DNA of 64,000 nucleotides from Verrucomicrobiota bacterium. GTDB taxonomy: Bacteria > Verrucomicrobiota > Kiritimatiellia > JAHIZV01. A program made the position numbers and the translations under genes. Positions within the stretch are counted from its first letter, which is position 1. Each line of letters begins with the position of its first letter. Shown here in pieces: positions 1 through 64,000 of the stretch. The stretch is taken from NCBI GenBank assembly GCA_018814445.1, contig JAHIZV010000218.1, positions 2,285 to 66,284 of the forward strand, given 5' to 3'. Under the pieces are notes generated by a model. The model worked only from the letters and a program-made list of their open reading frames with translations. It was not told the origin of the DNA and did no database searches.

Positions 1-126
1 GTTCGCCTGCTTATTACAGAGTACTTCGTCGATCATGCCCCCCAGTCCGTCTCCCAACTCGCGGATATCGTCGATGTTGGACAGCTCGCAAGAGCGTTTG
101 CGGCCTCTTCCCAGCGGCAGATCACA

Positions 127-1629
127 ATGCAGGCGGATCTTGACCGCCTCAAACGAGGCTTCATCCAGGAACTGGGACTTACCGATCAACAGGTCGAAGC
201 GGCCATGATCGGGGAATTGGATCGAACATTAAGCAATCCCGAACGCCTTCGATTGCCGGCGGGAACGGTTCTTCTTCGCGAAGGACAGATTGTCGATGGC
301 GTCTGGATCGTTCTATCAGGAAATGTGCAGTTGCTCCGCGAAGCCGCGGGCCGCGCACTCATCTCCCACGAACAGACCGTCGGCCCCATCGTCGGCCTCA
401 TGGCGCTCTTCAGCGGGCATAGCGCTTTCTTCACCTGCAAAGCAGTCAGCGAAATCGAAGTGATGCGCCTCTCCATCCAGGAACTGGACGAAGCCCTGCA
501 GAAAAGCCCGAACCTCTCACAGCTTTTCGTCACGGTCCTGCTGCGTTCACTTGTGCGCCGAAACAGGCGGGCCGTGGAACTCCAGACCGAAGTGGACAAG
601 CTGAACCGCACGATGGCGATCGAGCGCGATCAACTGGCGATGGCCGTGCGGGAACTGAAGCAGGCTCAAGCGCGCCTCGTGGAATCCGAGAAGATGGCCA
701 CCCTGGGCCAGCTCTCCGCGGGCGTCGCGCACGAACTGAACAATCCTGTCGCGGCAATCCGGCGGGCCGCCGACTTCCTTCTGCAGGACATTGACAAGCT
801 TGCAGACCAACACCCGGACCGCGAGATGCTCCGGTCAAGAATGCAGGGCGCACTCAATGCCAAACCGGTTTCGACCCGCAAACAACGGGCACAAAGTGCT
901 GCTCTCGCGGAGCACCTCAAGGACGACCGGCTCGCCAAACGCCTCGTAAAGATGGGCATCGCCGATCCCGGCGAATTCGAACTGCTCCTCGGATCGGCCC
1001 CGGAAAAGACACAGGCAGAGATCCTGGACAGCATCGAGTGTTACTATCAGCTGGGAAGTTCGCTCAAGAACATCCGCGCATGCGCGGAACGGATCGCAGC
1101 TCTCGTGAACAGCCTTCGGTCATATGCCCGGGGGGACCGGGAAATGGATTCCGAAGTGGATCTTCATCAGGGCATCGAGGACACTCTCCTGCTGTTCGGC
1201 AAATCTCTGCAGGAAGTCGAAATCCTCCGGGAGTATGGTGACATACCGATGATCGAGTGCAGGAGTGGTGAAATCAACCAGATCTGGACCAACCTGATAT
1301 CCAATGCCGTGCAGGCAATGGACGGCAAAGGCAGAATCGAGATATACACTGATCAGCCGGACGCGGAACATGTCCGGGTGAGAATCATCGACAGCGGGCC
1401 GGGAATTGCGAAGGACCATCTTGAGCGCGTCTTCGACATTAAGTTTACCACAAAAGAAGGCCGTATAGAATTCGGCCTGGGCCTCGGGCTGGCAATCTGC
1501 AGGCAGATCGCAAACAGGCACGGAGGATCTATTCTGGCTGACTCCGAACCTGGACGCACATGCTTTACTCTCGAATTACCTGTCTCACAAGAAAACCAAT
1601 CAGACCAAAAAGGTGGAGCTGAATCATGA
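127..1629 (+). CDS. Soluble sensor histidine kinase with an N-terminal cyclic-nucleotide-binding (CAP-like) domain. The reading frame is open back to nt 1, so the gene may start upstream of the window.
   Basis: cNMP-binding beta-roll signature 'GQIVDGVWIVLSGNVQLLRE'. HisKA H-box 'ATLGQLSAGVAHELNNPVAAI'. HATPase N/G boxes 'NLISNAVQAM ... GLGLGLAICRQIANRHGG'. No TM segments. No in-frame stop between nt 1 and 126. Confidence 0.85.
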   Translation: MQADLDRLKRGFIQELGLTDQQVEAAMIGELDRTLSNPERLRLPAGTVLLREGQIVDGVWIVLSGNVQLLREAAGRALISHEQTVGPIVGLMALFSGHSAFFTCKAVSEIEVMRLSIQELDEALQKSPNLSQLFVTVLLRSLVRRNRRAVELQTEVDKLNRTMAIERDQLAMAVRELKQAQARLVESEKMATLGQLSAGVAHELNNPVAAIRRAADFLLQDIDKLADQHPDREMLRSRMQGALNAKPVSTRKQRAQSAALAEHLKDDRLAKRLVKMGIADPGEFELLLGSAPEKTQAEILDSIECYYQLGSSLKNIRACAERIAALVNSLRSYARGDREMDSEVDLHQGIEDTLLLFGKSLQEVEILREYGDIPMIECRSGEINQIWTNLISNAVQAMDGKGRIEIYTDQPDAEHVRVRIIDSGPGIAKDHLERVFDIKFTTKEGRIEFGLGLGLAICRQIANRHGGSILADSEPGRTCFTLELPVSQENQSDQKGGAES

Positions 1630-2117
1630 ATCGTGTAGTTATTCTGTGCGTCGAAGACGAATCGGAGGTCAGGGAGGCCATAGTCCGCGATCTGGACACC
1701 TTTGCCGAGGTGTTCCGCATCGAAGAAGCGGAGGATGCGGCGGACGCGAAACAGGTCATGGCTGATTGCGTGAAAGACGGTGATGCCGTCGGACTCGTGC
1801 TATGCGATCACCTGCTGCCGGGCGAGAAAGGCGTCGACTTCCTCGTGGAGTTGAACGAACAGCCTGAAACGCATTCCATACGTAAAGTGCTTGTCACCGG
1901 ACAGGCCGGCCTGGAAGACACGATAAAGGCCGTTAATGACGCAGGCCTGGATCACTACATTGCAAAGCCATGGAAGATCGATGAACTGCACGAAGTGGTC
2001 AAAGAACAGCTCACCGATTTCGTTCTCAAAACATCCGCGAATCTCCTGCCGTACGTGCCCGTGCTCGACGGAACCCGCCTGATGGAGGCCATCGCGCACG
2101 GCGGACGAACGGAGTAG
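1626..2117 (+). CDS. Single-domain response regulator (CheY-like receiver with a short C-terminal extension)
   Basis: ATGA start/stop overlap with the upstream kinase. Receiver motifs: acidic pocket 'VEDESE', phospho-Asp context 'LCDHLLPGEKG', 'KVLVTGQA', 'KPW'. Confidence 0.85.
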   Translation: MNRVVILCVEDESEVREAIVRDLDTFAEVFRIEEAEDAADAKQVMADCVKDGDAVGLVLCDHLLPGEKGVDFLVELNEQPETHSIRKVLVTGQAGLEDTIKAVNDAGLDHYIAKPWKIDELHEVVKEQLTDFVLKTSANLLPYVPVLDGTRLMEAIAHGGRTE

Positions 2118-2141
2118 CGAATGTCTATGGGGGTGCGGGAG

Positions 2142-2858
2142 CTACAGATACGCCAGGCACTCACCTGTCAGGTCTGCAAGAGTGGCGGGAAGTTCTCCTC
2201 GAGTTGCGAAGATCTGTGGTTCCCTCTGGCATATCTCCGAAAAGTGTCGCGACATCGCGTCTCTGACTTCTTCAAGTGACGGGCCATCGTCACCCAGTAT
2301 GCTTTCGAGTGATGCAACCGGTTCCCCGACCAACCCACAGGGAACGATGTTGGCGAAACCGGCAAGGTCGATATTCACGTTGAAACTCATTCCGTGCATG
2401 GTTATCCACCGCTTCAGATGAAACCCTATCGCGGCGATCTTCCCGTGCTCAGCCCAGGCGCCATTCATGCCCTCTCGCCTGACCGCAGAAACCCCAAAGT
2501 CTCCAGCCGTCCTTATGGCAATTTCTTCGAGGTTCCAGAGGTACCCGTGCGCGTCGGCTTCCTGAGTTCCCAGTTTCATGATCGGGTACATCACAATCTG
2601 CCCGGGCGCGTGATAGGTAACGTCACCACCTCGTGAAGACTGGTGAAGCTCGATACCCTCCTCCTTCAGATACTCAGGTGTCACGTTCAGGAAGTTGTCT
2701 CTGCCCCGACGCCCCAGTGTGACCACGGGCTCATGCTCGAGAAACAGAACCGTGTCGGGTATCGCCCCTGATGTGCGCGCGGAGACAAGGCGCTCCTGCA
2801 GCGAAACGCCTTGTGCGTAGGACAGGGGTTTACTGAAATGAATGCACCATGTGCTCAT
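2142..2858 (-). CDS. lipB: Lipoyl(octanoyl) transferase LipB
   Basis: Conserved 'RGGDVTYHAPGQIVMYP' (RGG..TYHGPGQ motif) and 'HGKIAAIGFHL' typical of octanoyltransferase. Lies immediately downstream of gcvH on the same strand. Confidence 0.85.
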   Translation of the reverse strand: MSTWCIHFSKPLSYAQGVSLQERLVSARTSGAIPDTVLFLEHEPVVTLGRRGRDNFLNVTPEYLKEEGIELHQSSRGGDVTYHAPGQIVMYPIMKLGTQEADAHGYLWNLEEIAIRTAGDFGVSAVRREGMNGAWAEHGKIAAIGFHLKRWITMHGMSFNVNIDLAGFANIVPCGLVGEPVASLESILGDDGPSLEEVRDAMSRHFSEICQREPQIFATRGELPATLADLTGECLAYL

Positions 2859-2905
2859 TGCATCACCGCTTCGCGTTGAGCGAAGCTCCCGGAGAAGTGA
2901 ATCGC

Positions 2906-3289
2906 CTATTCAGATGGAAGCTGCGATTCGTATTGCGAGGCATCGAGAAGGTCTTCCACGTCCGACTCATCGATCGGCTTCATGCGGAAAAGCCACCCCT
3001 CCTCATAAGGATCCGAGTTGATGATCTCCGGCTCATCGGCCAGACGATCATTGATTTCCGTCACGGTTCCTCCGATCGGGGCATAGATATCAGAAGCGGC
3101 TTTCACCGACTCAACCACGGCGACTTCATCCTGGGCTGACAGGGTATCGCCAACGCTGGGCAGTTCAACATACGTGATGTCCGAAAGTTGATTCTGGGCG
3201 AAATCTGATATGCCAACGACCACTTCGTCCCCCTCGACGCGAACCCATTCGTGTGTGCTTGTGTAACGGCAGCTCTTATCTATCTGCAT
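2906..3289 (-). CDS. gcvH: Glycine cleavage system H protein
   Basis: 127 aa. Lipoyl-lysine region 'VESVKAASDIYAPIGGTV'. N-terminus 'YTSTHEWVRVEGDEVVVGISDFAQ' is classic GcvH. Confidence 0.9.
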   Translation of the reverse strand: MQIDKSCRYTSTHEWVRVEGDEVVVGISDFAQNQLSDITYVELPSVGDTLSAQDEVAVVESVKAASDIYAPIGGTVTEINDRLADEPEIINSDPYEEGWLFRMKPIDESDVEDLLDASQYESQLPSE

Positions 3290-3660
3290 TGTCGCCTCGC
3301 TTTCAGTGAGTAGAAGTCAGCCCTGTGAAACATACCCGCGTGCTCGTTATGATGGGAGGTTTTTATATCAACCGATTCATGACCGACAAGTTCCTTTTTT
3401 TGCTAAATGTGGAGGCCTCTTCCGGGGCTCTTCCCGGGCTGTGAAACAGGTGGGAGGAAACAGGGACCTAAAGGACGTAAGGGATCTGAGTATGCCTGCC
3501 GGAAGCGACCTGACTCACAAGTATGTAGACGTAGTGGAATGCCGGCATGCCAAGCCGTAGTCTCGCAGCGTTGTCCTGTCCGTCCGCCTTCGCGATTTCG
3601 CTTCGCGTAACCGACTCCGGCGGGACAGCCTCCGCTCTCCGCTACGCTGCGAGCGAAGGC

Positions 3661-3735
<75 letters not shown>

Positions 3736-3913
3736 CGCAAGCAGGCTCAGAATGAGACGAAGAACATAACAGACCGTTTTCTCTATTCCACAAAAAAAGC
3801 CCGAAAAAAGCACAGCGCTCGTCGTTCTGATTGTCGGTGACATCCCGTGTTTTCATTGCGCAATTCGACATTTGAGCCTACAATAGAATCAGCAAGAGGA
3901 GGGTCAACAGGCG

Positions 3914-4570
3914 ATGATGCAGCGGACCATAGCTTGGGCCGCGGGGTGTGTCCTGGTATTGTCGGCGTTCGTACCAATCGGCTGCGGCACGGACAAGACA
4001 TTCTCCGACCGTCAGCCCTACCGTCAGCGAAGCGCTCACCCGCTTTTCCTCCTGAGTACGCCCAACGATCTGGCGGAAGAATTCCTCTATCCGGATCCGC
4101 CCTGCGTTCAGTCGTTCATATGGGGACCGATGGGCGCGGAATGGAGGGTCCGCTTGAATCACCTCGGTTACGCCCATTCCGGCTTCGGGCTGAGACGCCC
4201 AAAGGAGTCGCCCGGTCGGCGGGAAGAATATGCTTTGGCTTTCAGACTGACGCCTTCCAGCGCAGCGGACAGCCTGTCTCTGGGCCTGGCCTACGGTGAA
4301 AGAACGAATTCGTATATCGTGACGAGCAGAGCTATTTCCGATTACAAGTGGCGCGACTCACAGCCTCCCTGGACTGCCTACGCCATTCCGATCAAAGCGT
4401 TCACAAATGCTCCCGACATGGACGTATTTCCCGACGGCAGATTCCCTGAGAAATCGTCCCACTGGGACATCATTGAAGTGTACCTCTTCAAACTCGGTGA
4501 TGAACCCGTCCACGAGAGACTCGGCATTCAGAACCTGCGCGTCCTCTCCACTCTCGGCATCGAGCCGTAG
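3914..4570 (+). CDS. Hypothetical lipoprotein, paralog 1 of a tandem pair
   Basis: Strong RBS AGGAGGG upstream. Signal peptide with a Cys 'AFVPIGCGTD'. Conserved 'FIWGPMGAEWRVRLNHLGYAHSGFGL' shared with the next gene. Confidence 0.6.
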   Translation: MMQRTIAWAAGCVLVLSAFVPIGCGTDKTFSDRQPYRQRSAHPLFLLSTPNDLAEEFLYPDPPCVQSFIWGPMGAEWRVRLNHLGYAHSGFGLRRPKESPGRREEYALAFRLTPSSAADSLSLGLAYGERTNSYIVTSRAISDYKWRDSQPPWTAYAIPIKAFTNAPDMDVFPDGRFPEKSSHWDIIEVYLFKLGDEPVHERLGIQNLRVLSTLGIEP

Positions 4571-4746
4571 CGGTTCGCCAGTTCTCATTCATATTCTCAC
4601 CAATGAGAGAAACCGCGCCCATCTTGCTCAAGAAGATTCCCCATTCCACCGCCGGCAAGAACGTAAACTATTTATAAACAATATGTTACGACCTCACTCC
4701 ATATCGGGTCGGATATGTGGCCCAGTACTTGCTTCTACAAAAGGCG

Positions 4747-5487
4747 ATGAAAAGTCACCTCACAGGGAAGAAAGTCACGATGGCGGCAGCGACCTGTCTG
4801 TGTTTCGCCCTGGTGATTTCGACAAGTTCGTGCGTTTCGCAGACGGCAGCTTCTCACGACAAAGCCACGACTTTTCAGAACCGCTGTCCCGTTCGCATGG
4901 CGGCCGAAGATCTGACAGCCCCGGAAAGGAGACCAACCCGAGTAGGCGCCCGCCCCGTTCGGGTTCTGCAGAAGCCAAGGGATCTCGGCGACGAATTCTC
5001 TCATCCTTCGTCGGCTATCCGCCAGACCTTCGCCTGGGGTTACTTCGGCACGGAATGGCGAGTGCAGATGGACAGCTTCGGTTACGCACACGCCGGATTC
5101 TCTTTCAGCCGCCCCCAGGATTTTTCCGGCAGTCACGCTCACTGCGCTCTGACCTTCAAAATGAAACCGGGTGACATCGCAGATCATCTGGCCCTGGCAG
5201 TAGCCAGCGTGGACAATAAAGAGGTCCTGGTCCTCACGAAGAAACCTCTGTCGGCTTACGTCACGAAGAAGGAACAGCCGTGGACTTACTTCTCCGTGAA
5301 TCTCGATGAGTTCCTAAGTAACTCAGTAACCCTCAATACTGATGGTTCCCCCGCGCCGGCGTCGGCAGCGGACTTCACACAAATCTCTGAACTCAGACTC
5401 ATTAAACTGACAGGAGACGCGCCACAGGAAAGAATCATAATCAGAAATCTGGAAATAAGGCAGGACCTTTGGGCTATGCAACAGTAG
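4747..5487 (+). CDS. Hypothetical secreted/lipoprotein, paralog 2 of the tandem pair. The start is uncertain; alternatives are 4717 and 4780.
   Basis: Signal-like 'MKSHLTGKKVTMAAATCLCFALVISTSSC'. Shares 'FAWGYFGTEWRVQMDSFGYAHAGFSF' and the C-terminal 'ELRLIKLTGDAPQERIIIRNLEI' with 3914..4570 ('IIEVYLFKLGDEPVHERLGIQNLRV'). Confidence 0.55.
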   Translation: MKSHLTGKKVTMAAATCLCFALVISTSSCVSQTAASHDKATTFQNRCPVRMAAEDLTAPERRPTRVGARPVRVLQKPRDLGDEFSHPSSAIRQTFAWGYFGTEWRVQMDSFGYAHAGFSFSRPQDFSGSHAHCALTFKMKPGDIADHLALAVASVDNKEVLVLTKKPLSAYVTKKEQPWTYFSVNLDEFLSNSVTLNTDGSPAPASAADFTQISELRLIKLTGDAPQERIIIRNLEIRQDLWAMQQ

Positions 5488-5639
5488 TGCCCCACACTTC
5501 ATCACAGCCCCCACAGCGACAGCCAAAGCCGCTGCAAGATGCAAGCCCGGAGGTTCTGCCTTTTCCTTCTCTTCCGGCACCTGCAATCCCTTGACAACTC
5601 TCCCTTTCCACTTCAAGCCCGACACTGTATATTCATCCT

Positions 5640-7997
5640 ATGCGACTCCTGAAATCGGGGGGCGTTCGTCACAGTATCAAGCCGAACGAAGACGTGCAGG
5701 AACCGAAAAACGAAACTCGAGCGGATTCAGCGGATGCGTCAGAAGCACGTCATCCGCTTGAGTTGCTGGAAAGAGCTCTCAGAGATACTCAGGACGCCGT
5801 GCTCATCACGGAGTATCACCCGATCGACCCTCCCGGCCCCCGCATCGTCTACGCGAATGACGGCTTCCGGCGGATGACCGGATATGAGCCCGAATCCGTT
5901 CTCGGCCGTAATCCCCATTTCCTCCAGGGCGAGAAGACCGATCGCACAGCACTCAAACGCATTAAGGGAAGACTGCGCGCGGGTGAATCGGTGACGCAGG
6001 AACTTCTCAACTATCGGAAGGACGGGTCTGAATTCTGGGTCGAACTGAACATTGTTCCCTTGAAAGCCGGACGACGCGGCGAACCGACACATTGGATGTC
6101 TATCCAGAGAGACGTCACTGAGCGCCGAAACGCGGAAGAACGCATCCAGATTCAGGCCGCCGCTCTGCGCGCCGCCCATAACGCGATCGTGATCACCGAC
6201 ACCAATGGCATCATTCAATGGGTAAACCCCGCCTTCACTACCATGACCGGTTACACGCTGGAGGAATCCGTGGGCAAATCGACGGGCCTGCTCAGTTCCG
6301 GCAAACACGACCGCTCCTTCTACAAGGATTTGTGGGACACCATTTCCGCAGGAAACGTCTGGCAAGGCGAAGTGATCAACCGGCGTAAGAACGGAGAGCT
6401 CTACTACGAAGAGCAGGCCGTCACTCCCGTTCTGAACGAACATGGCGGAATCGAGCGCTATGTCGCTATCAAGCAGGACGTGACCGAACGGAAGAAGGCG
6501 GAGTTGGAGCGTGAACGCTTGGCAAGCGCTGTGGCACATACCGTCGAGCCGATCGTGATCACGGACACTAAGGGCATTATTGTCTATGTGAATCCCGCAT
6601 TCGAGCGCACGACCGGATTCTCATACGAAGAGGCCCGCGGACAGAAGCCCAGTATTCTCCGCAGCGGACACCACTCGGAGGCGTTCTATCGGGAACTGTG
6701 GGAAACGATCACGCGCGGTCACATCTGGCGGGGTCGTTTCACGAATATGGCTAAAGACGGTACCATGTTCGAAGTCGAGTCTACCATCTCCCCTATTCTC
6801 AATCCTGAAAGCAAAGAGATCATCTACTTCGTCGCTGTCTCCCGGGACGTCTCGCGAGAGAAGCAGTTGCGGGAGGAAATCCGCCAGGTACAGAAGCTCG
6901 AAGCTGTCGGGAGGCTCGCGGGCGGTATCGCGCACGATTTTAATAATGTCCTGACCTCCATTCTCGGCTACGCGCAGATCGTGCTCGCTGAGATGGAACA
7001 CAATGACCCACGGCGAAAAGACGTGATGGAGATTATGCATGCTGGCGAACGGGCCAGTGAATTGACCAAACAGCTTCTGACGTTCGGACGCAAACAATCC
7101 GTCCAGCTGCGACCTCTCGACCTGAACCGGAATCTTGCGGATATGGATCAACTGCTTCGTCGCACGCTTGGCGAGCACATTGAAGTCATTTCCCTCAGGG
7201 GCGATAACCTGGGAACAGTCAACGCCGACGCCGGGGCGGTCGAACAGGTGCTGCTGAATCTTGCCGTTAACGCGCGGGACGCCATGCCCAGGGGAGGCTC
7301 TCTTGCCATCGAGACGAAGGCCGTGACCCTGCCCGACCCGATAAATGATGGAGAAGAGTCCGACTTCGTGATGCTGCGCGTGAAAGATACGGGCATCGGC
7401 ATGACCAAAGAAGTACGCAACAAGGTCTTCGAGCCGTTCTTTACCACCAAGCCGAAAGGAGAAGGGTCCGGCCTGGGACTTTCAACCGTTTTCGGAATTG
7501 TTGAGCAATGCGGCGGATTCATCGAATTGGACAGCCGCCCCGGAGCAGGCTCCGAGTTCAGAATATTCTTTCCGAGGCAGACGGATGAAGGTGAAGTCAT
7601 TCTCGAAGCAGCCGATATCAACATGCCCCGGGGAGAGGAAACCATTCTCATCGTAGAGGACGAAGACGGCGTCAGGAAGTTGACCGGCCGCATGCTCAGA
7701 AACCTCGGCTACACAATCCTCGAGGCACGGGATGGGATGGATGCTCTTGAGATTCTCCGCAGCAGCAAGGTCCCGATTCAACTGATCCTGACAGACGTTG
7801 TGATGCCGCGAATGAGTGGCACGGCGCTGATCGAAAAAGCGAACATGCTCCGGGGCGACTTCAAAGTCCTCTACGTTTCCGGCTTCACGGGAGACCACGA
7901 GCCGAAGGGCGTCGATGGAATCAGGACAAAATACCTCCAGAAGCCCTACTCAAGAACGACTCTCGCCGTAACGGTAAGAGAACTTCTGGACACCTGA
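5640..7997 (+). CDS. Hybrid sensor histidine kinase: three PAS/PAC domains, HisKA, HATPase and a C-terminal receiver
   Basis: Three PAS repeats ('ITEYHPIDPPGPRIVYANDGFRRMTGYEPESVLGRN', 'ITDTNGIIQWVNPAFTTMTGYTLEE', 'ITDTKGIIVYVNPAFERTTGFSYEE'). H-box 'LAGGIAHDFNNVL'. N/G boxes 'LLNLAVNARDAM ... GSGLGLSTVFGIV'. Receiver 'ILIVEDEDGVR ... LILTDVVMP'. Confidence 0.9.
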   Translation: MRLLKSGGVRHSIKPNEDVQEPKNETRADSADASEARHPLELLERALRDTQDAVLITEYHPIDPPGPRIVYANDGFRRMTGYEPESVLGRNPHFLQGEKTDRTALKRIKGRLRAGESVTQELLNYRKDGSEFWVELNIVPLKAGRRGEPTHWMSIQRDVTERRNAEERIQIQAAALRAAHNAIVITDTNGIIQWVNPAFTTMTGYTLEESVGKSTGLLSSGKHDRSFYKDLWDTISAGNVWQGEVINRRKNGELYYEEQAVTPVLNEHGGIERYVAIKQDVTERKKAELERERLASAVAHTVEPIVITDTKGIIVYVNPAFERTTGFSYEEARGQKPSILRSGHHSEAFYRELWETITRGHIWRGRFTNMAKDGTMFEVESTISPILNPESKEIIYFVAVSRDVSREKQLREEIRQVQKLEAVGRLAGGIAHDFNNVLTSILGYAQIVLAEMEHNDPRRKDVMEIMHAGERASELTKQLLTFGRKQSVQLRPLDLNRNLADMDQLLRRTLGEHIEVISLRGDNLGTVNADAGAVEQVLLNLAVNARDAMPRGGSLAIETKAVTLPDPINDGEESDFVMLRVKDTGIGMTKEVRNKVFEPFFTTKPKGEGSGLGLSTVFGIVEQCGGFIELDSRPGAGSEFRIFFPRQTDEGEVILEAADINMPRGEETILIVEDEDGVRKLTGRMLRNLGYTILEARDGMDALEILRSSKVPIQLILTDVVMPRMSGTALIEKANMLRGDFKVLYVSGFTGDHEPKGVDGIRTKYLQKPYSRTTLAVTVRELLDT

Positions 7998-8004
7998 TAC
8001 CCCG

Positions 8005-8850
8005 TCAATCACCGAGGACTATGTTGTCAATCAGGCGCGTCTTCCCGATCCTGATTGCCGCGGCCACAATGTCGCCGCAGCTCGCATTCTCGCAGGGCGA
8101 CCAGTCTGATGGATCGATGACGGCCGCGTAGTCGGTTCGTGCGCCGGGGACTTGCTCGATGACCGCTTTCATGGCCTCGTTGATGACCGTCGCGTCACGT
8201 TCGCCGCCGGCGAACAGGCGCTCCGCTTCAAGCAGGGATCTCCTGAGACACAGCGCTTCCTCTCGCTCGTCTTCAGACAGGTACCGGTTACGCGAACTCA
8301 TTGCAAGACCGTCAGGCTCTCTGACGGTGTCTCCCGCCACGATTTCGACCGGAATATTCAGGTCAGCAACCATTTTCGCAATCAACGCCAACTGCTGGAC
8401 ATCTTTCTTCCCGAAAACGGCCGAGTCCGGCTGGATGATGTTCAGCAGTTTAGCAACGACAGTGAGAACGCCCATGAAATGACCCGGCCGGCATTCGCCC
8501 TCAAGTCTTCTTGAAATCACCTCTTCCTCCACGAAAACCGTCCGGCCCGGCGGAAACATCTCTTTGACGGATGGATAGAAAACAGCATCGACACCTTCGC
8601 TCCCGCAAAGTTCCCGGTCCCGTTCAAGATCACGGGGATATGCGTCCAGATCCTCAGTCGGCCCGAACTGAAGGGGATTGACGAAGATGCTCACGACAAC
8701 AAAATCGGCATACTGCTTCGCAAGCCGAATAAGGGAAAGATGTCCTTCATGGAGATATCCCATGGTCGGCACAAGAGAGATGGTCCTTCCCCTCCTCTTC
8801 AGGTCGACCACGACTTCCCTCATGCCGGATATAGAAGTGATTAGATTCAA
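8005..8850 (-). CDS. panC: Pantoate--beta-alanine ligase (pantothenate synthetase)
   Basis: 'LVPTMGYLHEGHLSLI' HIGH-type motif of PanC; ~280 aa. Confidence 0.9.
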   Translation of the reverse strand: MNLITSISGMREVVVDLKRRGRTISLVPTMGYLHEGHLSLIRLAKQYADFVVVSIFVNPLQFGPTEDLDAYPRDLERDRELCGSEGVDAVFYPSVKEMFPPGRTVFVEEEVISRRLEGECRPGHFMGVLTVVAKLLNIIQPDSAVFGKKDVQQLALIAKMVADLNIPVEIVAGDTVREPDGLAMSSRNRYLSEDEREEALCLRRSLLEAERLFAGGERDATVINEAMKAVIEQVPGARTDYAAVIDPSDWSPCENASCGDIVAAAIRIGKTRLIDNIVLGD

Positions 8851-8913
8851 TGGAAACCGCCCTTCATCTACGAAGTACAGGCGTATCAGAGCATTTGCGT
8901 CCGTCAGCCCATT

Positions 8914-9717
8914 CTAGTAGCAGTTTTCAGGACCGGGGAAATCACCTTTCTCAACTTCGCCCCTGTAGGCTTCAAGCGCCTTTGTGATCTCCGTGCCCAA
9001 CTCCGCGTATCTCTTCACGAACTTCGGCCTCATGTCGTCGTAGAGCCCCAGCAGATCGTGAATCACCAGAATCTGTCCGTCACAGCCGGGACCCGCGCCT
9101 ATTCCGATGGTGGGCACCTGCACCGCTTCTGTGATGGCGGCGCCGACATCAGACGGCATGCCCTCCAGGACAATTGTAAACACGCCGGCTTCGTCCAGCG
9201 CAACGGCGGACGCCTTCAACTCCTCCGCCGCTTTCTCACCTCTTCCCTGGACTTTGTATCCACCCATCGCGCGCACACTTTGCGGAGTCAGACCGATGTG
9301 ACCCATCACCGGAATGCCGTTCTCAACAAGAGCGCGAATCACCGGCACGCGGAATGAACCACCTTCAATCTTCACCGCATCGGCGCCGGCCTCCTTGAGA
9401 AGCCGCCCCGCATTGTCCACGGCCTGTTCGACCGAAACCTGAAAACTTAGGAAGGGCATGTCGGCGACTACTAATGCGTGTTCAACACCCCGGACAACTG
9501 CCGCCGTGTGATGAATTACCTGTTCGAGCGTCACGGGAAGAGTTGAATCGTAGCCCAGCATGGTCATCCCGAGAGAATCGCCTACGAGAATGATCTGGAG
9601 TCCGGCCCTGTCGACAAGTCGCGCCATCGTATAATCATAGGCAGTAAGCGAGGTAATCCTGCCTTTACCCTTCAGAGCGCGAATCTTCGTCGTCGTCCAT
9701 TTTCCGGATGAGCTCAT
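8914..9717 (-). CDS. panB: 3-methyl-2-oxobutanoate hydroxymethyltransferase
   Basis: 'LTAYDYTMARLVDRAGLQIILVGDSLGMTMLGYDSTLPVTLEQVIHHT' is diagnostic of PanB. Lies immediately downstream of panC. Confidence 0.9.
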   Translation of the reverse strand: MSSSGKWTTTKIRALKGKGRITSLTAYDYTMARLVDRAGLQIILVGDSLGMTMLGYDSTLPVTLEQVIHHTAAVVRGVEHALVVADMPFLSFQVSVEQAVDNAGRLLKEAGADAVKIEGGSFRVPVIRALVENGIPVMGHIGLTPQSVRAMGGYKVQGRGEKAAEELKASAVALDEAGVFTIVLEGMPSDVGAAITEAVQVPTIGIGAGPGCDGQILVIHDLLGLYDDMRPKFVKRYAELGTEITKALEAYRGEVEKGDFPGPENCY

Positions 9718-9758
9718 GACATAAGGATGCTACTCCACCCCATGCGGGATGACAACTT

Positions 9759-10262
9759 CTACCAATTGACGGCGAGCGCCTGAACGCCGCTTCGATCGTT
9801 CAGTGAGGCCAGAATCTCCCGGGCAGACCTGCTGGACCCCGGAATGATGAGGTCGGGGCGTATTTCGGCCAGGGGCTCAACAACAAACCTTCTCTCCGCC
9901 CACCTGGGATGAGGAACCGTGAGTCCACCGCTGTCGATGCACTCATTCCCCGCGTAGAGAATATCAATGTCGATCGGTCGCGGCGCGTATCTGTCTTCAC
10001 CGCGTTCACGACCCAGATCCGCTTCGATTCCGGAAAGCAAATAAAGCAGCGGACCCGCCGCTGTCTCACTTTCAATAATGACCACGGCGTTCAGGAAAGA
10101 CATGTGCATGTACTCTTCCTTCACACCGACTGGAGCCGTTTCGTAAAGTGACGACTGCGCGACGAGGCGGACACCTTCGAGCGACGCAATCGCATCCCTG
10201 GCGGTCGACATATTCGCCGCCCGGTCGCCGATGTTTGAACCGAGGCTGAGACCGATCTCCAT
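9759..10262 (-). CDS. folK: 2-amino-4-hydroxy-6-hydroxymethyldihydropteridine pyrophosphokinase (HPPK). The ORF-track N-terminal extension was rejected.
   Basis: HPPK motifs 'LGSNIGDRAANM', 'APRPIDIDILY', 'TVPHPRWAERRFVVEPL'. The start codon overlaps the dapB stop as TAATG at 10260-10264. The 43 residues upstream in the track ORF are an Arg-rich, non-conserved extension. Confidence 0.85.
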   Translation of the reverse strand: MEIGLSLGSNIGDRAANMSTARDAIASLEGVRLVAQSSLYETAPVGVKEEYMHMSFLNAVVIIESETAAGPLLYLLSGIEADLGRERGEDRYAPRPIDIDILYAGNECIDSGGLTVPHPRWAERRFVVEPLAEIRPDLIIPGSSRSAREILASLNDRSGVQALAVNW

Positions 10263-11080
10263 TAGTCCAGCCCGAGGACGTCGAGCATGGAATACAGCCC
10301 GGCTTCGCGGCCCGCGATCCATGCCGCGGCCTGTAGTGCGCCGACGGCAAATGCGTCTCTGCTCGTTGCCCTGTGCGAGAGTTCCACACACTCGCCGTCC
10401 GCCGCGAATATAACAGTGTGATCGCCGACGATGTCTCCGCCGCGAACCGCGTGGAACCCGATCTGCTCAAGCGGCCGATCATCCGGGCTGAGACCCGCGC
10501 GTCCGTGCTGAGCCACCTGCTTCAAATCCCAGTTCAGGCCTTCAGCTACTGCTTCCCCCAAACCAAGGGCCGTCCCGCTCGGCGCGTCTTTCTTGCGACG
10601 GTGGTGACGCTCGACGATCTCCACGTCATACCCCTTCCCCTTCAAGGCCGAGGCCGCGCGCTTAGCTAACGAAAGAAGCAGGTTCACTCCCAGGCTCATA
10701 TTCGGAGCCATCACTACGGGAATTCGCTTCGAGGCCTCCTGAATCATCGCCTTCTCATCGTCGGAGAATCCTGTCGTCCCGACAACCACCGCCTTTCCCC
10801 ACTCGGCGGCCCGGCGCGCGTTTTCCGCACATCCCGTGTGAAAACTGAAATCAATCAAGACATCAGCGTCTTCAGCAACCGCGGCAAGATCGCTTGTTAT
10901 GGCAACTCCCATTTCGCCGACCCCACTCGCGACGCCAACGTCCTTGCTCAGACCGGGCGCGTCCCACACGTCGATCGCGCCCGCGAGTTCAATCCCTTCG
11001 ACCGCACCATTGTGAATGCACCGCGCCAGCGCGCCGCCCATGCGGCCGGAGGCGCCAACTATTACGACTTTCGTACTCAT
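10262..11080 (-). CDS. dapB: 4-hydroxy-tetrahydrodipicolinate reductase
   Basis: N-terminal Rossmann 'KVVIVGASGRMGGAL'. 'EIVERHHRRKKDAPSGTAL' (E-H-H-x-x-K-x-D-A-P-S-G-T-A) DapB signature. Confidence 0.9.
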   Translation of the reverse strand: MSTKVVIVGASGRMGGALARCIHNGAVEGIELAGAIDVWDAPGLSKDVGVASGVGEMGVAITSDLAAVAEDADVLIDFSFHTGCAENARRAAEWGKAVVVGTTGFSDDEKAMIQEASKRIPVVMAPNMSLGVNLLLSLAKRAASALKGKGYDVEIVERHHRRKKDAPSGTALGLGEAVAEGLNWDLKQVAQHGRAGLSPDDRPLEQIGFHAVRGGDIVGDHTVIFAADGECVELSHRATSRDAFAVGALQAAAWIAGREAGLYSMLDVLGLD

Positions 11081-11183
11081 AGGATCGGTCCTCGCTTGTA
11101 ATGCTCCTAAAGTGGTTTAACGGAATGGGCGATTGGGTGAATGGGAGATCTCCCACTCGCCCTTTCTCTCTTTCCCTCACTCC

Positions 11184-12050
11184 TCAGAGAATGCCGAGTT
11201 CGACGAGGCATTCTCTGAGTCTCTGCTTCTTCCCTTCCGTCATTTCGCAAAGCGGAAGACGATAATTCTCCTCAATCCGCCCCATCATCGCCAGCGCAGC
11301 CTTTACGGGGATCGGGTTCGTATCGAGAAAGAGAACGCTGAACAACCGATGCAGGCGGGCATGTGATGCGCGCGCATCATCCCATCTGCCGCCCAGAGCG
11401 GCATGAACCATGTCCGACACGGCCCGCGGCGCGACGTTTGTCGCCACGCTGATCACGCCGACACCGCCGACACACATCATCGGCAGCGTGAGCGAGTCAT
11501 CGCCGGAAAGCACTTCGATATCACAGCATCTCCTGTGGTGACTCACACGATCCACATCGCCGGCAGCTTCTTTCACCGCGACAATGCTTGGGTGCTTTGC
11601 CAGTTCAACGATCGTCTCAAGCGCGATCTCCCGTCCCGTGCGCCCCGGAATATTGTAGAGCACTACCGGCAGACCGATGTCCGCTACCGCTGTGAAATGG
11701 CGAATCAGCCCTTCCTGACTCGGCTTGTTGTAATACGGCGTAACCTGGAGCGAGCCGTCCGCGCCGACTTCCTTGGCATGCTCAGTCAACTGAATAGCCT
11801 CCCCGGTGGAGTTGCCGCCCGTGCCCGCTATGACCTTCACGCGGCCCGCAACAGCCTCGACAGTCACCTCAATCACCTTGTTGTGCTCCTCGTAATCGAG
11901 TGTCGGTGATTCGCCCGTCGTACCGACGGGAACGATGCCGTCCACCCCGTTCGCGATCTGAAACTCGATCAGATCGCGAAAACGGTCGTAGTCTACCCCC
12001 CCGCCCGAGTTGAACGGCGTGACTATCGCTGTATGTGCACCTTCAAACAT
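11184..12050 (-). CDS. dapA: 4-hydroxy-tetrahydrodipicolinate synthase
   Basis: 'TAIVTPFNSGGGVDYDRFRDLIEFQIANGVDGIVPVGTTGESPTL' DapA family. Start chosen at the second ATG (MFEGAHTAIVTPF), which is preceded by GGGAG 7 nt upstream. Confidence 0.9.
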   Translation of the reverse strand: MFEGAHTAIVTPFNSGGGVDYDRFRDLIEFQIANGVDGIVPVGTTGESPTLDYEEHNKVIEVTVEAVAGRVKVIAGTGGNSTGEAIQLTEHAKEVGADGSLQVTPYYNKPSQEGLIRHFTAVADIGLPVVLYNIPGRTGREIALETIVELAKHPSIVAVKEAAGDVDRVSHHRRCCDIEVLSGDDSLTLPMMCVGGVGVISVATNVAPRAVSDMVHAALGGRWDDARASHARLHRLFSVLFLDTNPIPVKAALAMMGRIEENYRLPLCEMTEGKKQRLRECLVELGIL

Positions 12051-12149
12051 CTGTCTACTCCCAAACATCTAGGCTGAGGCTTCGGGCCAAACACGTTAAA
12101 GAGTGAATGCAAACCCGCCGCGTTGTCCACGATAGCCTCCAGCCATTTA

Positions 12150-12830
12150 TTAGCGAATCCGTCTTCTTCGCAGTGCCAGCATCCCGCAACCGACAATCAA
12201 CAAACCCAACACCGACGGTTCCGGGATGATTGTCAGCCTCAGGTCCACACCGTCCGCAGGATTGTCCGGGTTTGTCGGACCAAAGATCTGTTCCTCACGA
12301 GGCGTGATCAGATCGAGGGTGGATACGGTGCCACCGATGGCAAACTGGCCACCTAGTCCTGCATTGATATTCTGAATCGCCTGGGCGTTTAGGGTAATGC
12401 TCAGCATGGTCCCGTTATCGGCGGAGGACACACTGATATCGCCGTATGCGTTTCCCGACTGCATGTCCGTAAAACCCGCGACCCCGGCGCTTCCGTCCCG
12501 GATGGCAGGGATGCTTCCCGTGATGTCATATACCGTGAACGTCTCTGAGGGATCGGCGCTAAGGTACCAATTGCTTTCAATCCAAAACTCCGCGCTTATG
12601 ACCTGCGCACTCAGACCAGAGAGATCAAAGACGAAGAAGTTGTTGGAAATGAAATCGTGGCCAGACGATGAGCCTCCAATAATGTAATTATGATAGTTTG
12701 GATCATGGTTTCCGGTTGCCGAATAAGTACCCCGGTCAATCGGGTTGAGGATGATATCTGCGTGACAGACCCCCACGAGCATCAACAGGCCGACAATGAA
12801 CCGACTAGTTCTTTGAGATAATGAGTACAC
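12150..12830 (-). CDS. PEP-CTERM sorting-domain secreted protein
   Basis: N-terminal signal peptide. C-terminus 'IIPEPSVLGLLIVGCGMLALRRRRIR', i.e. PEP motif, TM helix and Arg-rich tail (exosortase substrate signature). Confidence 0.7.
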   Translation of the reverse strand: MYSLSQRTSRFIVGLLMLVGVCHADIILNPIDRGTYSATGNHDPNYHNYIIGGSSSGHDFISNNFFVFDLSGLSAQVISAEFWIESNWYLSADPSETFTVYDITGSIPAIRDGSAGVAGFTDMQSGNAYGDISVSSADNGTMLSITLNAQAIQNINAGLGGQFAIGGTVSTLDLITPREEQIFGPTNPDNPADGVDLRLTIIPEPSVLGLLIVGCGMLALRRRRIR

Positions 12831-15474
12831 TGTATTCTCCCAGTTTGAAGGTTCCGGTGTAAGGAAGGCCGTCTTTGGTTTGCAGGACGGGCGTAACGGT
12901 GTCGTTCAAGTCGCCGGGATTGGTCCCTGACGGCGGGTCGCTCACAAAACGGATCGTCCAGGTTCCGCCCGAGGGCATGCCGATGTCGTACGCTGTCCAG
13001 CTATTCCCGCTGAAGTTCGCCAGCACAATCACATCATCGTCGGCCCCTCCCGCATCATAACGATGGAACGCAATCACATTTCCAGACGCAGCATCGTTGA
13101 CATGATGCACGTCGATATGCTCGCCCATCAGGCCCTGTGTGGTCCCGTACTCATTCCGGCGCAGCATCACCATCGCGCTGGTGTCGTCCACCACCTTGGA
13201 TAGCGTATTGGTCTTGCTCCACTCCAGCGCCCGGCTTTCTGTCCAGCCGCCGGAACCGCTGCCTGGTACGCCATCGTCCGCGAATTCATCGCCCATATAC
13301 AACAGAGGAATGCCCGGTGCGGTCAGCACCATTGCGTTGCCCAAAATGCAACGCAGTTGTGTTTCCGTGGACGTGGTGCTGATGTTGTTATTACTGGCAA
13401 TCTGCGTGGCGATGCGCAGCTTACTGTTCAGTTCATTGATCTCGTCATGGGACGTGATGTAGTTCACTCTATTGAAGGCATCATCGCCGATCACCCGTTC
13501 CAGATCCTCCTGCACTTTGGCTATCCACGGGTCGGTATCAATCACCACCGCGTTCTTGATTTCCTCCAGATTGTCCCACTGCGAATCGAAGCCAGCCCCG
13601 CCTAGAGCATTATGGCTGGTGTTATTGATGTCCTCCGTTATTGCGGTCATATCATTGGTATGAGCGCTGTTATTGGGGTCGGCCAAATCCTCCGCCATGC
13701 TCAGAGAGTTGGGATGCAGGGCATGCAGGCTTTCGTTAATGTCCTGCATCATCATCCACCCCTCCGGAATGTCATATTGTGAACGTAGCAGGCCTAAGTC
13801 CCAGTCCTTGTTTCTAATCACCTTGGTGGCATCCCAGCGCAGCCCATCGCCGTGGTAGTCCCGTACCCACATCTGAGCGTTTTGCACGATGAAGTTCCGC
13901 ACACCGTTGGTGGAATAGTCAGGTCGCGGCCCCCATAGGGTCCAGTACCGTCGCTGGTCTGCATTCTCATAGTAGTACAATCCTCCGGGGTCTCCGGTAA
14001 CGCCGGTGCTGTCCCAGCCCCACACGCCGCCGGGAGTCTGATTGAAAGTGCCGGGCGTGCTTGATCCGTCGTGCCAATGATTGATTACGAAGTCAAAGTA
14101 GACCGCCAGCCCCAGTGAGTGGGCGATGTCCACAAAGGACTTGAGGGCATCCACATCCCCGTACTGCTCCTCAATCCGGTAAGGATGTTCCAGATTATAG
14201 CCCCACGACCATGTGCCCTGATAATCATTGACCGGCAACAACTCTACCGCCGTGAAACCCAGGTCCGCGATGTAGGACAGCTTGGCTTCTGCCTGCGCAA
14301 AGGTGCCCGGCGTGCTGTTGCTGACACTCAGCCCGCCGATATGCAGTTGATAGATGATCGTCTCGTTCTTTGCCGGAGGGACGAAGTCATCATCCGTCCA
14401 CTCATAGGCATATGGATTCACATAGACCGAATCGCTGCCTCCTGAATCCAGCTTGCGGGAGGTGGGATCGGCAATCCACGTTGATCCATCGATGTAGAAC
14501 TTGTACTCCGCGCCGTTTGTCACGGTCTGCGACACCTGCACCGACCAGTAGCCGTTGGTGCCTTCGGAAGTCATGGCTGTCTCAGCCCAGCTGTTGAAGG
14601 TTCCGCGAACGGACACGCTGCTCGCATGCGGCGCCCACAGGCGGAAGTTGCCATTGTGCCCGTTGACGTGTACCGCGTAGTTTGCGGGCGTTTCGTTCAG
14701 CAGTTCCTGGTCGTCCGTAGTACCGTCACCATCAGTGTCGGCTTTGAGCGGGTCCGTACCGACGCATCGTTCCAGCCAATCGGGCACACCTTCGTCGTCA
14801 CTGTCGAGTGCTCCCGCGATATTGGCCCGGCAATGCCGGAAACTCTCCAGCGTTATGCTGTTCGTGACAATCTCGCCGGTCCCGGTGGTCGCGCCAGCCA
14901 CCGTCCAGCTGGGAAGCCCCAGACCCATCGCCGTTTGCAACTCGTAATCTCGCAGGGCTTCGGTGGAGTAGGAAACAAGAGCATTCGTGACTTGAAGCTT
15001 GAAATCGACAATGGAGAAGAAGTCGTTTTCATCGTCCGGGTCTGTACCCGCGAGCACTTCATCCTGATTGCTTACTCCGTCCCCGTCGTCATCTGTTGTC
15101 GCGGCGTTGGTGCTGTTGCCGCAATGGGTCGCCCAGATTTGATAAAGCTGCAAAGCGGTCAGGCCACTACTCAAGGGCGCAGAGGGCGGGGAACCGCCTT
15201 GACCCGAAGGCGAAGGCGCGACGGAAGCCGCGGCAGCGGTCGATGTCGCGGCGACCGGTCCGGTGGACTGTTCGGCGGTGAGCCATTCCTCATAGGAGGG
15301 AATCTCTATCTCGGGCATATCCGCTTCGCGCTGAATTTCGTTGAAGTGCTCGATGGATGCTATGTGCGCTTTGTACTCCGCAGTCCGGTCTTGTGCATGC
15401 ACAACAGTCACGCTCGTGAATACCGTAACGGCCAGAACCAACCTTGCGACACTGGCAATCATCTTTGTCTGCAT
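12805..15474 (-). CDS. Secreted GH13-family alpha-glucan-active enzyme (branching/debranching-like) with N-terminal TSP3-like Ca-binding repeats and a CBM48/E-set-like domain
   Basis: Signal peptide 'MQTKMIASVARLVLAVTVFTSVTVVHAQ' after an RBS GGGAG. 'DDDGDGVSNQDEVLAGTDPDDEND' and 'DTDGDGTTDDQEL' repeats. 'FRLWAPHASSVSVRGTFNSW' (E-set). Catalytic-region motifs 'GFTAVELLPV', 'GLRWDATKVI', 'YITSHDE'. Confidence 0.8.
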   Translation of the reverse strand: MQTKMIASVARLVLAVTVFTSVTVVHAQDRTAEYKAHIASIEHFNEIQREADMPEIEIPSYEEWLTAEQSTGPVAATSTAAAASVAPSPSGQGGSPPSAPLSSGLTALQLYQIWATHCGNSTNAATTDDDGDGVSNQDEVLAGTDPDDENDFFSIVDFKLQVTNALVSYSTEALRDYELQTAMGLGLPSWTVAGATTGTGEIVTNSITLESFRHCRANIAGALDSDDEGVPDWLERCVGTDPLKADTDGDGTTDDQELLNETPANYAVHVNGHNGNFRLWAPHASSVSVRGTFNSWAETAMTSEGTNGYWSVQVSQTVTNGAEYKFYIDGSTWIADPTSRKLDSGGSDSVYVNPYAYEWTDDDFVPPAKNETIIYQLHIGGLSVSNSTPGTFAQAEAKLSYIADLGFTAVELLPVNDYQGTWSWGYNLEHPYRIEEQYGDVDALKSFVDIAHSLGLAVYFDFVINHWHDGSSTPGTFNQTPGGVWGWDSTGVTGDPGGLYYYENADQRRYWTLWGPRPDYSTNGVRNFIVQNAQMWVRDYHGDGLRWDATKVIRNKDWDLGLLRSQYDIPEGWMMMQDINESLHALHPNSLSMAEDLADPNNSAHTNDMTAITEDINNTSHNALGGAGFDSQWDNLEEIKNAVVIDTDPWIAKVQEDLERVIGDDAFNRVNYITSHDEINELNSKLRIATQIASNNNISTTSTETQLRCILGNAMVLTAPGIPLLYMGDEFADDGVPGSGSGGWTESRALEWSKTNTLSKVVDDTSAMVMLRRNEYGTTQGLMGEHIDVHHVNDAASGNVIAFHRYDAGGADDDVIVLANFSGNSWTAYDIGMPSGGTWTIRFVSDPPSGTNPGDLNDTVTPVLQTKDGLPYTGTFKLGEYSVLIISKN

Positions 15475-15653
15475 TGCCATCTCCCTTTGCGCTAACGATA
15501 CACCCATGACCGCTACAAGTGCATTCACTTCTTCTCTTCCTCTAATATTTATTTCCAAGCATTGGAAGTCTGTTGAACACGCAACGCTCAACGAGCAATC
15601 TTCAATTGTGCGTTGATTGTTGACGATTGCATGTTCTGAGTTTTCTCCCCGAT

Positions 15654-16904
15654 CTACCACTCGGGAATGTTCTCGCCTCTCACGAGGTCGTCACGTGATT
15701 CGCGCTCCCGGACTGCCTGATGCCGATCGCCCGACACCATCACTTCCGCCGCGCGCGGACGGCTGTTGTAGTTTGACGACATTGCAAATGCATACGCGCC
15801 GGCACTGCATACGGCCAGAAGGTCGCCCTCCGACGCAGTCGGCAGGTCTCGATCACGCGCCATGAAATCGCCCGACTCGCAAATCGGCCCGACCACGTCT
15901 CCAAAAAAGGTCTCCGACGTCTCCGTCACCGGAAGGATCTCATGATAGGCCTCGTACAATGGCGGACGAAGCAGATCGTTCATAGCGGCGTCCACAATCA
16001 GGAAGCGCTTGAACGCGTTGTCCTTCACATACTGTACGCGCGTCACCAGGATGCCCGAGTTCCCGGCAATGAAGCGTCCGGGTTCCATCACCACTTGAAG
16101 CCCCATCTCCTTCAGGTGCGGAAGAACCGCATCGGCAAACTGAGCCGGGGTGAAGGGCTCGTCGCTCTCGCGGTACTTGATGCCCAATCCGCCGCCGATA
16201 TCGATGTATCGGAACGTGGCATGCTTCGCCTTCATCTCAAGGCAGAAGTCCTTCACCTTTTCCAGGGCCTCGACATAAGGCGACACGTCCATGAGCGGCG
16301 AACCGAGATGCATATGAATACCGACCATGTCGACAGCAGGCAATGCGGCCGCCCTCTCACATGCGGCTCGCGCCCGCGACAGATCGACACCGAACTTGTT
16401 CTCCTTTTTTCCGGTGCTCGTATACTTGTGCGTCTTCGGATCCACATCTGGATTCACTCGAACCGCAATCCGCCCTTTCAGACCAAGCTCCACCGCGCAC
16501 TCGTTGATGCGCTCCACTTCCGGCTCGGACTCCACCGTGAAGAACAGAATATCCTCTTCAAGCGCGTACCTGATTTCATCCCTCGTCTTCCCGACTCCCG
16601 CGAATGCGATTTTCGACGCCGGAATCCCCGCTCGCAAAGCCCGGAACAGTTCACCGCCCGACACCACATCCGCTCCAGAACCGAGCCCGGCGAGTGTGTT
16701 GATTACCGCTGCGCATGTATTGGACTTCACGGAGAAGCATACGACCGGCTCGACGTCCGCCATGGCCGCGACCAGCGTGTTATACTGCTCTATCAGATGA
16801 GTCCGGCTGTAAACGTACAGAGGCGTTCCGTATTCCTCCGCCAGATCAGCGACAGAAACATCTTCGGCGAACAACTGCCCGTTACGATATTGAAAAGAAT
16901 CCAT
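15654..16904 (-). CDS. lysA: Diaminopimelate decarboxylase
   Basis: PLP fold-III decarboxylase motifs 'CFSVKSN', 'YIDIGGGLGIKY', 'EPGRFIAG', 'CESGD'; ~416 aa. Confidence 0.9.
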   Translation of the reverse strand: MDSFQYRNGQLFAEDVSVADLAEEYGTPLYVYSRTHLIEQYNTLVAAMADVEPVVCFSVKSNTCAAVINTLAGLGSGADVVSGGELFRALRAGIPASKIAFAGVGKTRDEIRYALEEDILFFTVESEPEVERINECAVELGLKGRIAVRVNPDVDPKTHKYTSTGKKENKFGVDLSRARAACERAAALPAVDMVGIHMHLGSPLMDVSPYVEALEKVKDFCLEMKAKHATFRYIDIGGGLGIKYRESDEPFTPAQFADAVLPHLKEMGLQVVMEPGRFIAGNSGILVTRVQYVKDNAFKRFLIVDAAMNDLLRPPLYEAYHEILPVTETSETFFGDVVGPICESGDFMARDRDLPTASEGDLLAVCSAGAYAFAMSSNYNSRPRAAEVMVSGDRHQAVRERESRDDLVRGENIPEW

Positions 16905-16994
16905 ATTGACCCGCTAATGAACGCTAATGTCAGAGCTTGAACACGTCAACGCGCCTCGTCCAGAACTAACCTTTCCCATTCCAGTTTCGGCGGT

Positions 16995-18185
16995 TCATTT
17001 CTTCTGCGCTCGCGCCCGGACGCGCAAACGCAACGCGTTCAGCTTGATGAACCCCGTCGCGTCCGCCTGGTTGTAAACTTGCTCCGTTTCGAAAGTCGCC
17101 AACTCCGGATCATAGAGCGACTGAGGCGACTTTCTGCCCACGAGAATGCAGTTGCCCTTATACAGTTTGACGCGCGCCGTGCCCGTGACGCAGGACGCGG
17201 CCTCGTCCATGGCGGCCTGCAGCATCTCCCGCTCCGGCGCATACCAGTAGCCGTTGTAGACGAGGTCGGCGTACTTCGACACGAGACTGTCCCGCAGATG
17301 AAGCGTTTCCCGGTCCATCGCAATCTGTTCAACACCTTCCCGCGCCCGATGCAGAATCGTTCCGCCCGGCGTCTCGTAGACACCACGGCTCTTCATGCCG
17401 ACATAACGGTTCTCCAACACATCGATCCTGCCTACGCCGTGCTTTCCGCCCAGCTTGTTAAGCACCTGCATCACGCCCAGCGGCGATAACTTCTTGCCAT
17501 TGACGGCTACAGCATCGCCCGCTTTGAAATCAATCTCCACATACTCCGGTTCGTCAGGAGCGTTGCCCGGACTGACCGACAGCCGGAAGATATCCTCGGG
17601 CGGCTCAGCCCACGGATCCTCCAGTATCCCGCCCTCGTAGCTGATATGCAGGAGGTTCCGGTCCATGCTGTACGGCTTCTCAACCGTCACCGGCACCGGA
17701 ATGTCATACTTCTTCGCGTAGTTGATGCAATCCGTCCGGGACTTGAGATCCCACTCCCGCCAGGGCGCGATAATCTTGATATCGGGCTCAAGCGCGTACG
17801 CGGTCACTTCAAAGCGGACTTGGTCATTCCCCTTGCCGGTTGCTCCGTGACTTATGGCGTCCGCGCCGTTTTCACGCGCGATCTCAATCATACGCTTCGC
17901 GATCAGCGGGCGCGCGATCGACGTACCCAGCAGGTAACCCGACTCGTACACCGCCCCGGCCCGAATCATCGGAAAGACAAAGTCCGTCGCAAACTCTTCC
18001 CGCAAATCGTCGATGTAAACCTTGGAAGCGCCCGTGCTCTTAGCCTTCGCCTCAAGCCCGTCGAGCTCCTCTTCCTGCCCTATGTCCGCAGCAAACGCTA
18101 TGACTTCAGCATCATACTTCTCAATGAGCCACCGCATGATCACCGAGGTGTCCAAACCGCCCGAATATGCCAGTACTACCTTCAT
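16995..18185 (-). CDS. argG: Argininosuccinate synthase
   Basis: '[15 protein letters not shown]' PP-loop and ~400 aa ArgG family. ATG start preceded by AGGAGG. The GTG two codons upstream is an alternative start. Confidence 0.9.
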
Positions 18186-18197
18186 CCGCACCTATCC

Positions 18198-18300
18198 TCC
18201 TAATCGTAATCCTAATCGTGATCCTAATCGTGATCCTAATCGTAATCCTGATCCTGCATCTGGAATCCAGCATCCGCTATCCCGAATCAGGCATCCGGTA
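18198..18300. repeat. Intergenic tandem repeat: 12-mer 'ATCCTAATCGT(A/G)' x4 followed by a run of degenerate 7-nt units built on ATCC/ATC (ATCCTG, ATCCTG, CATCTGGA, ATCCAGC, ATCCGCT, ATCCCGA, ATCAGGC, ATCCGGT, ATC)
   Basis: Read directly from the sequence between argD and argG. Related to the repeats at ~20395-20470 and ~21680-21746. Coordinates +/-2 nt. Confidence 0.8.
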
Positions 18301-19492
18301 TCTTTCGATATTCCTCACATGCCTCTTCAATAATCTTCAAGGCCTTCTTAACTTCAGATTTTTTCACATTCAAAGGGGGCAGCATTCGTATGACATTGCC
18401 CGCCGTCGCAAGTGTAATGAGCCGCTTACTCATCAGCAACTTCTCAAAGTCTTTCGCCGGTTGATTAAGAACAAGCCCGATCATCAGGCCGATGCCCCGT
18501 ACCCGCTCCAGAAACTCATACTTCTCAACCAGCTTTCCGAGCTTTTTCATCATCAGCCGGCTCATCGCACATGCGTGTTCGAGGAGGTCTTCCTCATCGA
18601 TGGTATTCAGAACGGCAAGCGCCGCTGAACAGGCCAGCGGTGTTCCACCGAATGTCGTTGCATGATGACCCGGCTGAAACACTTCTGCCAGCTTCGGCGC
18701 GGTAACCACCGCGCCTATCGGGAACCCGCCGCCAAGCCCCTTCGCCAATGAAATCGCGTCCGGCGTGATCTCAAAGTTCTGATATCCAAACCATTTTCCC
18801 GTCCGTCCGACTCCGCACTGGACTTCGTCGCAGAGCAGCAGAATGCCTTTTTCATCACACAATGCCCTCAGGCCCCGGATGTATTCCGGATCTGCGGGAA
18901 CCACGCCGCCTTCGCCTTGAACAACCTCGACAAGCACGGCCGCGGTCTTCTCATCAATCGCGTTCCTGCACGCTTCAAGGTCGTTGTAGGGTACGCATTT
19001 GAATCCCTCCGGCAGAGGCTCAAAGCCTTTCTGCACTTTGTCCTGCCCCGTCGCCGTCAACGTCGCGAGCGTCCTGCCGTGAAAAGAATTCTTCATCGTG
19101 ATGACTTCGTACCGGCCCTGCGATTTACCCCAGAGCCTGGCCAGTTTGATCAGCGCCTCATTGGCTTCCGCCCCCGAGTTGCAGAAGAAACACTTTCCGC
19201 CGAGTGATATCTGCGACAGCTTCTCGGCAAGAGCCGGTTGTTTCTCGTTGAAGTAGAGATTCGACACATGCATGAGTTTCTTCGCCTGCCTGGCGATGGC
19301 CTTGGACAGATTCGGATGGCAATGCCCGATATTCACCACGGCGAGACCGGCGAGAAAATCGAGGTACTCGTTGTCTTCGGCATCCCAAACCCGCGTTCCC
19401 CTGCCCTTAACCAGCGCCAGTCCCGGCGCGTAAGTCGGCATTACGTATTTCTGGTGCTTCTCTTTTATTTCTTCCGTGTTCATTTCTCTCAC
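18287..19492 (-). CDS. argD: Acetylornithine aminotransferase (class III PLP aminotransferase)
   Basis: 'YLDFLAGLAVVNIGHCHPNL', 'ALCDEKGILLLCDEVQCGVGRTGKWF' and a PLP-Lys region. Sits inside the arg cluster. Confidence 0.9.
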   Translation of the reverse strand: MREMNTEEIKEKHQKYVMPTYAPGLALVKGRGTRVWDAEDNEYLDFLAGLAVVNIGHCHPNLSKAIARQAKKLMHVSNLYFNEKQPALAEKLSQISLGGKCFFCNSGAEANEALIKLARLWGKSQGRYEVITMKNSFHGRTLATLTATGQDKVQKGFEPLPEGFKCVPYNDLEACRNAIDEKTAAVLVEVVQGEGGVVPADPEYIRGLRALCDEKGILLLCDEVQCGVGRTGKWFGYQNFEITPDAISLAKGLGGGFPIGAVVTAPKLAEVFQPGHHATTFGGTPLACSAALAVLNTIDEEDLLEHACAMSRLMMKKLGKLVEKYEFLERVRGIGLMIGLVLNQPAKDFEKLLMSKRLITLATAGNVIRMLPPLNVKKSEVKKALKIIEEACEEYRKIPDA

Positions 19493-19509
19493 CGCTCTCT
19501 GTTCCGCAT

Positions 19510-20382
19510 TCAGTTTATAATCTGCGTCCCGACCCCCTCATCCGTGAACAACTCCAACAACAGCGAGTGCGGCATGCCGGCGTCAATGATGTGAGTCTTC
19601 TTCACCCCGGCCTTCAGCGCGGTCACGCCGCCGCCAATTTTGGGAAGCATTCCGCCTGAAATGACGCCCTTCTTTATGTAGTCGTCCACCTCGCTCACTT
19701 TGACCGTCGAAATCCGCGATGACGGATCATTCATATCTTCAAGCAGCCCCGGCACGTCGGAGAGGAACACCAGCTTCCTGGCCCGAAGCTTTTCCGCGAT
19801 GGCCGCGGCAGCTTCGTCGGCGTTCACATTGTAGACTTTCTTGTCCTCTCCCCGGCCCAGCGGCGTGACAACGGGAGTCATGCTGTTCCCGAGAAAAGCC
19901 GTCAAGGGCGCCACATCGACATCCACCACGTCACCCACGTACCCCCAGTCCAGGACTTCGCCTGTCTCCGGGTCCGTTCCAGTCTTCTTTCTCACTTTGA
20001 TCAGATCGTCACCATGCACCCCCCATGCCGTGCAGTCGTGCGATTCAAGTACTGCAACCAGCTCGGCATTGATTTCCTGGTTCAGAACCTGTTCCACGAC
20101 CTGAACCGATGCCTCGTCAGTCACCCGCAGACCGTTGACGAACTTCGCTTCGATGCCTTTCGCCGCCATCATTCTCGAGATGGCCTTCCCCCCGCCGTGG
20201 ACGATCACCGGACGCATTCCGACCGCGGCCATAAAGGCGACATCTTTCAGGATGTCGCTGATAGCCTGCTTGTCCTCCATGATGCTGCCGCCGAATTTGA
20301 CTACGACAGTCTCGCCCCGAAACCGCTGGATGTACGGCATCGCATCAATCAGAACCCGCGCTTTTTCGATAATTCTTTCCAT
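19510..20382 (-). CDS. argB: Acetylglutamate kinase. The ORF-track N-terminal extension through the repeat region was rejected.
   Basis: 'VVVKFGGSIMEDK', 'RPVIVHGGGKAISRMM' amino-acid kinase family. Start at 'MERIIEK', preceded by GGAG 8 nt upstream. The upstream 25 residues of the track ORF are a translation of heptamer repeats. Confidence 0.9.
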   Translation of the reverse strand: MERIIEKARVLIDAMPYIQRFRGETVVVKFGGSIMEDKQAISDILKDVAFMAAVGMRPVIVHGGGKAISRMMAAKGIEAKFVNGLRVTDEASVQVVEQVLNQEINAELVAVLESHDCTAWGVHGDDLIKVRKKTGTDPETGEVLDWGYVGDVVDVDVAPLTAFLGNSMTPVVTPLGRGEDKKVYNVNADEAAAAIAEKLRARKLVFLSDVPGLLEDMNDPSSRISTVKVSEVDDYIKKGVISGGMLPKIGGGVTALKAGVKKTHIIDAGMPHSLLLELFTDEGVGTQIIN

Positions 20383-20394
20383 CCTGATTCTCCA

Positions 20395-20470
20395 ACCGAA
20401 ACCTGAAACCTGAGACCTGAAACCTGAGCAAGGAATCGGGAATCCGGCATCTGGCATCCGGAATCAGATA
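20395..20470. repeat. Heptamer-periodic intergenic repeat: GA(A/G)ACCT x4, then GGAATCG, GGAATCC, GGCATCT, GGCATCC, GGAATCA, GATATCA
   Basis: Seen directly between the argJ stop and the argB start. The strict 7-nt period and the 'GGNATCN' core are shared with the 18.2 kb and 21.7 kb repeats. Confidence 0.8.
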
Positions 20471-21649
20471 TCACATATTAATCCTCACATACTCCTCGGT
20501 GCACTCGCACGTATAGACAACGGCATGGCCATCGCCCAGGTTCAGATTGATGTTAATAGAAAACTCACTCTTAGCGACGATTTTCGAGAGTACATTGTCA
20601 GGCGTGCCCGCCGCGACGCCGCACCTGACCGCAGGCACATCGTCATAGCTGATATCTACCTTGTCCTCTTTGACCTTCGCTCTGGAATATCCGATCGCGT
20701 CCATGACCCGGCCCCAATTGGCCTCCTTTCCAACCCACGAAGTCTTCACGAGGAAGGAATTCGCGACAGCTCTCGCCGCGGCGTCCGCGTCGTCATCTCC
20801 TGCCGCACCACTCACGTTAATGGTTACGAACTTCTCCGCGCCCTCGCCATCCTTAACGATTTGAAAGGCCAATTCCCTTGTGACTTCCTTCACGGCCTCA
20901 ACAAACGAGCCCCACTGCGGGTGGTCTACAGAGAGAGGCGTATGATCCGCCTGCCCGTTTGCCAGAAGAAAAACCGTGTCATTCGTGCTCCGGTCACCGT
21001 CCACCGATATCCTGTTGAAACTGTCGTTCACGGCCGAAGTCAGAACGCCCTGCAGTGCAACACTGTCGATTACGGCATCCGTAAGGAGGAACGAAAGCAT
21101 CGTGGCCATATTCGGCTCGATCATCCCCGCCCCCTTGGCCATTCCGAATACAGTGACGCTCTGTTCGTCGATCATCATCTGCACCGACCAGTACTTGGGA
21201 ACGGTGTCCGTCGTCATGATCGCGTGTACGGCATCTTCGCCGCCGTCATACGAGAGAGCCGCGGCCAGAAGTTCGATGCCTTTCTCAATCTTGTCCATCG
21301 GCAGTGAGTCACCAATATGCCCCGTCGAACACACGAGAACATCTTCCGAAGGGCATCCGATCTGTTCCGCTGTCAGCTCTGTCATGCTTTTCGCATCGCG
21401 CATGCCGGCGTCGCCTGTGCATGCGTTCGCATTTCCGCTGTTCATGACGATCGCCTGCGCGACCCCCGAGTTGATATGCTGCCGGGAGACTTTCACAGGA
21501 GCCGCCGCCACCTGGTTCGTCGTAAAGACTGCCGCGGCGGCGCAGGGCACATCCGACACGATCATCGCCATATCCCTGGAGCCGCCCTTCTTTATCCCTG
21601 CATGCACTCCTGCCGCCTGAAAACCTGCAGGCATAACAATAGTCTTCAT
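20471..21649 (-). CDS. argJ: Bifunctional glutamate N-acetyltransferase / amino-acid acetyltransferase
   Basis: 'MKTIVMPAGFQAAGVHAGIKKGG' N-terminus. Autoproteolytic Thr region 'ATMLSFLLTDA' (ATML-T motif). ATG start preceded by AAAGGAA. The track ORF begins at an upstream GTG. Confidence 0.9.
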   Translation of the reverse strand: MKTIVMPAGFQAAGVHAGIKKGGSRDMAMIVSDVPCAAAAVFTTNQVAAAPVKVSRQHINSGVAQAIVMNSGNANACTGDAGMRDAKSMTELTAEQIGCPSEDVLVCSTGHIGDSLPMDKIEKGIELLAAALSYDGGEDAVHAIMTTDTVPKYWSVQMMIDEQSVTVFGMAKGAGMIEPNMATMLSFLLTDAVIDSVALQGVLTSAVNDSFNRISVDGDRSTNDTVFLLANGQADHTPLSVDHPQWGSFVEAVKEVTRELAFQIVKDGEGAEKFVTINVSGAAGDDDADAAARAVANSFLVKTSWVGKEANWGRVMDAIGYSRAKVKEDKVDISYDDVPAVRCGVAAGTPDNVLSKIVAKSEFSININLNLGDGHAVVYTCECTEEYVRINM

Positions 21650-21679
21650 AGTCCAAGTTCCTTTCTTACTCCCCACCCG

Positions 21680-21746
21680 ATATCAGATTCCCGATGCCGG
21701 ATGCCAGATAATGAGCGCGCCGATCCGACATCTGGTATCCGGCGAC
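21680..21746. repeat. Heptamer-periodic repeat (reverse-complement orientation of the 'GGNATCN' family) upstream of argJ
   Basis: 'GATATCA GATTCCC GATGCCG GATGCCA GATAATG ... GATCCGA CATCTGG TATCCGG CGACCGG CATCTGA'. Lies between the rpsI terminator and the argJ start. Confidence 0.75.
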
Positions 21747-21754
21747 CGGCATCT

Positions 21755-21791
21755 GAATAAAAAACAACCCCGAATGCCGGTGACATTCGGG
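21755..21791 (-). terminator. Rho-independent terminator of the rplM-rpsI operon
   Basis: Perfect 9-bp stem CCCCGAATG / CATTCGGGG with a 7-nt loop, followed on the minus strand by a U-run (plus strand 'AATAAAAAACAA'). Lies about 28 nt downstream of the rpsI stop. Confidence 0.65.
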
Positions 21792-21818
21792 GCTGCTGAA
21801 ACTGCATCTTTGCTCTGT

Positions 21819-22217
21819 TTAACGTTTCGAGAACTGGAAGCGTTTGCGGGCCCCGGGCTGTCCGGGTTTCTTACGCTCTTTCATACGCGGATCACGGGTC
21901 AGACAACCCGTCTTCTTCAACGCGTCTTTAACGCCTTCATCAGCCGTGACCAGTGCCCTGGCAATACCGTGCCTGAGCGCACCGGCTTGTCCGACTTTTC
22001 CGCCGCCTTTAACGGAGGCGATCACATCGTACCGCTTCAGCGTGTCGGTGAATGAAAAGGGCTGCTCCACATAGGCCTGAATGGCCGCGGACGGAAAGTA
22101 CTGATCAAACTCCTGTCCGTTGACTGTCATCTTGCCGACGCCGAGCGCGAGCCGCACTCTTGCTACGGAAGTTTTTCTCCGACCTGTCGCCGCGAACTCT
22201 ACCACCTTCTGTGCCAC
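21819..22217 (-). CDS. rpsI: 30S ribosomal protein S9
   Basis: C-terminal 'GGGKVGQAGALRHGIARAL ... KKPGQPGARKRFQFSKR' universal S9 signature. Confidence 0.95.
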   Translation of the reverse strand: MAQKVVEFAATGRRKTSVARVRLALGVGKMTVNGQEFDQYFPSAAIQAYVEQPFSFTDTLKRYDVIASVKGGGKVGQAGALRHGIARALVTADEGVKDALKKTGCLTRDPRMKERKKPGQPGARKRFQFSKR

Positions 22218-22249
22218 TTTCTTCTCCCTCGTTCCGCTTCAGCGAATTG

Positions 22250-22684
22250 TTAAAACGTCAGTTCCAGGACCTCTGGCTGTTGTGCAGCATGCGGATGCTC
22301 CGGCCCTGCGTAAACTTTGAGCCTCGTGATAATCTGCCTGCTCAACCGGTTCTTCGGAAGCATACCTTTCACAGCCTGCGTAATGATCCGTTCCGGATGT
22401 TTCTCCCGGATGGCAGCCGCCTTTGTTTCTTTTAATCCACTTGGATAGCCTGTGAAGTCCTGATAGATCTTCTGCTCGTTTTTTGCGCCGCTCAGCTTGA
22501 TCTTCTCAGCGTTGACGACGATGACAAAGTCGCCGGTGTCTATGTGAGGAGCGAACGTCGGCTTGTTCTTGCCCCGCAGGACATTAGCAATCTCGACGGC
22601 AAGCCGGCCGGTAGGCTTGTCGGCTGCATCGACAACATGCCATTTCCGGTTTACGTCTTCCTGTTTGACCAAAGTTGTTTTCAT
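22250..22684 (-). CDS. rplM: 50S ribosomal protein L13. The ORF-track upstream extension was rejected.
   Basis: '[29 protein letters not shown] ... [19 protein letters not shown]' L13 family. The 64 upstream residues in the track are not L13-like. Confidence 0.95.
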
Positions 22685-22882
22685 TCCACTTATTACCCTT
22701 TTACTCGCAAAAACAGGGGGCAGAACATAGCCAAGGGCGTAAACAGTGTCAACAACCATTCCGGCGAAAAAGACGCAGGAGTGGGAGAAAGGGAGAATGG
22801 AAGAGCGGGGGCATGGGAGTTTCCTGCTTTGCTCGCACGTGTCGGTACGCCATGATTCGCAGTCGAAAGGGTTCAAAAGGGC

Positions 22883-23800
22883 ATGAATACGCAGAAAACA
22901 CTCCGAACCTCGGCTTTGGTCCTTTCGGTCCTTCTGGTCCTTTTCCTCACCACCGACTTCATCTACTCCCGATTAATTACTTCCCGTCTGGCCATACAGG
23001 AAGCCCGTATCGAACGCGACTCGAACGGCGTGCGGGCAGGCTGCGAGGCGTTTTCAACGGGCGAGAGTTCCGTCGGCCTCCTCATGATCCACGGATTCGC
23101 TGACTCCCCCTTCCTTTTCAGAGAAATGGCCCCGCTTCTCGCCGAGTCCGGCTTCCGGGTGCGGGCTCTCAGGCTTCCGGGTTTCGCGGAATCACCGGAA
23201 AGGTACGGGGAGTCGGATCTGAATCTCTGGCGCAATCGCATTCGTGAAGAATTCGACTCCCTTAGTAAAGAATGCAAAGAAGTCTGGCTGGTCGGCCACT
23301 CGCTGGGCGGAGCGCTCGCTATCGACTTCAGCCTGAGGGAACAGGAAAGAGCCGACGGACTTGTCCTTATTGCGCCCCTGCTTGAGGTATCATCGCGAAG
23401 AATCCCCATACTCTCGCCCCGGACATGGTTTCGCATCAGCCGCGCGCTGACTTTTTTCACGGACACGGTTCAGAGCGTGTTCCCTGTTGACGCACATGAC
23501 CCGGAAGTCAGGGCAACGTATCCGCGCGATACCTTCATACCGCTGAGAATCTACAGCGAGATGTTTCAACTGCTCGATGAACTGGAGAGGACCGGAAGAC
23601 AGGTCAAGCAACCTATGCTGATGATACTGGCCAAAGACGATCAGGTCATAGACCCGAAGGCGGCCGAGATATGGTTCCAGCAGAATCCTTCAGAGCGTAA
23701 GAAACTCGTTTTTCAACCGGACGCGGGCCATGTCATTCCCCGGGACTACGGCTGGACGAATGTGGTGAAGGAAATCCGGAGTTTCATCACTCCGCGCTAA
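22883..23800 (+). CDS. Membrane-anchored alpha/beta-fold hydrolase (lysophospholipase/monoacylglycerol-lipase-like)
   Basis: N-terminal TM segment. 'HGFADSP' oxyanion region. Nucleophile elbow 'GHSLGGALA'. ~305 aa. Confidence 0.75.
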
Positions 23801-23994
23801 CGTTTCATCAGAAACGCGAAATACACGACATAACTGAGCGCGAATGTGACGAACATAAGGACAAGCAGGCCGGCGCCGATCGACGCAAGGTTCTCAGAGG
23901 ATCCTGAAATATTCCTGCCCACGACGAGCAGGAGCAATCCCAACAGTCCGGAGACGTATCCAGTAATGCGCAGGATGAAGTGAGCCTTTTTCAT
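23797..23994 (-). CDS. Small two-TM membrane protein (hypothetical)
   Basis: 65 aa with two hydrophobic helices. 4-nt overlap with the upstream gene. Confidence 0.4.
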   Translation of the reverse strand: MKKAHFILRITGYVSGLLGLLLLVVGRNISGSSENLASIGAGLLVLMFVTFALSYVVYFAFLMKR

Positions 23995-24446
23995 TGTTCC
24001 AGGATGAACAGGTAACCGATCACGCTTCCCACGTATCCGCTGAAGCCGATCATCAGAAGGAGCCCGGCGATATAGTACTTCATCGTCCGCGAATTTCGTC
24101 GACGGATCAGGGCGACAAGCGAATCATCAATACTGCCCGTCCGGTAGCGCGTTCCCCAGCGAAGCTGCAGCGGCCCCATCAACAGAATGAGCGCGGAGAA
24201 AAGCACGAAAATGAGACCATAGCCAAGCGTAAGGCGTGAAAACGAACTGGACTGAGCTATTTTCGGGCCTGAGAATCCTGTAATCGTCAGGCAGATGATG
24301 ATGAGACTTAAAAGCATCTGCGCACGGTTCTGCAACACGCTGAAACACTCGAACATAAGCGAGAAGAGTTTTGAGTTGTCGTCTCCGTGGATCCTCTTCA
24401 GGTACTCCAGTTCCTCTTCCGGCGTCAGCTTTTCCAACTTTCTCAT
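23991..24446 (-). CDS. Hypothetical polytopic membrane protein. The track start at 24527 is a GTG inside a 44-bp palindrome and was not used.
   Basis: Multiple hydrophobic segments. An ATG at ~24446 gives 'MRKLEKLTPEEELEYLK...'. Confidence 0.45.
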   Translation of the reverse strand: MRKLEKLTPEEELEYLKRIHGDDNSKLFSLMFECFSVLQNRAQMLLSLIIICLTITGFSGPKIAQSSSFSRLTLGYGLIFVLFSALILLMGPLQLRWGTRYRTGSIDDSLVALIRRRNSRTMKYYIAGLLLMIGFSGYVGSVIGYLFILEQ

Positions 24447-24519
24447 ACTTGTACTTAAACCCGTAAGGCCCGCCGGGTCAATCCGCGCGACGCCCCGGAA
24501 GCTAATCACCGCCCACCAT

Positions 24520-24563
24520 TCTGTCACATTCAGGTGTGCGATCGCACACCTGAATGTGACAGA
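24520..24563. repeat. 44-bp perfect palindrome centred on GCGATCGC
   Basis: TTCTGTCACATTCAGGTGTGCGATCGCACACCTGAATGTGACAGAA: the left half equals the reverse complement of the right half. Intergenic, with no flanking T-run. Confidence 0.85.
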
Positions 24564-24741
24564 TTGAACGGGTTAAATCGTGTCGATGGAGCGGGCTTTC
24601 CCGGGACTGGCGGCAGAATGAACAGGCGTGGACTATTCCGGAACCCACGCCTTGACAGTACTCTGCACTCGTTTTTTCCGCATCACGGGCTATATTATGT
24701 CACTCTTGACTAAGCATGTAGCTATTTGAGGGAGACCAAGT

Positions 24742-25869
24742 ATGAAACAGACATGCCGTTTGACACTTCCGCTCATGGTGCTCTGTCTTGCAGCATCAGC
24801 GTCCTTCGCCTCCGACGGCCGGACAGAAATATCCCAGGACATGATCCCCTACCAGATCGATAATGCCGGCAGTTATGTGGTGACAGAGAATCTGTCTGCG
24901 GGTGCCTCGCAGAACGGAATCACAGTCAACGCGGATAACGTTACTATCGACCTCAATGGGTTCTCGATCTATGGCATCACTAACTCATTCAACGGAATTG
25001 TATCCACCTCGTCGCGCATTAACGTAACTGTCATCAATGGTTCTGTCAGGGATTGCGGCGATGACGGCATCGACCTGAGCACCGCGGTCAACTGCTTAGT
25101 CAAGAATGTCCGGGCCTCCAACAACGGGGCGGCAGGCATCCAGCTAGGCGACGCGAGCACGGTTATCGAATGCACTGCCATCGGCAACGGATCTTCAACA
25201 AACCACAATGGAATCACAACGGCCGGAGGCTCAGTGGTGTCGGCTTGCGTCACGCGCGACAATACCGGCGATGGAATAGAAGTCGGCAACGCAAGCACAA
25301 TCAGTTCTTGTGTCGCGCGTGAGAATCATGGACACGGCATCGAAGCCGGTGACGCGGCAATGGTTACCGGATGCAACGCGCGAGACAATGACAGCCACGG
25401 CATCGTCGTCGGTTCCGGATGTCATGTTACCGACTCCGTCGGCTACAGCAATGACGACGGGTTTCACGTCAGGGGCGTCGGCAGTAATATCAGCCGCTGC
25501 ACGGCATTCGGCAACCTGCTGTATGGCATTCGGGCAGGGAGCGGGAATTCGGTCATCCATTCGACAGCCTATGACAATCAGGTTGGTAATATTCACGTCG
25601 GCAGCGAATGTTATGTCTTCTACAACAACTGTGTGTCGACCAATAGCTCATCGGGCGGAATCGTTGTGGACGGAACAGACAGCCGCCTTGAGAACAACCA
25701 CCTTCTGCGAGGCGCGTTTGGATTCGATGTCAACGGTACCGACAACTTCATCGTTAAGAATACAGCCGCCGAATGCACGACAGAATATGACATTGTCGGG
25801 GGCAACCAAACCGGCCTTGTCGTCAACACGCCGGCGGGGGCCGGAGCATGGGATAACTTCAACTTCTAA
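24742..25869 (+). CDS. Secreted right-handed parallel beta-helix repeat protein (paralog A)
   Basis: RBS GAGGGAGA. Signal peptide. ~22-aa PbH1-type repeats ('DCGDDGIDLS', 'NNGAAGIQLG', 'NTGDGIEVGNAS', 'NHGHGIEAGDAA', 'NDSHGIVVGSG'). C-terminal 'GAWDNFNF'. Confidence 0.7.
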   Translation: MKQTCRLTLPLMVLCLAASASFASDGRTEISQDMIPYQIDNAGSYVVTENLSAGASQNGITVNADNVTIDLNGFSIYGITNSFNGIVSTSSRINVTVINGSVRDCGDDGIDLSTAVNCLVKNVRASNNGAAGIQLGDASTVIECTAIGNGSSTNHNGITTAGGSVVSACVTRDNTGDGIEVGNASTISSCVARENHGHGIEAGDAAMVTGCNARDNDSHGIVVGSGCHVTDSVGYSNDDGFHVRGVGSNISRCTAFGNLLYGIRAGSGNSVIHSTAYDNQVGNIHVGSECYVFYNNCVSTNSSSGGIVVDGTDSRLENNHLLRGAFGFDVNGTDNFIVKNTAAECTTEYDIVGGNQTGLVVNTPAGAGAWDNFNF

Positions 25870-27092
25870 TGAACTTCCGTTTTCATAGGATAGCTTTTGT
25901 GGGAGTCCTTGCCGCTGCGTTTCTGACGGCGGGATTCAAGGCCCGCGCGGAAAACGGCCGGTTCGAGATCATCCGCGAGATGTTTCCTCTCACGATCACC
26001 AATTCCGGCAGCTACCTGCTGACGGAAGACATAGATTTCTCCAATTCTCCCTTCGCGTATGATGGAATCACGATTTCTGCTTCAGATGTTCACTTGGATC
26101 TAAACGGTCACTATCTGATGGGCTCAATAGGAAACACTGACGACGGCATCGCGATCGATCCGGTCAGGAATGTTACGGTTGAAAATGGTTTCATTCATGG
26201 GTGGGGCGGCGACGGCATCGACGCGGGTTATGATACAGCGACTGCGACCGGATGCGTCTTCCGCAAAATTCAGACATCGTACAACTACCGGGACGGTCTC
26301 CGCGCGGGACGTTCCGCTTATGTCGAAAACTGCTTTGCCCTGCGCAACGGTCTGGAGCTGGAAGATCTCGGTCACGAAACGGGCACGGGTATTCTTATCG
26401 GACAGTCCTCACTTGCCCGACGGTGCGTCAGCGTGGAGAACTGGGGCCACGGCATCGCCTCCCGCTCCAGCGGTGAGATCTCGGATTGTATCGTCTACCG
26501 AAATCAGCATGACGGATATCACACTGGACAAGGTATGCTGATCAGAGGATCTGTGGCCTACGGACAGCGTCTGAATGGTGATGGTCTGGAAGTCGACGGA
26601 GGAAGCGTCGTGGTCGATTGTGTGGCTGTCTCAAATAACGATGACGGCATGAAGACTCGGACTTACGGTCGCTCTGTGTTTGTAAATTGTTCCTCGATTT
26701 CAAACTCATCGGACGGCATCAACGCGAGAGTGAACGGAGTACTAGTGGCCGAATGCACTGCGACCCGAAACAAAGACGATGGGCTTGCCATAGATTCCCG
26801 CTCGCTGATCGTGAACAATCTCTGTGTCGGCAACGGCTTCATTTCGGGCGATGGAGGCGGCATCAATATCAAGGAGAATGCGGGAGACCGCTGCCGCATC
26901 GATAGCAATCATCTTGCAGGAAATCGCGAAGGCCTCAGGATTGTCGGCGCAGGCGCAAGTCAGAATATTGTGATGCGAAACTCTGCCGTCGGCAATTCTG
27001 TCAACGACTACAACTACTCCGTTAACAACGACGTCGCCCCCATCAGGAGCAGCGTTTCCACGGCGGACCCCTGGGACAACTTCTCTTTCTGA
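25869..27092 (+). CDS. Secreted right-handed parallel beta-helix repeat protein (paralog B)
   Basis: Start overlaps the paralog A stop. The same N-terminal 'IxNSGSYLLTED' block and PbH1 repeats. C-terminal 'DPWDNFSF'. Confidence 0.7.
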   Translation: MNFRFHRIAFVGVLAAAFLTAGFKARAENGRFEIIREMFPLTITNSGSYLLTEDIDFSNSPFAYDGITISASDVHLDLNGHYLMGSIGNTDDGIAIDPVRNVTVENGFIHGWGGDGIDAGYDTATATGCVFRKIQTSYNYRDGLRAGRSAYVENCFALRNGLELEDLGHETGTGILIGQSSLARRCVSVENWGHGIASRSSGEISDCIVYRNQHDGYHTGQGMLIRGSVAYGQRLNGDGLEVDGGSVVVDCVAVSNNDDGMKTRTYGRSVFVNCSSISNSSDGINARVNGVLVAECTATRNKDDGLAIDSRSLIVNNLCVGNGFISGDGGGINIKENAGDRCRIDSNHLAGNREGLRIVGAGASQNIVMRNSAVGNSVNDYNYSVNNDVAPIRSSVSTADPWDNFSF

Positions 27093-27228
27093 TCACGCCT
27101 CACTCCCTGTTTCACTTAGCGTCACGATCGTGAGCCTAAATGAAACACTTCAATGGAACAGGAAAAGATGATTTGGCAGCTTCTTCTGGCCTGATTTCTG
27201 CTTATAATGCTCTAAGAAACCGTGGTTT

Positions 27229-30200
27229 ATGATGAGTTGGCTCGCCAAAATCAGCCTGGTGACGGTCGTTGTGGTGTGTCTGGGCGGAGTTGTGTCGCAT
27301 GCCGTTGATCTGCGGATCAACGAGTTCATGGCTGTGAATGACACGATTCTGCAGGACGCGGACGGCGACTACTCGGACTGGATCGAGATTTACAACGCGG
27401 AAACGACGTCCGTAGATCTCGCCGGCTGGCATCTCACAGACAGTGCCGGCAATCTCAGTCAGTGGACCTTCCCCTCCACCAACATCGCGGCAGGAGCCTA
27501 TCTCGTCGTGTTCGCCTCCGGCAAGAACCGGGCAGTCTCCGGCGAAGAGCTTCATACCGACTTCGCTCTGAAAGCCCTTGGCGAGTACCTGGCTCTCGTC
27601 GAGCCCGACGGTTCCACAGTCGTCTTCGAATACTCCCCCGCTTATCCACAGCAGTACCCGGACATTTCATTCGGCGTCGGAGCGGAAGGAACGGAAGTCA
27701 CTCTTGTCGAAACCGCGGCGGCGTGCCGGGTGCAGGTTCCTGTCGACGGCTCTCAGGATTCGAACTGGTTTGAGCGCGTCGGCTTCGACGACAGCGGCTG
27801 GAGCAACGGCTTCACCGGCGTCGGATACGAGCGCGGACTCGGTTACGAGCAACTGATCAATACGGACGTGCATGATCAGATGTGGAGCAACAACGGCACC
27901 TGCTATATGCGCATACCTTTTGTGCTGTCCGCGCCATCACTCTACGATTCGCTCAATCTACTCGTGAAATACGACGACGGGTTTGTCGCCTACTTGAACG
28001 GACGGGAAATAGCCAGCGCCAACGCGCCTGCCGATGCGCTCTGGAACTTTGTCTCCACAGCCGGACACGCCGATTCACTCGCCCTGATCTACGAGACCAA
28101 CCGGATCCCCAATGCCGCCGACGTGCTGCAGATCGGGACCAACATTCTCGCGGTTCATCTGCTCAACGAAACACTCACAAGTTCGGACGCGCTGCTGATG
28201 CCGAAACTCGTGGGCTTCACCACTCCGGCTTCGGACCCGGGCCTCCGCCGCTTCTTTGTCACGCCGACGCCCGGTGCACGGAACGGAACCGGGCTCGATG
28301 ACCTCGGCCCCGCAATTCTCAACGTCGCACAATCGCCCGAGCTTCCGACGACTGACGATGACATCTTCGTCTCGGCCCGGATCTTCGCCACGGGATCCGG
28401 CCTTTCCACGGCAACGCTCCACTATCTCGTCATGTTTGAAACGAACGAGACAGCTGTAACCATGGTCGACGACGGTGCGCACGGCGACGGACCGGCAGGC
28501 GATGAAGTATTCGGGGCGCCTATTCCAGCAGGGATCACAAACGCCGGCATGATGATCCGCTACTACATCACAGCAACCGACACAAACGGGGATCTGTCCC
28601 GCTGGCCGCTCGAGGGCGACCCCGGCCCCCACCTCGGAACGGTGCTGGCGGATCCCGCCGTCACAAGCGCTCTGCGAACACTTCACTGGTTTGTGGAGGA
28701 TCCCGACTGGCACAAGAACGACGGCGGCGGCAACAATTACAACTGGTCCCCGGCTTACGTCTGGTTCGACGGACGTTTCTATGACGGCGCGCAGGTGCGG
28801 GTTCGCGGCCAGAGTTCTAAGAACTGGCGCAAACCGAACTTCAAATTTGAGTTCGGGCAGGGACACTACTTCACATACCTGACGAACGAAACCGCCGTTG
28901 AAGAATTCAATCTGCAGAGCACCTACAGCGACAAGTCCTACATGCGCCGCTTTCTGACCTGGGAGACATACAAAGATGCCGGGGCGGCCTATGGAATTTC
29001 GGAAGTATGGCGGGTTCAGCAGAATGGCGAGTTCTACAGTGTGGCCGTATTCCTTGAGCAACCGGACGAGACGCTGCTTGAACGCAATGACTGGGATCCC
29101 GACGGCGCGCTTTACAAGATGTTCAATCAGTGCACGAGTTCGTCGAGTGGAGTTGAGAAGAAGACGCGAATAGATGAGAACAACGCAGATCTCGCGGAAC
29201 TCGTTGCCGGAGTTAATCCTTCACACAGCCAGACCGCGCGTGCGGCGTATATCTTCGACAACGTGGATATACCGAAGACGATCAACTACATCGCGGCCAC
29301 GGCCATCATTCACGACAACGATCACGTGGCCAAGAACTACTATGTCTACCGCGACACCGAAGGCGACGGGGAATGGACCTTCTATCCATGGGACAAGGAC
29401 CTGACGGTCGGCCGCAACTATGGCCCCGGCGGGGGCGTGCTTAGCGACGGCATATGGGCTGATGTGGACGAGATACCGGGACGCACCAATGTTGCGCCGA
29501 GTCACCCCCTCTTCGGCGACTCTGAACATCAGAAGTACGACTACCTCTGGAACCGGTTCATTGACGCCGCACTCGACACGCCGGCTATACGCGAGATGTA
29601 TCTGCGCAGACTGCGCACACTGATGGACGAGTTGCTCATGCCGTCGAATACGGCGCCCGCGGCCCAGTACTTCGAGAGCCGCATCATGACGCTGTATACC
29701 AATATCCTCCCCGATGTACTCGAAGACCGCATCGAGTGGGGCAATCCTTACGGCAGTAATCAGACTCTTGAAGTGGCGTTGAGCCTCCTCACGAATGAGT
29801 ACCTGGCCGTCCGCCGCAGGCATCTCTTCGACACACATACTTCCACAAACGGTGTCGGCATTCCCCCCGCTCAAACGAACAGTCCCACGATCACTTTCGG
29901 AAACATCGAATTCAAACCGGCAACAGGAAACCAGGAAGAGGAATTCATTGAACTGATCAACACCAACGACATCGCGGTGGAGATTTCCGGCTGGTCCGTC
30001 TCCAACTCCGTCGATTTCACATTTGAACCCGCGACGGTTATTCCCGCCCGTTCAAACCTTTTTGTTTCTCCGGACCTGCCCTCCTTCCGCGCCAGGTCAA
30101 CCAGTCCGAAGGGCGGCGAAAATCGGTTTGTTGTCGGCCCATACAACGGCCATCTCTCCGCGCGCGGAGAAACGATCTCGCTGTACGACGCTGAAGGCAC

Positions 30201-32103
30201 TCCCGTCAGTTCCCTCTCCTACACCGGCGATCCCAGCGCGCTGCAGGAGAACCTGCGGATTACGGAGATCATGTACCACCCGAATGATCCGCCGGAGGGG
30301 AGTCTCTTCACGGACGACGATTTTGAATTCGTCGAAGTGAAGAACATCAGTACGAACATGCTGGAGCTGACCGACGCATATTTTATTGAGGGCATCCGGC
30401 ACACCTTCACGAATGTCGTGCTGCAGCCCGGAGGCATTGCCGTGCTCGTGAAGAACTTCACCGCCTTCACGAACCGCTATGACACCAACGGGATGACCAT
30501 TGCGGGCGTGTATGACGGCGCCTTTGACAATGACGGGGATCATGTGAAACTCGAGGATCCCCTGAGCGAAACGATCCTCGAATTCTCGTTTGATGACGAC
30601 TGGGTGCGGACGACGGACGGCGGCGGCTACTCGCTCACGATCAAGGAAGAGACCAATAGCTTCGATACATGGGGGCTTTCAAACAGTTGGAAGGCCAGCA
30701 GCGTTTTCGGCGGAACCCCCGGATTCGATGAGCCCGCTCTCCCTGTCGGATCCGTGGTAATCAACGAGGCCCTGACGCACACCGACTCTACACAGGACTG
30801 GATAGAGGTTCGCAATACGACGACGGGAGCCGTCGACATCAGCGGGTGGCTTCTCAGCGACGAAGCCACACAGCTTGCCAAGTACGTCATCCCGAACGGC
30901 ACGCTGATTTCCGCGACTTCGACGCTCGTTTTCAGCGAGAGCGATTTCAACAATACGAGCAATCCCGCCTCGCTCCTGCCGTTTGCCCTCAGCGAACTCG
31001 GTGACAGCATTTTCCTGTCCTCGGCCTCAAACGGCATCCCGACCGAATACCGTGAAGCCGTCGAGTTCGGCCCGTCAGACAGAGAGGTTACGTTCGGCCG
31101 CTACGTCCGCAGCGACGGAGGGGCCGACTTCCCCACGATGCTCGCGCCGACGCGGGACAACACCAACACGCCGCCGAAAGTCGGTCCGCTGGTCATCAGT
31201 GAAGTCATGTACAACCCCGCAGGCGCAGGACTGGAATTCATCGAAATCCGCAACATCGCGTCGAGCAACATTGTTCTGTACGACCCGGCGCATCCGACCA
31301 ACACATGGAAACTGACGGGCGGCGTTGATTTCACGTTCCCCGCCGGACAGATCATGACCAAGGGCCGGCACACGCTGGTCGTGGGCACCGACCCCGTTCA
31401 ATTCCGCAACATATACGAGGTGCCCTTCGACATCGCCATCTTCGGTCCATATACCGGAGTGCTCGACAACGCGGGCGAGAGCATCAAACTTCGTCGGCCC
31501 GGAGACTCGGAAACGAATCTCGTGCCCTATGTGGTTGTTGATCAGGTGGACTACGACGACGTGATGCCGTGGCCCGTGGAACCGGACGGGACGGGTCCGT
31601 CTCTCGAGCGTATCGATGACTGGTCGTACGGAAATGATCCGATCAACTGGCGCGCGTCCGAAACAACCCCCTCCCCCGGCACCTCGCCACAGCGCGACGG
31701 GGATGGCGACGGCATGCCCGACAACTGGGAGGAGCGAACCTTCTTCTCCACCAACGCGATAGCTGGAGGAAGCTACGACGATTTCGACAAAGACGGACTT
31801 CTCAATATATGGGAGTACATCTACGGCAGCGGCGCGACCGACTCCAACGACGAATTCATGCTGGTGATTGCGGCCACCAACGGACAGCGGATTACTACTT
31901 TCCAATCACGTGAAGCAACAGGTCCCGGATACTGGGGCATGAATCGCTACTACACGCTCCAGGAATCGAGCAACATGATGACCGGCCCCTGGTTCGCGAT
32001 CCCGGGCCTGACCAATCTGACGGGCGACGGATCGATTATTGTCTACACGAATCCACCCTCGGAGCTACTCTGGTTCAATCGGCTCACGGTCTGGCTCGAG
32101 TAG
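27229..32103 (+). CDS. Giant secreted CotH kinase-family protein with about five lamin-tail (LTD) domains and a dockerin/TSP3-like C-terminal module
   Basis: Signal peptide. LTD signatures such as 'DWIEIYNAETTSVDLAGWHLTD', 'EEFIELINTNDIAVEISGWSVSNS', 'FEFVEVKNISTNMLELTDAYF', 'DWIEVRNTTTGAVDISGWLLSDEA', 'EFIEIRNIASSNIVLYD'. CotH core 'VRVRGQSSKNWRKPNFKFEF ... NLQSTYSDKSYMRRFLTWETYKDAG'. C-terminal 'DGDGDGMPDNWEE ... DFDKDGLLNIWEYIYGSG'. Confidence 0.8.
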   Translation: MMSWLAKISLVTVVVVCLGGVVSHAVDLRINEFMAVNDTILQDADGDYSDWIEIYNAETTSVDLAGWHLTDSAGNLSQWTFPSTNIAAGAYLVVFASGKNRAVSGEELHTDFALKALGEYLALVEPDGSTVVFEYSPAYPQQYPDISFGVGAEGTEVTLVETAAACRVQVPVDGSQDSNWFERVGFDDSGWSNGFTGVGYERGLGYEQLINTDVHDQMWSNNGTCYMRIPFVLSAPSLYDSLNLLVKYDDGFVAYLNGREIASANAPADALWNFVSTAGHADSLALIYETNRIPNAADVLQIGTNILAVHLLNETLTSSDALLMPKLVGFTTPASDPGLRRFFVTPTPGARNGTGLDDLGPAILNVAQSPELPTTDDDIFVSARIFATGSGLSTATLHYLVMFETNETAVTMVDDGAHGDGPAGDEVFGAPIPAGITNAGMMIRYYITATDTNGDLSRWPLEGDPGPHLGTVLADPAVTSALRTLHWFVEDPDWHKNDGGGNNYNWSPAYVWFDGRFYDGAQVRVRGQSSKNWRKPNFKFEFGQGHYFTYLTNETAVEEFNLQSTYSDKSYMRRFLTWETYKDAGAAYGISEVWRVQQNGEFYSVAVFLEQPDETLLERNDWDPDGALYKMFNQCTSSSSGVEKKTRIDENNADLAELVAGVNPSHSQTARAAYIFDNVDIPKTINYIAATAIIHDNDHVAKNYYVYRDTEGDGEWTFYPWDKDLTVGRNYGPGGGVLSDGIWADVDEIPGRTNVAPSHPLFGDSEHQKYDYLWNRFIDAALDTPAIREMYLRRLRTLMDELLMPSNTAPAAQYFESRIMTLYTNILPDVLEDRIEWGNPYGSNQTLEVALSLLTNEYLAVRRRHLFDTHTSTNGVGIPPAQTNSPTITFGNIEFKPATGNQEEEFIELINTNDIAVEISGWSVSNSVDFTFEPATVIPARSNLFVSPDLPSFRARSTSPKGGENRFVVGPYNGHLSARGETISLYDAEGTPVSSLSYTGDPSALQENLRITEIMYHPNDPPEGSLFTDDDFEFVEVKNISTNMLELTDAYFIEGIRHTFTNVVLQPGGIAVLVKNFTAFTNRYDTNGMTIAGVYDGAFDNDGDHVKLEDPLSETILEFSFDDDWVRTTDGGGYSLTIKEETNSFDTWGLSNSWKASSVFGGTPGFDEPALPVGSVVINEALTHTDSTQDWIEVRNTTTGAVDISGWLLSDEATQLAKYVIPNGTLISATSTLVFSESDFNNTSNPASLLPFALSELGDSIFLSSASNGIPTEYREAVEFGPSDREVTFGRYVRSDGGADFPTMLAPTRDNTNTPPKVGPLVISEVMYNPAGAGLEFIEIRNIASSNIVLYDPAHPTNTWKLTGGVDFTFPAGQIMTKGRHTLVVGTDPVQFRNIYEVPFDIAIFGPYTGVLDNAGESIKLRRPGDSETNLVPYVVVDQVDYDDVMPWPVEPDGTGPSLERIDDWSYGNDPINWRASETTPSPGTSPQRDGDGDGMPDNWEERTFFSTNAIAGGSYDDFDKDGLLNIWEYIYGSGATDSNDEFMLVIAATNGQRITTFQSREATGPGYWGMNRYYTLQESSNMMTGPWFAIPGLTNLTGDGSIIVYTNPPSELLWFNRLTVWLE

Positions 32104-32143
32104 ACAGAAAATCCCCACGGAAAAGAACACGCGCGCGAAGTGA

Positions 32144-33499
32144 TCAATTCTGTTCCAGTCTTTCGATTCCTTGTCTGGCTCGGACGCAGGACCCTCGATT
32201 CAACAGACTGGAGATGTCGTCTAACCTCGCCGGTTCTATGTCGCCGCGTTTCCGCAGGGCATAGAGGCGTGCAGGCAAACGCAGATCATCGGATGTAAAG
32301 GGGAAATCACCACCCCGTTCTTTGCGCCTGGCCTCCTGTATGATCTCCAGGAAGGTATAGCCGAACTCATGCGTCGGCTCGATCATCGTCCCTTCACCAT
32401 AGTCATTCCAGGTGACCAACTGGATCATTTTCCAGTCGCGCTCCATGCCTACCTGAAGCGACTCGCGCATCGTTTCGCCCTGTCGGTGAGCCAGGACCTT
32501 GCCGCCTCGGCCGTATACATCTTTGAATCCCGGATAAGCGGACACGATGGCCTCCTCGGGATTCTTCGTGAAATAGCTGAACGCTTCACCGATACGGACA
32601 AGAATCGTCTTCTTGTCGTCCGGGTCCTCCCACGGGGCATGGTGTATCCATGTGAAGCCGCCATCCGCGGCGACTTTCCTCCATAGATGGTGTAGCGCGT
32701 AGAAAGTCGGGCGATCCCGCACGGACTCAAAGGCGGCCTTCCAGACCCCGGGGTCACGAATATACATGGGACCGAAATTCATGAGGAGCGGGCCGCCCTG
32801 ATACCGCAGGTACTGAGGCTTCGAAAACCACTCTTCCTGCATCCACTGGAGTGTCTCCGTCAGATGTGTGGTGAGGTCTTGCGACTGGAGTTTGTTCCTC
32901 TTGACGAGAAGCTCGGCAGCCCGGTCTTCGTAGCAGACCGCAAACTTCATTCCGTAGCCGCTCGCGGCATCGAACAAAGCCAGCGTGGCATCGTGGATGA
33001 GAGGATAATCATCGGTCTTGCCGATTCCGTACCAATCAGCAATGACACCATTGATGCCGGCCAGCTTCATTTGAAGAAGCTGACATTCCAATGCGTCGGG
33101 ATCAGCCGAATCGTACGGGCCGATCAACGGATGATAGTGCGACCAGATATCCGGAAGCCCATCTGCGCCTATGTGCTCCGGATTATGCTCCCGCTTGTGT
33201 CCCGTCCAATGCCTGCCCCACTTTCCCCGAAACGCCTTCGTTTCGTACCAGGGCATATAGTGAACCATCAGCATTTTCCCGCCCCAGTCGAATACCGGGC
33301 CCGGCTTGTAGACCCGTCTTGCCTCAACGGGCGCGTCAGCCTTTTCAACGGGAGCTTCGACCTTCTCCGTTACGTCAGGAACAGCTTCGGGCACTTCTTC
33401 ACGTGCCGGTTCGGACAGCTCCGGGACTGTGCAGGCCGGGAGGCACAGACAGGCAAGCGCTGTGAGCAACAGACAGGGCAGCCTGGAAACGATCGCCAT
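32144..33499 (-). CDS. Lipoprotein, GH99/GH71-clan glycoside hydrolase-like (endo-alpha-mannosidase-like)
   Basis: Lipobox 'LCLPACT'. 'MVHYMPWYETKAFRGKWGRHWTGH ... HYHPLIGPYDSADPDALECQLLQMKLAGINGVIADWYG' resembles the GH99 N-terminal signature (YY.WYG ... W.HWnH ... YP.lG.YsS.D ... SWWG). Confidence 0.55.
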   Translation of the reverse strand: MAIVSRLPCLLLTALACLCLPACTVPELSEPAREEVPEAVPDVTEKVEAPVEKADAPVEARRVYKPGPVFDWGGKMLMVHYMPWYETKAFRGKWGRHWTGHKREHNPEHIGADGLPDIWSHYHPLIGPYDSADPDALECQLLQMKLAGINGVIADWYGIGKTDDYPLIHDATLALFDAASGYGMKFAVCYEDRAAELLVKRNKLQSQDLTTHLTETLQWMQEEWFSKPQYLRYQGGPLLMNFGPMYIRDPGVWKAAFESVRDRPTFYALHHLWRKVAADGGFTWIHHAPWEDPDDKKTILVRIGEAFSYFTKNPEEAIVSAYPGFKDVYGRGGKVLAHRQGETMRESLQVGMERDWKMIQLVTWNDYGEGTMIEPTHEFGYTFLEIIQEARRKERGGDFPFTSDDLRLPARLYALRKRGDIEPARLDDISSLLNRGSCVRARQGIERLEQN

Positions 33500-33555
33500 C
33501 CTTGGTATCGGCGTTAGGTGCTCCAGCGTTCAGATACCCCGAAACCGGAGTGTCA

Positions 33556-34224
33556 TTACTGCATTCTGGCAAGATGCCCGTCGACGAGGCCCTGGAGATC
33601 GGGCTTCAGCGCGACTGCTTCTGCGTAGGCATTTCTCGCCGCTGCATTCTGCTTCAGGCTGTACTGATGAGTCGTGCCTTTGTTGAGATAGGCCGTTGCC
33701 TTCATTCCGACGCTGACGTTAGGCATCTCGATCAGTTCCCCGTAGACGCGTACGGCTTCGTCAAACTGCGCTGAGAACCTGCACGCTTCACCCAGAGCCA
33801 TGTGAATCTCCGGCTGCGCCCAGTCGACACCTTCCAGAGCGGCGGCTTTCTTCAATGTTGTTGCCGCTGAAGCGTAGTCTTCACCTACCTTCATTTGACA
33901 CTCGGCCAATGCCTGGAGGGCTGACACATGCCCGATCGGCTGCACATCCGTGATCGCCAGTGCTTTCTCGGCCTGCTCTTTAGCAGCGGCGTAGTTCTTC
34001 TCTTTGAAGGCAAGAACGTAGGCCTTCTTGCTGTACGCGAGCGCGGTTTCCGTATCGGTCGCGGCCTGTCCGACCGCCGCCGTATACTCGGCCAAAGCGC
34101 CTGCGTAGTTCTGCTGACCCATCATCTCGTCGCCGGCCTTCAGTGAAGCCTGATATGTGTCTGCCGCAAGTGCTGAGCCAACGCTTATAGAAATTACCAG
34201 TGTTATCGCAAGTATGCTTCTCAT
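33556..34224 (-). CDS. Secreted tetratricopeptide-repeat protein
   Basis: Signal peptide 'MRSILAITLVISISVGSALA'. Repeated 'A...AL..Y..A...' TPR heptads throughout. Confidence 0.7.
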   Translation of the reverse strand: MRSILAITLVISISVGSALAADTYQASLKAGDEMMGQQNYAGALAEYTAAVGQAATDTETALAYSKKAYVLAFKEKNYAAAKEQAEKALAITDVQPIGHVSALQALAECQMKVGEDYASAATTLKKAAALEGVDWAQPEIHMALGEACRFSAQFDEAVRVYGELIEMPNVSVGMKATAYLNKGTTHQYSLKQNAAARNAYAEAVALKPDLQGLVDGHLARMQ

Positions 34225-34296
34225 TGGATACTCCTTCCTTTTGTATCTGATACAAAATCTGCATCTTGATCGCGCGATTGTGCATTCTATTCGAGA

Positions 34297-34306
34297 TTTA
34301 CGTAAA
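34297..34306. promoter_or_regulatory. Palindromic box TTTACGTAAA(G), site 1, about 70 bp upstream of the TPR/GH99-like operon. A half-site TTTACG follows about 11 nt downstream.
   Basis: Perfect 10-bp palindrome, identical to the sites at ~35418, ~42328 and ~55787. Confidence 0.45.
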
Positions 34307-34317
34307 GTCGGGCGTAT

Positions 34318-35373
34318 TTACGCGCTCTGCGGGAGCGTGCTCTTCCCTTCCCGCCAGGTCCCTTCAATCTCCATTCTCACAGGCTGGGCAGGAATCCCCT
34401 TCTGGCCGCGCTGAATCGAGGCGACGAGCATATCGACCGCTGCCGCGCCGACGAGATGCGAGTTCTGGTCAATGCCGCTGACGTCCGGAAACAGCTTGCT
34501 GTCTCCATCAATATCCAGTGAAGCGTAGCCGACCTCTCCGGGGATATCGGAACCTCTGTTCTGAAGCAATTCCAAGCCGAAATGTGCAACGCCAATGACA
34601 ACGTCCGGTGCGTAGCGGTCAAACCAAGTGTTAAACTTGATCTGGTCTGCATTGCTCATCAGCAGAGGCGGGGGCATCTTCTTACCGCGCCTGTGACGAT
34701 ACTGAAGAAAGGCGGCCGTCCATTTTCCATTCACGCGCAGGTCAAGCGCATCTTCCATTACAAGACCGATCGCCCGGTAGTTGAGTCCGGAAAGCTCATC
34801 GAGCAGCTTGAGCATGGAAGTATACTGGTCATGGATCGAACGATCCAAATCCGGCGACTCGACAGTTTCGCTGATCTCAACAACAGAGAAAGGACTGAAA
34901 TCGAGGTGGATTGAACGGGGTTCTTTCTTAGAGAGTTTCCCCTGCAGAGGGGCGACGATCACGCCTTCGATGCCCCGATTCCAGATGATGTTGCCCAGGC
35001 GCGACGGGCTCATGCCGGGTTCGTTCAGCCAGAATACTTCGATGCGGTAGCCGTATTCCTTCGCGCGCTGCATGGCGCCTTCCACATACTTCCGCTCCGT
35101 GGCGAACCTCTTCCAGTCTTCTGCCGTTTTGCCCGAGGTAAGAAGGGCAAGACAGGCTCTTGTATCGTCCGGCAACTTGCTCCGAATGTGTGACATAAGT
35201 TTTGCAACTTCCGGATCGGGTTCGTATCCCAGTTGCTCGGCCGCCCTCATCACTTTTCGCCGCGTCTCTTTGGAAACCCCGGGCTTGCCCCGGAGCGCCA
35301 GTGACACAGCCATGCGCGTAACGCCCGTTTTCGCAGCTATCTCGCGCAGCGTGATTTTGTTTCCAGAACCCAT
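34318..35373 (-). CDS. LacI-family transcriptional regulator
   Basis: N-terminal HTH 'ITLREIAAKTGVTRMAVSLALRGKPGVSKETRRKVMRAAEQLGYEPD'. C-terminal periplasmic-binding-fold sugar-binding domain. Confidence 0.9.
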   Translation of the reverse strand: MGSGNKITLREIAAKTGVTRMAVSLALRGKPGVSKETRRKVMRAAEQLGYEPDPEVAKLMSHIRSKLPDDTRACLALLTSGKTAEDWKRFATERKYVEGAMQRAKEYGYRIEVFWLNEPGMSPSRLGNIIWNRGIEGVIVAPLQGKLSKKEPRSIHLDFSPFSVVEISETVESPDLDRSIHDQYTSMLKLLDELSGLNYRAIGLVMEDALDLRVNGKWTAAFLQYRHRRGKKMPPPLLMSNADQIKFNTWFDRYAPDVVIGVAHFGLELLQNRGSDIPGEVGYASLDIDGDSKLFPDVSGIDQNSHLVGAAAVDMLVASIQRGQKGIPAQPVRMEIEGTWREGKSTLPQSA

Positions 35374-35417
35374 GGCAAGCCCTTCCTAGGATGGAATCAT
35401 TCTAGAATCCTCATGCG

Positions 35418-35427
35418 TTTACGTAAA
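35418..35427. promoter_or_regulatory. Palindromic box TTTACGTAAA(G), site 2, in the divergent promoter between the LacI-family gene and the PL1-like gene
   Basis: 'GCGTTTACGTAAAGCTC'. About 45 bp upstream of the regulator start and about 95 bp upstream of the 35522 gene. Confidence 0.5.
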
Positions 35428-35521
35428 GCTCAGACCCGCTATATGTTGTGTCCGAATGCCGCTACTGTTCTATTACCAAAATTTTCAGAATCGCTTCCTC
35501 CAGTAGCCAGTATGGATCGCT

Positions 35522-38155
35522 ATGCGCATATCGTTCAATAAAGAGATACTGCAGCGCATTACTCTGATTACATGTGTTTCTGTCGCCGCGACTGTCTCCA
35601 CTGCAAGTCAGACACTCCTCGTAGACTTCGGTAACAACTTATCGTTTCGAGGAACGAATGTGGTGAGTCCAGACTCAAACGGACATTACTGGAACAGCGT
35701 CCATTCCGCTGTGTACCACGCGGACATGGTCGATATCTCGAATAACACGACCACGGTGGATCTGGGATTCGATGCCGCGCCGGGAACGGACTTCTTCAAC
35801 GGTCCCTCCGGCACGAACGAGAATCCGGCGCTCTCCGAGTATGATGCGACTGCGCTCGGCGACCTTGGTGTGGATGAGGCGGTTTACGACTACTACGTCT
35901 CGTCGCGTTTTCAGGTCCAGGGCCTCGACACGGGGCGGACCTACAGCCTTACGTTCTTCGGTTCACACAAGTTCAGCGCGGATGATGCGACCGTCTACTC
36001 GGTCTACAGCAACACGAACTACACACAGGTCGTCGCTTCCGTCAGCCTGAACGTTCAGACGCCGGGATCGGCGTGGCTGCACAACAGCAACACGGTCGCC
36101 GTCATCAGCAACCTGGTGCCGCAGACCGGCAACATCCTGTATGTCGGCTTTGAAGGAAGCACCGGCGACAGCGGATACCTCAATGCGATGAAGATTGAAA
36201 GCGCTCCGCAGTCCGGCCCGCCCAGTCTCGAAGCTTATGTGAATCCCATGAACGGCAACGTTCCGGTTCCGAGGGAAACAAGGGTGGACGCCGACGAGAC
36301 GCGGAAGCTCGCGTTTCCCAGCGCGCGGGGATTCGGAAGGTTTGCCGACCCGGATATCGGGCCCGGACAGGACTTTGACGCGATCAAGGTGACTAACCTG
36401 CTTGATAGCGGGCCCGGTTCGTACCGCGACGCCATCATGTCCACGAACGGCCCGCGTGTAGTGATTTTCACTGTCAGCGGCACCATTGATCTCACCGAAA
36501 CCGTCCTGATGAGGGAGCCGCAGGACAACGTCTACGTTGCGGGCCAGACCAGTCCGGGAGGCATCCAGCTCAAATGCAGCGGCAACAATGAAAAAGCGCC
36601 GCTGCGCGCCGTCCGCACGCGGGACATCATTGCCCGTTTTCTGAAACTGCGGCCCGGGCTGGATCATGCGTTGAGTTCGGACGTCGACTCGCTCGCCATG
36701 AATGATGTTGAGAACAGCATCTTCGATCATCTCAGCCTGCAGTGGTCCACCGACGAGGCGGCACACATTACGTCGAAGGGCGACGGCGTCACGCTGCAAT
36801 GGTCGCTTCAATCCGAGCCGCTGCGCTGCGGCCCCTGCCGGAGCGATAATCATTCCCAGCACGATTACGGGGTCTTCTCCGACGTGAACAAGAACCTCAC
36901 GCTGTACAAGAACTTCTTCATGGGCGGGCGCTGGCGCAACCCGAATGTTCAGGCCACGAACGCGCTCGAGATGATCAACAACGTCGGCTACAACTACGGC
37001 GAGTACGCGGCGCAATTCTATGTGAATGCCACGCGCGGAAACCTTATCGCCAACATCATCGGCAACTGGTACTCAAAGGGCCCGCGTACCGCGGGCGACC
37101 CGCATATGCTCTTCGCGTCCTACGAGGGTTCGTCCAGCCACGGCTTCGAATTCTATGTGGATGGAAACATCGGCATGAGGGACACCTCGGGCGTGTGCAA
37201 CATCAACTTCCTCGCGCCTCATTTGACGAGTCCCGTCATGGAACAGAACGGAACACTGCTGACCCCGGACGGTCAGACCGGCATAGTTTTTGCGGTGGCC
37301 AGGGCGGACGGGTTGTCCATTCCCGCTGAAGATATCGTGTCCGCCGATCAGGCCATGAAAGATGTCATCGTTGGCGCGGGCGCCATGCAGGACATGTTCA
37401 GTACGCCGAGACGGGATCTCGTGGACGCGCGTTCCATGGGTCAGTTCCAGAACTGCGATGATACGGGCTACACGCCTCAGCCCGATCCGCTCGATGCGAT
37501 TCCGGCGCCCGGCTATCCGGATCTGACAACGAATACCACCTGGTCGTGGACGACCAATGACGTCGACGATGACGGCATGCTCGACGCCTGGGAGACGCTT
37601 TATGCTGATCTGAGCCTTGTCCCGAACGGTGATCCTGACGGGGACGGCTGGTCTAACATGGAAGAGTTCCTCAACTATATGGCGGGCGAGCACATTCAGT
37701 GGACCGGGACGGGTGATCCCGTCCTGGTCCCGCCCGTGTACTGCGGCTACCCGGTGGGGGTGCAGCCGACCGCCGACATGGACAGCGACGGCCTGCCGGA
37801 TGGATGGGAGTGGTTCCATTTCGGTCAAACGGACCATCCGAACGGGGAGCCCCACATCGATTGGGACGGCGACGGACACTCGAACCTTCAGGAGCTGTAC
37901 GCGGGAACGAACCCGACGAACGCATCATCGATCTTCATGATCAAAGAGGTGTCCCCGTCCGGAGACACGTACGAGGTCACCTGGCTGAGCGCGTCCGGCA
38001 AAACCTATGCCATCTACCGCACCGATGATCTCGTTTCCGGCTGGACCAATGCGGCATCGACCAACCACATTTCCGCCAGCCCCTCGGGCACAAACACCTG
38101 GTTCGATACACAGGCGCCAACCCACGGGGCGAGCTACCGCGTCAGGGTGGAGTAG
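35522..38155 (+). CDS. Secreted multidomain polysaccharide lyase (PL1 pectate-lyase-like) with an N-terminal 'DFG-YWNS' domain and the shared dockerin/TSP3-like plus beta-tail C-terminal module
   Basis: Signal peptide. N-terminal 'LLVDFGNNLSFRGTNVVSPDSNGHYWNSV ... QGLDTGRTYSLTFFGSHKF ... YLNAMKIE'. PL1-like 'IKVTNLLDSGPGSYRDAI ... VVIFTVSGTIDL', 'IFDHLSLQWSTDEAAHI', 'FMGGRWRNPNVQATNALEMINNVGYNYGEY'. C-terminal 'DPDGDGWSNMEEF', 'WDGDGHSNLQELYAGTNP', tail '...YAIYRTDDLVSGWTN...ASYRVRVE'. Confidence 0.7.
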   Translation: MRISFNKEILQRITLITCVSVAATVSTASQTLLVDFGNNLSFRGTNVVSPDSNGHYWNSVHSAVYHADMVDISNNTTTVDLGFDAAPGTDFFNGPSGTNENPALSEYDATALGDLGVDEAVYDYYVSSRFQVQGLDTGRTYSLTFFGSHKFSADDATVYSVYSNTNYTQVVASVSLNVQTPGSAWLHNSNTVAVISNLVPQTGNILYVGFEGSTGDSGYLNAMKIESAPQSGPPSLEAYVNPMNGNVPVPRETRVDADETRKLAFPSARGFGRFADPDIGPGQDFDAIKVTNLLDSGPGSYRDAIMSTNGPRVVIFTVSGTIDLTETVLMREPQDNVYVAGQTSPGGIQLKCSGNNEKAPLRAVRTRDIIARFLKLRPGLDHALSSDVDSLAMNDVENSIFDHLSLQWSTDEAAHITSKGDGVTLQWSLQSEPLRCGPCRSDNHSQHDYGVFSDVNKNLTLYKNFFMGGRWRNPNVQATNALEMINNVGYNYGEYAAQFYVNATRGNLIANIIGNWYSKGPRTAGDPHMLFASYEGSSSHGFEFYVDGNIGMRDTSGVCNINFLAPHLTSPVMEQNGTLLTPDGQTGIVFAVARADGLSIPAEDIVSADQAMKDVIVGAGAMQDMFSTPRRDLVDARSMGQFQNCDDTGYTPQPDPLDAIPAPGYPDLTTNTTWSWTTNDVDDDGMLDAWETLYADLSLVPNGDPDGDGWSNMEEFLNYMAGEHIQWTGTGDPVLVPPVYCGYPVGVQPTADMDSDGLPDGWEWFHFGQTDHPNGEPHIDWDGDGHSNLQELYAGTNPTNASSIFMIKEVSPSGDTYEVTWLSASGKTYAIYRTDDLVSGWTNAASTNHISASPSGTNTWFDTQAPTHGASYRVRVE

Positions 38156-38248
38156 CCACGGTCCCTATAGCATGCTCGCTGACGTTTACCCCGCCAGAGG
38201 CGGGGGTCGCATCGACTTCATCGTCGGCCGGATTGAATGCATCGTGGA

Positions 38249-41200
38249 CTACTGAGCCTGAACGCCAAGGCGGATATAGATCTTCCGCTCGGTCAGCGGA
38301 ACCAGATTGCTGACCGCATCGAAGTTGGGATCGGCTGCGCTCGTGGCTGAGAGTTCTGTGTAGCCGGCGTTGGTCCAGCTTCCTGCCAGCAGGTTCGTGC
38401 GCGACTGAAGGAAGTATGTGATGCCGCTGTCGATGCGGCGCGCGTATGTGTAGTGCACGACACTGGATCCGCCGGAGTCGGCGATCTCGATAGCGGGCAG
38501 GTAGCCGGTATCGAGTCCATTGGTCGGAACGCCTCCGAATCCAAATTCTCCAAGATTGAGAAGACCGTCACCGTCGTCGTCCGCATATCGCCCGCCGAGG
38601 CCGGGATAATCCAGCGCCCATTTCTCATAGGCAAAGGGAATGTCTCGGGCTTCGATCAGCATGGCATTCAGATAGCCTTCATTGCCGGCGGATCCTTTGA
38701 ATCCGACGTAGATCTTGTTGTCGTCATGCACGAGCAGGTTCGTGATAACGGCCACCGTGTTGCTGTTGTGCAGTTCAGATGAACCGGGCGTCTGAACGTT
38801 GAGCGTCGCGGAAGTGATCACGGTCGAGTAATTCGTGCCGGAGTAGATCGTGTAAACCGTCGCGTCGTCGGTGCTGAACTTGTGTGAGCCGAATAGGGTC
38901 AGATCATAGGTCCGGCCCGGATCCAGTCCCTGGATTTGAAACTTCGATGACACGTAGTAGTCGTTCACAGCGGCGTAAGAGCCGCCGATCAGTCCGAGCG
39001 CATTGGTATCGACGGCGTTCGTCGGCCCATTGAAACTGTCGCTGCCCGGCGCGTCGTCAAATCCAAGATTTATGCCGGTCGCAGTATTTGTTCTGTCGAT
39101 CAGGTTGGCATTGAACGCGCCGGACCAGACGCTGTTCCAGTAACTGCCTTTGCCATCGGGGTTGGAAACGGAAGTCCCGCGAAACGAGCTGTCCGCTCCA
39201 AAGTCGATCAGAATAGGACCGTGCTTTGGGGTTGTGGTTCTGACGGCGGCGCGTCCGTGCCAGAGGTGGCTGTTGGTGCCGCTTGAGCCCAGTGACACGG
39301 TCAGCACATTACTCTGCACGTTGGTCCAGGCCGCTGGCTGCCCTTCCAGCTGCACCGCGACAGGTCCGTCAAAGCCTGCCGGGAGTACCATCGTTGCGTT
39401 CGTGTCACCGACGGAATAGATCCAGAATTCGACACCCGCGCTGTTCGTCTGAACGACATAGGCGAGGCTATCAGACTTGCCGGGCGGAATGATGCAGGCG
39501 GCCAGCATGTCCGGCGACTCGGCGATGTAGCCGTACGGGGCGAGCGTCCAACCGTTCGTGCTCATCGGATTCGGACCCAGGTTGGCGGTTACTTCAACCG
39601 TACCGTATTTCGCCGCGATGAAGCCGTTGTCGGTATCGACCGCATTCGTTCCCCAATGATGCTCGAAGGAATAGACGGGTTCTCCGATGTAGCGCGCACA
39701 GACTGTTTTCTGCAGCCGGTCGATCCAGTACAACCATTGGCGGATCGGCGTACTCTCAACTTCTTCATCCCTGACGACATACGTCATGCCGTAACCGAGT
39801 CCCAAGGTCCATGCTGCGACTTCATGGTTGTGGACCGCGCCGCTGAGGTTGTTGTAGACCATCGACAGCTTGTCGTGGGCTATATGCTGTGCCAGGGGGA
39901 ATATAGTCCACGCCTTTGTCGAGTAGCGTTCACGCAGATACCTGCGCCAGAAGGGAGCGTTGGTGGTGGGCGCAAGTCCCCAGGCCAGTCCGCAGAACTG
40001 GGCTTCGTGGTTCACCAGCCGGTCGAAACCGTTTTCGGTCGATACCGGCATATACTCGCTGTCTTCGGCCGCGATGGCTGCGAGACCGGAGATGTAGGCA
40101 TGTGGCGCCGGGGAGTTGGTGTTCATGTCGTACTGTCCGGTACGCGCACCGATCTGATCATGGAAGATTATGTCCACGGGGTAATTCGTGATGAACAGTC
40201 CGCGCGTGTGTCGATTTGCAACCTGCACATCAGGATGCCACGGTGTGACGGTGTACCCGCCCTCTCCGAAGTACTCTTCAAATGAGAGTGATCCGTCCGG
40301 ATCGCGCAGAAGAGGATCTTCGCCCTTCGCAGTAAATGTTGGTCCGCGAGGATCCTCTCCCCAGAAAGTAGGATTGGTATACGGCATGACCATCTGGTCA
40401 TTGTCTTTCGCCTGTGCGAGCAGATTCGTGAACTCGGCCGATGTCCCGAACGTCGCGTTTGGAGGCAAGTGATCCGGGTATTGCTTGTCGAATCCTCCGT
40501 AGAGGTACTGTGCCAGATGAATGATTGAGGGTGAGGGCAGCTGGGAAAGCCGCTCAGTGAGACCGGTGGCTGTACCCAGACTGTTGATCAGCACCGAGTG
40601 TTTGAATGTGTTCAGTGTCGATGCCGACATCTTGTTCGTCAGCGTGCGGACAAAACCGTTCGCGCTGCTGTATGCAGCTAGTGAGTTCTCAACGGTCTCA
40701 CCAAGCACAAGCCTCACGACAGGCGACTGCCACGTTGTGTTTGTCTCCACATACGGGGTGAAAGCACGCTGGAAATATCCTCCTGTTGCATCGGCTCCCC
40801 ATTCAAGTCTTCCCGGAATGAACAGCGTCGCGGGATTCGTTGAGCCTGACCACGGATCGGCAGGAACGGGCTGAACGCCGTACAGCGAAGAGTTGCCGTT
40901 AGTCGTTTCGAGCTGGAAAAAGTCGGCGAATGCCGGCGGATAAAGTATGTTGTTCGTGTAATAGAGATTCGGCTGCAGAGCCTGATAGAAAGCATAACCG
41001 GCGACTTCGAACCAGTGACCGCCCGACTGAATATAGTTCCCAACCTCCGCAACCGTGGCAGACACGCCGCCTCCGAGGGACGCGGGCACGAGCTCGCCAT
41101 ATGGATTAAGGATCGCCAGGACATTCGTATTGGCCAACGCGTTGGTCATTTCGTCGACGTTGGTCAGTTCGAGAATATCTATTCCATTCGCGACAAGACT

Positions 41201-42280
41201 GGTCGAGGCATGTAGACGACCGAGCCACTGGTCGATTCGGACCTCTGACGGCCACGATTCACCGATCACCGGTCCGCGTTCCATGCTGAGTACGGCCAAA
41301 TTGGTTCGCCCGCCGGATGTCTGTGCGAGGTGCTCGATTGCGGCCACTACGACGTCCAGTGAGAATTCGACGCGCGTGGCGTCCACGAGGCCGCCGATAC
41401 GCATCAGCCAGCCGGCGCCGGCTCCGCCGCCGAGGTGACTGCCCGAGAAGAAGGCTCCGTGGGGCGAATCGAGTAGAATCACATCCGCCTGCCCACTTGC
41501 CGGAGGACGGTGAACAGTCGCGCTAGCAGAGGCCCATTTGTTGGACAAGTCGCTCCCCAACCACGCGACGCCGTCGGTCGTGAAGTTGAGCGCGACCACA
41601 TCGTAATTCGTGATAACAGCGGAACTGCCGTACAAGCTGACGTATCCTGCAGGACCAACCGATGTCTGCTTCCAGCTAGCCGGATCGTCTTCGGTCTGAA
41701 TTAGAAAGTAGTTCGTGTTGTACGCCATCCCAACGCCGTCGCTGGAATGGTTCGGCGCGATGAAACGCTTCATGACGGAAGGTTCAAAGCGGAGGAGTGC
41801 CGGCAGAACCAATTGGGTCACCGCGTTCGAGGCTGTATCGACCGCTGCTGACATGTCTATGCCGTCATCACGATTTGAGATCGTAATGCTGATAGCGTAC
41901 TCAACGTTACTGTACGTCAGGTAAAGGCTGTTGCTCGGAGCAGGGAGAGACCAGGAGAACGTGTCGGTGGGTGATGTCGAAGAGAAGATCGCGGCGTTGA
42001 CAGTTCCGCGGATGCCGAGCGCAGTGTTCGTATATGACAGGGACCAGAGCCCCTCTGCACCGCTTCGGGCAATGTCGCCATTGCCGGCCGTGATGGATTT
42101 GATCGATCCGTTCGTGTCATTGATAAGAACGCTATGACTGGTGCCCGTGAAAAGGAAACCTTCGGCAGTATGTTGAATGCCCGCAACGACCGTGTTCGCC
42201 GCAAGCCCGAGGCACACGGCCACCATCGCTGCAGTGGCACCTGTTCGCGGCACGCTGCGACGCATGAATACAAATTGCAT
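38249..42280 (-). CDS. Giant secreted protein with an unassigned glycoside-hydrolase-like central region, a C-terminal 'DFG-YWNS' domain and the shared dockerin-like/beta-tail module. The track start at 42319 is an alternative.
   Basis: Signal 'MQFVFMRRSVPRTGATAAMVAVCLGLAANTVVAG'. Central 'MVMPYTNPTFW ... VDIIFHDQIGAR ... YISGLAAIAAEDSEYMPVSTENGFD'. Then 'ILIDFGADSSFRGTSVSNPDGKGSYWNSVW ... QGLDPGRTYDLTLFGSHKF ... YLNAMLIE'. Ends 'DDDGDGLLNLGEFGFGGVP ... YFLQSRTNLLAGSWTN ... KIYIRLGVQAQ'. Confidence 0.7.
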   Translation of the reverse strand: MQFVFMRRSVPRTGATAAMVAVCLGLAANTVVAGIQHTAEGFLFTGTSHSVLINDTNGSIKSITAGNGDIARSGAEGLWSLSYTNTALGIRGTVNAAIFSSTSPTDTFSWSLPAPSNSLYLTYSNVEYAISITISNRDDGIDMSAAVDTASNAVTQLVLPALLRFEPSVMKRFIAPNHSSDGVGMAYNTNYFLIQTEDDPASWKQTSVGPAGYVSLYGSSAVITNYDVVALNFTTDGVAWLGSDLSNKWASASATVHRPPASGQADVILLDSPHGAFFSGSHLGGGAGAGWLMRIGGLVDATRVEFSLDVVVAAIEHLAQTSGGRTNLAVLSMERGPVIGESWPSEVRIDQWLGRLHASTSLVANGIDILELTNVDEMTNALANTNVLAILNPYGELVPASLGGGVSATVAEVGNYIQSGGHWFEVAGYAFYQALQPNLYYTNNILYPPAFADFFQLETTNGNSSLYGVQPVPADPWSGSTNPATLFIPGRLEWGADATGGYFQRAFTPYVETNTTWQSPVVRLVLGETVENSLAAYSSANGFVRTLTNKMSASTLNTFKHSVLINSLGTATGLTERLSQLPSPSIIHLAQYLYGGFDKQYPDHLPPNATFGTSAEFTNLLAQAKDNDQMVMPYTNPTFWGEDPRGPTFTAKGEDPLLRDPDGSLSFEEYFGEGGYTVTPWHPDVQVANRHTRGLFITNYPVDIIFHDQIGARTGQYDMNTNSPAPHAYISGLAAIAAEDSEYMPVSTENGFDRLVNHEAQFCGLAWGLAPTTNAPFWRRYLRERYSTKAWTIFPLAQHIAHDKLSMVYNNLSGAVHNHEVAAWTLGLGYGMTYVVRDEEVESTPIRQWLYWIDRLQKTVCARYIGEPVYSFEHHWGTNAVDTDNGFIAAKYGTVEVTANLGPNPMSTNGWTLAPYGYIAESPDMLAACIIPPGKSDSLAYVVQTNSAGVEFWIYSVGDTNATMVLPAGFDGPVAVQLEGQPAAWTNVQSNVLTVSLGSSGTNSHLWHGRAAVRTTTPKHGPILIDFGADSSFRGTSVSNPDGKGSYWNSVWSGAFNANLIDRTNTATGINLGFDDAPGSDSFNGPTNAVDTNALGLIGGSYAAVNDYYVSSKFQIQGLDPGRTYDLTLFGSHKFSTDDATVYTIYSGTNYSTVITSATLNVQTPGSSELHNSNTVAVITNLLVHDDNKIYVGFKGSAGNEGYLNAMLIEARDIPFAYEKWALDYPGLGGRYADDDGDGLLNLGEFGFGGVPTNGLDTGYLPAIEIADSGGSSVVHYTYARRIDSGITYFLQSRTNLLAGSWTNAGYTELSATSAADPNFDAVSNLVPLTERKIYIRLGVQAQ

Positions 42281-42327
42281 CGTCACATCATTCACTATCG
42301 TCTCCCGGGCGTTAAACATGGGGATGC

Positions 42328-42337
42328 TTTACGTAAA
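42328..42337. promoter_or_regulatory. Palindromic box TTTACGTAAA, site 3, in the divergent promoter between the two giant genes
   Basis: 'TGCTTTACGTAAACTTA' between the minus-strand gene ending at ~42280/42319 and the plus-strand SGNH gene. Confidence 0.5.
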
Positions 42338-42397
42338 CTTATGCAGTTTGCCGAACTGTTGAAGAGCCGGGACCATGCGAGTTATATTTGTCTCTAT

Positions 42398-45300
42398 ATG
42401 AACAACGCTCTCAGGATGCTTAGTCAACAAGGGGGACCCCGACCCAGAAATGTCGCCGCCGTTCTCTGGGGCGTACTCCTCACTTTGACGCTGACTGCAG
42501 CACCTTGCGGACAAGCAGCGCCTTCCAACGGTGTAATTGGTGTTCTGGGTTCCTCAGTGGCCAAGGGATACAACGGCGGCGGGGGATACACCAACGGATC
42601 GTACGTCGGTGGCTATATAGGCCAGCTGACGCCAGTCCTCGAACAACGGGGATGGGGCGTTACCAATGTATCCACACCGGGAGACAATACCTCGAAGGCG
42701 TACACCAACATCTTCAACAAACTGATTCCCGCAAATCCGGACTACGCCGTTGTGGCCCTCTCCCTCGCGAACCAGGGCCTGGTCTTTTCCTCGGATCGCG
42801 AAGCCACTCTGGAATCGTTCCGCTCCGGTCTGACCAACATCCTGCACACGATCACAACAAACGGAATCCAGCCCGTTGCCGTCACCCTCGTTTATCCGTC
42901 TCAGGCGTATACGCTGGACATGTACGACTACGTGAAACGAATGAACCTCATCATTAATTCATGGGACATTCCCAGTATCAACCTGATGGGCTCACAGAAC
43001 GACGAGCAGGGCCGGTGGGTTTACGAATATATTAACGACCCGTACCACCCTACGGCCGATGGACACGCCGAGTTTTTCTACACCGTCGTCCCCACCCTCT
43101 TCGATGCCATCCGAGTGGGAAAGACCAACCGGCCGTCGCTGCCGCCCACCGGCCGGTTCATGCGTGTTACACAGGAGAGCGACCAGCCTGCACCGTTGGT
43201 TTACGAGCCGGAATACACGATGCACTCCTTTACAGCGAACTTCCAGGTCCGGACCACCGGAACCGGAACCGTTGCCGCCATCCGTTCGAGCTATACCGAG
43301 CCCCTCGTGCTGATTGACTTCGGGCCAACCAACGATGCCCTCGGGCGCGCCACTGCCAGTCCGGATGCCTATGGGAATCATTGGAACAGCTGGCGTCCGG
43401 ATTCCCTGTCTGCGGGAACTGCGTCGAACAACTTAATCGATGTCGCCGGCGCACCTACCGCTATCGACATCGCAATTACCTCTGCCTTCAGCAGTGCAAG
43501 CGGACGCTCCAGCGGGTTCGGCCTTTTTCAGCCCGAGGGTCCCGACCCCGAACTGCTGGGTTCCCTGGCCGTCGAAACTGCTACCGAGGACTACTTCCGT
43601 CTGACCAGCAGCGCTGGACTGACGCTCAGTGGACTCGACACCGGCACGGTATATACACTGCGCATTTTCGCCTGCCGCGAATCCTCTGTCATGAAGCGTA
43701 CGACGGATTTCCAGGTGACCGACCGTAATGGGTCCACCACCTATTCGATGCTGACCTCGGGTGCCAACACGGGGCGGGACGGAGCCTATGACGGCAATAA
43801 CCATCGCGCGATCGGATTCCAGGATCTATATCCGAAGACCAACGGAACACTGCTTGTCTCGCTCAGCACCACGAACGAAGGGTTCATCAGCCTCATGGAG
43901 ATCGGGCGCTCCACGCCCGTGCCGACCAACATCTATGGTACTGTGGAAGTCCGTGACAGCTCTCTGGCGTATGTATCTCCCGGCGGCGTCGAGATCACCG
44001 CGCCCGTCGACGTCAATGACGGCGCCTTCCAAGACATAAGCCTCAGCCACAACTTCGCACTGCAGCGCACGTATCTGTTTGTGAACGGCCTGCTGTACGG
44101 AACGGTTGGAGAGCGCCTTGTTCCCGATCGTTTTGTCCTCGGCGGATCGGACCAGGCCGACGCTTCCGCTGCGCCGACACAGGCAGACTACCAGGCCTGG
44201 TGTCTCTATCGTTCGTCCTGGACTCCCGGCGAAGCAATGGCGCAGCACCTGGGCGCGCTTCAACAGGCCAGCCTTGAGGTGGCGGCCCCACTGGACGACG
44301 GCGCCTTCGCGCTCGACGATCCTGTAACCAACGTTGCGCAGAGTATGGCGAGTGCATATGTTCGCGGCACCAACGTGGAGGTCGGCATCGGCCCGACACC
44401 GCCCAGTTCGTTGACCGCGCGCTCGTACGATACCGACTCGATCGAGCTTTCGTGGAACAACAACGCCGGCGGCGGCCTGGGCACGGAACTGCATCGGCGA
44501 ACAGCCGGGACGCAGTGGAACCTTGCGGCGGATCTGGGCGCCGGGGTGGCTGCTTTCACCGACACCGGTCTGGACGCCGGTGAAGAATACATCTATCGGG
44601 TCGCAGCAAAGGACGGGGCCTTGTTGAGCGGATTCTCCACCTCGATAACCGCTTCTGTCGGAGCGGACGGATCAAGCTACGAGGAATGGATGTCGGACTA
44701 TATCCCGGGCGACTTGCGAACCTGGCTGATAGACTTCAACTCAACGGTGAGTACGAACTACGGGGGCGCGGTGTGGAACACCCTCTCGAGCTGGACCGAT
44801 GCCACACCTCGCGCGTTGGTCGATACCGGCGGCGTGACAGCCGCGCGCGCATCCATAGCTCTAATAGACCCTTTCGATACGTCCCGCTCCGGCAATGGAA
44901 GCCCTCTCAGCACCAACGACTACGCGGCCGATGCGCAGAGCACGCTGTTTGTATCCACCGAGTATCTCGACGACCAACTCGATGCGGGAAAGGCCAGTAT
45001 TCGATTGAGCGGCCTGAGGCGAAGCCTCAAGTACAACGTCACCATCTTCGCCCGCCGCGGCACGGTAGTATCGGGTTTCGACTATCGGAGCCGTTATGAG
45101 GTGGAGAGTCTCAACGGTAACTCGGCCGCCGAAGTCGACACAGCCACCAACGAAAATACCGTGATGTTCGCGGATCTCTCACCGGACGCAGACGGCAATA
45201 TCACCCTCAGCATCGGTCCCGCCGACAAACCGAACGGCGCGATCTTCGCCGGGATCAGCCTGATGAAGGTCAGCGAAGTTCCGCGGGTGACCAACGACTT

Positions 45301-46222
45301 TTATCTTGTTGATTTCGCCGCTGCCGACGGCACGACTTATGATGATCCCGGCTATGTCTGGAATTCCATTCCTACCAATATGCCTGAGAGCATGGCAACA
45401 AACCTGACCAATGAGCTCGGTGACGACTCCGACGGGTACACCCTTATATTCGATAAGAAGTTCAACCAGTATCGCAGCGGCAGCGGCTCTGTGGCGGGGG
45501 GGTATGACGATGTTGCCGAGGACACCTGTTTCGCGCTGGGAAGCGTTACCACGTATGCGGCCAAGATGACCTTTGGTGGACTCAACACAAATAGTCTGTA
45601 CGACTTTCTCTTTCTCGCGCGACGGCCCAATTTCTCCTCCTTCAGCAACCTCGGATCCTACAGCTTCGAAGGCAGCGGGGAACCCGTCACCGTAGTCGTG
45701 GACGGCCGCGAGAATGAGGGTTACACCTTTGTGGGTCCTATTACCCCTGACGCAGGCGGCGAAATCTCGCTATCCGTTTCAAACATGCCCACGGCGCTGA
45801 TTCCCTTTGCCGTACTCAACGTCCTGCGCATGAGTGAGCGCACCGGTGCCGCAGGCGGAGAAGCTACACGCGGAGTTTCCGGCGATGCGGACGCAGACGG
45901 GAACTCCAATCTGAAAGAGTATATCTACAACATGAACCCCCTCGTCACGGATGCGGTGCTGTCCGGATTCGAGCCAATCCTGACCCAGTCCGGTCCGTCC
46001 CAGGTTTCGCTTTGGTATGATCGCTATCTCCCGGCGTCCGACGTTGCGTATGAGGTACAAAGTCGAACCAATCTACTGGCAGGCGTCTGGGAAACCGCAA
46101 CGGGCTTAACCGAAACAGTGGTCAACGACAACCGAACCGTCCGTTCGCTGCGGCTTGACCACGCCATCGCTGACGAAAAAGACGAGCTGTACCTCCGCTT
46201 GAGAATGGACTACGCCCCGTAG
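42398..46222 (+). CDS. Giant secreted SGNH/GDSL-hydrolase multidomain protein (paralog 1). Architecture: SGNH, 'DFG-YWNS' domain, LamG-like, FN3, 'DFG' domain x2, dockerin-like plus beta-tail. The start is uncertain (alternatives 42341 and 42416). The track ORF from 42134 overlaps the divergent gene and was rejected.
   Basis: Signal '...MLSQQGGPRPRNVAAVLWGVLLTLTLTAAPCGQA'. SGNH blocks 'GVLGSSVAKGY' (Ser), 'VTNVSTPGDNTSKA' (Gly), 'VALSLANQGL' (Asn), 'DPYHPTADGHAEF' (Asp-x-x-His). 'LVLIDFGPTNDALGRATASPDAYGNHWNSWRP ... LSGLDTGTVYTLRIFACRES ... FISLMEI'. LamG-like 'YGTVEVRDSSLAYVSPGG ... LFVNGLLYGTV'. FN3 'PSSLTARSYDTDSIELSWNN ... YIYRVAAKDG'. C-terminal 'DADADGNSNLKEYIYNMNP ... YEVQSRTNLLAGVWET ... 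ELYLRLRMDYAP'. Confidence 0.75.
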   Translation: MNNALRMLSQQGGPRPRNVAAVLWGVLLTLTLTAAPCGQAAPSNGVIGVLGSSVAKGYNGGGGYTNGSYVGGYIGQLTPVLEQRGWGVTNVSTPGDNTSKAYTNIFNKLIPANPDYAVVALSLANQGLVFSSDREATLESFRSGLTNILHTITTNGIQPVAVTLVYPSQAYTLDMYDYVKRMNLIINSWDIPSINLMGSQNDEQGRWVYEYINDPYHPTADGHAEFFYTVVPTLFDAIRVGKTNRPSLPPTGRFMRVTQESDQPAPLVYEPEYTMHSFTANFQVRTTGTGTVAAIRSSYTEPLVLIDFGPTNDALGRATASPDAYGNHWNSWRPDSLSAGTASNNLIDVAGAPTAIDIAITSAFSSASGRSSGFGLFQPEGPDPELLGSLAVETATEDYFRLTSSAGLTLSGLDTGTVYTLRIFACRESSVMKRTTDFQVTDRNGSTTYSMLTSGANTGRDGAYDGNNHRAIGFQDLYPKTNGTLLVSLSTTNEGFISLMEIGRSTPVPTNIYGTVEVRDSSLAYVSPGGVEITAPVDVNDGAFQDISLSHNFALQRTYLFVNGLLYGTVGERLVPDRFVLGGSDQADASAAPTQADYQAWCLYRSSWTPGEAMAQHLGALQQASLEVAAPLDDGAFALDDPVTNVAQSMASAYVRGTNVEVGIGPTPPSSLTARSYDTDSIELSWNNNAGGGLGTELHRRTAGTQWNLAADLGAGVAAFTDTGLDAGEEYIYRVAAKDGALLSGFSTSITASVGADGSSYEEWMSDYIPGDLRTWLIDFNSTVSTNYGGAVWNTLSSWTDATPRALVDTGGVTAARASIALIDPFDTSRSGNGSPLSTNDYAADAQSTLFVSTEYLDDQLDAGKASIRLSGLRRSLKYNVTIFARRGTVVSGFDYRSRYEVESLNGNSAAEVDTATNENTVMFADLSPDADGNITLSIGPADKPNGAIFAGISLMKVSEVPRVTNDFYLVDFAAADGTTYDDPGYVWNSIPTNMPESMATNLTNELGDDSDGYTLIFDKKFNQYRSGSGSVAGGYDDVAEDTCFALGSVTTYAAKMTFGGLNTNSLYDFLFLARRPNFSSFSNLGSYSFEGSGEPVTVVVDGRENEGYTFVGPITPDAGGEISLSVSNMPTALIPFAVLNVLRMSERTGAAGGEATRGVSGDADADGNSNLKEYIYNMNPLVTDAVLSGFEPILTQSGPSQVSLWYDRYLPASDVAYEVQSRTNLLAGVWETATGLTETVVNDNRTVRSLRLDHAIADEKDELYLRLRMDYAP

Positions 46223-46854
46223 TCCATGAGACGTCGAAGCAGGCCCAGAACCAGCCCCCCTGCGAGCAGGAGAAGGAACGATGTCGGCTCTGGAATCAGC
46301 TGCAGGTTATTGAAGAAGATGTCGTAGGGAACGCCGCTCCCGTGCGGGTCCACCTGCAGGTGCAACCAGCTCAGATCCGACAGATCAAGGCCGGGCGTTG
46401 TTCCTGGATTTCCAATGAAGCTGTCGTCAATCCCTACGGTCTGAGGTACGGGACTAATCGGGAAGGTCAGGAGATGGTGCCCGGCGGCCAGCACTTCCCA
46501 GCGGTAGTTATATTGCGTGCCGTCACCGTCCTCGAGCAGCGCAATAACGTTGGGGAAATCACCGGCATTCACATCTATGTCGAGTTCTACATCCGTCTGG
46601 CCGGACGCATCGATATTCGGATTGATGTTGTACGCGCCACCTCCGAAATTCACGGCCTGCACATTGTAGTCGTTCGGATTCGAGACAAGCGTTGCATTCG
46701 TCCAGGATGAATAAGTGAAGTCGAGATTGAAGCTGTTGAAGTCCTCAATGAGAACCGGTGCAGCCTTTGCCGGCAGAACGGAAGCCCAAACGAGGCTTGC
46801 TGCTGCAACAAGGCAAACGGTGAGTCTAAGGGACAACGTCCGATCTCGCTTCAT
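46210..46854 (-). CDS. PEP-CTERM sorting-domain secreted protein
   Basis: Strong RBS GGAAGGAGAAAG before 'MKRDRTLSLRLTVCLVAAASLVWA'. C-terminus 'LIPEPTSFLLLLAGGLVLGLLRRL'. Confidence 0.75.
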   Translation of the reverse strand: MKRDRTLSLRLTVCLVAAASLVWASVLPAKAAPVLIEDFNSFNLDFTYSSWTNATLVSNPNDYNVQAVNFGGGAYNINPNIDASGQTDVELDIDVNAGDFPNVIALLEDGDGTQYNYRWEVLAAGHHLLTFPISPVPQTVGIDDSFIGNPGTTPGLDLSDLSWLHLQVDPHGSGVPYDIFFNNLQLIPEPTSFLLLLAGGLVLGLLRRLMDYGA

Positions 46855-46909
46855 CACACTTTCTCCTTCCTCATCATCTTGACGCACGGGTACATCCTTG
46901 CGCACGCTA

Positions 46910-47527
46910 TTAGAAGATGTGTCCACTCTTGTAGAACCGGTTGGTTTCGGCACCTTCCAGCCCAAGGTCTTCGGTGGCGACCCACTCCGCATGCCCATCC
47001 AGAAATGCTATGTTGATGCCTGTTTTGTGAGGGGTGTCGTCTCCCTGGTAAGGAAAATCGTAGGCATATGCAGCTTCGGCCGGATAGAGGATGCCGCCTG
47101 ATTTCCGAATGATAGCGTCGTGGGAGCAGAGGAATCCATTCATCTCATATTGAGTGTAGAAGGCACCGTAGTTGCCTTCAGGGTCCGCTGGCACCGCACA
47201 GTTCCAATGGTCCTCAGTCCCATCGTTCGAAGGACAATTGAAGACATTCACATTGTCGTCGAGATACGGCAGAAGCTGGGCCGTCGCAGCCCCCCAGTCT
47301 ATTCCCGAATTTCCGGTGTTCCCTCGATAAGGCAATTCGGGATCTGAATCATCAAAAAGCTTAGCCGCCGCCGTCGCGATCATACGCACGTTGTTCAAAC
47401 AGTAGGTCCGCCGCCCCCTCTCCAGAATACTCGTGACGACCGGCGTGAGAAGGGCTGCGAGCAGAAGGATAATGCCCATCACGACAAGCAATTCCATCAA
47501 CGTGAATCCATGGCTGCGTTTCTTCAT
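46910..47527 (-). CDS. Prepilin-type N-terminal cleavage/methylation protein with a DUF1559 (H-X9-DG) domain (type II secretion/type IV pilus pseudopilin-like)
   Basis: 'KRSHGFTLMELLVVMGIILLLAALL' class-III signal (G|FTLxE). C-terminal 'NIAFLDGHAEWV'. The track start at 47554 adds 9 residues. Confidence 0.8.
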   Translation of the reverse strand: MKKRSHGFTLMELLVVMGIILLLAALLTPVVTSILERGRRTYCLNNVRMIATAAAKLFDDSDPELPYRGNTGNSGIDWGAATAQLLPYLDDNVNVFNCPSNDGTEDHWNCAVPADPEGNYGAFYTQYEMNGFLCSHDAIIRKSGGILYPAEAAYAYDFPYQGDDTPHKTGINIAFLDGHAEWVATEDLGLEGAETNRFYKSGHIF

Positions 47528-47579
47528 GATCTGCTGGCATGAAATCATTGCCATGTCGCTTCATCTATATCTGCGCAAC

Positions 47580-47589
47580 TTTACGTATA
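47580..47589. promoter_or_regulatory. Imperfect copy of the palindromic box (TTTACGTATA) in the divergent promoter between the pseudopilin gene and the 47646 gene
   Basis: 'CAACTTTACGTATAGCCG': 9/10 match to TTTACGTAAA. Confidence 0.3.
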
Positions 47590-47645
47590 GCCGCGGCGCC
47601 TTATGCGGGACGCCGCTCGTCTGGTTGAATCATCAGGAATCAGCT

Positions 47646-48215
47646 ATGCGACACCGAATCATCATTACGGGTTTTGCTCTTGTCTTGAGTCTTCAGACTG
47701 CGCTTCCCGCCCATGGCAAATCCGGATCCGGCACAAAGTATCCGATATTCGGCCGGGTGTGGACGGAGGAAGAACTGCGCGAGGCCTACGAAAAGGTCTG
47801 GCGACTTTACGTCGTTGATCAGAGCAGCCGCATGATCCTTTACCATTGGGAGCGGGGAGCCTTTCTCCTTTCCGGGTCGATCAAGGACCGCGCTCCAGAC
47901 AGGAGGCTGATTATTGAGAGCGGCGGAAAGCTGGCGGCGGTCCAGTGTGAGGAGCTTATTACCTGGCGGTCCGGTGACACGATTGAACTGATGGTGCGCG
48001 AGGCGGGCACTCCGCAGTTCTCCTACAAGACGGAGGCCGGGACGCGTGAAAGCCTGCCCCAGTACGCTGACCTGACGCTTTCCTTCCGCGACTTCGTACG
48101 CTCCCTGCGTCGGGGACAGCACTATCCGGAACTCCCTGAATTGGGAACGAAGGCGAATAGAAAAGGGCTCTTCCGCACGGAGCGCGTAAAGACTAACTCC
48201 ATTGTCGACCGCTAA
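47646..48215 (+). CDS. Hypothetical secreted protein
   Basis: RBS AGGAA. Signal 'MRHRIIITGFALVLSLQTALPAHG'. No recognisable family. The track ORF from 47433 has a non-signal N-terminal extension. Confidence 0.45.
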   Translation: MRHRIIITGFALVLSLQTALPAHGKSGSGTKYPIFGRVWTEEELREAYEKVWRLYVVDQSSRMILYHWERGAFLLSGSIKDRAPDRRLIIESGGKLAAVQCEELITWRSGDTIELMVREAGTPQFSYKTEAGTRESLPQYADLTLSFRDFVRSLRRGQHYPELPELGTKANRKGLFRTERVKTNSIVDR

Positions 48216-50125
48216 CCTGCTTCCGGCGGACAGAGCAGCAGCGAGAAGGTGCAGGTTACGGGACCGTTCTCTATCCTGAGGAGAATCGTATTGAATCCCT
48301 GATCGAAATGGACCCGGCGGAAGCCTTCATCAATGCGCCACGGGCTGAAGCCGCGGTCCTGCCAGATGACGGTGTCGTTGATCCACACTTTTGCCGCGTC
48401 GTCTGAGGCGACGGCAACAATCATCTCGGTGGGTTCCTCGAAATACACCTCCGTATACCCGTAGTACGTCGAGCCCTCCATTTCCCGGGGCGGCTTGATG
48501 CGGATATTGTCGCTCTGATGAAATTGCCAGCGGATAACCTGATCGTTCTTGCCGACATATTCGGCGTCCAGGTCGACCAGCGTTTCCGGTGGAAGCGGAT
48601 CGTCGAAACCTGTCCGCCAGCCGTTCTCCCAAGGTCCTATCACATACCACGTGTCGATGTATAACCAGCCCGTTCGCGGGCTGTTGCGGTTGAACTTGCG
48701 TCCGGGGAGCGCCTGCTTCAGAACTTCCTCCTCGGAAAGCCGCGATGGACCGCGCGCCTGCCGCACCTCATCGCTCTGACCGGCGAAACCGGTCCGGATG
48801 CTTTTATGCGTGATATCCTGTCCGCCGCCGACCGCTCCGAAAGAAGCGTTGTCGCCGGTGTGGTTCTGCATGAACGGGCTCACGTCCACGTAGCGTCCCA
48901 GGTTTCCGCGAGCGGCATTCGCCAGCACAGCGGCCCGGCCTGCCGCGCCCTGCGTGCCCTCACCCTTTCCCTGCGCGCCCTCTCCGCCTTTCATACCGGC
49001 GATCTTCCTGCCGGTCTGTCCCATATTCTGTGCCTGCTGCCACATGTCGTGTACGTCACGCTCGGCCCGGTCCAGACCGGCTCGATACGCGTTCAGTTCC
49101 GCGATGGTCCGGGGCGGATCAGGCAGTGTGCCGGGCGAGAACTGCCGGGTTGGAGGCGGCACGCTGACGGCCTGCCAGGCGTCAGCCAGCGGCTTGTTCT
49201 CGTTCATCGCAATGTCCGCGGCCTTGACGGCTGTGAACAGCGCCTCGATATCCTCCTGCAATCCCGCGGCGGCCTCGTGCAGTTCGGGAACAGACATTCC
49301 CTCCAGCGATTGCTCCCAGTCCGGTTCGAGCGGACCCGGCGGTTCGTAACGTTCCGGGAGGTCATTCATTTCTTCCAACTCAAACGCTTCCACCTCGCGC
49401 AGAAGCCCGCTGATCTGATCGCGCGTGTAATTGACAAGGTACGCGACATGGTTGTCGTGGCGGACACGCTCTTCGTCCTGCACATACGCTTTCTGCGCTT
49501 CATCCAATTGCCGTATATACTCGTCCTGTCGGGAGCAGGTGATGCCGTGCGAGTCGCGAACGCGCTGCAGTACGCTGGGCAGGATGAGTCTTTCCGGCGC
49601 CGCCGTTACTCGCGTTTCGAAATCGGTCGATGCTGTGTGTACGAGCGGCGCAGCGGAAAGATCGGATTCACGATCCTGATTCTCCGCCCGCTCCACAAGC
49701 TGCGTGGTCAGCGGGTAGAGTTGATAGTAGAAGAACATACTTACGTCCTCAAATGAACGTACCTTGACTTCATCGAGTTGCAGCCGCTCCGCTTCCTGGA
49801 GTTCATCGCGGACTCGCTTCATGTCCTTGAGACGCTCTATCATCTTCTTCGCGCGTTTCTCTTCCTCGCCCCGCTTCAACTTCGTTGCGTCGTCCTCGCG
49901 CAGTTCCGTCCGATCGCGCTCCCGCCGCTTCCTTTCCTCCAGCCTCTTCAGGCGCTGCTGCGCCTGTTCATCGAGCTCCCGCACGTCAGCGGCCGTTTGT
50001 TCGAGCCGGCTCACCCGCAACGCGTCGATCGACACAAAGAGCAGGACAAGCGCAGCCTGAAGCGCAGCCGAGACGGCGAGAATGACCGGAAGGCGAACCC
50101 GTTTATCTGGTGTTGTAGAATTCAT
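48212..50125 (-). CDS. TolA/TonB-like membrane-anchored coiled-coil protein with a C-terminal jelly-roll (galactose-binding-domain-like) domain. It is the last gene of the exbB-exbD-exbD operon.
   Basis: N-terminal TM 'RLPVILAVSAALQAALVLLFV'. A long K/R/E-rich coiled coil follows ('EQAQQRLKRLEERKRRERDRTELRE ... EEEKRAKKMIERLKD'). C-terminal 'AKVWINDTVIWQDRGFSPWRIDEGFRRVHFDQGFNTILLRIENG' resembles the GH2-N/GBD sugar-binding beta-sandwich. Overlaps exbD by ~23 nt. Confidence 0.55.
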   Translation of the reverse strand: MNSTTPDKRVRLPVILAVSAALQAALVLLFVSIDALRVSRLEQTAADVRELDEQAQQRLKRLEERKRRERDRTELREDDATKLKRGEEEKRAKKMIERLKDMKRVRDELQEAERLQLDEVKVRSFEDVSMFFYYQLYPLTTQLVERAENQDRESDLSAAPLVHTASTDFETRVTAAPERLILPSVLQRVRDSHGITCSRQDEYIRQLDEAQKAYVQDEERVRHDNHVAYLVNYTRDQISGLLREVEAFELEEMNDLPERYEPPGPLEPDWEQSLEGMSVPELHEAAAGLQEDIEALFTAVKAADIAMNENKPLADAWQAVSVPPPTRQFSPGTLPDPPRTIAELNAYRAGLDRAERDVHDMWQQAQNMGQTGRKIAGMKGGEGAQGKGEGTQGAAGRAAVLANAARGNLGRYVDVSPFMQNHTGDNASFGAVGGGQDITHKSIRTGFAGQSDEVRQARGPSRLSEEEVLKQALPGRKFNRNSPRTGWLYIDTWYVIGPWENGWRTGFDDPLPPETLVDLDAEYVGKNDQVIRWQFHQSDNIRIKPPREMEGSTYYGYTEVYFEEPTEMIVAVASDDAAKVWINDTVIWQDRGFSPWRIDEGFRRVHFDQGFNTILLRIENGPVTCTFSLLLCPPEAG

Positions 50126-50528
50126 CGTAGGTGCGAATGCCCACATTGACCAGGCCGTTGAACCTGCAGAGATCGAGTACTTCGATCACGCGGTGAGTCG
50201 GCGTATCCCGGTCGACATCGAGCCGGATCTGCACGTCAGGCTCCTTGACCCCGACCTCTCTGATTTCTGTGTGAAGCGATTGAATCGTCGTCTCTTCTCC
50301 TTCGAAAAAGACGTCCCCGTCCTCATTGATACCGATGACGTAGTTGTCATCGGACGGCATCATCCTTTCCGCGGAGGTGGATTCGGGCAGTTCAATGTCG
50401 ATGTCGCGGTTGATCTTCCTGATCATCGTTGAGACGAGAAAGAAGATCAGCAGGAGAAAGACTGCATCGATCAAAGGCGAAAGCGGAATGCCTTCGTCTT
50501 CGTCATTGTCCTGTCGGCCTGTCAGCAT
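50103..50528 (-). CDS. exbD: Biopolymer transport protein ExbD/TolR (copy 2)
   Basis: 'IPLSPLIDAVFLLLIFFLVSTMI' single-TM ExbD/TolR signature. 141 aa. Confidence 0.85.
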   Translation of the reverse strand: MLTGRQDNDEDEGIPLSPLIDAVFLLLIFFLVSTMIRKINRDIDIELPESTSAERMMPSDDNYVIGINEDGDVFFEGEETTIQSLHTEIREVGVKEPDVQIRLDVDRDTPTHRVIEVLDLCRFNGLVNVGIRTYDEFYNTR

Positions 50529-50532
50529 GTGG

Positions 50533-51000
50533 TTACTCTTCGAACGGCTGGCGGATCTTGACGCTCACGTTCATGAAGCCGCGTAGTTTGCAGATGTCGA
50601 GAGCGTCGATCGTCCTTTGAAACGGCGTCTCGCGGGCGATGTCGAAACGTATGGGGCGAAGGAGCACTTCCGGACCTATGTCCCGCGCAAGCCGGTCGAG
50701 GTACTGGTCGAGTGTAGTGCCTCCCTGATATGAAAGGGCTCCGAAGCGGTCGCGTCCTGCGGGTTCGAGAAACGCACCGTCCCCGGACAGGCCGATGATC
50801 AGGGTGTCGTCGCGGGCTTCCGCGGACAGCGCCGAAGACGAGTCGGGCATGGTAATCGGAATCATCGTCTCCTTGCGCTTCAGCATCGTTGTCACTAGGA
50901 AGAAGATCAGCAGAAGGAACACGCAGTCGATCAGCGGGGACAGCGGAACATCCGCTTCATCTTCCACGCCGGGAACCCTTCTGTTGCGGCGGTAGAGCAT
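50533..51000 (-). CDS. exbD: Biopolymer transport protein ExbD/TolR (copy 1)
   Basis: 'VPLSPLIDCVFLLLIFFLVTTML'. 155 aa. 4-nt spacers on both sides. Confidence 0.85.
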   Translation of the reverse strand: MLYRRNRRVPGVEDEADVPLSPLIDCVFLLLIFFLVTTMLKRKETMIPITMPDSSSALSAEARDDTLIIGLSGDGAFLEPAGRDRFGALSYQGGTTLDQYLDRLARDIGPEVLLRPIRFDIARETPFQRTIDALDICKLRGFMNVSVKIRQPFEE

Positions 51001-51004
51001 GGGT

Positions 51005-51718
51005 TCAGGCGCCGGGCTTCTTCAGCAGCCAGGCGTTGATGAGGCGGTCCATCTCCTCGTCCAGCAGACGACCGAGGGACTGGATTTTGAATTTAAACAG
51101 GTGGTACAGGCCCAGAGAGGGAATGGCTATGATCAGTCCGAGCGCAGTGGTAATCAAAGCCTTGGAGATGCTGCCCGCGAGAATCGTCGCCCCACCCTCG
51201 TCGCCATAGATCTCTACGAGTTTGAAAGATTCGATCATACCGATAATGGTGCCGAGGAGTCCGAGCAGCGGAGCAAGTCCGGCAATCACCGCCAGCCCGT
51301 ACGCCTTCTTCTGTTCGTTAAGCAGTTCTCGATTGCCGATATCCGACGCGCCCTGAATGAGCAGTTCAGGGGGAGCTTCACGATGCTCGGCCAGGAAGGC
51401 TGCCATCCGGCTGATGGTCGAGGGGTGTTTCTCGCAGTACTCGTGCAGCTGCTGAAAACGCCCTGCGTGCCAGAGCGGAAGAACACTTTGCGTGAACTCT
51501 GCGGACACGATCCTTGCCGCCCGTAGATTGATCACCCTTTCGACTGCGATCGTTACCATCACAAACGTGAGAATGAACAGCGCGATGCCTGTGTTTCCCC
51601 CTTTTGTCAGTTCGTGAAGCCAGTCAATTTCGGCCGAAATCGTCTCCCCTCCCGAAACCTGCGCGAATGTGGTGAGAGGAGTTGTCAGGAAGATAAGAGT
51701 AGCCCATCGATACAACAT
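51005..51718 (-). CDS. exbB: MotA/TolQ/ExbB proton-channel protein
   Basis: Three TM helices. C-terminal 'LGLLGTIIGMIESF ... ALITTALGLIIAIP' MotA/TolQ/ExbB signature. The start codon abuts the stop of the upstream beta-helix gene. Confidence 0.85.
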   Translation of the reverse strand: MLYRWATLIFLTTPLTTFAQVSGGETISAEIDWLHELTKGGNTGIALFILTFVMVTIAVERVINLRAARIVSAEFTQSVLPLWHAGRFQQLHEYCEKHPSTISRMAAFLAEHREAPPELLIQGASDIGNRELLNEQKKAYGLAVIAGLAPLLGLLGTIIGMIESFKLVEIYGDEGGATILAGSISKALITTALGLIIAIPSLGLYHLFKFKIQSLGRLLDEEMDRLINAWLLKKPGA

Positions 51719-53470
51719 CTACATGTCCCTCCGCGTCGTGATATCCTGCTTGACCGTGAAGCCGGAGCCGCTCTCGTTGTTGATTAAACCGGAGGCCTCG
51801 CCTTCTGTGTCGAGGCCGATGATAACGAGCGAGCCCTGTGCGTTCGGCAGAATGTGAATACCTTCTGCTTTAAGCTTCTTGAGGCGGACATTACGAATCT
51901 CAGCATCGGCGACACGTTTCGGGCCCTGAACGCTGATTGCCGCGCCGTAGGGATCTTCGATATCCACGCCGGCGATCCGCACAGGTATCTCGATGTCCCG
52001 CTCCGGGGCGTGAAGCCATAGTCCACCGACGGACGAGCCGAAATAGCTCTCGCTTCCGGTTTGAATGAGCCGGTTGGACTGGATAACAATCGTGCCCCCA
52101 AAGGGCTCGGCCCCGTGTCCGGTGCTGAGGGTGATACCGGCTCCCGCATACACGTTCCCTATGACGGTATTGCCGATCACCCGATGATTACTTCCCCCGT
52201 AAATCGCGATGCCGTTTGCGAGCCAGGGGATCTCAACACGGTTATGCAGGAAGACGTTGCTGCTGCAGGGAACGCCCGAGGCCCATGAGGCTGTCGGCGA
52301 CCATGTAGCCAGACCGTCATCGCCGGTATTGCGGATATGCGAGCGCTCAACCCTGCACCTGCTTGATCCATCGCAGAAGTTGATACCATCCGCCATGGTA
52401 TTGCGAATACGGCAGTCGATAATCCGCAGATCACGAGTGCCGGGCGTGGACCATACACCGCATTTCACATGTTCGATCCACAAACGTTCCAGCAGGCTCC
52501 CCTCGCCCAGGTTGCCGTTGAAAGCATTATCAGCGGTCGCGTCGAACCTCTGATCGATATTTCCGAAAATCGCCAGATCACTCATCCGGAAGGTCTCCCC
52601 GTTGCCGCGGAATAGAACCGCGGAACCGGTCAGTCTGCTATGCCACATTCCGGAGCCCTGAATGGCAACTCCGCCCAGTGTGATGGGTGAGCCGTCGAGT
52701 CGGTAAGTTCCCGGCGGAATCCAAACGGTACGCCCCTCGTCTTTGGCCTGCTGGATTGCAGCAAGAAACGCGGGAGCGTCGTTGATGCCATCGTCCGCCT
52801 TCGCGCCATGATTGGTGATGGAAAGACTGTCTGCGGGTGCGGCGATTGGCGGCGGGACCTGTTCCAGTTCGATGAGATCGACGAGGTAGTAGGCGGCGGA
52901 ATCACCTTCGTCTATTTGCAGCCGCAATGTATCCCCGGGCTTTACCGCGTCAATCTGCGCATGGCTTTCGTCGAAGAACCGGTGCGGTTTCCCGTGGTCA
53001 GGGTGATTGAACCAGGGGAATCGACCGTAGACCCAGGCATAGCGGGACGACAGTTCCATTTTCTGCAGAAACTCGTCGTTCCGATACAGGCTCAGGGTTG
53101 CGTCGGTGCCGCGGCCCTCCGGCGCATCGGGAATCGAGGCCCGGACAACGATCGTGTTGGCGGGCTCGGTTACCTCGACTTCCACGAAGTCACCCATGTT
53201 CTCGAGGCGGACATAGCTTTTGCCCGAGGCTTCCGCTTCGGGGGTCAGATACTTACGGGAAGGGCCGTGCAAAGCGCCCTGGAACTGCCCGCTTTCGGCT
53301 TCATACGAAACCCAGGGAAACGGATCGGCGAGGCCCATCCCTTCCGGCGGCGCGGATGGCGGAGTAACGCATCCTCCCGCAGCCAGGAGAAAGCCGCCGC
53401 AAAGGCAAAGCCGCAAAGCAGCGAGGGCTGGTTGAATGCTTCTATGGTTCTTCTGGTGTCGATCCATCAT
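51719..53470 (-). CDS. Lipoprotein with an N-terminal CBM6/CBM35-like domain and a right-handed beta-helix (pectin-lyase-fold) catalytic-like domain. It is co-transcribed with exbB-exbD-exbD.
   Basis: Lipobox 'LAAGGCV'. 'VSYEAESGQFQGALHG ... ASGKSYVRLENMGDFVEVEV' (CBM6/35-type 'YEAE ... ASG'). Beta-helix repeats 'NTMADGINFCDGSSRCRV', 'NTGDDGLATWS', 'NGIAIYGGSNHRVIGNTV'. Confidence 0.7.
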   Translation of the reverse strand: MMDRHQKNHRSIQPALAALRLCLCGGFLLAAGGCVTPPSAPPEGMGLADPFPWVSYEAESGQFQGALHGPSRKYLTPEAEASGKSYVRLENMGDFVEVEVTEPANTIVVRASIPDAPEGRGTDATLSLYRNDEFLQKMELSSRYAWVYGRFPWFNHPDHGKPHRFFDESHAQIDAVKPGDTLRLQIDEGDSAAYYLVDLIELEQVPPPIAAPADSLSITNHGAKADDGINDAPAFLAAIQQAKDEGRTVWIPPGTYRLDGSPITLGGVAIQGSGMWHSRLTGSAVLFRGNGETFRMSDLAIFGNIDQRFDATADNAFNGNLGEGSLLERLWIEHVKCGVWSTPGTRDLRIIDCRIRNTMADGINFCDGSSRCRVERSHIRNTGDDGLATWSPTASWASGVPCSSNVFLHNRVEIPWLANGIAIYGGSNHRVIGNTVIGNVYAGAGITLSTGHGAEPFGGTIVIQSNRLIQTGSESYFGSSVGGLWLHAPERDIEIPVRIAGVDIEDPYGAAISVQGPKRVADAEIRNVRLKKLKAEGIHILPNAQGSLVIIGLDTEGEASGLINNESGSGFTVKQDITTRRDM

Positions 53471-53981
53471 CTTCCTCCACCGGTATGAGGATAAACTTCA
53501 TGCTCAGCCAGGCCTGGCTGAGCGGATCATACTGCACCTTGTCGGTTCCGGAATTCTCAAGGCTGATATAGGCTGTCTTCTGCCACAGGTTGTGAATCCG
53601 GCAGAAGGAGCCCTCAAGCACCAGGTTCCAACGGAAGCTGAGGAAAGTGGGCTCCATCGAAGAGACCTCAACAAAGCCTTCACGCCCTTCGATATTCAGC
53701 GCGTCTCCGGTCACCCGGTTACGAATCCAGTATCCCGGCGCGTCGGGGATGACCTCGAGATACCAATGGCCTCGCTGATCGTCCGCCTTCAATCCGGCGT
53801 CGTACAGAAGAAAGCGGCTGCCCTCCTGCTGGTACAGGCAGGCATCTCCGTAAAGGCCCTTCACCCGCACGAAGAGCGGCGAGTCCTCGCCTACGAATTC
53901 CTCAACGGTTAGGGCTAGTGATAACGGCGCAGCGATGGCGAGGATCGCCAAGGCAAAGAGGAAGTAGCGAAATCTAAGCAT
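53442..53981 (-). CDS. Hypothetical secreted protein, first gene of the operon
   Basis: Signal 'MLRFRYFLFALAILAIAAPLSLA'. Its 3' end overlaps the next gene by ~29 nt. Confidence 0.45.
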   Translation of the reverse strand: MLRFRYFLFALAILAIAAPLSLALTVEEFVGEDSPLFVRVKGLYGDACLYQQEGSRFLLYDAGLKADDQRGHWYLEVIPDAPGYWIRNRVTGDALNIEGREGFVEVSSMEPTFLSFRWNLVLEGSFCRIHNLWQKTAYISLENSGTDKVQYDPLSQAWLSMKFILIPVEEDDGSTPEEP

Positions 53982-54071
53982 ACGTGTCTCTCCTTAACTG
54001 TTGCAGATACTAGTTTCCAAAAAGGTCGCGTGCAACGTGATAGTGGCCGGTGTAGAAGCATGGGTTCGTTA

Positions 54072-54287
54072 TCAATCAAAATGCCGCATAACCGGTTTCG
54101 GCGAACGGTCCTCATAGCACAATCCCCAGTGCTTCCTGAGTATCGCCAGATCCTCTTTGATCTGTTCGCAAGAAGGGTAGATGTTCTCTCGAGGATTCTG
54201 TCCCGCACGATACCCGGAACAGCAGATGGCGTTGCAGAAATAGGCTCCCGTCAATTCGGTCAATTTGTCTGCCGGAGTCTTGTTCAT
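54072..54287 (-). CDS. Possible small Cys-containing protein (71 aa) immediately downstream of the GH1 gene
   Basis: RBS GAGGTG 7 nt before the ATG. 5 Cys, including 'CNAICC'. No homology recognised. An overlapping alternative ORF exists on the same strand. Confidence 0.3.
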   Translation of the reverse strand: MNKTPADKLTELTGAYFCNAICCSGYRAGQNPRENIYPSCEQIKEDLAILRKHWGLCYEDRSPKPVMRHFD

Positions 54288-54293
54288 CTTTGA

Positions 54294-55676
54294 TCACCTC
54301 GCGCAAGAAGCGTCATTACTGAGCAGTGCGCCATTGCTCTCTATCAGGTCGCGATACCAGTAGCCGGAATCTTTGATGACCCGCTTCTGAGTGTTGTAGT
54401 TCACATGTATGAGTCCAAAGCGCTGATAGAAGCCTTCCGCCCATTCGAAGTTGTCCATGATGGACCAGTGGAAGTAGCCACGGACATCGACGCCTTCGTC
54501 GATGCTCTCCTTCAGCCCGCGGAGATAGCGCGTTGTGAAGTCGATGCGTTTGGGATCATGCACCTTTCCGTCCACGCAGACCCAGTCATTCAGCGAGAGC
54601 CCGTTCTCGGTGATAATGATCGGTTTATGGTATTCGTCGTAAAGGAACTTCGTAGCCCATCGCAGCGACTGCTCGGTAATCGGCCAGTTGAACTGGGTAT
54701 GCGGATGGTGATTAGGATAGGGCACGACTTCGGGTTTTCCGTCTTCACCGGCTTTGACGGTGCCCGAGGCATAGATGTTCAGCCCCAGGAAATCCAGTTC
54801 CTGTCCGATCAACTCCATGTCGCCGTCCCTGATGGGCGGTCCATCGTCACCCCATGCCGCAAGGCCGTCTTGGGGATAACCGCCGCGGAAGCAGGGATGG
54901 AGGTTCCAGGTCGTGCAGAACACGTCACGTTTCTTGATGTCGAAAAACATGTGACGGGCGGCTTCAATATCCTCGGACGAAGTATTGGCCGGTATATATG
55001 TGTGAAAGCACGGGGCGAAGCCGACCTGCGGGTCCGGCAGCCTGGAATGCGCCCGGATGACTCGAACCGCGCGGCCGTGCGCGAGCATGGTGTTGTGCCA
55101 GACTCTTGTAAGTTCAATGTCGTTCAGTTTGAGGCCGGGGGCATGATGTCCATGCTGATGACCGTTGCCGATGAAGCATGCCGGTTCGTTGAGTGTGAAC
55201 CAGTGGCTGACACGGTCGGAGAGCCGGTCGACAATGAGACGGGTGTATTCTTCGAACCAGAGCGGCGAATCATCGTGCAGCCATCCACCCTTTTCAAACA
55301 GCGCAACGGGGTAGTCCCAATGGAAAAGAGTGACCCATGGCGTGACGCCTGCGCCGAGCAGTTCGTCCACGAGTTGATCGTAGAAGGCGACGCCTGTCTC
55401 ATTTACTTTGCCCGTGCCTTCGGGAAGAACGCGCGGCCACATGATCGAGAGGCGGTAGGCCTGCAGACCTATCTCTTTCATGAGGGCCACGTCTTCCCTG
55501 TAGCGGTTGTAATGATCGCAGGCGACAAAGCCGGTATCGCCCCCGCGGACGAATCCCTCCTTCTTGCAGCACATGTCCCAGACGGACTCGCCGCAACCAT
55601 CAACGCCCTGTGTCGAGCCCTCTATCTGGTAGCTGGCGGCGGCGGCACCCCAGACGAAATCTTTTGGAAAACACAT
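54294..55676 (-). CDS. GH1 beta-glucosidase
   Basis: 'FPKDFVWGAAAASYQIEGS' N-terminal signature. Acid/base 'TLNEP'. Nucleophile 'ITENG'. 460 aa. Confidence 0.9.
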   Translation of the reverse strand: MCFPKDFVWGAAAASYQIEGSTQGVDGCGESVWDMCCKKEGFVRGGDTGFVACDHYNRYREDVALMKEIGLQAYRLSIMWPRVLPEGTGKVNETGVAFYDQLVDELLGAGVTPWVTLFHWDYPVALFEKGGWLHDDSPLWFEEYTRLIVDRLSDRVSHWFTLNEPACFIGNGHQHGHHAPGLKLNDIELTRVWHNTMLAHGRAVRVIRAHSRLPDPQVGFAPCFHTYIPANTSSEDIEAARHMFFDIKKRDVFCTTWNLHPCFRGGYPQDGLAAWGDDGPPIRDGDMELIGQELDFLGLNIYASGTVKAGEDGKPEVVPYPNHHPHTQFNWPITEQSLRWATKFLYDEYHKPIIITENGLSLNDWVCVDGKVHDPKRIDFTTRYLRGLKESIDEGVDVRGYFHWSIMDNFEWAEGFYQRFGLIHVNYNTQKRVIKDSGYWYRDLIESNGALLSNDASCAR

Positions 55677-55786
55677 ATTCTCTTCCTCGCCTCGCTACCG
55701 GTCGAAACGCCGGCGTTCTCCCGATCAGACATGTTGCAGGATGACATATTAACTTGCTGACGGATCGTCGAGAGCTGCGGGTTATA

Positions 55787-55796
55787 TTTACGTAAA
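55787..55796. promoter_or_regulatory. Palindromic box TTTACGTAAA(G), site 5, in the divergent promoter between GH1 and the esterase-GH65-SGNH operon
   Basis: 'TATATTTACGTAAAGTCT'. About 110 bp upstream of the GH1 start and about 80 bp upstream of the esterase start. Confidence 0.5.
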
Positions 55797-55875
55797 GTCT
55801 AGGCCCGTTTGTTGCTTTGCAGGCCTTCTGCTTGAATCAAGCCCATGGAATTCACGGAAAGAGAGACTCTACACC

Positions 55876-56745
55876 ATGACATGCACACCTCGTTACATAT
55901 CCGCCGGTGTCCTTGGCCTGCTGGCGGGCCTCATGATTCCCGCCATTTCGGAATCCATCATGACTGACGTGCAGAGCTACAGGAAGGTTGAGAACATCGC
56001 GTACCGCGAGGGACCGGAGCTGGAGGACTATGCGCGGGAACGGTGTCGTCTGGACATCTACTTCCCCGAAGGCGCCGCAGACTTTGCCACCGTCGTGTGG
56101 TTCCACGGGGGCGGTATGACGGCAGGAGAGAAGTATGTGCCGGGTGAGCTAATGAACCAGGGAATCGCGGTCGTCGCGGCTGAATACCGATTAAGTCCGC
56201 ATGTGAACGCGCCTGCGTACATCGAGGATGCTGCGGCCGCTGTCGCCTGGGTCTTCAAGAACATCGAGCAGTATGGCGGTTCAACTCAACGGGTATTTGT
56301 CGCCGGCGCTTCTGCAGGGGGTTACCTCGCGACCATGGTCGGCCTCGACAACCAATATCTCGCGGCCCACGGCATGGACGCGAACCGGATCGCCGGACTG
56401 ATTTCGCTGAGCGGCCAGGCCATCACACATTTCACGGTTCGCGCAGAGCGCGGCATCAGCGGCACACAACCGATGGTCGACGAACTGGCTCCGCTGTTTC
56501 ACGTCCGTGGTGACGCGCCTCCTTTGCTGCTGGTCACCGGCGACCGCGATCTCGAACTCTTCGGCCGCTACGAAGAGAACGCGTATTTCCAGCGCATGAT
56601 GAAAGTAGTTGGCCATGCGGATAACGAACTGCACGAGCTTAAAGGCAGGGACCACGGCGGTGTGGAGGCGCCCGCGCACAGCCTTCTTCTCGAGTTTCTG
56701 AAAAGGATCAACAAAACCATATCAACTGCCGGAGAAACGAAATGA
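55876..56745 (+). CDS. Secreted alpha/beta-hydrolase esterase (Abhydrolase_3-type; candidate carbohydrate esterase)
   Basis: Signal peptide. 'VVWFHGGGMTAGEK' HGGG oxyanion motif. 'FVAGASAGGYLA' nucleophile elbow. ATGA overlap with the downstream GH65 gene. Confidence 0.8.
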   Translation: MTCTPRYISAGVLGLLAGLMIPAISESIMTDVQSYRKVENIAYREGPELEDYARERCRLDIYFPEGAADFATVVWFHGGGMTAGEKYVPGELMNQGIAVVAAEYRLSPHVNAPAYIEDAAAAVAWVFKNIEQYGGSTQRVFVAGASAGGYLATMVGLDNQYLAAHGMDANRIAGLISLSGQAITHFTVRAERGISGTQPMVDELAPLFHVRGDAPPLLLVTGDRDLELFGRYEENAYFQRMMKVVGHADNELHELKGRDHGGVEAPAHSLLLEFLKRINKTISTAGETK

Positions 56746-59063
56746 CTTCCAATAACCCGTGGTATGCAGAAGGTGATCCGTGGGTGCTGACCCAGACTGA
56801 GTGGACCCCGGACAAGAACATTTACTTTGAAACTGTTTTTACGCAATCCAATGGCTACATGGGCATTCGGGGCTACACGGAGGAAGTGAACGAGGGGCCG
56901 GACTCCTACCGCGAGGGATATCTCGCGGGTGTTTTCGGGCACACAGACGAAGCGGCGCTGGAGCAGACCCGGGTTACGTATGACTGGCCTATGCTGGCCA
57001 TGATTACACTGCCCGAGCTTTTCGCCTGTGAAATCGAATTGGACGGGGAGGCCTTCAAGCTTTCTGAAGGAACCGTTTCCTCATTCACCCGCTCTCTCAA
57101 CATGCGCAACGGCGTTCTCAGCCGGCACGTCGCGTGGGTCAGCCCAAAAGGCCACTGGACACACCTCGTCTTCGAGCGGTTCCTCTCGTCTGCCGTCCCG
57201 CATCTCGGCATGCAGCAGATTACCGTGACTCCCGAAAACTGGTCCGGTCCGGTCACTCTGACTTTTGGACTTGATGGCGCCATTCCGACCTACTTCCGTT
57301 GCGGCGACCGCGCGATGGCTCACGTGCCTCAGGATCTTCTACAGGATCCGCGAATCGCCGTGAGCGATGAAGGTTCAGCGACATTGACATTCAAGACAAG
57401 GGGAACCGAACACACCGTCAGCATAGCGTCCAGTGTTGCGGGCGGACCGTGCAAAACGGTCGAGTCGAGCCCGGCCGTCCTGCAGCAGAAAGCCCGCCTT
57501 TCTATCAAGGAGGGCGAATCAGCAACAGTGCTCCATTCAGTGGCCGTCGTCAGTTCGAGGGATGATGTGGATCCGTCGGATGTCCCGGAACTGGCCGCGG
57601 ACATAGCCGGTGATGCGGCGAAAGCGGGGTATGGAGAATCGTTGGCCGAGTCGGAAGCCGTCTGGGAACATCGCTGGGCGATGTCTGATGTCGTGGTCGA
57701 CGGTCCGGCAAAAGACCAGGCCTATGCCCGGTTCAGCTCTTTCAGCATGCTGCAAATGGCTCCGTTCCATACGGACAACATGAGCGTGCCTGCGCGCGCC
57801 TACGCTTTCAACCGGTATCACGGCCTCTATTACTGGGACAGCGAAACGTTCCTGATGCCTCTGTATCTCCATACGCATCCCGAGGTGGCGGAGAATCTGC
57901 TGAGCTTCCGCTACCGCACGCTCGAGGGAGCGCGGAAAACCGCGCGCCAGTTGAAAGCCCCGGGTATCTGCTTTCCGTGGATGACCGATTCTGAAGACGG
58001 CACTGAACAGGGTCCATGGAATATCGGCGACTACCTCTGGCATCAGAACGCGGACATCGCTTACGCCATCGATCAGTACGTGAAGGCCACGGGAAACACG
58101 GTGTTCATGCGCGACAAAGGCCTGGAGATGATCGTCGAGAGTGCGCGCTTCTGGATGTCCCGGCTTGAGAAAGACGAAGATGGCGTTATGCACCTGCACG
58201 ACACCGTAGGACCGGACGAACTGGACAACCACGGCAAAGACAATGGCTTCACCAGTCTGATGGCCCGCCGACATCTTCGCCTTGCCGCGCACTGGGCAAG
58301 TGAAATCCGCTCCTCCTACCCCGCCGAGGCGCAGAGACTGAGCGAAAGACTGGAGATCAGCGCGGCAGAAATCACGGGTTGGAGCCATGCCGCGGACGCG
58401 ATAGCCGCGCCCATGATTCCGGATCTGAACATCCCGCTGCAGGACGAGTTTCTGTTGGCGAAGAAGCCGCTCAGTTTCGAGGGTTTGACCGCGGACGAGG
58501 CTTTCGCGATGAGGCACACACACCGCGTCGTCAAGCAGTCAGACATCGTACTCGTCATGTACCTCCTGCAGGATGAGTTCACGGTGGAGCAGATGAGAAC
58601 TGCTTACGACTTTTACGAGCCGATGACACTTCACTACTCCTCGCTTAGCTACAACACTCATTCCATACTGGCGACCAAGATCGGCCGGGATCAACAGGCT
58701 TATGACTACTTCCTGAAGGCGGCCGGCCTGGACCTGGACAACCTGCGCGACGCAACGAGCGACGGCCTTCATGCGGCCGCTCTGGGAGGAACCTGGCAGA
58801 CGATCATGTACGGCTTTCTCGGCATGCGCTACGGGAAGGATGCCATCGTGTTTGAGCCGCGTCTTCCTGAAACCTGGAAATCCGTGTCTCTGCGGATCGT
58901 ATTCCGCGGATACGTATTGAGCCTGAACCTGACGCACGACGTTCAGCGAATTGATGTGGAGGGCTCCGAAGGACGGGGCCGACCGCGAGTGATCCTTAAC
59001 GGCGAACCCCATGTTCTAAGCGATGGTCTGAGCATCACTTCGTCAGCGAAAGTGTTGAGTTGA
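56742..59063 (+). CDS. GH65-family glycoside hydrolase/phosphorylase (kojibiose/maltose/trehalose-phosphorylase-like)
   Basis: N-terminal 'WVLTQTEW ... ETVFTQSNGYMGIRGYTEEV ... GYLAGVFG' (GH65 N-domain). A central (alpha/alpha)6-type region follows. 773 aa, no signal peptide. Confidence 0.7.
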   Translation: MTSNNPWYAEGDPWVLTQTEWTPDKNIYFETVFTQSNGYMGIRGYTEEVNEGPDSYREGYLAGVFGHTDEAALEQTRVTYDWPMLAMITLPELFACEIELDGEAFKLSEGTVSSFTRSLNMRNGVLSRHVAWVSPKGHWTHLVFERFLSSAVPHLGMQQITVTPENWSGPVTLTFGLDGAIPTYFRCGDRAMAHVPQDLLQDPRIAVSDEGSATLTFKTRGTEHTVSIASSVAGGPCKTVESSPAVLQQKARLSIKEGESATVLHSVAVVSSRDDVDPSDVPELAADIAGDAAKAGYGESLAESEAVWEHRWAMSDVVVDGPAKDQAYARFSSFSMLQMAPFHTDNMSVPARAYAFNRYHGLYYWDSETFLMPLYLHTHPEVAENLLSFRYRTLEGARKTARQLKAPGICFPWMTDSEDGTEQGPWNIGDYLWHQNADIAYAIDQYVKATGNTVFMRDKGLEMIVESARFWMSRLEKDEDGVMHLHDTVGPDELDNHGKDNGFTSLMARRHLRLAAHWASEIRSSYPAEAQRLSERLEISAAEITGWSHAADAIAAPMIPDLNIPLQDEFLLAKKPLSFEGLTADEAFAMRHTHRVVKQSDIVLVMYLLQDEFTVEQMRTAYDFYEPMTLHYSSLSYNTHSILATKIGRDQQAYDYFLKAAGLDLDNLRDATSDGLHAAALGGTWQTIMYGFLGMRYGKDAIVFEPRLPETWKSVSLRIVFRGYVLSLNLTHDVQRIDVEGSEGRGRPRVILNGEPHVLSDGLSITSSAKVLS

Positions 59064-59151
59064 TTTGAGTCAGTACCGGTCGATTTGGATCTGATCAGTT
59101 CTGACGGCGACGTCACGGTGTGGACGGAAAGCAAAAAACAAAAGGCAGACC

Positions 59152-62100
59152 ATGAAAGAAACCAAAACGCACGCACTTCTGCACCTCTTCTTTGTGGCCG
59201 TATTTTCTCTCACGGCTGTTTCGCACGCGGCCCCCACCAATCTCATGGTCTATGGCTCGTCGGTGGCCCGGGGCTACTCGGCCAGGGATGACTTCGGGGC
59301 ATATACCACCAACAACGGCTCCCTCGGGCTGGCTTATGCCGGCCGGCTGACCACATTGCTGGGCCGGGACGGGTGGTACGTTACCAATTCTTCTACACCG
59401 GGCGACAACACGGCCCTGGCTATCGCCGACTTCAACAGCAAAGTGGTTTCGCAGTCGCCGGATTTCGTGCTGATCGGGTTGTCTTTGGGCAATGAAGGCC
59501 TGCACTCCACGCCAAGACCGGATTCGGCCGTCAACATCTTCAGCAACGGCATGCAGGAGCTGATCGGGTTATGCAGGACGAATGATTTCTATCCAATCGT
59601 CACGCTCGTATATCCCAACAACAACTTCTACGAGCGGCACTACGACCGGGTCAAGGCGATGAATCTTGTGATGAATACGTGGGACGTCCCCAGTTTCAAT
59701 TTACTGGGCGCTCTTGATGACGGCACGGGAAAGTGGGTCGACGGATACTGGAAAGATCCATTACATCCCAATGCTGACGGACACCTTGAGTTCTTCTGCA
59801 CGTTTGTTCCCAGCCTCTTCGACGCAATCAATGCAGGAAAGACCAACAGCCCCGACATCAGCAGCGCGGTCAACTTCGCGCGCGCAACGCGGGATTTGAC
59901 CGAACCCGCTCAGATCGAGTTCGTTCCCTCCAACACCATGCACTCCTTCACGACCCGGTTCCGAGTTCGTACGACGGATACGGGCAGCGTCGCTGCCGTG
60001 CGGCTCGCACCTCCAAAGATACTTGTCGATTTCGGGCCGAACAACGATGACGACGGGCGGCGTGCTTCGGATCCTGATGAAAACGGAAACTACTGGAACA
60101 GTTGGCGGCCGATCGACGGCTATACCAATCTGAATTACATCGTCTCGGGAACCTCAACATCCGGATTGATAACTTCGGACAATCAGTCCACAGAAGTCGG
60201 CCTCGAGATCACGGAGAACTTCACGGGCGCCAACGGAATCCAGAATGGCGGGCTTGATGACCCGGATGGTCCTCAGTTCTCTCTCCTCGGCGACTTCGCC
60301 GTGGAGACAGCCACGGAAGACTATTTCTACGACGGCAATACCGCAGCCTTCAAGATCACGGGCCTCAATACCGGCAGCCTCTACACGCTGCGGTTCTTCG
60401 GGACGCGAGCCTGGTCGTCGGAGACGCGTGAGACCCGCTATGTTGCCGCGGGCGGCAATGGGCCTTTGACCAATGATCTCGTTACGTCCGGCAACAACGT
60501 CGGCAGCGACGGCGTATATGATGGCAACGATGACACGATCGTGAGCATCACGGGACTGGCCGCGACCGCGAGCGGTGTAATCACGGTCAGACTGTCCACG
60601 GTGCAGGGATCGTACAGCTACCTCGGCATTATGGAAATCGCACAGGAAACACCCGTTGTCACCAACGGTTACGGGACCATTGAAGTCCGAGACACGGAGA
60701 TCGCGTACGCATCTCCGAGCGGGTCGGAGATTACTGCTTCGGTCGATGCGAACGACGGAAGTTGGTACGACATCGCCCTTTCCCACCGATACGCGAAGCA
60801 GGAGACGCTCCTGTATGTGGACGGAGCAGAAGCCGGAACACTCTCCGAAAGCATCGTCCCTCAAGCTTTCGTGCTGGGCGGACCGGATGCGGCGGACGGC
60901 GCACCGCCATCACCTTCGACCGCCGATTACCAGGACTGGTGCGTCTACCGCGCGGCCTGGACAGAGGCAGAAGCATTGGCCCAGCATGAGGGTCATCTGC
61001 AGCAGGCCAGCCTCGAAATCTGCGCGCCGCTGAGCGACAGCACTTTTCCGCAAGGAGGCAGGGCAACGAACGAAGCACAGAGCCTCTCCGTCGTGACCAT
61101 CAACATCGACGACCTCAGCGCGACGGCTGCCGTCACGGCGCCAGGCAATCTCCAGGCCGCGTCCTACGCCCTGGACGAAGTGGAGTTGTCGTGGACGGAC
61201 AACAGCACCACCGAAAGCGGCTACGTCGTCGAACGCAGAATCAGTGAGTCAGGCGCAATGTGGACCAACATCGCAGCACTCTCTGCCGGCTCGACCTCCT
61301 ACAAGGACAGCGATGTGTCCGCAGGCATCACTTATGATTACCGGGTGTCGACCGACGAGGGAACCGTGCAAAGTGAATACTCGAATGTGGTCACCATCGA
61401 ACCGGGTGAAGACGGACAAACCTACCAGACCTGGCGCAACCGGTTCTTTCTGGCGAATGCCGGCCGCTACCTTGTAGATTTCAACACGCTCGCAAGCCCC
61501 GACTACGGCGGCGTAATCTGGAACACTGCGACCAGCCTCACCGCAATGATCTCCTACGACCTGACGGCGACCAATGGCGATGCTTCGGCCGGGTACGTAC
61601 TGACGATTACGGATGCTTTCGACCAGTTCAGGTCCGGCAACGGAAGCCCTCTGAGCGGGTTCGACAATGACGCTCAGAGCACGATCTTCGTCACAACCAA
61701 TGACACGCCGAAGATGGGTCAGGTCACGCTTTCAGGTTTGAACGACCGCTTTATCTATGACGTCACGGTTTTCGGCAGGCGCGGCTCACTCTTCGCCGGA
61801 TACGACTACCGCGCCCGGTACAACGTCAGCGGAAGAGACGGGGACATCAGTTTTGAAGTGAATACAGCCACGAACGAAATCGCCTCCCATGTATTCGGTT
61901 TGAGGCCACGGGACGGACGCATCGCCATAGACGTGGCAGCACCGGACGCGCCGACAGGCAAAGTCTTTGCCGGCGTCAGCCTGCTGGCCTTCGAGGACAT
62001 GAGTCCGGGCAACACCTTCCTTATTGATTTCAATGACCGTGCCGGCGTTACGTATCCGGACGGGCAGTCCTGGAACGTGGTCACGGGCCCTACCGCCGCC

Positions 62101-62928
62101 GCAACCTACAATCTGGTCGACGTATCCGGCAGCGCCGCAGAAGGCTTCTCGTTGACGATGAATGATGCGTTCAGTGACTCGCGTGACAAGAACGGCGGGG
62201 CAATTGGAGGATTCACGGAAGAGGCGGAGAGCGTCCTGTTCAACCTGAACGGCTTCGGAGATACCGCTCAAATGACGTTCTCCGGACTTGACGTGAGCCT
62301 GACCTACGACTTCACGTTCCTCGCGAGCAGGAGAAATCCATTCGCGTCGTCGTATGATTACAATGCGAGGTTCGTGTTCACCGGCGGCGGAGACCCGGTC
62401 ACCAGCGTCGTTGACTCCGCCGATAACGATTACTACACGCTTATCGAAGGTATTCAGCCGGACGGCGGAGGTGACATCGTTCTCACGGTCGATTCACCGC
62501 AGGATGTCGGCGGCAAAACGGAGTTCCCGGTCCTCAACCTGATTCGCATGACCGAGGAAAGCATGAGCAATACCGTGCAGTCGGCATCTTCCGATGATCC
62601 TGACGGCGACGGCATTGCCAACTTTGTTGAGTACGCACACAACTTCGACCCGACGAATACTGGTGTGAACACGTTCTCAGTGGATCAGGTCGGTGTGGAA
62701 GGCGGTGGAACAACCTTCGTCGGCTATTATGACAGGTACAAGCCGGCCCGGGAAATCACCTACGGCGTCGAAAGCACCACCAACCTTCTCGCGCCCGACT
62801 GGCAGCCCGATGCGGGTATCAGCTTGAGCGTGGTCAGCGATGCCGGCACAGCACAGACCATCAAACTGCAAAGGGCCGTGACGGAGACGACCCTCTTCAT
62901 CCGGGTCGCTACTGAATACACGCCCTGA
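59152..62928 (+). CDS. Giant secreted SGNH/GDSL-hydrolase multidomain protein (paralog 2), with the same architecture as 42398..46222
   Basis: Signal 'MKETKTHALLHLFFVAVFSLTAVSHA'. SGNH blocks 'LMVYGSSVARGY', 'VTNSSTPGDNTA', 'IGLSLGNEGL', 'DPLHPNADGHLEF'. 'KILVDFGPNNDDDGRRASDPDENGNYWNSWRP ... ITGLNTGSLYTLRFFGTRA ... YLGIMEI'. LamG-like 'YGTIEVRDTEIAYASPSG ... LYVDGAEAGTL'. FN3 'NLQAASYALDEVELSWTDN ... YDYRVSTDEG'. Two further 'LVDFN.../FLIDFN...' domains. C-terminal 'DPDGDGIANFVEYAHNFDP ... YGVESTTNLLAPDWQP ... LFIRVATEYTP'. Confidence 0.8.
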   Translation: MKETKTHALLHLFFVAVFSLTAVSHAAPTNLMVYGSSVARGYSARDDFGAYTTNNGSLGLAYAGRLTTLLGRDGWYVTNSSTPGDNTALAIADFNSKVVSQSPDFVLIGLSLGNEGLHSTPRPDSAVNIFSNGMQELIGLCRTNDFYPIVTLVYPNNNFYERHYDRVKAMNLVMNTWDVPSFNLLGALDDGTGKWVDGYWKDPLHPNADGHLEFFCTFVPSLFDAINAGKTNSPDISSAVNFARATRDLTEPAQIEFVPSNTMHSFTTRFRVRTTDTGSVAAVRLAPPKILVDFGPNNDDDGRRASDPDENGNYWNSWRPIDGYTNLNYIVSGTSTSGLITSDNQSTEVGLEITENFTGANGIQNGGLDDPDGPQFSLLGDFAVETATEDYFYDGNTAAFKITGLNTGSLYTLRFFGTRAWSSETRETRYVAAGGNGPLTNDLVTSGNNVGSDGVYDGNDDTIVSITGLAATASGVITVRLSTVQGSYSYLGIMEIAQETPVVTNGYGTIEVRDTEIAYASPSGSEITASVDANDGSWYDIALSHRYAKQETLLYVDGAEAGTLSESIVPQAFVLGGPDAADGAPPSPSTADYQDWCVYRAAWTEAEALAQHEGHLQQASLEICAPLSDSTFPQGGRATNEAQSLSVVTINIDDLSATAAVTAPGNLQAASYALDEVELSWTDNSTTESGYVVERRISESGAMWTNIAALSAGSTSYKDSDVSAGITYDYRVSTDEGTVQSEYSNVVTIEPGEDGQTYQTWRNRFFLANAGRYLVDFNTLASPDYGGVIWNTATSLTAMISYDLTATNGDASAGYVLTITDAFDQFRSGNGSPLSGFDNDAQSTIFVTTNDTPKMGQVTLSGLNDRFIYDVTVFGRRGSLFAGYDYRARYNVSGRDGDISFEVNTATNEIASHVFGLRPRDGRIAIDVAAPDAPTGKVFAGVSLLAFEDMSPGNTFLIDFNDRAGVTYPDGQSWNVVTGPTAAATYNLVDVSGSAAEGFSLTMNDAFSDSRDKNGGAIGGFTEEAESVLFNLNGFGDTAQMTFSGLDVSLTYDFTFLASRRNPFASSYDYNARFVFTGGGDPVTSVVDSADNDYYTLIEGIQPDGGGDIVLTVDSPQDVGGKTEFPVLNLIRMTEESMSNTVQSASSDDPDGDGIANFVEYAHNFDPTNTGVNTFSVDQVGVEGGGTTFVGYYDRYKPAREITYGVESTTNLLAPDWQPDAGISLSVVSDAGTAQTIKLQRAVTETTLFIRVATEYTP

Positions 62929-63012
62929 TGCCGGCGGACTTGCCCAAAAACACTTTTTTCCGATCTTTTCCGGTGTATACTTCATTCTCTGAAGTATCGA
63001 CCGGAGGCTTGC

Positions 63013-64000
63013 ATGTCCAAAGAGCGTGTCCTGTATGGCAGGAAGATTGTTCCGCACCATATGATGAATTACGCGGAGCAGGTTTACGACATCCTGATTG
63101 GCGAAATCGAGGCTGGTCGCTGGAAGGTCGACGACCGCTTGCCCGGGGTCATCAACCTCGCGAAGGAACTCGGTTTCGGGACCAAGACAATCCAGACAGC
63201 CTATGACCGGCTTAAGGAGGATGGATATCTACGAACCCTCGGTTATCGAGGCACCTATCTACAGTCCCGACATCCACGCGCCGAAGCAGCAGCGGGCAAG
63301 ATCGGGGTGTTGGTTTCGGAAGAGCAAACGGGACAGCCTCTCATTCTCTGGTATGAGCATGTTATCCTGCAGACGGCGCGCCGCAAGAACCTCGTCACCG
63401 AAGTGAAGGTCCTGCCGGATTTAATGGATTTCGGCAAAGCTAATCAGAAGGGCGCGTTGTTTGGAGAAGGCGTCGGCGGAATCATTTCTCTTGCGCCTTT
63501 CGGAATGCCCGTCCGCTTTGGCGACTTAGACGGAAGCTTGCCCGTGGTATTTCTCTGCCCTCCTTTTGAAACATGTGCGCCTAAAGTGTGTGCCGACGTT
63601 CGGGACGCCTACTACGAACTGACTTCAAGAGTGATTCGCCATGGTCACACTCAGGTGGTGTTCTCGGAAGACAGCTTCGAGCCTGATCCGCGGCAAACGG
63701 TGATGCATCGCGAGGGTTACCTGGAAGCTATGAAGGAATACGGGCTTTCGGTTGATCAGTTCGTCATGGATGCGTCCCGACGGGTAACAAACGCTGATTC
63801 ATCAAGCGTGCTGGGTCATCTGACCGCCATGCTCGAAATGGATGCGGCAGAGCGGCCCACGGCCATTATAGCCGGTTCCCTGGGCCGGAGCATGGCATTG
63901 AGCCGTGTTGCCCCAATGCGCCAGATCGACATCCCGCAGGATGTCAGTGTGGTCTCGATCGGCTCCGACTACATTGATGGGGACAACGGACCTCAGATCA
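63013..64000 (+). CDS. AraR-like regulator: GntR-family winged-HTH N-terminus fused to a LacI/PBP-type sugar-binding domain. 5'-complete; it runs off the 3' end of the window. Not in the ORF track.
   Basis: ATG at ~63013. Translation is open to the window end (~329 codons). 'YAEQVYDILIGEIEAGRWKVDDRLPGVINLAKELGFGTKTIQTAYDRLKEDGYL' is a GntR HTH. The following 'KIGVLVSEEQTGQP ... VVFLCPPFE ... AIIAGSLGRSMAL' is PBP-like. Confidence 0.8.
   Translation, partial: MSKERVLYGRKIVPHHMMNYAEQVYDILIGEIEAGRWKVDDRLPGVINLAKELGFGTKTIQTAYDRLKEDGYLRTLGYRGTYLQSRHPRAEAAAGKIGVLVSEEQTGQPLILWYEHVILQTARRKNLVTEVKVLPDLMDFGKANQKGALFGEGVGGIISLAPFGMPVRFGDLDGSLPVVFLCPPFETCAPKVCADVRDAYYELTSRVIRHGHTQVVFSEDSFEPDPRQTVMHREGYLEAMKEYGLSVDQFVMDASRRVTNADSSSVLGHLTAMLEMDAAERPTAIIAGSLGRSMALSRVAPMRQIDIPQDVSVVSIGSDYIDGDNGPQI

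Follow-up and report, generated by a model that had tools for sequence, protein, structure and literature searches.

A four-gene ExbB/ExbD module of PVC bacteria with a candidate force transducer that ends in a beta-sandwich domain

The window, the stretch of 64,000 nucleotides of verrucomicrobial DNA that was analysed, carries six ORFs on its minus strand at the coordinates originally given for them. In gene order these are p179 (53442-53981, 179 aa), encoding a secreted, beta-trefoil-like (CBM13-like) candidate lectin; a gene for a GH87-type alpha-1,3-glucanase (51719-53470, 583 aa), a probable lipoprotein; exbB (51005-51718, 237 aa), for an ExbB/TolQ-family proton-channel subunit; exbD1 (50533-51000, 155 aa) and exbD2 (50103-50528, 141 aa), for the first and second of two heterologous ExbD/TolR paralogues; and the gene for protein X (48212-50125, 637 aa), an inner-membrane-anchored candidate force transducer. 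In the same order, neighbouring genes overlap by 29 nt at the first junction and by 23 nt at the last, with spacers of 0, 4 and 4 nt in between, which bears out the tight packing described in the original prediction. Given the Pfam matches and the likeness of one product to solved alpha-1,3-glucanases, the six ORFs are judged to be true genes and not chance ORFs. The longest frame for X (48212-50146) is an ORF of 644 aa; the homologues begin at MNSTT, the second methionine (ATG at 50125), and X was therefore taken to be 637 aa, in agreement with the NCBI call. The 23-nt overlap between the X start and the exbD2 stop is identical in the gene calls of three related loci (L002, L003 and L004). 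The downstream neighbour of X is a convergent ORF of 260 aa without a Pfam match, and scans for promoters and terminators returned sites no commoner than in shuffled sequence and were uninformative.

ExbB matched the Pfam model MotA_ExbB (1.3e-21, above cut-off). Its best NCBIfam matches were TolQ, which gave the highest score, and ExbB, with scores far under both equivalog cut-offs. Residues T157, T190 and T191 were present in 66 of 66 cassette homologues and K186 in 63 of 66. Judged by the PF01618 match and the channel threonines, the protein is a member of the ExbB/TolQ/MotA family, but it could be assigned neither to the TolQ nor to the ExbB equivalog. ExbD1 and ExbD2 both matched the Pfam ExbD model above cut-off (1.7e-17 and 1.9e-27 respectively) and the membrane aspartate, D25 in ExbD1 and D21 in ExbD2, was kept in all 66 homologues of each; the combination of PF02472 and this essential residue assigns both proteins to the ExbD/TolR family. 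exbD1 always precedes exbD2 in related loci.

Protein X begins with a cytoplasmic part of ∼17 residues, followed by a membrane anchor (50024-50095, minus strand, approximately residues 18-41 of the 644-aa ORF) that contains S26-x3-Q30. Q30 was invariant and S26 nearly so in the X alignment (A1). The subfamily of the window thus carries SxxxQ, with Gln replacing the His of SxxxH, the motif by which TonB and TolA bind the motor (PMC12204202). Across the 131 family representatives with an anchor, SxxxH was found in 63, SxxxQ in 17 and neither motif in 37. The anchor is followed by a helical region (48992-50023, approximately residues 42-385), K/R/E-rich at its start, and the AlphaFold2 model of X places helices at residues 19-383, mostly with pLDDT 80-97. 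A fold search with the full-length model returned no PDB match for this region, only the end domain being matched, and sequence searches against the PDB gave spurious coiled-coil matches for X and repeat matches for the profile. A disordered Gly-rich linker follows (48737-48991, approximately residues 386-470); pLDDT in the full-length model was <50 for residues 387-492, and alignment A1 was gap-rich and variable here. Outside the end domain mean identity was 24%, and among the more distant loci only 12 allowed the helical region to be aligned.

The C-terminal domain of X (48215-48736, minus strand, ∼175 aa), the signature of the family, was modelled as a galactose-binding-like/PA14-like beta-sandwich. 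The fold match of the model was to GH2-N and PA14-like domains, which at this level confirms the jelly-roll that had been predicted for the C-terminal end of X. No Pfam or NCBIfam model matched the domain; an hhalign comparison of its profile with a GH2_N-containing protein aligned the expected motif, but with a probability of only 2.5%. On the model, the likeness to carbohydrate-binding folds is structural only and comes without significant sequence similarity. Neither TonB_C nor TolA_C was matched in X at E<=0.1 with Pfam or NCBIfam. A scan of 23 ORFs in the 24.7-64 kb part of the window (the six genes and 17 large flanking ORFs) found no TonB_C, TolA_C, Plug or TonB_dep_Rec, as expected from the earlier statement that no TonB C-terminal domain or TonB-dependent receptor lies nearby; the same scan gave no match to SusD. 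The mean identity of the end domain to its homologues (52%) equals that of ExbD2 (52%), exceeds those of ExbB (46%) and ExbD1 (44%) and lies far above that of the rest of X. Conservation of this degree, with changing enzymes alongside, speaks for a single conserved partner and against a range of glycans, and it would fit a structural, Tol-like role equally with a role in uptake.

Upstream of exbB, the 583-aa protein matched CatAgl_D1 (2.9e-39) and CatAgl_D2 (3.7e-22), both over the gathering cut-off, and aligned over nearly its full length with the solved alpha-1,3-glucanases 7c7d_A (1e-66), 5zru_A (2.7e-64) and 6k0m_A (3.7e-38). These matches classify it as a GH87 enzyme of the mutanase/mycodextranase type, with a D1 beta-sandwich and a D2 right-handed beta-helix. 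What had been read as a CBM6/35-like domain plus a pectin lyase is D1 and D2 of one GH87 catalytic unit. A lipobox, AGG ahead of a Cys that follows 'LLAAGG', was read by eye from the sequence and makes a lipoprotein plausible. p179 has an N-terminal hydrophobic signal-like segment, also read from the sequence, and its phmmer match (E=1.2e-5) was to residues 316-420 of 1ups_A, the C-terminal domain there, with an IRNRxTGxxLxIE motif that recurs. It had no Pfam or NCBIfam match and no homologue outside its own MAG, being its own only match in a search of 5.8 billion proteins; p179 therefore appears to be locus-specific and outside the conserved core. Further upstream, 312 nt from p179, lies a gene for a GH1 beta-glucosidase (54294-55676, minus strand, Pfam Glyco_hydro_1 1.5e-138), and a GH1 gene also adjoins the cassette in L001, L003 and L004. 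A GH65 glycoside phosphorylase/hydrolase is encoded on the plus strand (56742-59063), with Pfam matches to the GH65 N, m and C domains (central domain 1.4e-89); L003 also has a GH65 gene. Together with a GH99/GH71-like protein and LacI and GntR-type regulators, these genes place the module, as judged from their annotation, in an alpha-/beta-glucan utilisation island of Verrucomicrobia.

The order exbB-exbD1-exbD2-X was found in 69 of 84 distinct loci and 11 more were cut by a contig end. Loci carrying this core belong to Verrucomicrobiota, Planctomycetota, Lentisphaerota and Kiritimatiellota; a betaproteobacterial match (Massilia) is cut by the contig end, so its context is uninformative. The X C-terminal domain is present in >2,000 protein clusters (50% identity), and 253 loci were found in the species-representative genomes scanned. 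There are often several cassettes per genome, some X genes have no adjacent motor and one tandem X-X pair was seen, a pattern that resembles the paralogy of TonB. The conserved core is these four genes and not six. In the closest relatives (L001, L003 and L004) p179 and GH87 are replaced by a non-homologous pair, a TPR-like small protein and a GH2_C-like TIM-barrel enzyme, and the sole GH87 matches, in L003 and L004, were differently placed. As p179 is moreover an orphan, the proposal of a conserved six-gene operon was rejected.

The genes that flank the cassettes are heterogeneous, with 122 Pfam families among 120 neighbours and housekeeping genes included (L005). LacI was the commonest family (11 of the 195 neighbours scanned); next came pectate-lyase-fold proteins, several GH families and sulfatases. 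The link of the cassettes with glycans is an enrichment judged by eye. Since the flanking genes vary across the superphylum, the functional tie to a polysaccharide enzyme that had been proposed is local to the GH87 locus and does not characterise the system as a whole. L047 was the only locus with a confirmed TonB-dependent receptor; the filter reduced 247 large ORFs in the loci to 10 with an aromatic last residue, of which the five most plausible candidates were scanned, and it may miss some. Prepilin-like DUF1559 genes gave no sign of enrichment near the cassettes (14 genes in 1.21 Mb). TolB, Pal and CpoB were seen neither among the neighbour matches listed (the 25 most frequent families per scan) nor in the window ORFs scanned.

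In the textbook view, diderm bacteria convey inner-membrane energy to the outer membrane through Ton and Tol, and both use one homologous end domain; TonB_C (PF03544) binds the TonB box of outer-membrane transporters, and an exbB-exbD-exbD-tonB operon layout is common in Bacteroidota. The X module shares with ExbB-ExbD-TonB an ExbB/TolQ-family channel, ExbD/TolR subunits with the essential membrane Asp, and a downstream single-pass inner-membrane protein with SxxxH (in the family), a long spacer and, at the C-terminus, a globular domain, as well as multiple paralogues per genome, some away from the motor, and a setting in carbohydrate loci. It differs in that X ends in the GH2-N/PA14-like beta-sandwich and not in TonB_C, that its spacer is helical and Gly-rich whereas that of TonB is Pro-rich and rigid, that Gln stands for the motif His in the subfamily of the window, and that the filtered search confirmed a receptor at a single X locus. 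With TolQ-TolR-TolA it has in common the motor family, an SxxxH-type anchor and a long alpha-helical middle region; unlike Tol-Pal it has no TolA C-terminal domain, two different TolR/ExbD genes, several copies per genome and, as far as was seen, no TolB, Pal or CpoB nearby. Unlike PA14 lectin and GH2 N-terminal domains, the X domain is fused to a putative motor-coupled anchor and not to an enzyme or adhesin, and it is set apart from them by the lack of a Pfam match and by the low hhalign probability. The window also differs from a SusC/SusD-type polysaccharide utilisation locus in having no susC or susD in the ORFs scanned (24.7-64 kb). The Akkermansia MUL1 locus may include ExbB/ExbD genes.

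The nearest precedent is a vWA end domain behind tolQ-tolR-tolR in PVC bacteria, described in a 2025 survey that expected more such systems still to be found (Mol Biol Evol 2025, PMC12204202). The gene layout, the superphylum and, in the closest relatives of the window (L001, L003 and L004), a small upstream TPR gene are shared with the vWA transducers, whereas the X end domain is a PA14/galactose-binding-like beta-sandwich and not a vWA fold. The text of that survey contains no occurrence of PA14, galactose, sandwich or jelly and does not mention the X class, and no description of the exbB-exbD1-exbD2-X module was found in the literature searched. In view of the 69/84 synteny and of SxxxH in half of the family, the original description of an uncharacterised variant of the Tol/Ton theme was fair.

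These data suggest that exbB-exbD1-exbD2-X encodes a proton-driven inner-membrane motor of the ExbB/TolQ type with a dedicated periplasm-spanning partner. The ExbD component would probably be a heterodimer of ExbD1 and ExbD2. X would dock to the motor through a single membrane helix like that of TonB and TolA and cross the periplasm by its helical segment and flexible Gly-rich linker, and the beta-sandwich at its tip would stand in for the TonB/TolA C-terminal domain. Driven by the proton gradient, the motor would then pull on anything that the end domain grasps at the outer membrane or close to it. In the window the module appears to be translationally coupled to the GH87 alpha-1,3-glucanase and a small lectin-like protein, and its job would most likely be to power a step of glycan capture or import close to the outer membrane. 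In such a role the module would resemble TonB while lacking TonB_C and, to judge by the loci, a TonB-dependent receptor. That X works as a motor-coupled transducer and that its end domain defines a new class is considered probable. A role of the X module in glycan acquisition, taken alone, is put forward tentatively, at somewhat under even chances, and the statement as a whole, a motor-coupled X transducer energising outer-membrane-proximal glycan capture or import, is moderately favoured.

Other roles for the same genes were weighed. X may be a PVC analogue of TolA that binds peptidoglycan or a conserved outer-membrane lipoprotein and serves in tethering or constriction, the glycan genes being incidental. 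This reading, which we regard as unlikely, draws on the long helical middle region, similar to TolA domain II, on the preference of ExbB for the TolQ model and on an end domain conserved as the motor is, which fits one invariant envelope ligand. The paralogous cassettes and the orphan and tandem copies of X speak against it, Tol being normally single-copy, as do the repeated proximity of the cassette to LacI regulators and glycan-active enzymes and the lack of TolB, Pal and CpoB among the neighbour matches listed and the window ORFs scanned. In its favour, at least one PVC representative, Tichowtungia aerotolerans, has no discernible TolA or TonB (PMC12204202).

The module could alternatively act, not in import, but on outer-membrane machinery by which lipoprotein glycanases such as GH87 are exposed or moved; it would then energise the export of the enzymes encoded beside it, their display at the surface or their release, or else surface adhesion or gliding. 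In the window the gene that immediately precedes exbB, on its strand, does encode a secreted or lipoprotein enzyme (GH87), a GH2_C-like enzyme takes that position in L001 and L003 and sits two genes further upstream in L004, and a pectate-lyase-fold family recurs across 13 loci, 5 times as the gene directly upstream of exbB; the authors who described the PVC vWA transducers have speculated that these serve gliding (PMC12204202). Most cassettes, however, have no such enzyme directly upstream, and genes for secretion systems or adhesins show no consistent linkage, which leaves this explanation a rather poor prospect.

It is very doubtful that X is a periplasmic glycan sensor whose PA14-like domain detects oligosaccharides and signals to regulators, the ExbBD genes being mere neighbours. 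RsgI anti-sigma factors do carry PA14-type sensor domains, and LacI, GntR-type and two-component regulators are frequent among the neighbours, but the short segment before the anchor leaves X nearly without a cytoplasmic portion for signalling, X is linked to motor genes and to no regulator, and the domain is too conserved for such diverse loci. Finally, it is scarcely credible that X is a canonical TonB or TolA, so diverged that the profile searches overlooked its C-terminal domain: the membrane motif and gene position match those proteins, but canonical identity was ruled out by the Pfam, NCBIfam and fold evidence.

If X is indeed a motor-coupled transducer, it would represent, after vWA, a second and much larger class of non-TonB end domain behind the same motor. 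Verrucomicrobiota, Planctomycetota, Lentisphaerota and Kiritimatiellota are known for bringing large glycans into the periplasm, and the occurrence of the module in their carbohydrate-utilisation loci makes it a candidate, concrete enough to be tested, for the step that couples this uptake to energy. In a bolder and improbable version, the module would supply the energy coupling of a 'selfish' machine, found only in the PVC superphylum, that imports glycans without a receptor. The lectin-like end domain of X would hold on to the glycan chain itself or to a conserved component of the outer membrane or of a pilus-like structure, and the motor would reel large polysaccharide fragments into the periplasm; if true, this would explain the accumulation of labelled polysaccharide by Planctomycetes and Verrucomicrobia without SusC/D. 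With the X end domain, family curation, structural studies and genetics in tractable PVC strains gain a defined protein domain to work on, and the module is a candidate for how PVC bacteria power sugar capture without a classical TonB system.

The six minus-strand open reading frames placed by the original prediction were recovered at exactly the same coordinates. They encode a secreted 179-aa protein (p179, 53442-53981), a GH87 glucanase (51719-53470, 583 aa), ExbB (51005-51718, 237 aa), two ExbD paralogues, ExbD1 (50533-51000, 155 aa) and ExbD2 (50103-50528, 141 aa), and protein X (48212-50146, a 644-aa open reading frame), and carry locus tags KJ626_14385 to KJ626_14410 in the Verrucomicrobia metagenome-assembled genome (MAG). 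The first two genes overlap by 29 nt and the last two by 23 nt; the three junctions between these measure 0, 4 and 4 nt in gene order. All homologues of X start with MNSTT, which places the initiation codon in the window at the ATG at 50125; the predicted length of 637 aa fits this start and is also the NCBI gene call (residue numbers for X follow the 644-aa frame). ExbB matched Pfam MotA_ExbB (1.3e-21), ExbD1 and ExbD2 matched Pfam ExbD (1.7e-17 and 1.9e-27 respectively), and NCBIfam gave no assignment of the motor genes to Tol or Ton equivalogs.

Sequence searches of Pfam, NCBIfam and the PDB with X returned no match. A full-length AlphaFold2 model of X showed a membrane helix followed by high-confidence helices to residue 383, and a disordered Gly-rich stretch (residues 387-492) before the C-terminal end domain. 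The C-terminal 180 residues, modelled with a 39-sequence alignment, formed an all-beta sandwich (pLDDT 92.9, pTM 0.89), for which Foldseek retrieved the PA14 inserts of GH3 and GH31 enzymes (E about 2e-5). The jelly-roll, sugar-binding-like C-terminus that had been proposed was thus confirmed at the level of fold, and the modelled beta-sandwich contradicts the alternative that X is a bona fide TonB or TolA. Alignment of the end domain with a GH2_N-containing protein by hhalign covered only the 'ASDDAAKVWIND' strand, at 2.5% probability; as modelled, the similarity to PA14 and GH2-N-type domains is structural only. In an alignment of X and its close homologues C632 was invariant and C639 nearly so ('TCTFSLLLCPP', the last two end-domain strands, 48215-48250), a pattern that suggests a periplasmic disulfide. 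The domain also has an invariant pair of Asp residues, D582/D583.

A word-indexed search with X found 12 relatives only; when the end domain was used in an exhaustive HMMER scan, 2,069 clusters were recovered at E<1e-3, of which 341 reached E<1e-30. The domain was always C-terminal, in proteins of 450-1,130 aa which nearly always had an N-terminal membrane helix. SxxxH, the motor-binding motif of TonB and TolA (PMC12204202), was present in 63 of 131 family anchors. SxxxQ was present in 17, including the whole of the window's subfamily, His alone in 13 and neither motif in 37. Swayne and Postle are said to have found in 2011 that E. coli TonB keeps its activity when His20 is changed to Asn, so the Gln of SxxxQ would, by analogy, not be disqualifying for motor binding. 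Just past the anchor (residues 42-45, 50011-50023) the window's subfamily carries a [DE]-[PA]-L-R-[KR]-[ST] motif, with L43 and R44 nearly invariant among the close homologues, and distant family members have related 'PWxxTxM' or 'DLRR' motifs; this element could be a contact with the motor.

Species-representative genomes were scanned; 253 loci emerged, and the 80 best were retained. By record title nearly all loci belonged to Verrucomicrobiota, Planctomycetota, Lentisphaerota or Kiritimatiellota. Cultured members of the Verrucomicrobiota were among them: Haloferula luteola, Thalassobacterium maritimum and three species of Cerasicoccus. Some assemblies, several in number, yielded two or three loci each. 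Gene order was tallied by searching 84 distinct loci with the window's proteins. The order ExbB-ExbD1-ExbD2-X was found in full in 69/84 loci and was cut by a contig end in 11, and the two ExbD paralogues never changed places. Three loci (L019, L043 and L044) had X without a motor within 7 kb and one (L045) had ExbD1-ExbD2-X-X with a tandem pair of X genes, which mirrors the sharing of motors by TonB paralogues. The end domain also occurred in a few Oxalobacteraceae records, with Telluria and Pseudomonadota matches; the only such locus fetched, from Massilia sp. LXY-6 (L086), was cut by a contig end.

The motor residues were strongly conserved. The membrane Asp of each ExbD and ExbB residues T157, T190 and T191 were present in 66/66 cassette homologues, and both a Glu at ExbB residue 163 in membrane helix 2 ('GMIE') and K186 in helix 3 ('SKALITTA') were found in 63/66. 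The position of K186 is presumably that of Glu176 in E. coli ExbB. The helix-2 Glu and helix-3 Lys may be a charge pair that has changed position, and would then mark these motors as a clade.

With the window as reference, mean identity over the 65 more distant loci holding all four genes was 52% for the end domain of X, 52% for ExbD2, 46% for ExbB and 44% for ExbD1; the rest of X averaged 24% and was alignable in only 12 of these loci. Recognition of diverse glycans should make the end domain vary with the locus, yet it is conserved, and we infer from this pattern that it behaves like a machine part touching a constant partner. This partner could be a protein of the outer membrane, peptidoglycan or some other conserved glycan. 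The conservation beside diverse loci argues against the earlier proposal that the arm binds the local polysaccharide.

The genes flanking the cassette were variable, and the six genes did not hold as a unit, GH87 and p179 not being conserved partners in relatives. In their place, the three nearest relatives whose upstream DNA was long enough (L001, L003 and L004) encoded a ~155-aa TPR-like protein, then a ~450-aa GH2_C-like TIM-barrel protein, both without homology to p179 and GH87; the pair lay directly upstream of exbB in L001 and L003, whereas in L004 a GH1 and an N_methyl gene stood between the pair and exbB. The same three loci also held GH81, GH1, GH17, GH30, GH65 and large GH87 proteins, and the window's subfamily therefore resides in alpha-/beta-1,3-glucan loci. 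Neighbours varied widely across the superphylum. LacI regulators led with 11 of the 195 neighbours scanned, followed by pectate-lyase-fold proteins, whose cluster occurred in 13 loci, directly upstream of exbB five times. GH1, GH2, GH10, GH31, GH81, sulfatases, SASA and GDSL esterases and two-component systems came next, and unrelated housekeeping genes were also present. Among the candidate outer-membrane proteins checked, only one TonB-dependent receptor was found (L047).

The 583-aa protein had been described as a CBM plus beta-helix lipoprotein but is a GH87 alpha-1,3-glucanase, with matches to Pfam CatAgl_D1 (2.9e-39) and CatAgl_D2 (3.7e-22) and to solved alpha-1,3-glucanases (1e-66 to 4e-38). 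p179 had no Pfam match, and a word-indexed search of 5.8 billion proteins returned p179 alone. It did match the C-terminal domain of a Clostridium endo-beta-galactosidase (1ups_A, E=1.2e-5), a region that we take to be a beta-trefoil of CBM13-like fold, and carries a repeated IRNRxTGxxLxIE motif. As it has recognisable lectin-like repeats yet no other homologue in that search, p179 is a lineage-specific accessory gene, joined to the operon by its 29-nt overlap with the GH87 gene.

The surroundings at 24-64 kb are a glycan-utilisation island holding two beta-helix proteins, an LTD/CotH giant, a GH99/GH71-like protein, a LacI regulator, two GDSL+fn3 giants, a DUF1559 pseudopilin-like protein, GH1, an esterase, GH65 and a GntR-type sugar regulator. 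The ORFs scanned across 24-64 kb contained no TonB_C, Plug or TonB-dependent receptor domain, in agreement with the absence originally noted. GH87, GH1, a BD-FAE/Abhydrolase_3 esterase and GH65 are grouped at 51719-59063, and in L003 GH65 is paired with a HAD-family hydrolase, possibly a beta-phosphoglucomutase. The GH87 enzyme would yield nigero-oligosaccharides, and GH65 includes nigerose phosphorylases. The set looks like a complete route by which this Verrucomicrobia MAG could turn alpha-1,3-glucan (nigeran/mutan) into glucose, with the substrate assigned from what is generally known of GH87 and GH65.

Paralogous plus-strand giants of 1362 and 1258 aa (42134-46222 and 59152-62928), each with an N-terminal GDSL-lipase domain and an fn3 domain, flank the locus, and a 2841-aa BACON_2 + GDSL relative adjoins the cassette in L001. 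Two tandem beta-helix proteins (24742-27092) precede a 1624-aa protein (27229-32103) with five Lamin Tail Domain matches (7.5e-64) and a CotH kinase-like domain (9e-33). A PEP-CTERM-like protein with C-terminal 'PEPTSFLLLLAGGLVLGLLRR' adjoins a prepilin-type N_methyl/DUF1559 protein (46210-47554), both on the same strand and a short way downstream of the cassette region. L002 and L004 likewise have N_methyl genes next to the cassette; over all loci the frequency near cassettes was 14 per 1.21 Mb, with no evidence of enrichment.

The best-supported reading is that the cassette encodes a proton-driven motor of the Ton/Tol type together with a force transducer dedicated to it. An ExbB pentamer and an ExbD1/ExbD2 heterodimer, a stoichiometry taken from the family, would drive X, in which a PA14/galactose-binding-like sandwich would have replaced the usual end domain. 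In the window this module is translationally coupled to the GH87 glucanase and the lectin-like protein, in a locus that could degrade alpha-1,3-glucan to glucose. Rival explanations are that the system serves the envelope in a Tol-like way, that it powers the display or export of the enzymes, or that it acts as a sensor; given the coupling and the glucan-to-glucose locus, the most likely role is to energise a step of glycan acquisition at the outer membrane. According to studies of Akkermansia, Verrucomicrobia take large glycan or mucin fragments into the periplasm, and 'MUL' genes are required. The 2025 survey of motor-driven force transducers (PMC12204202) makes no mention of a beta-sandwich or PA14 class, and other literature searches gave no description of such transducers; the suggestion of an uncharacterised Ton/Tol variant is judged right. 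The X family is very large, phylum-spanning and uncurated, and bears on the question of glycan uptake in PVC bacteria.
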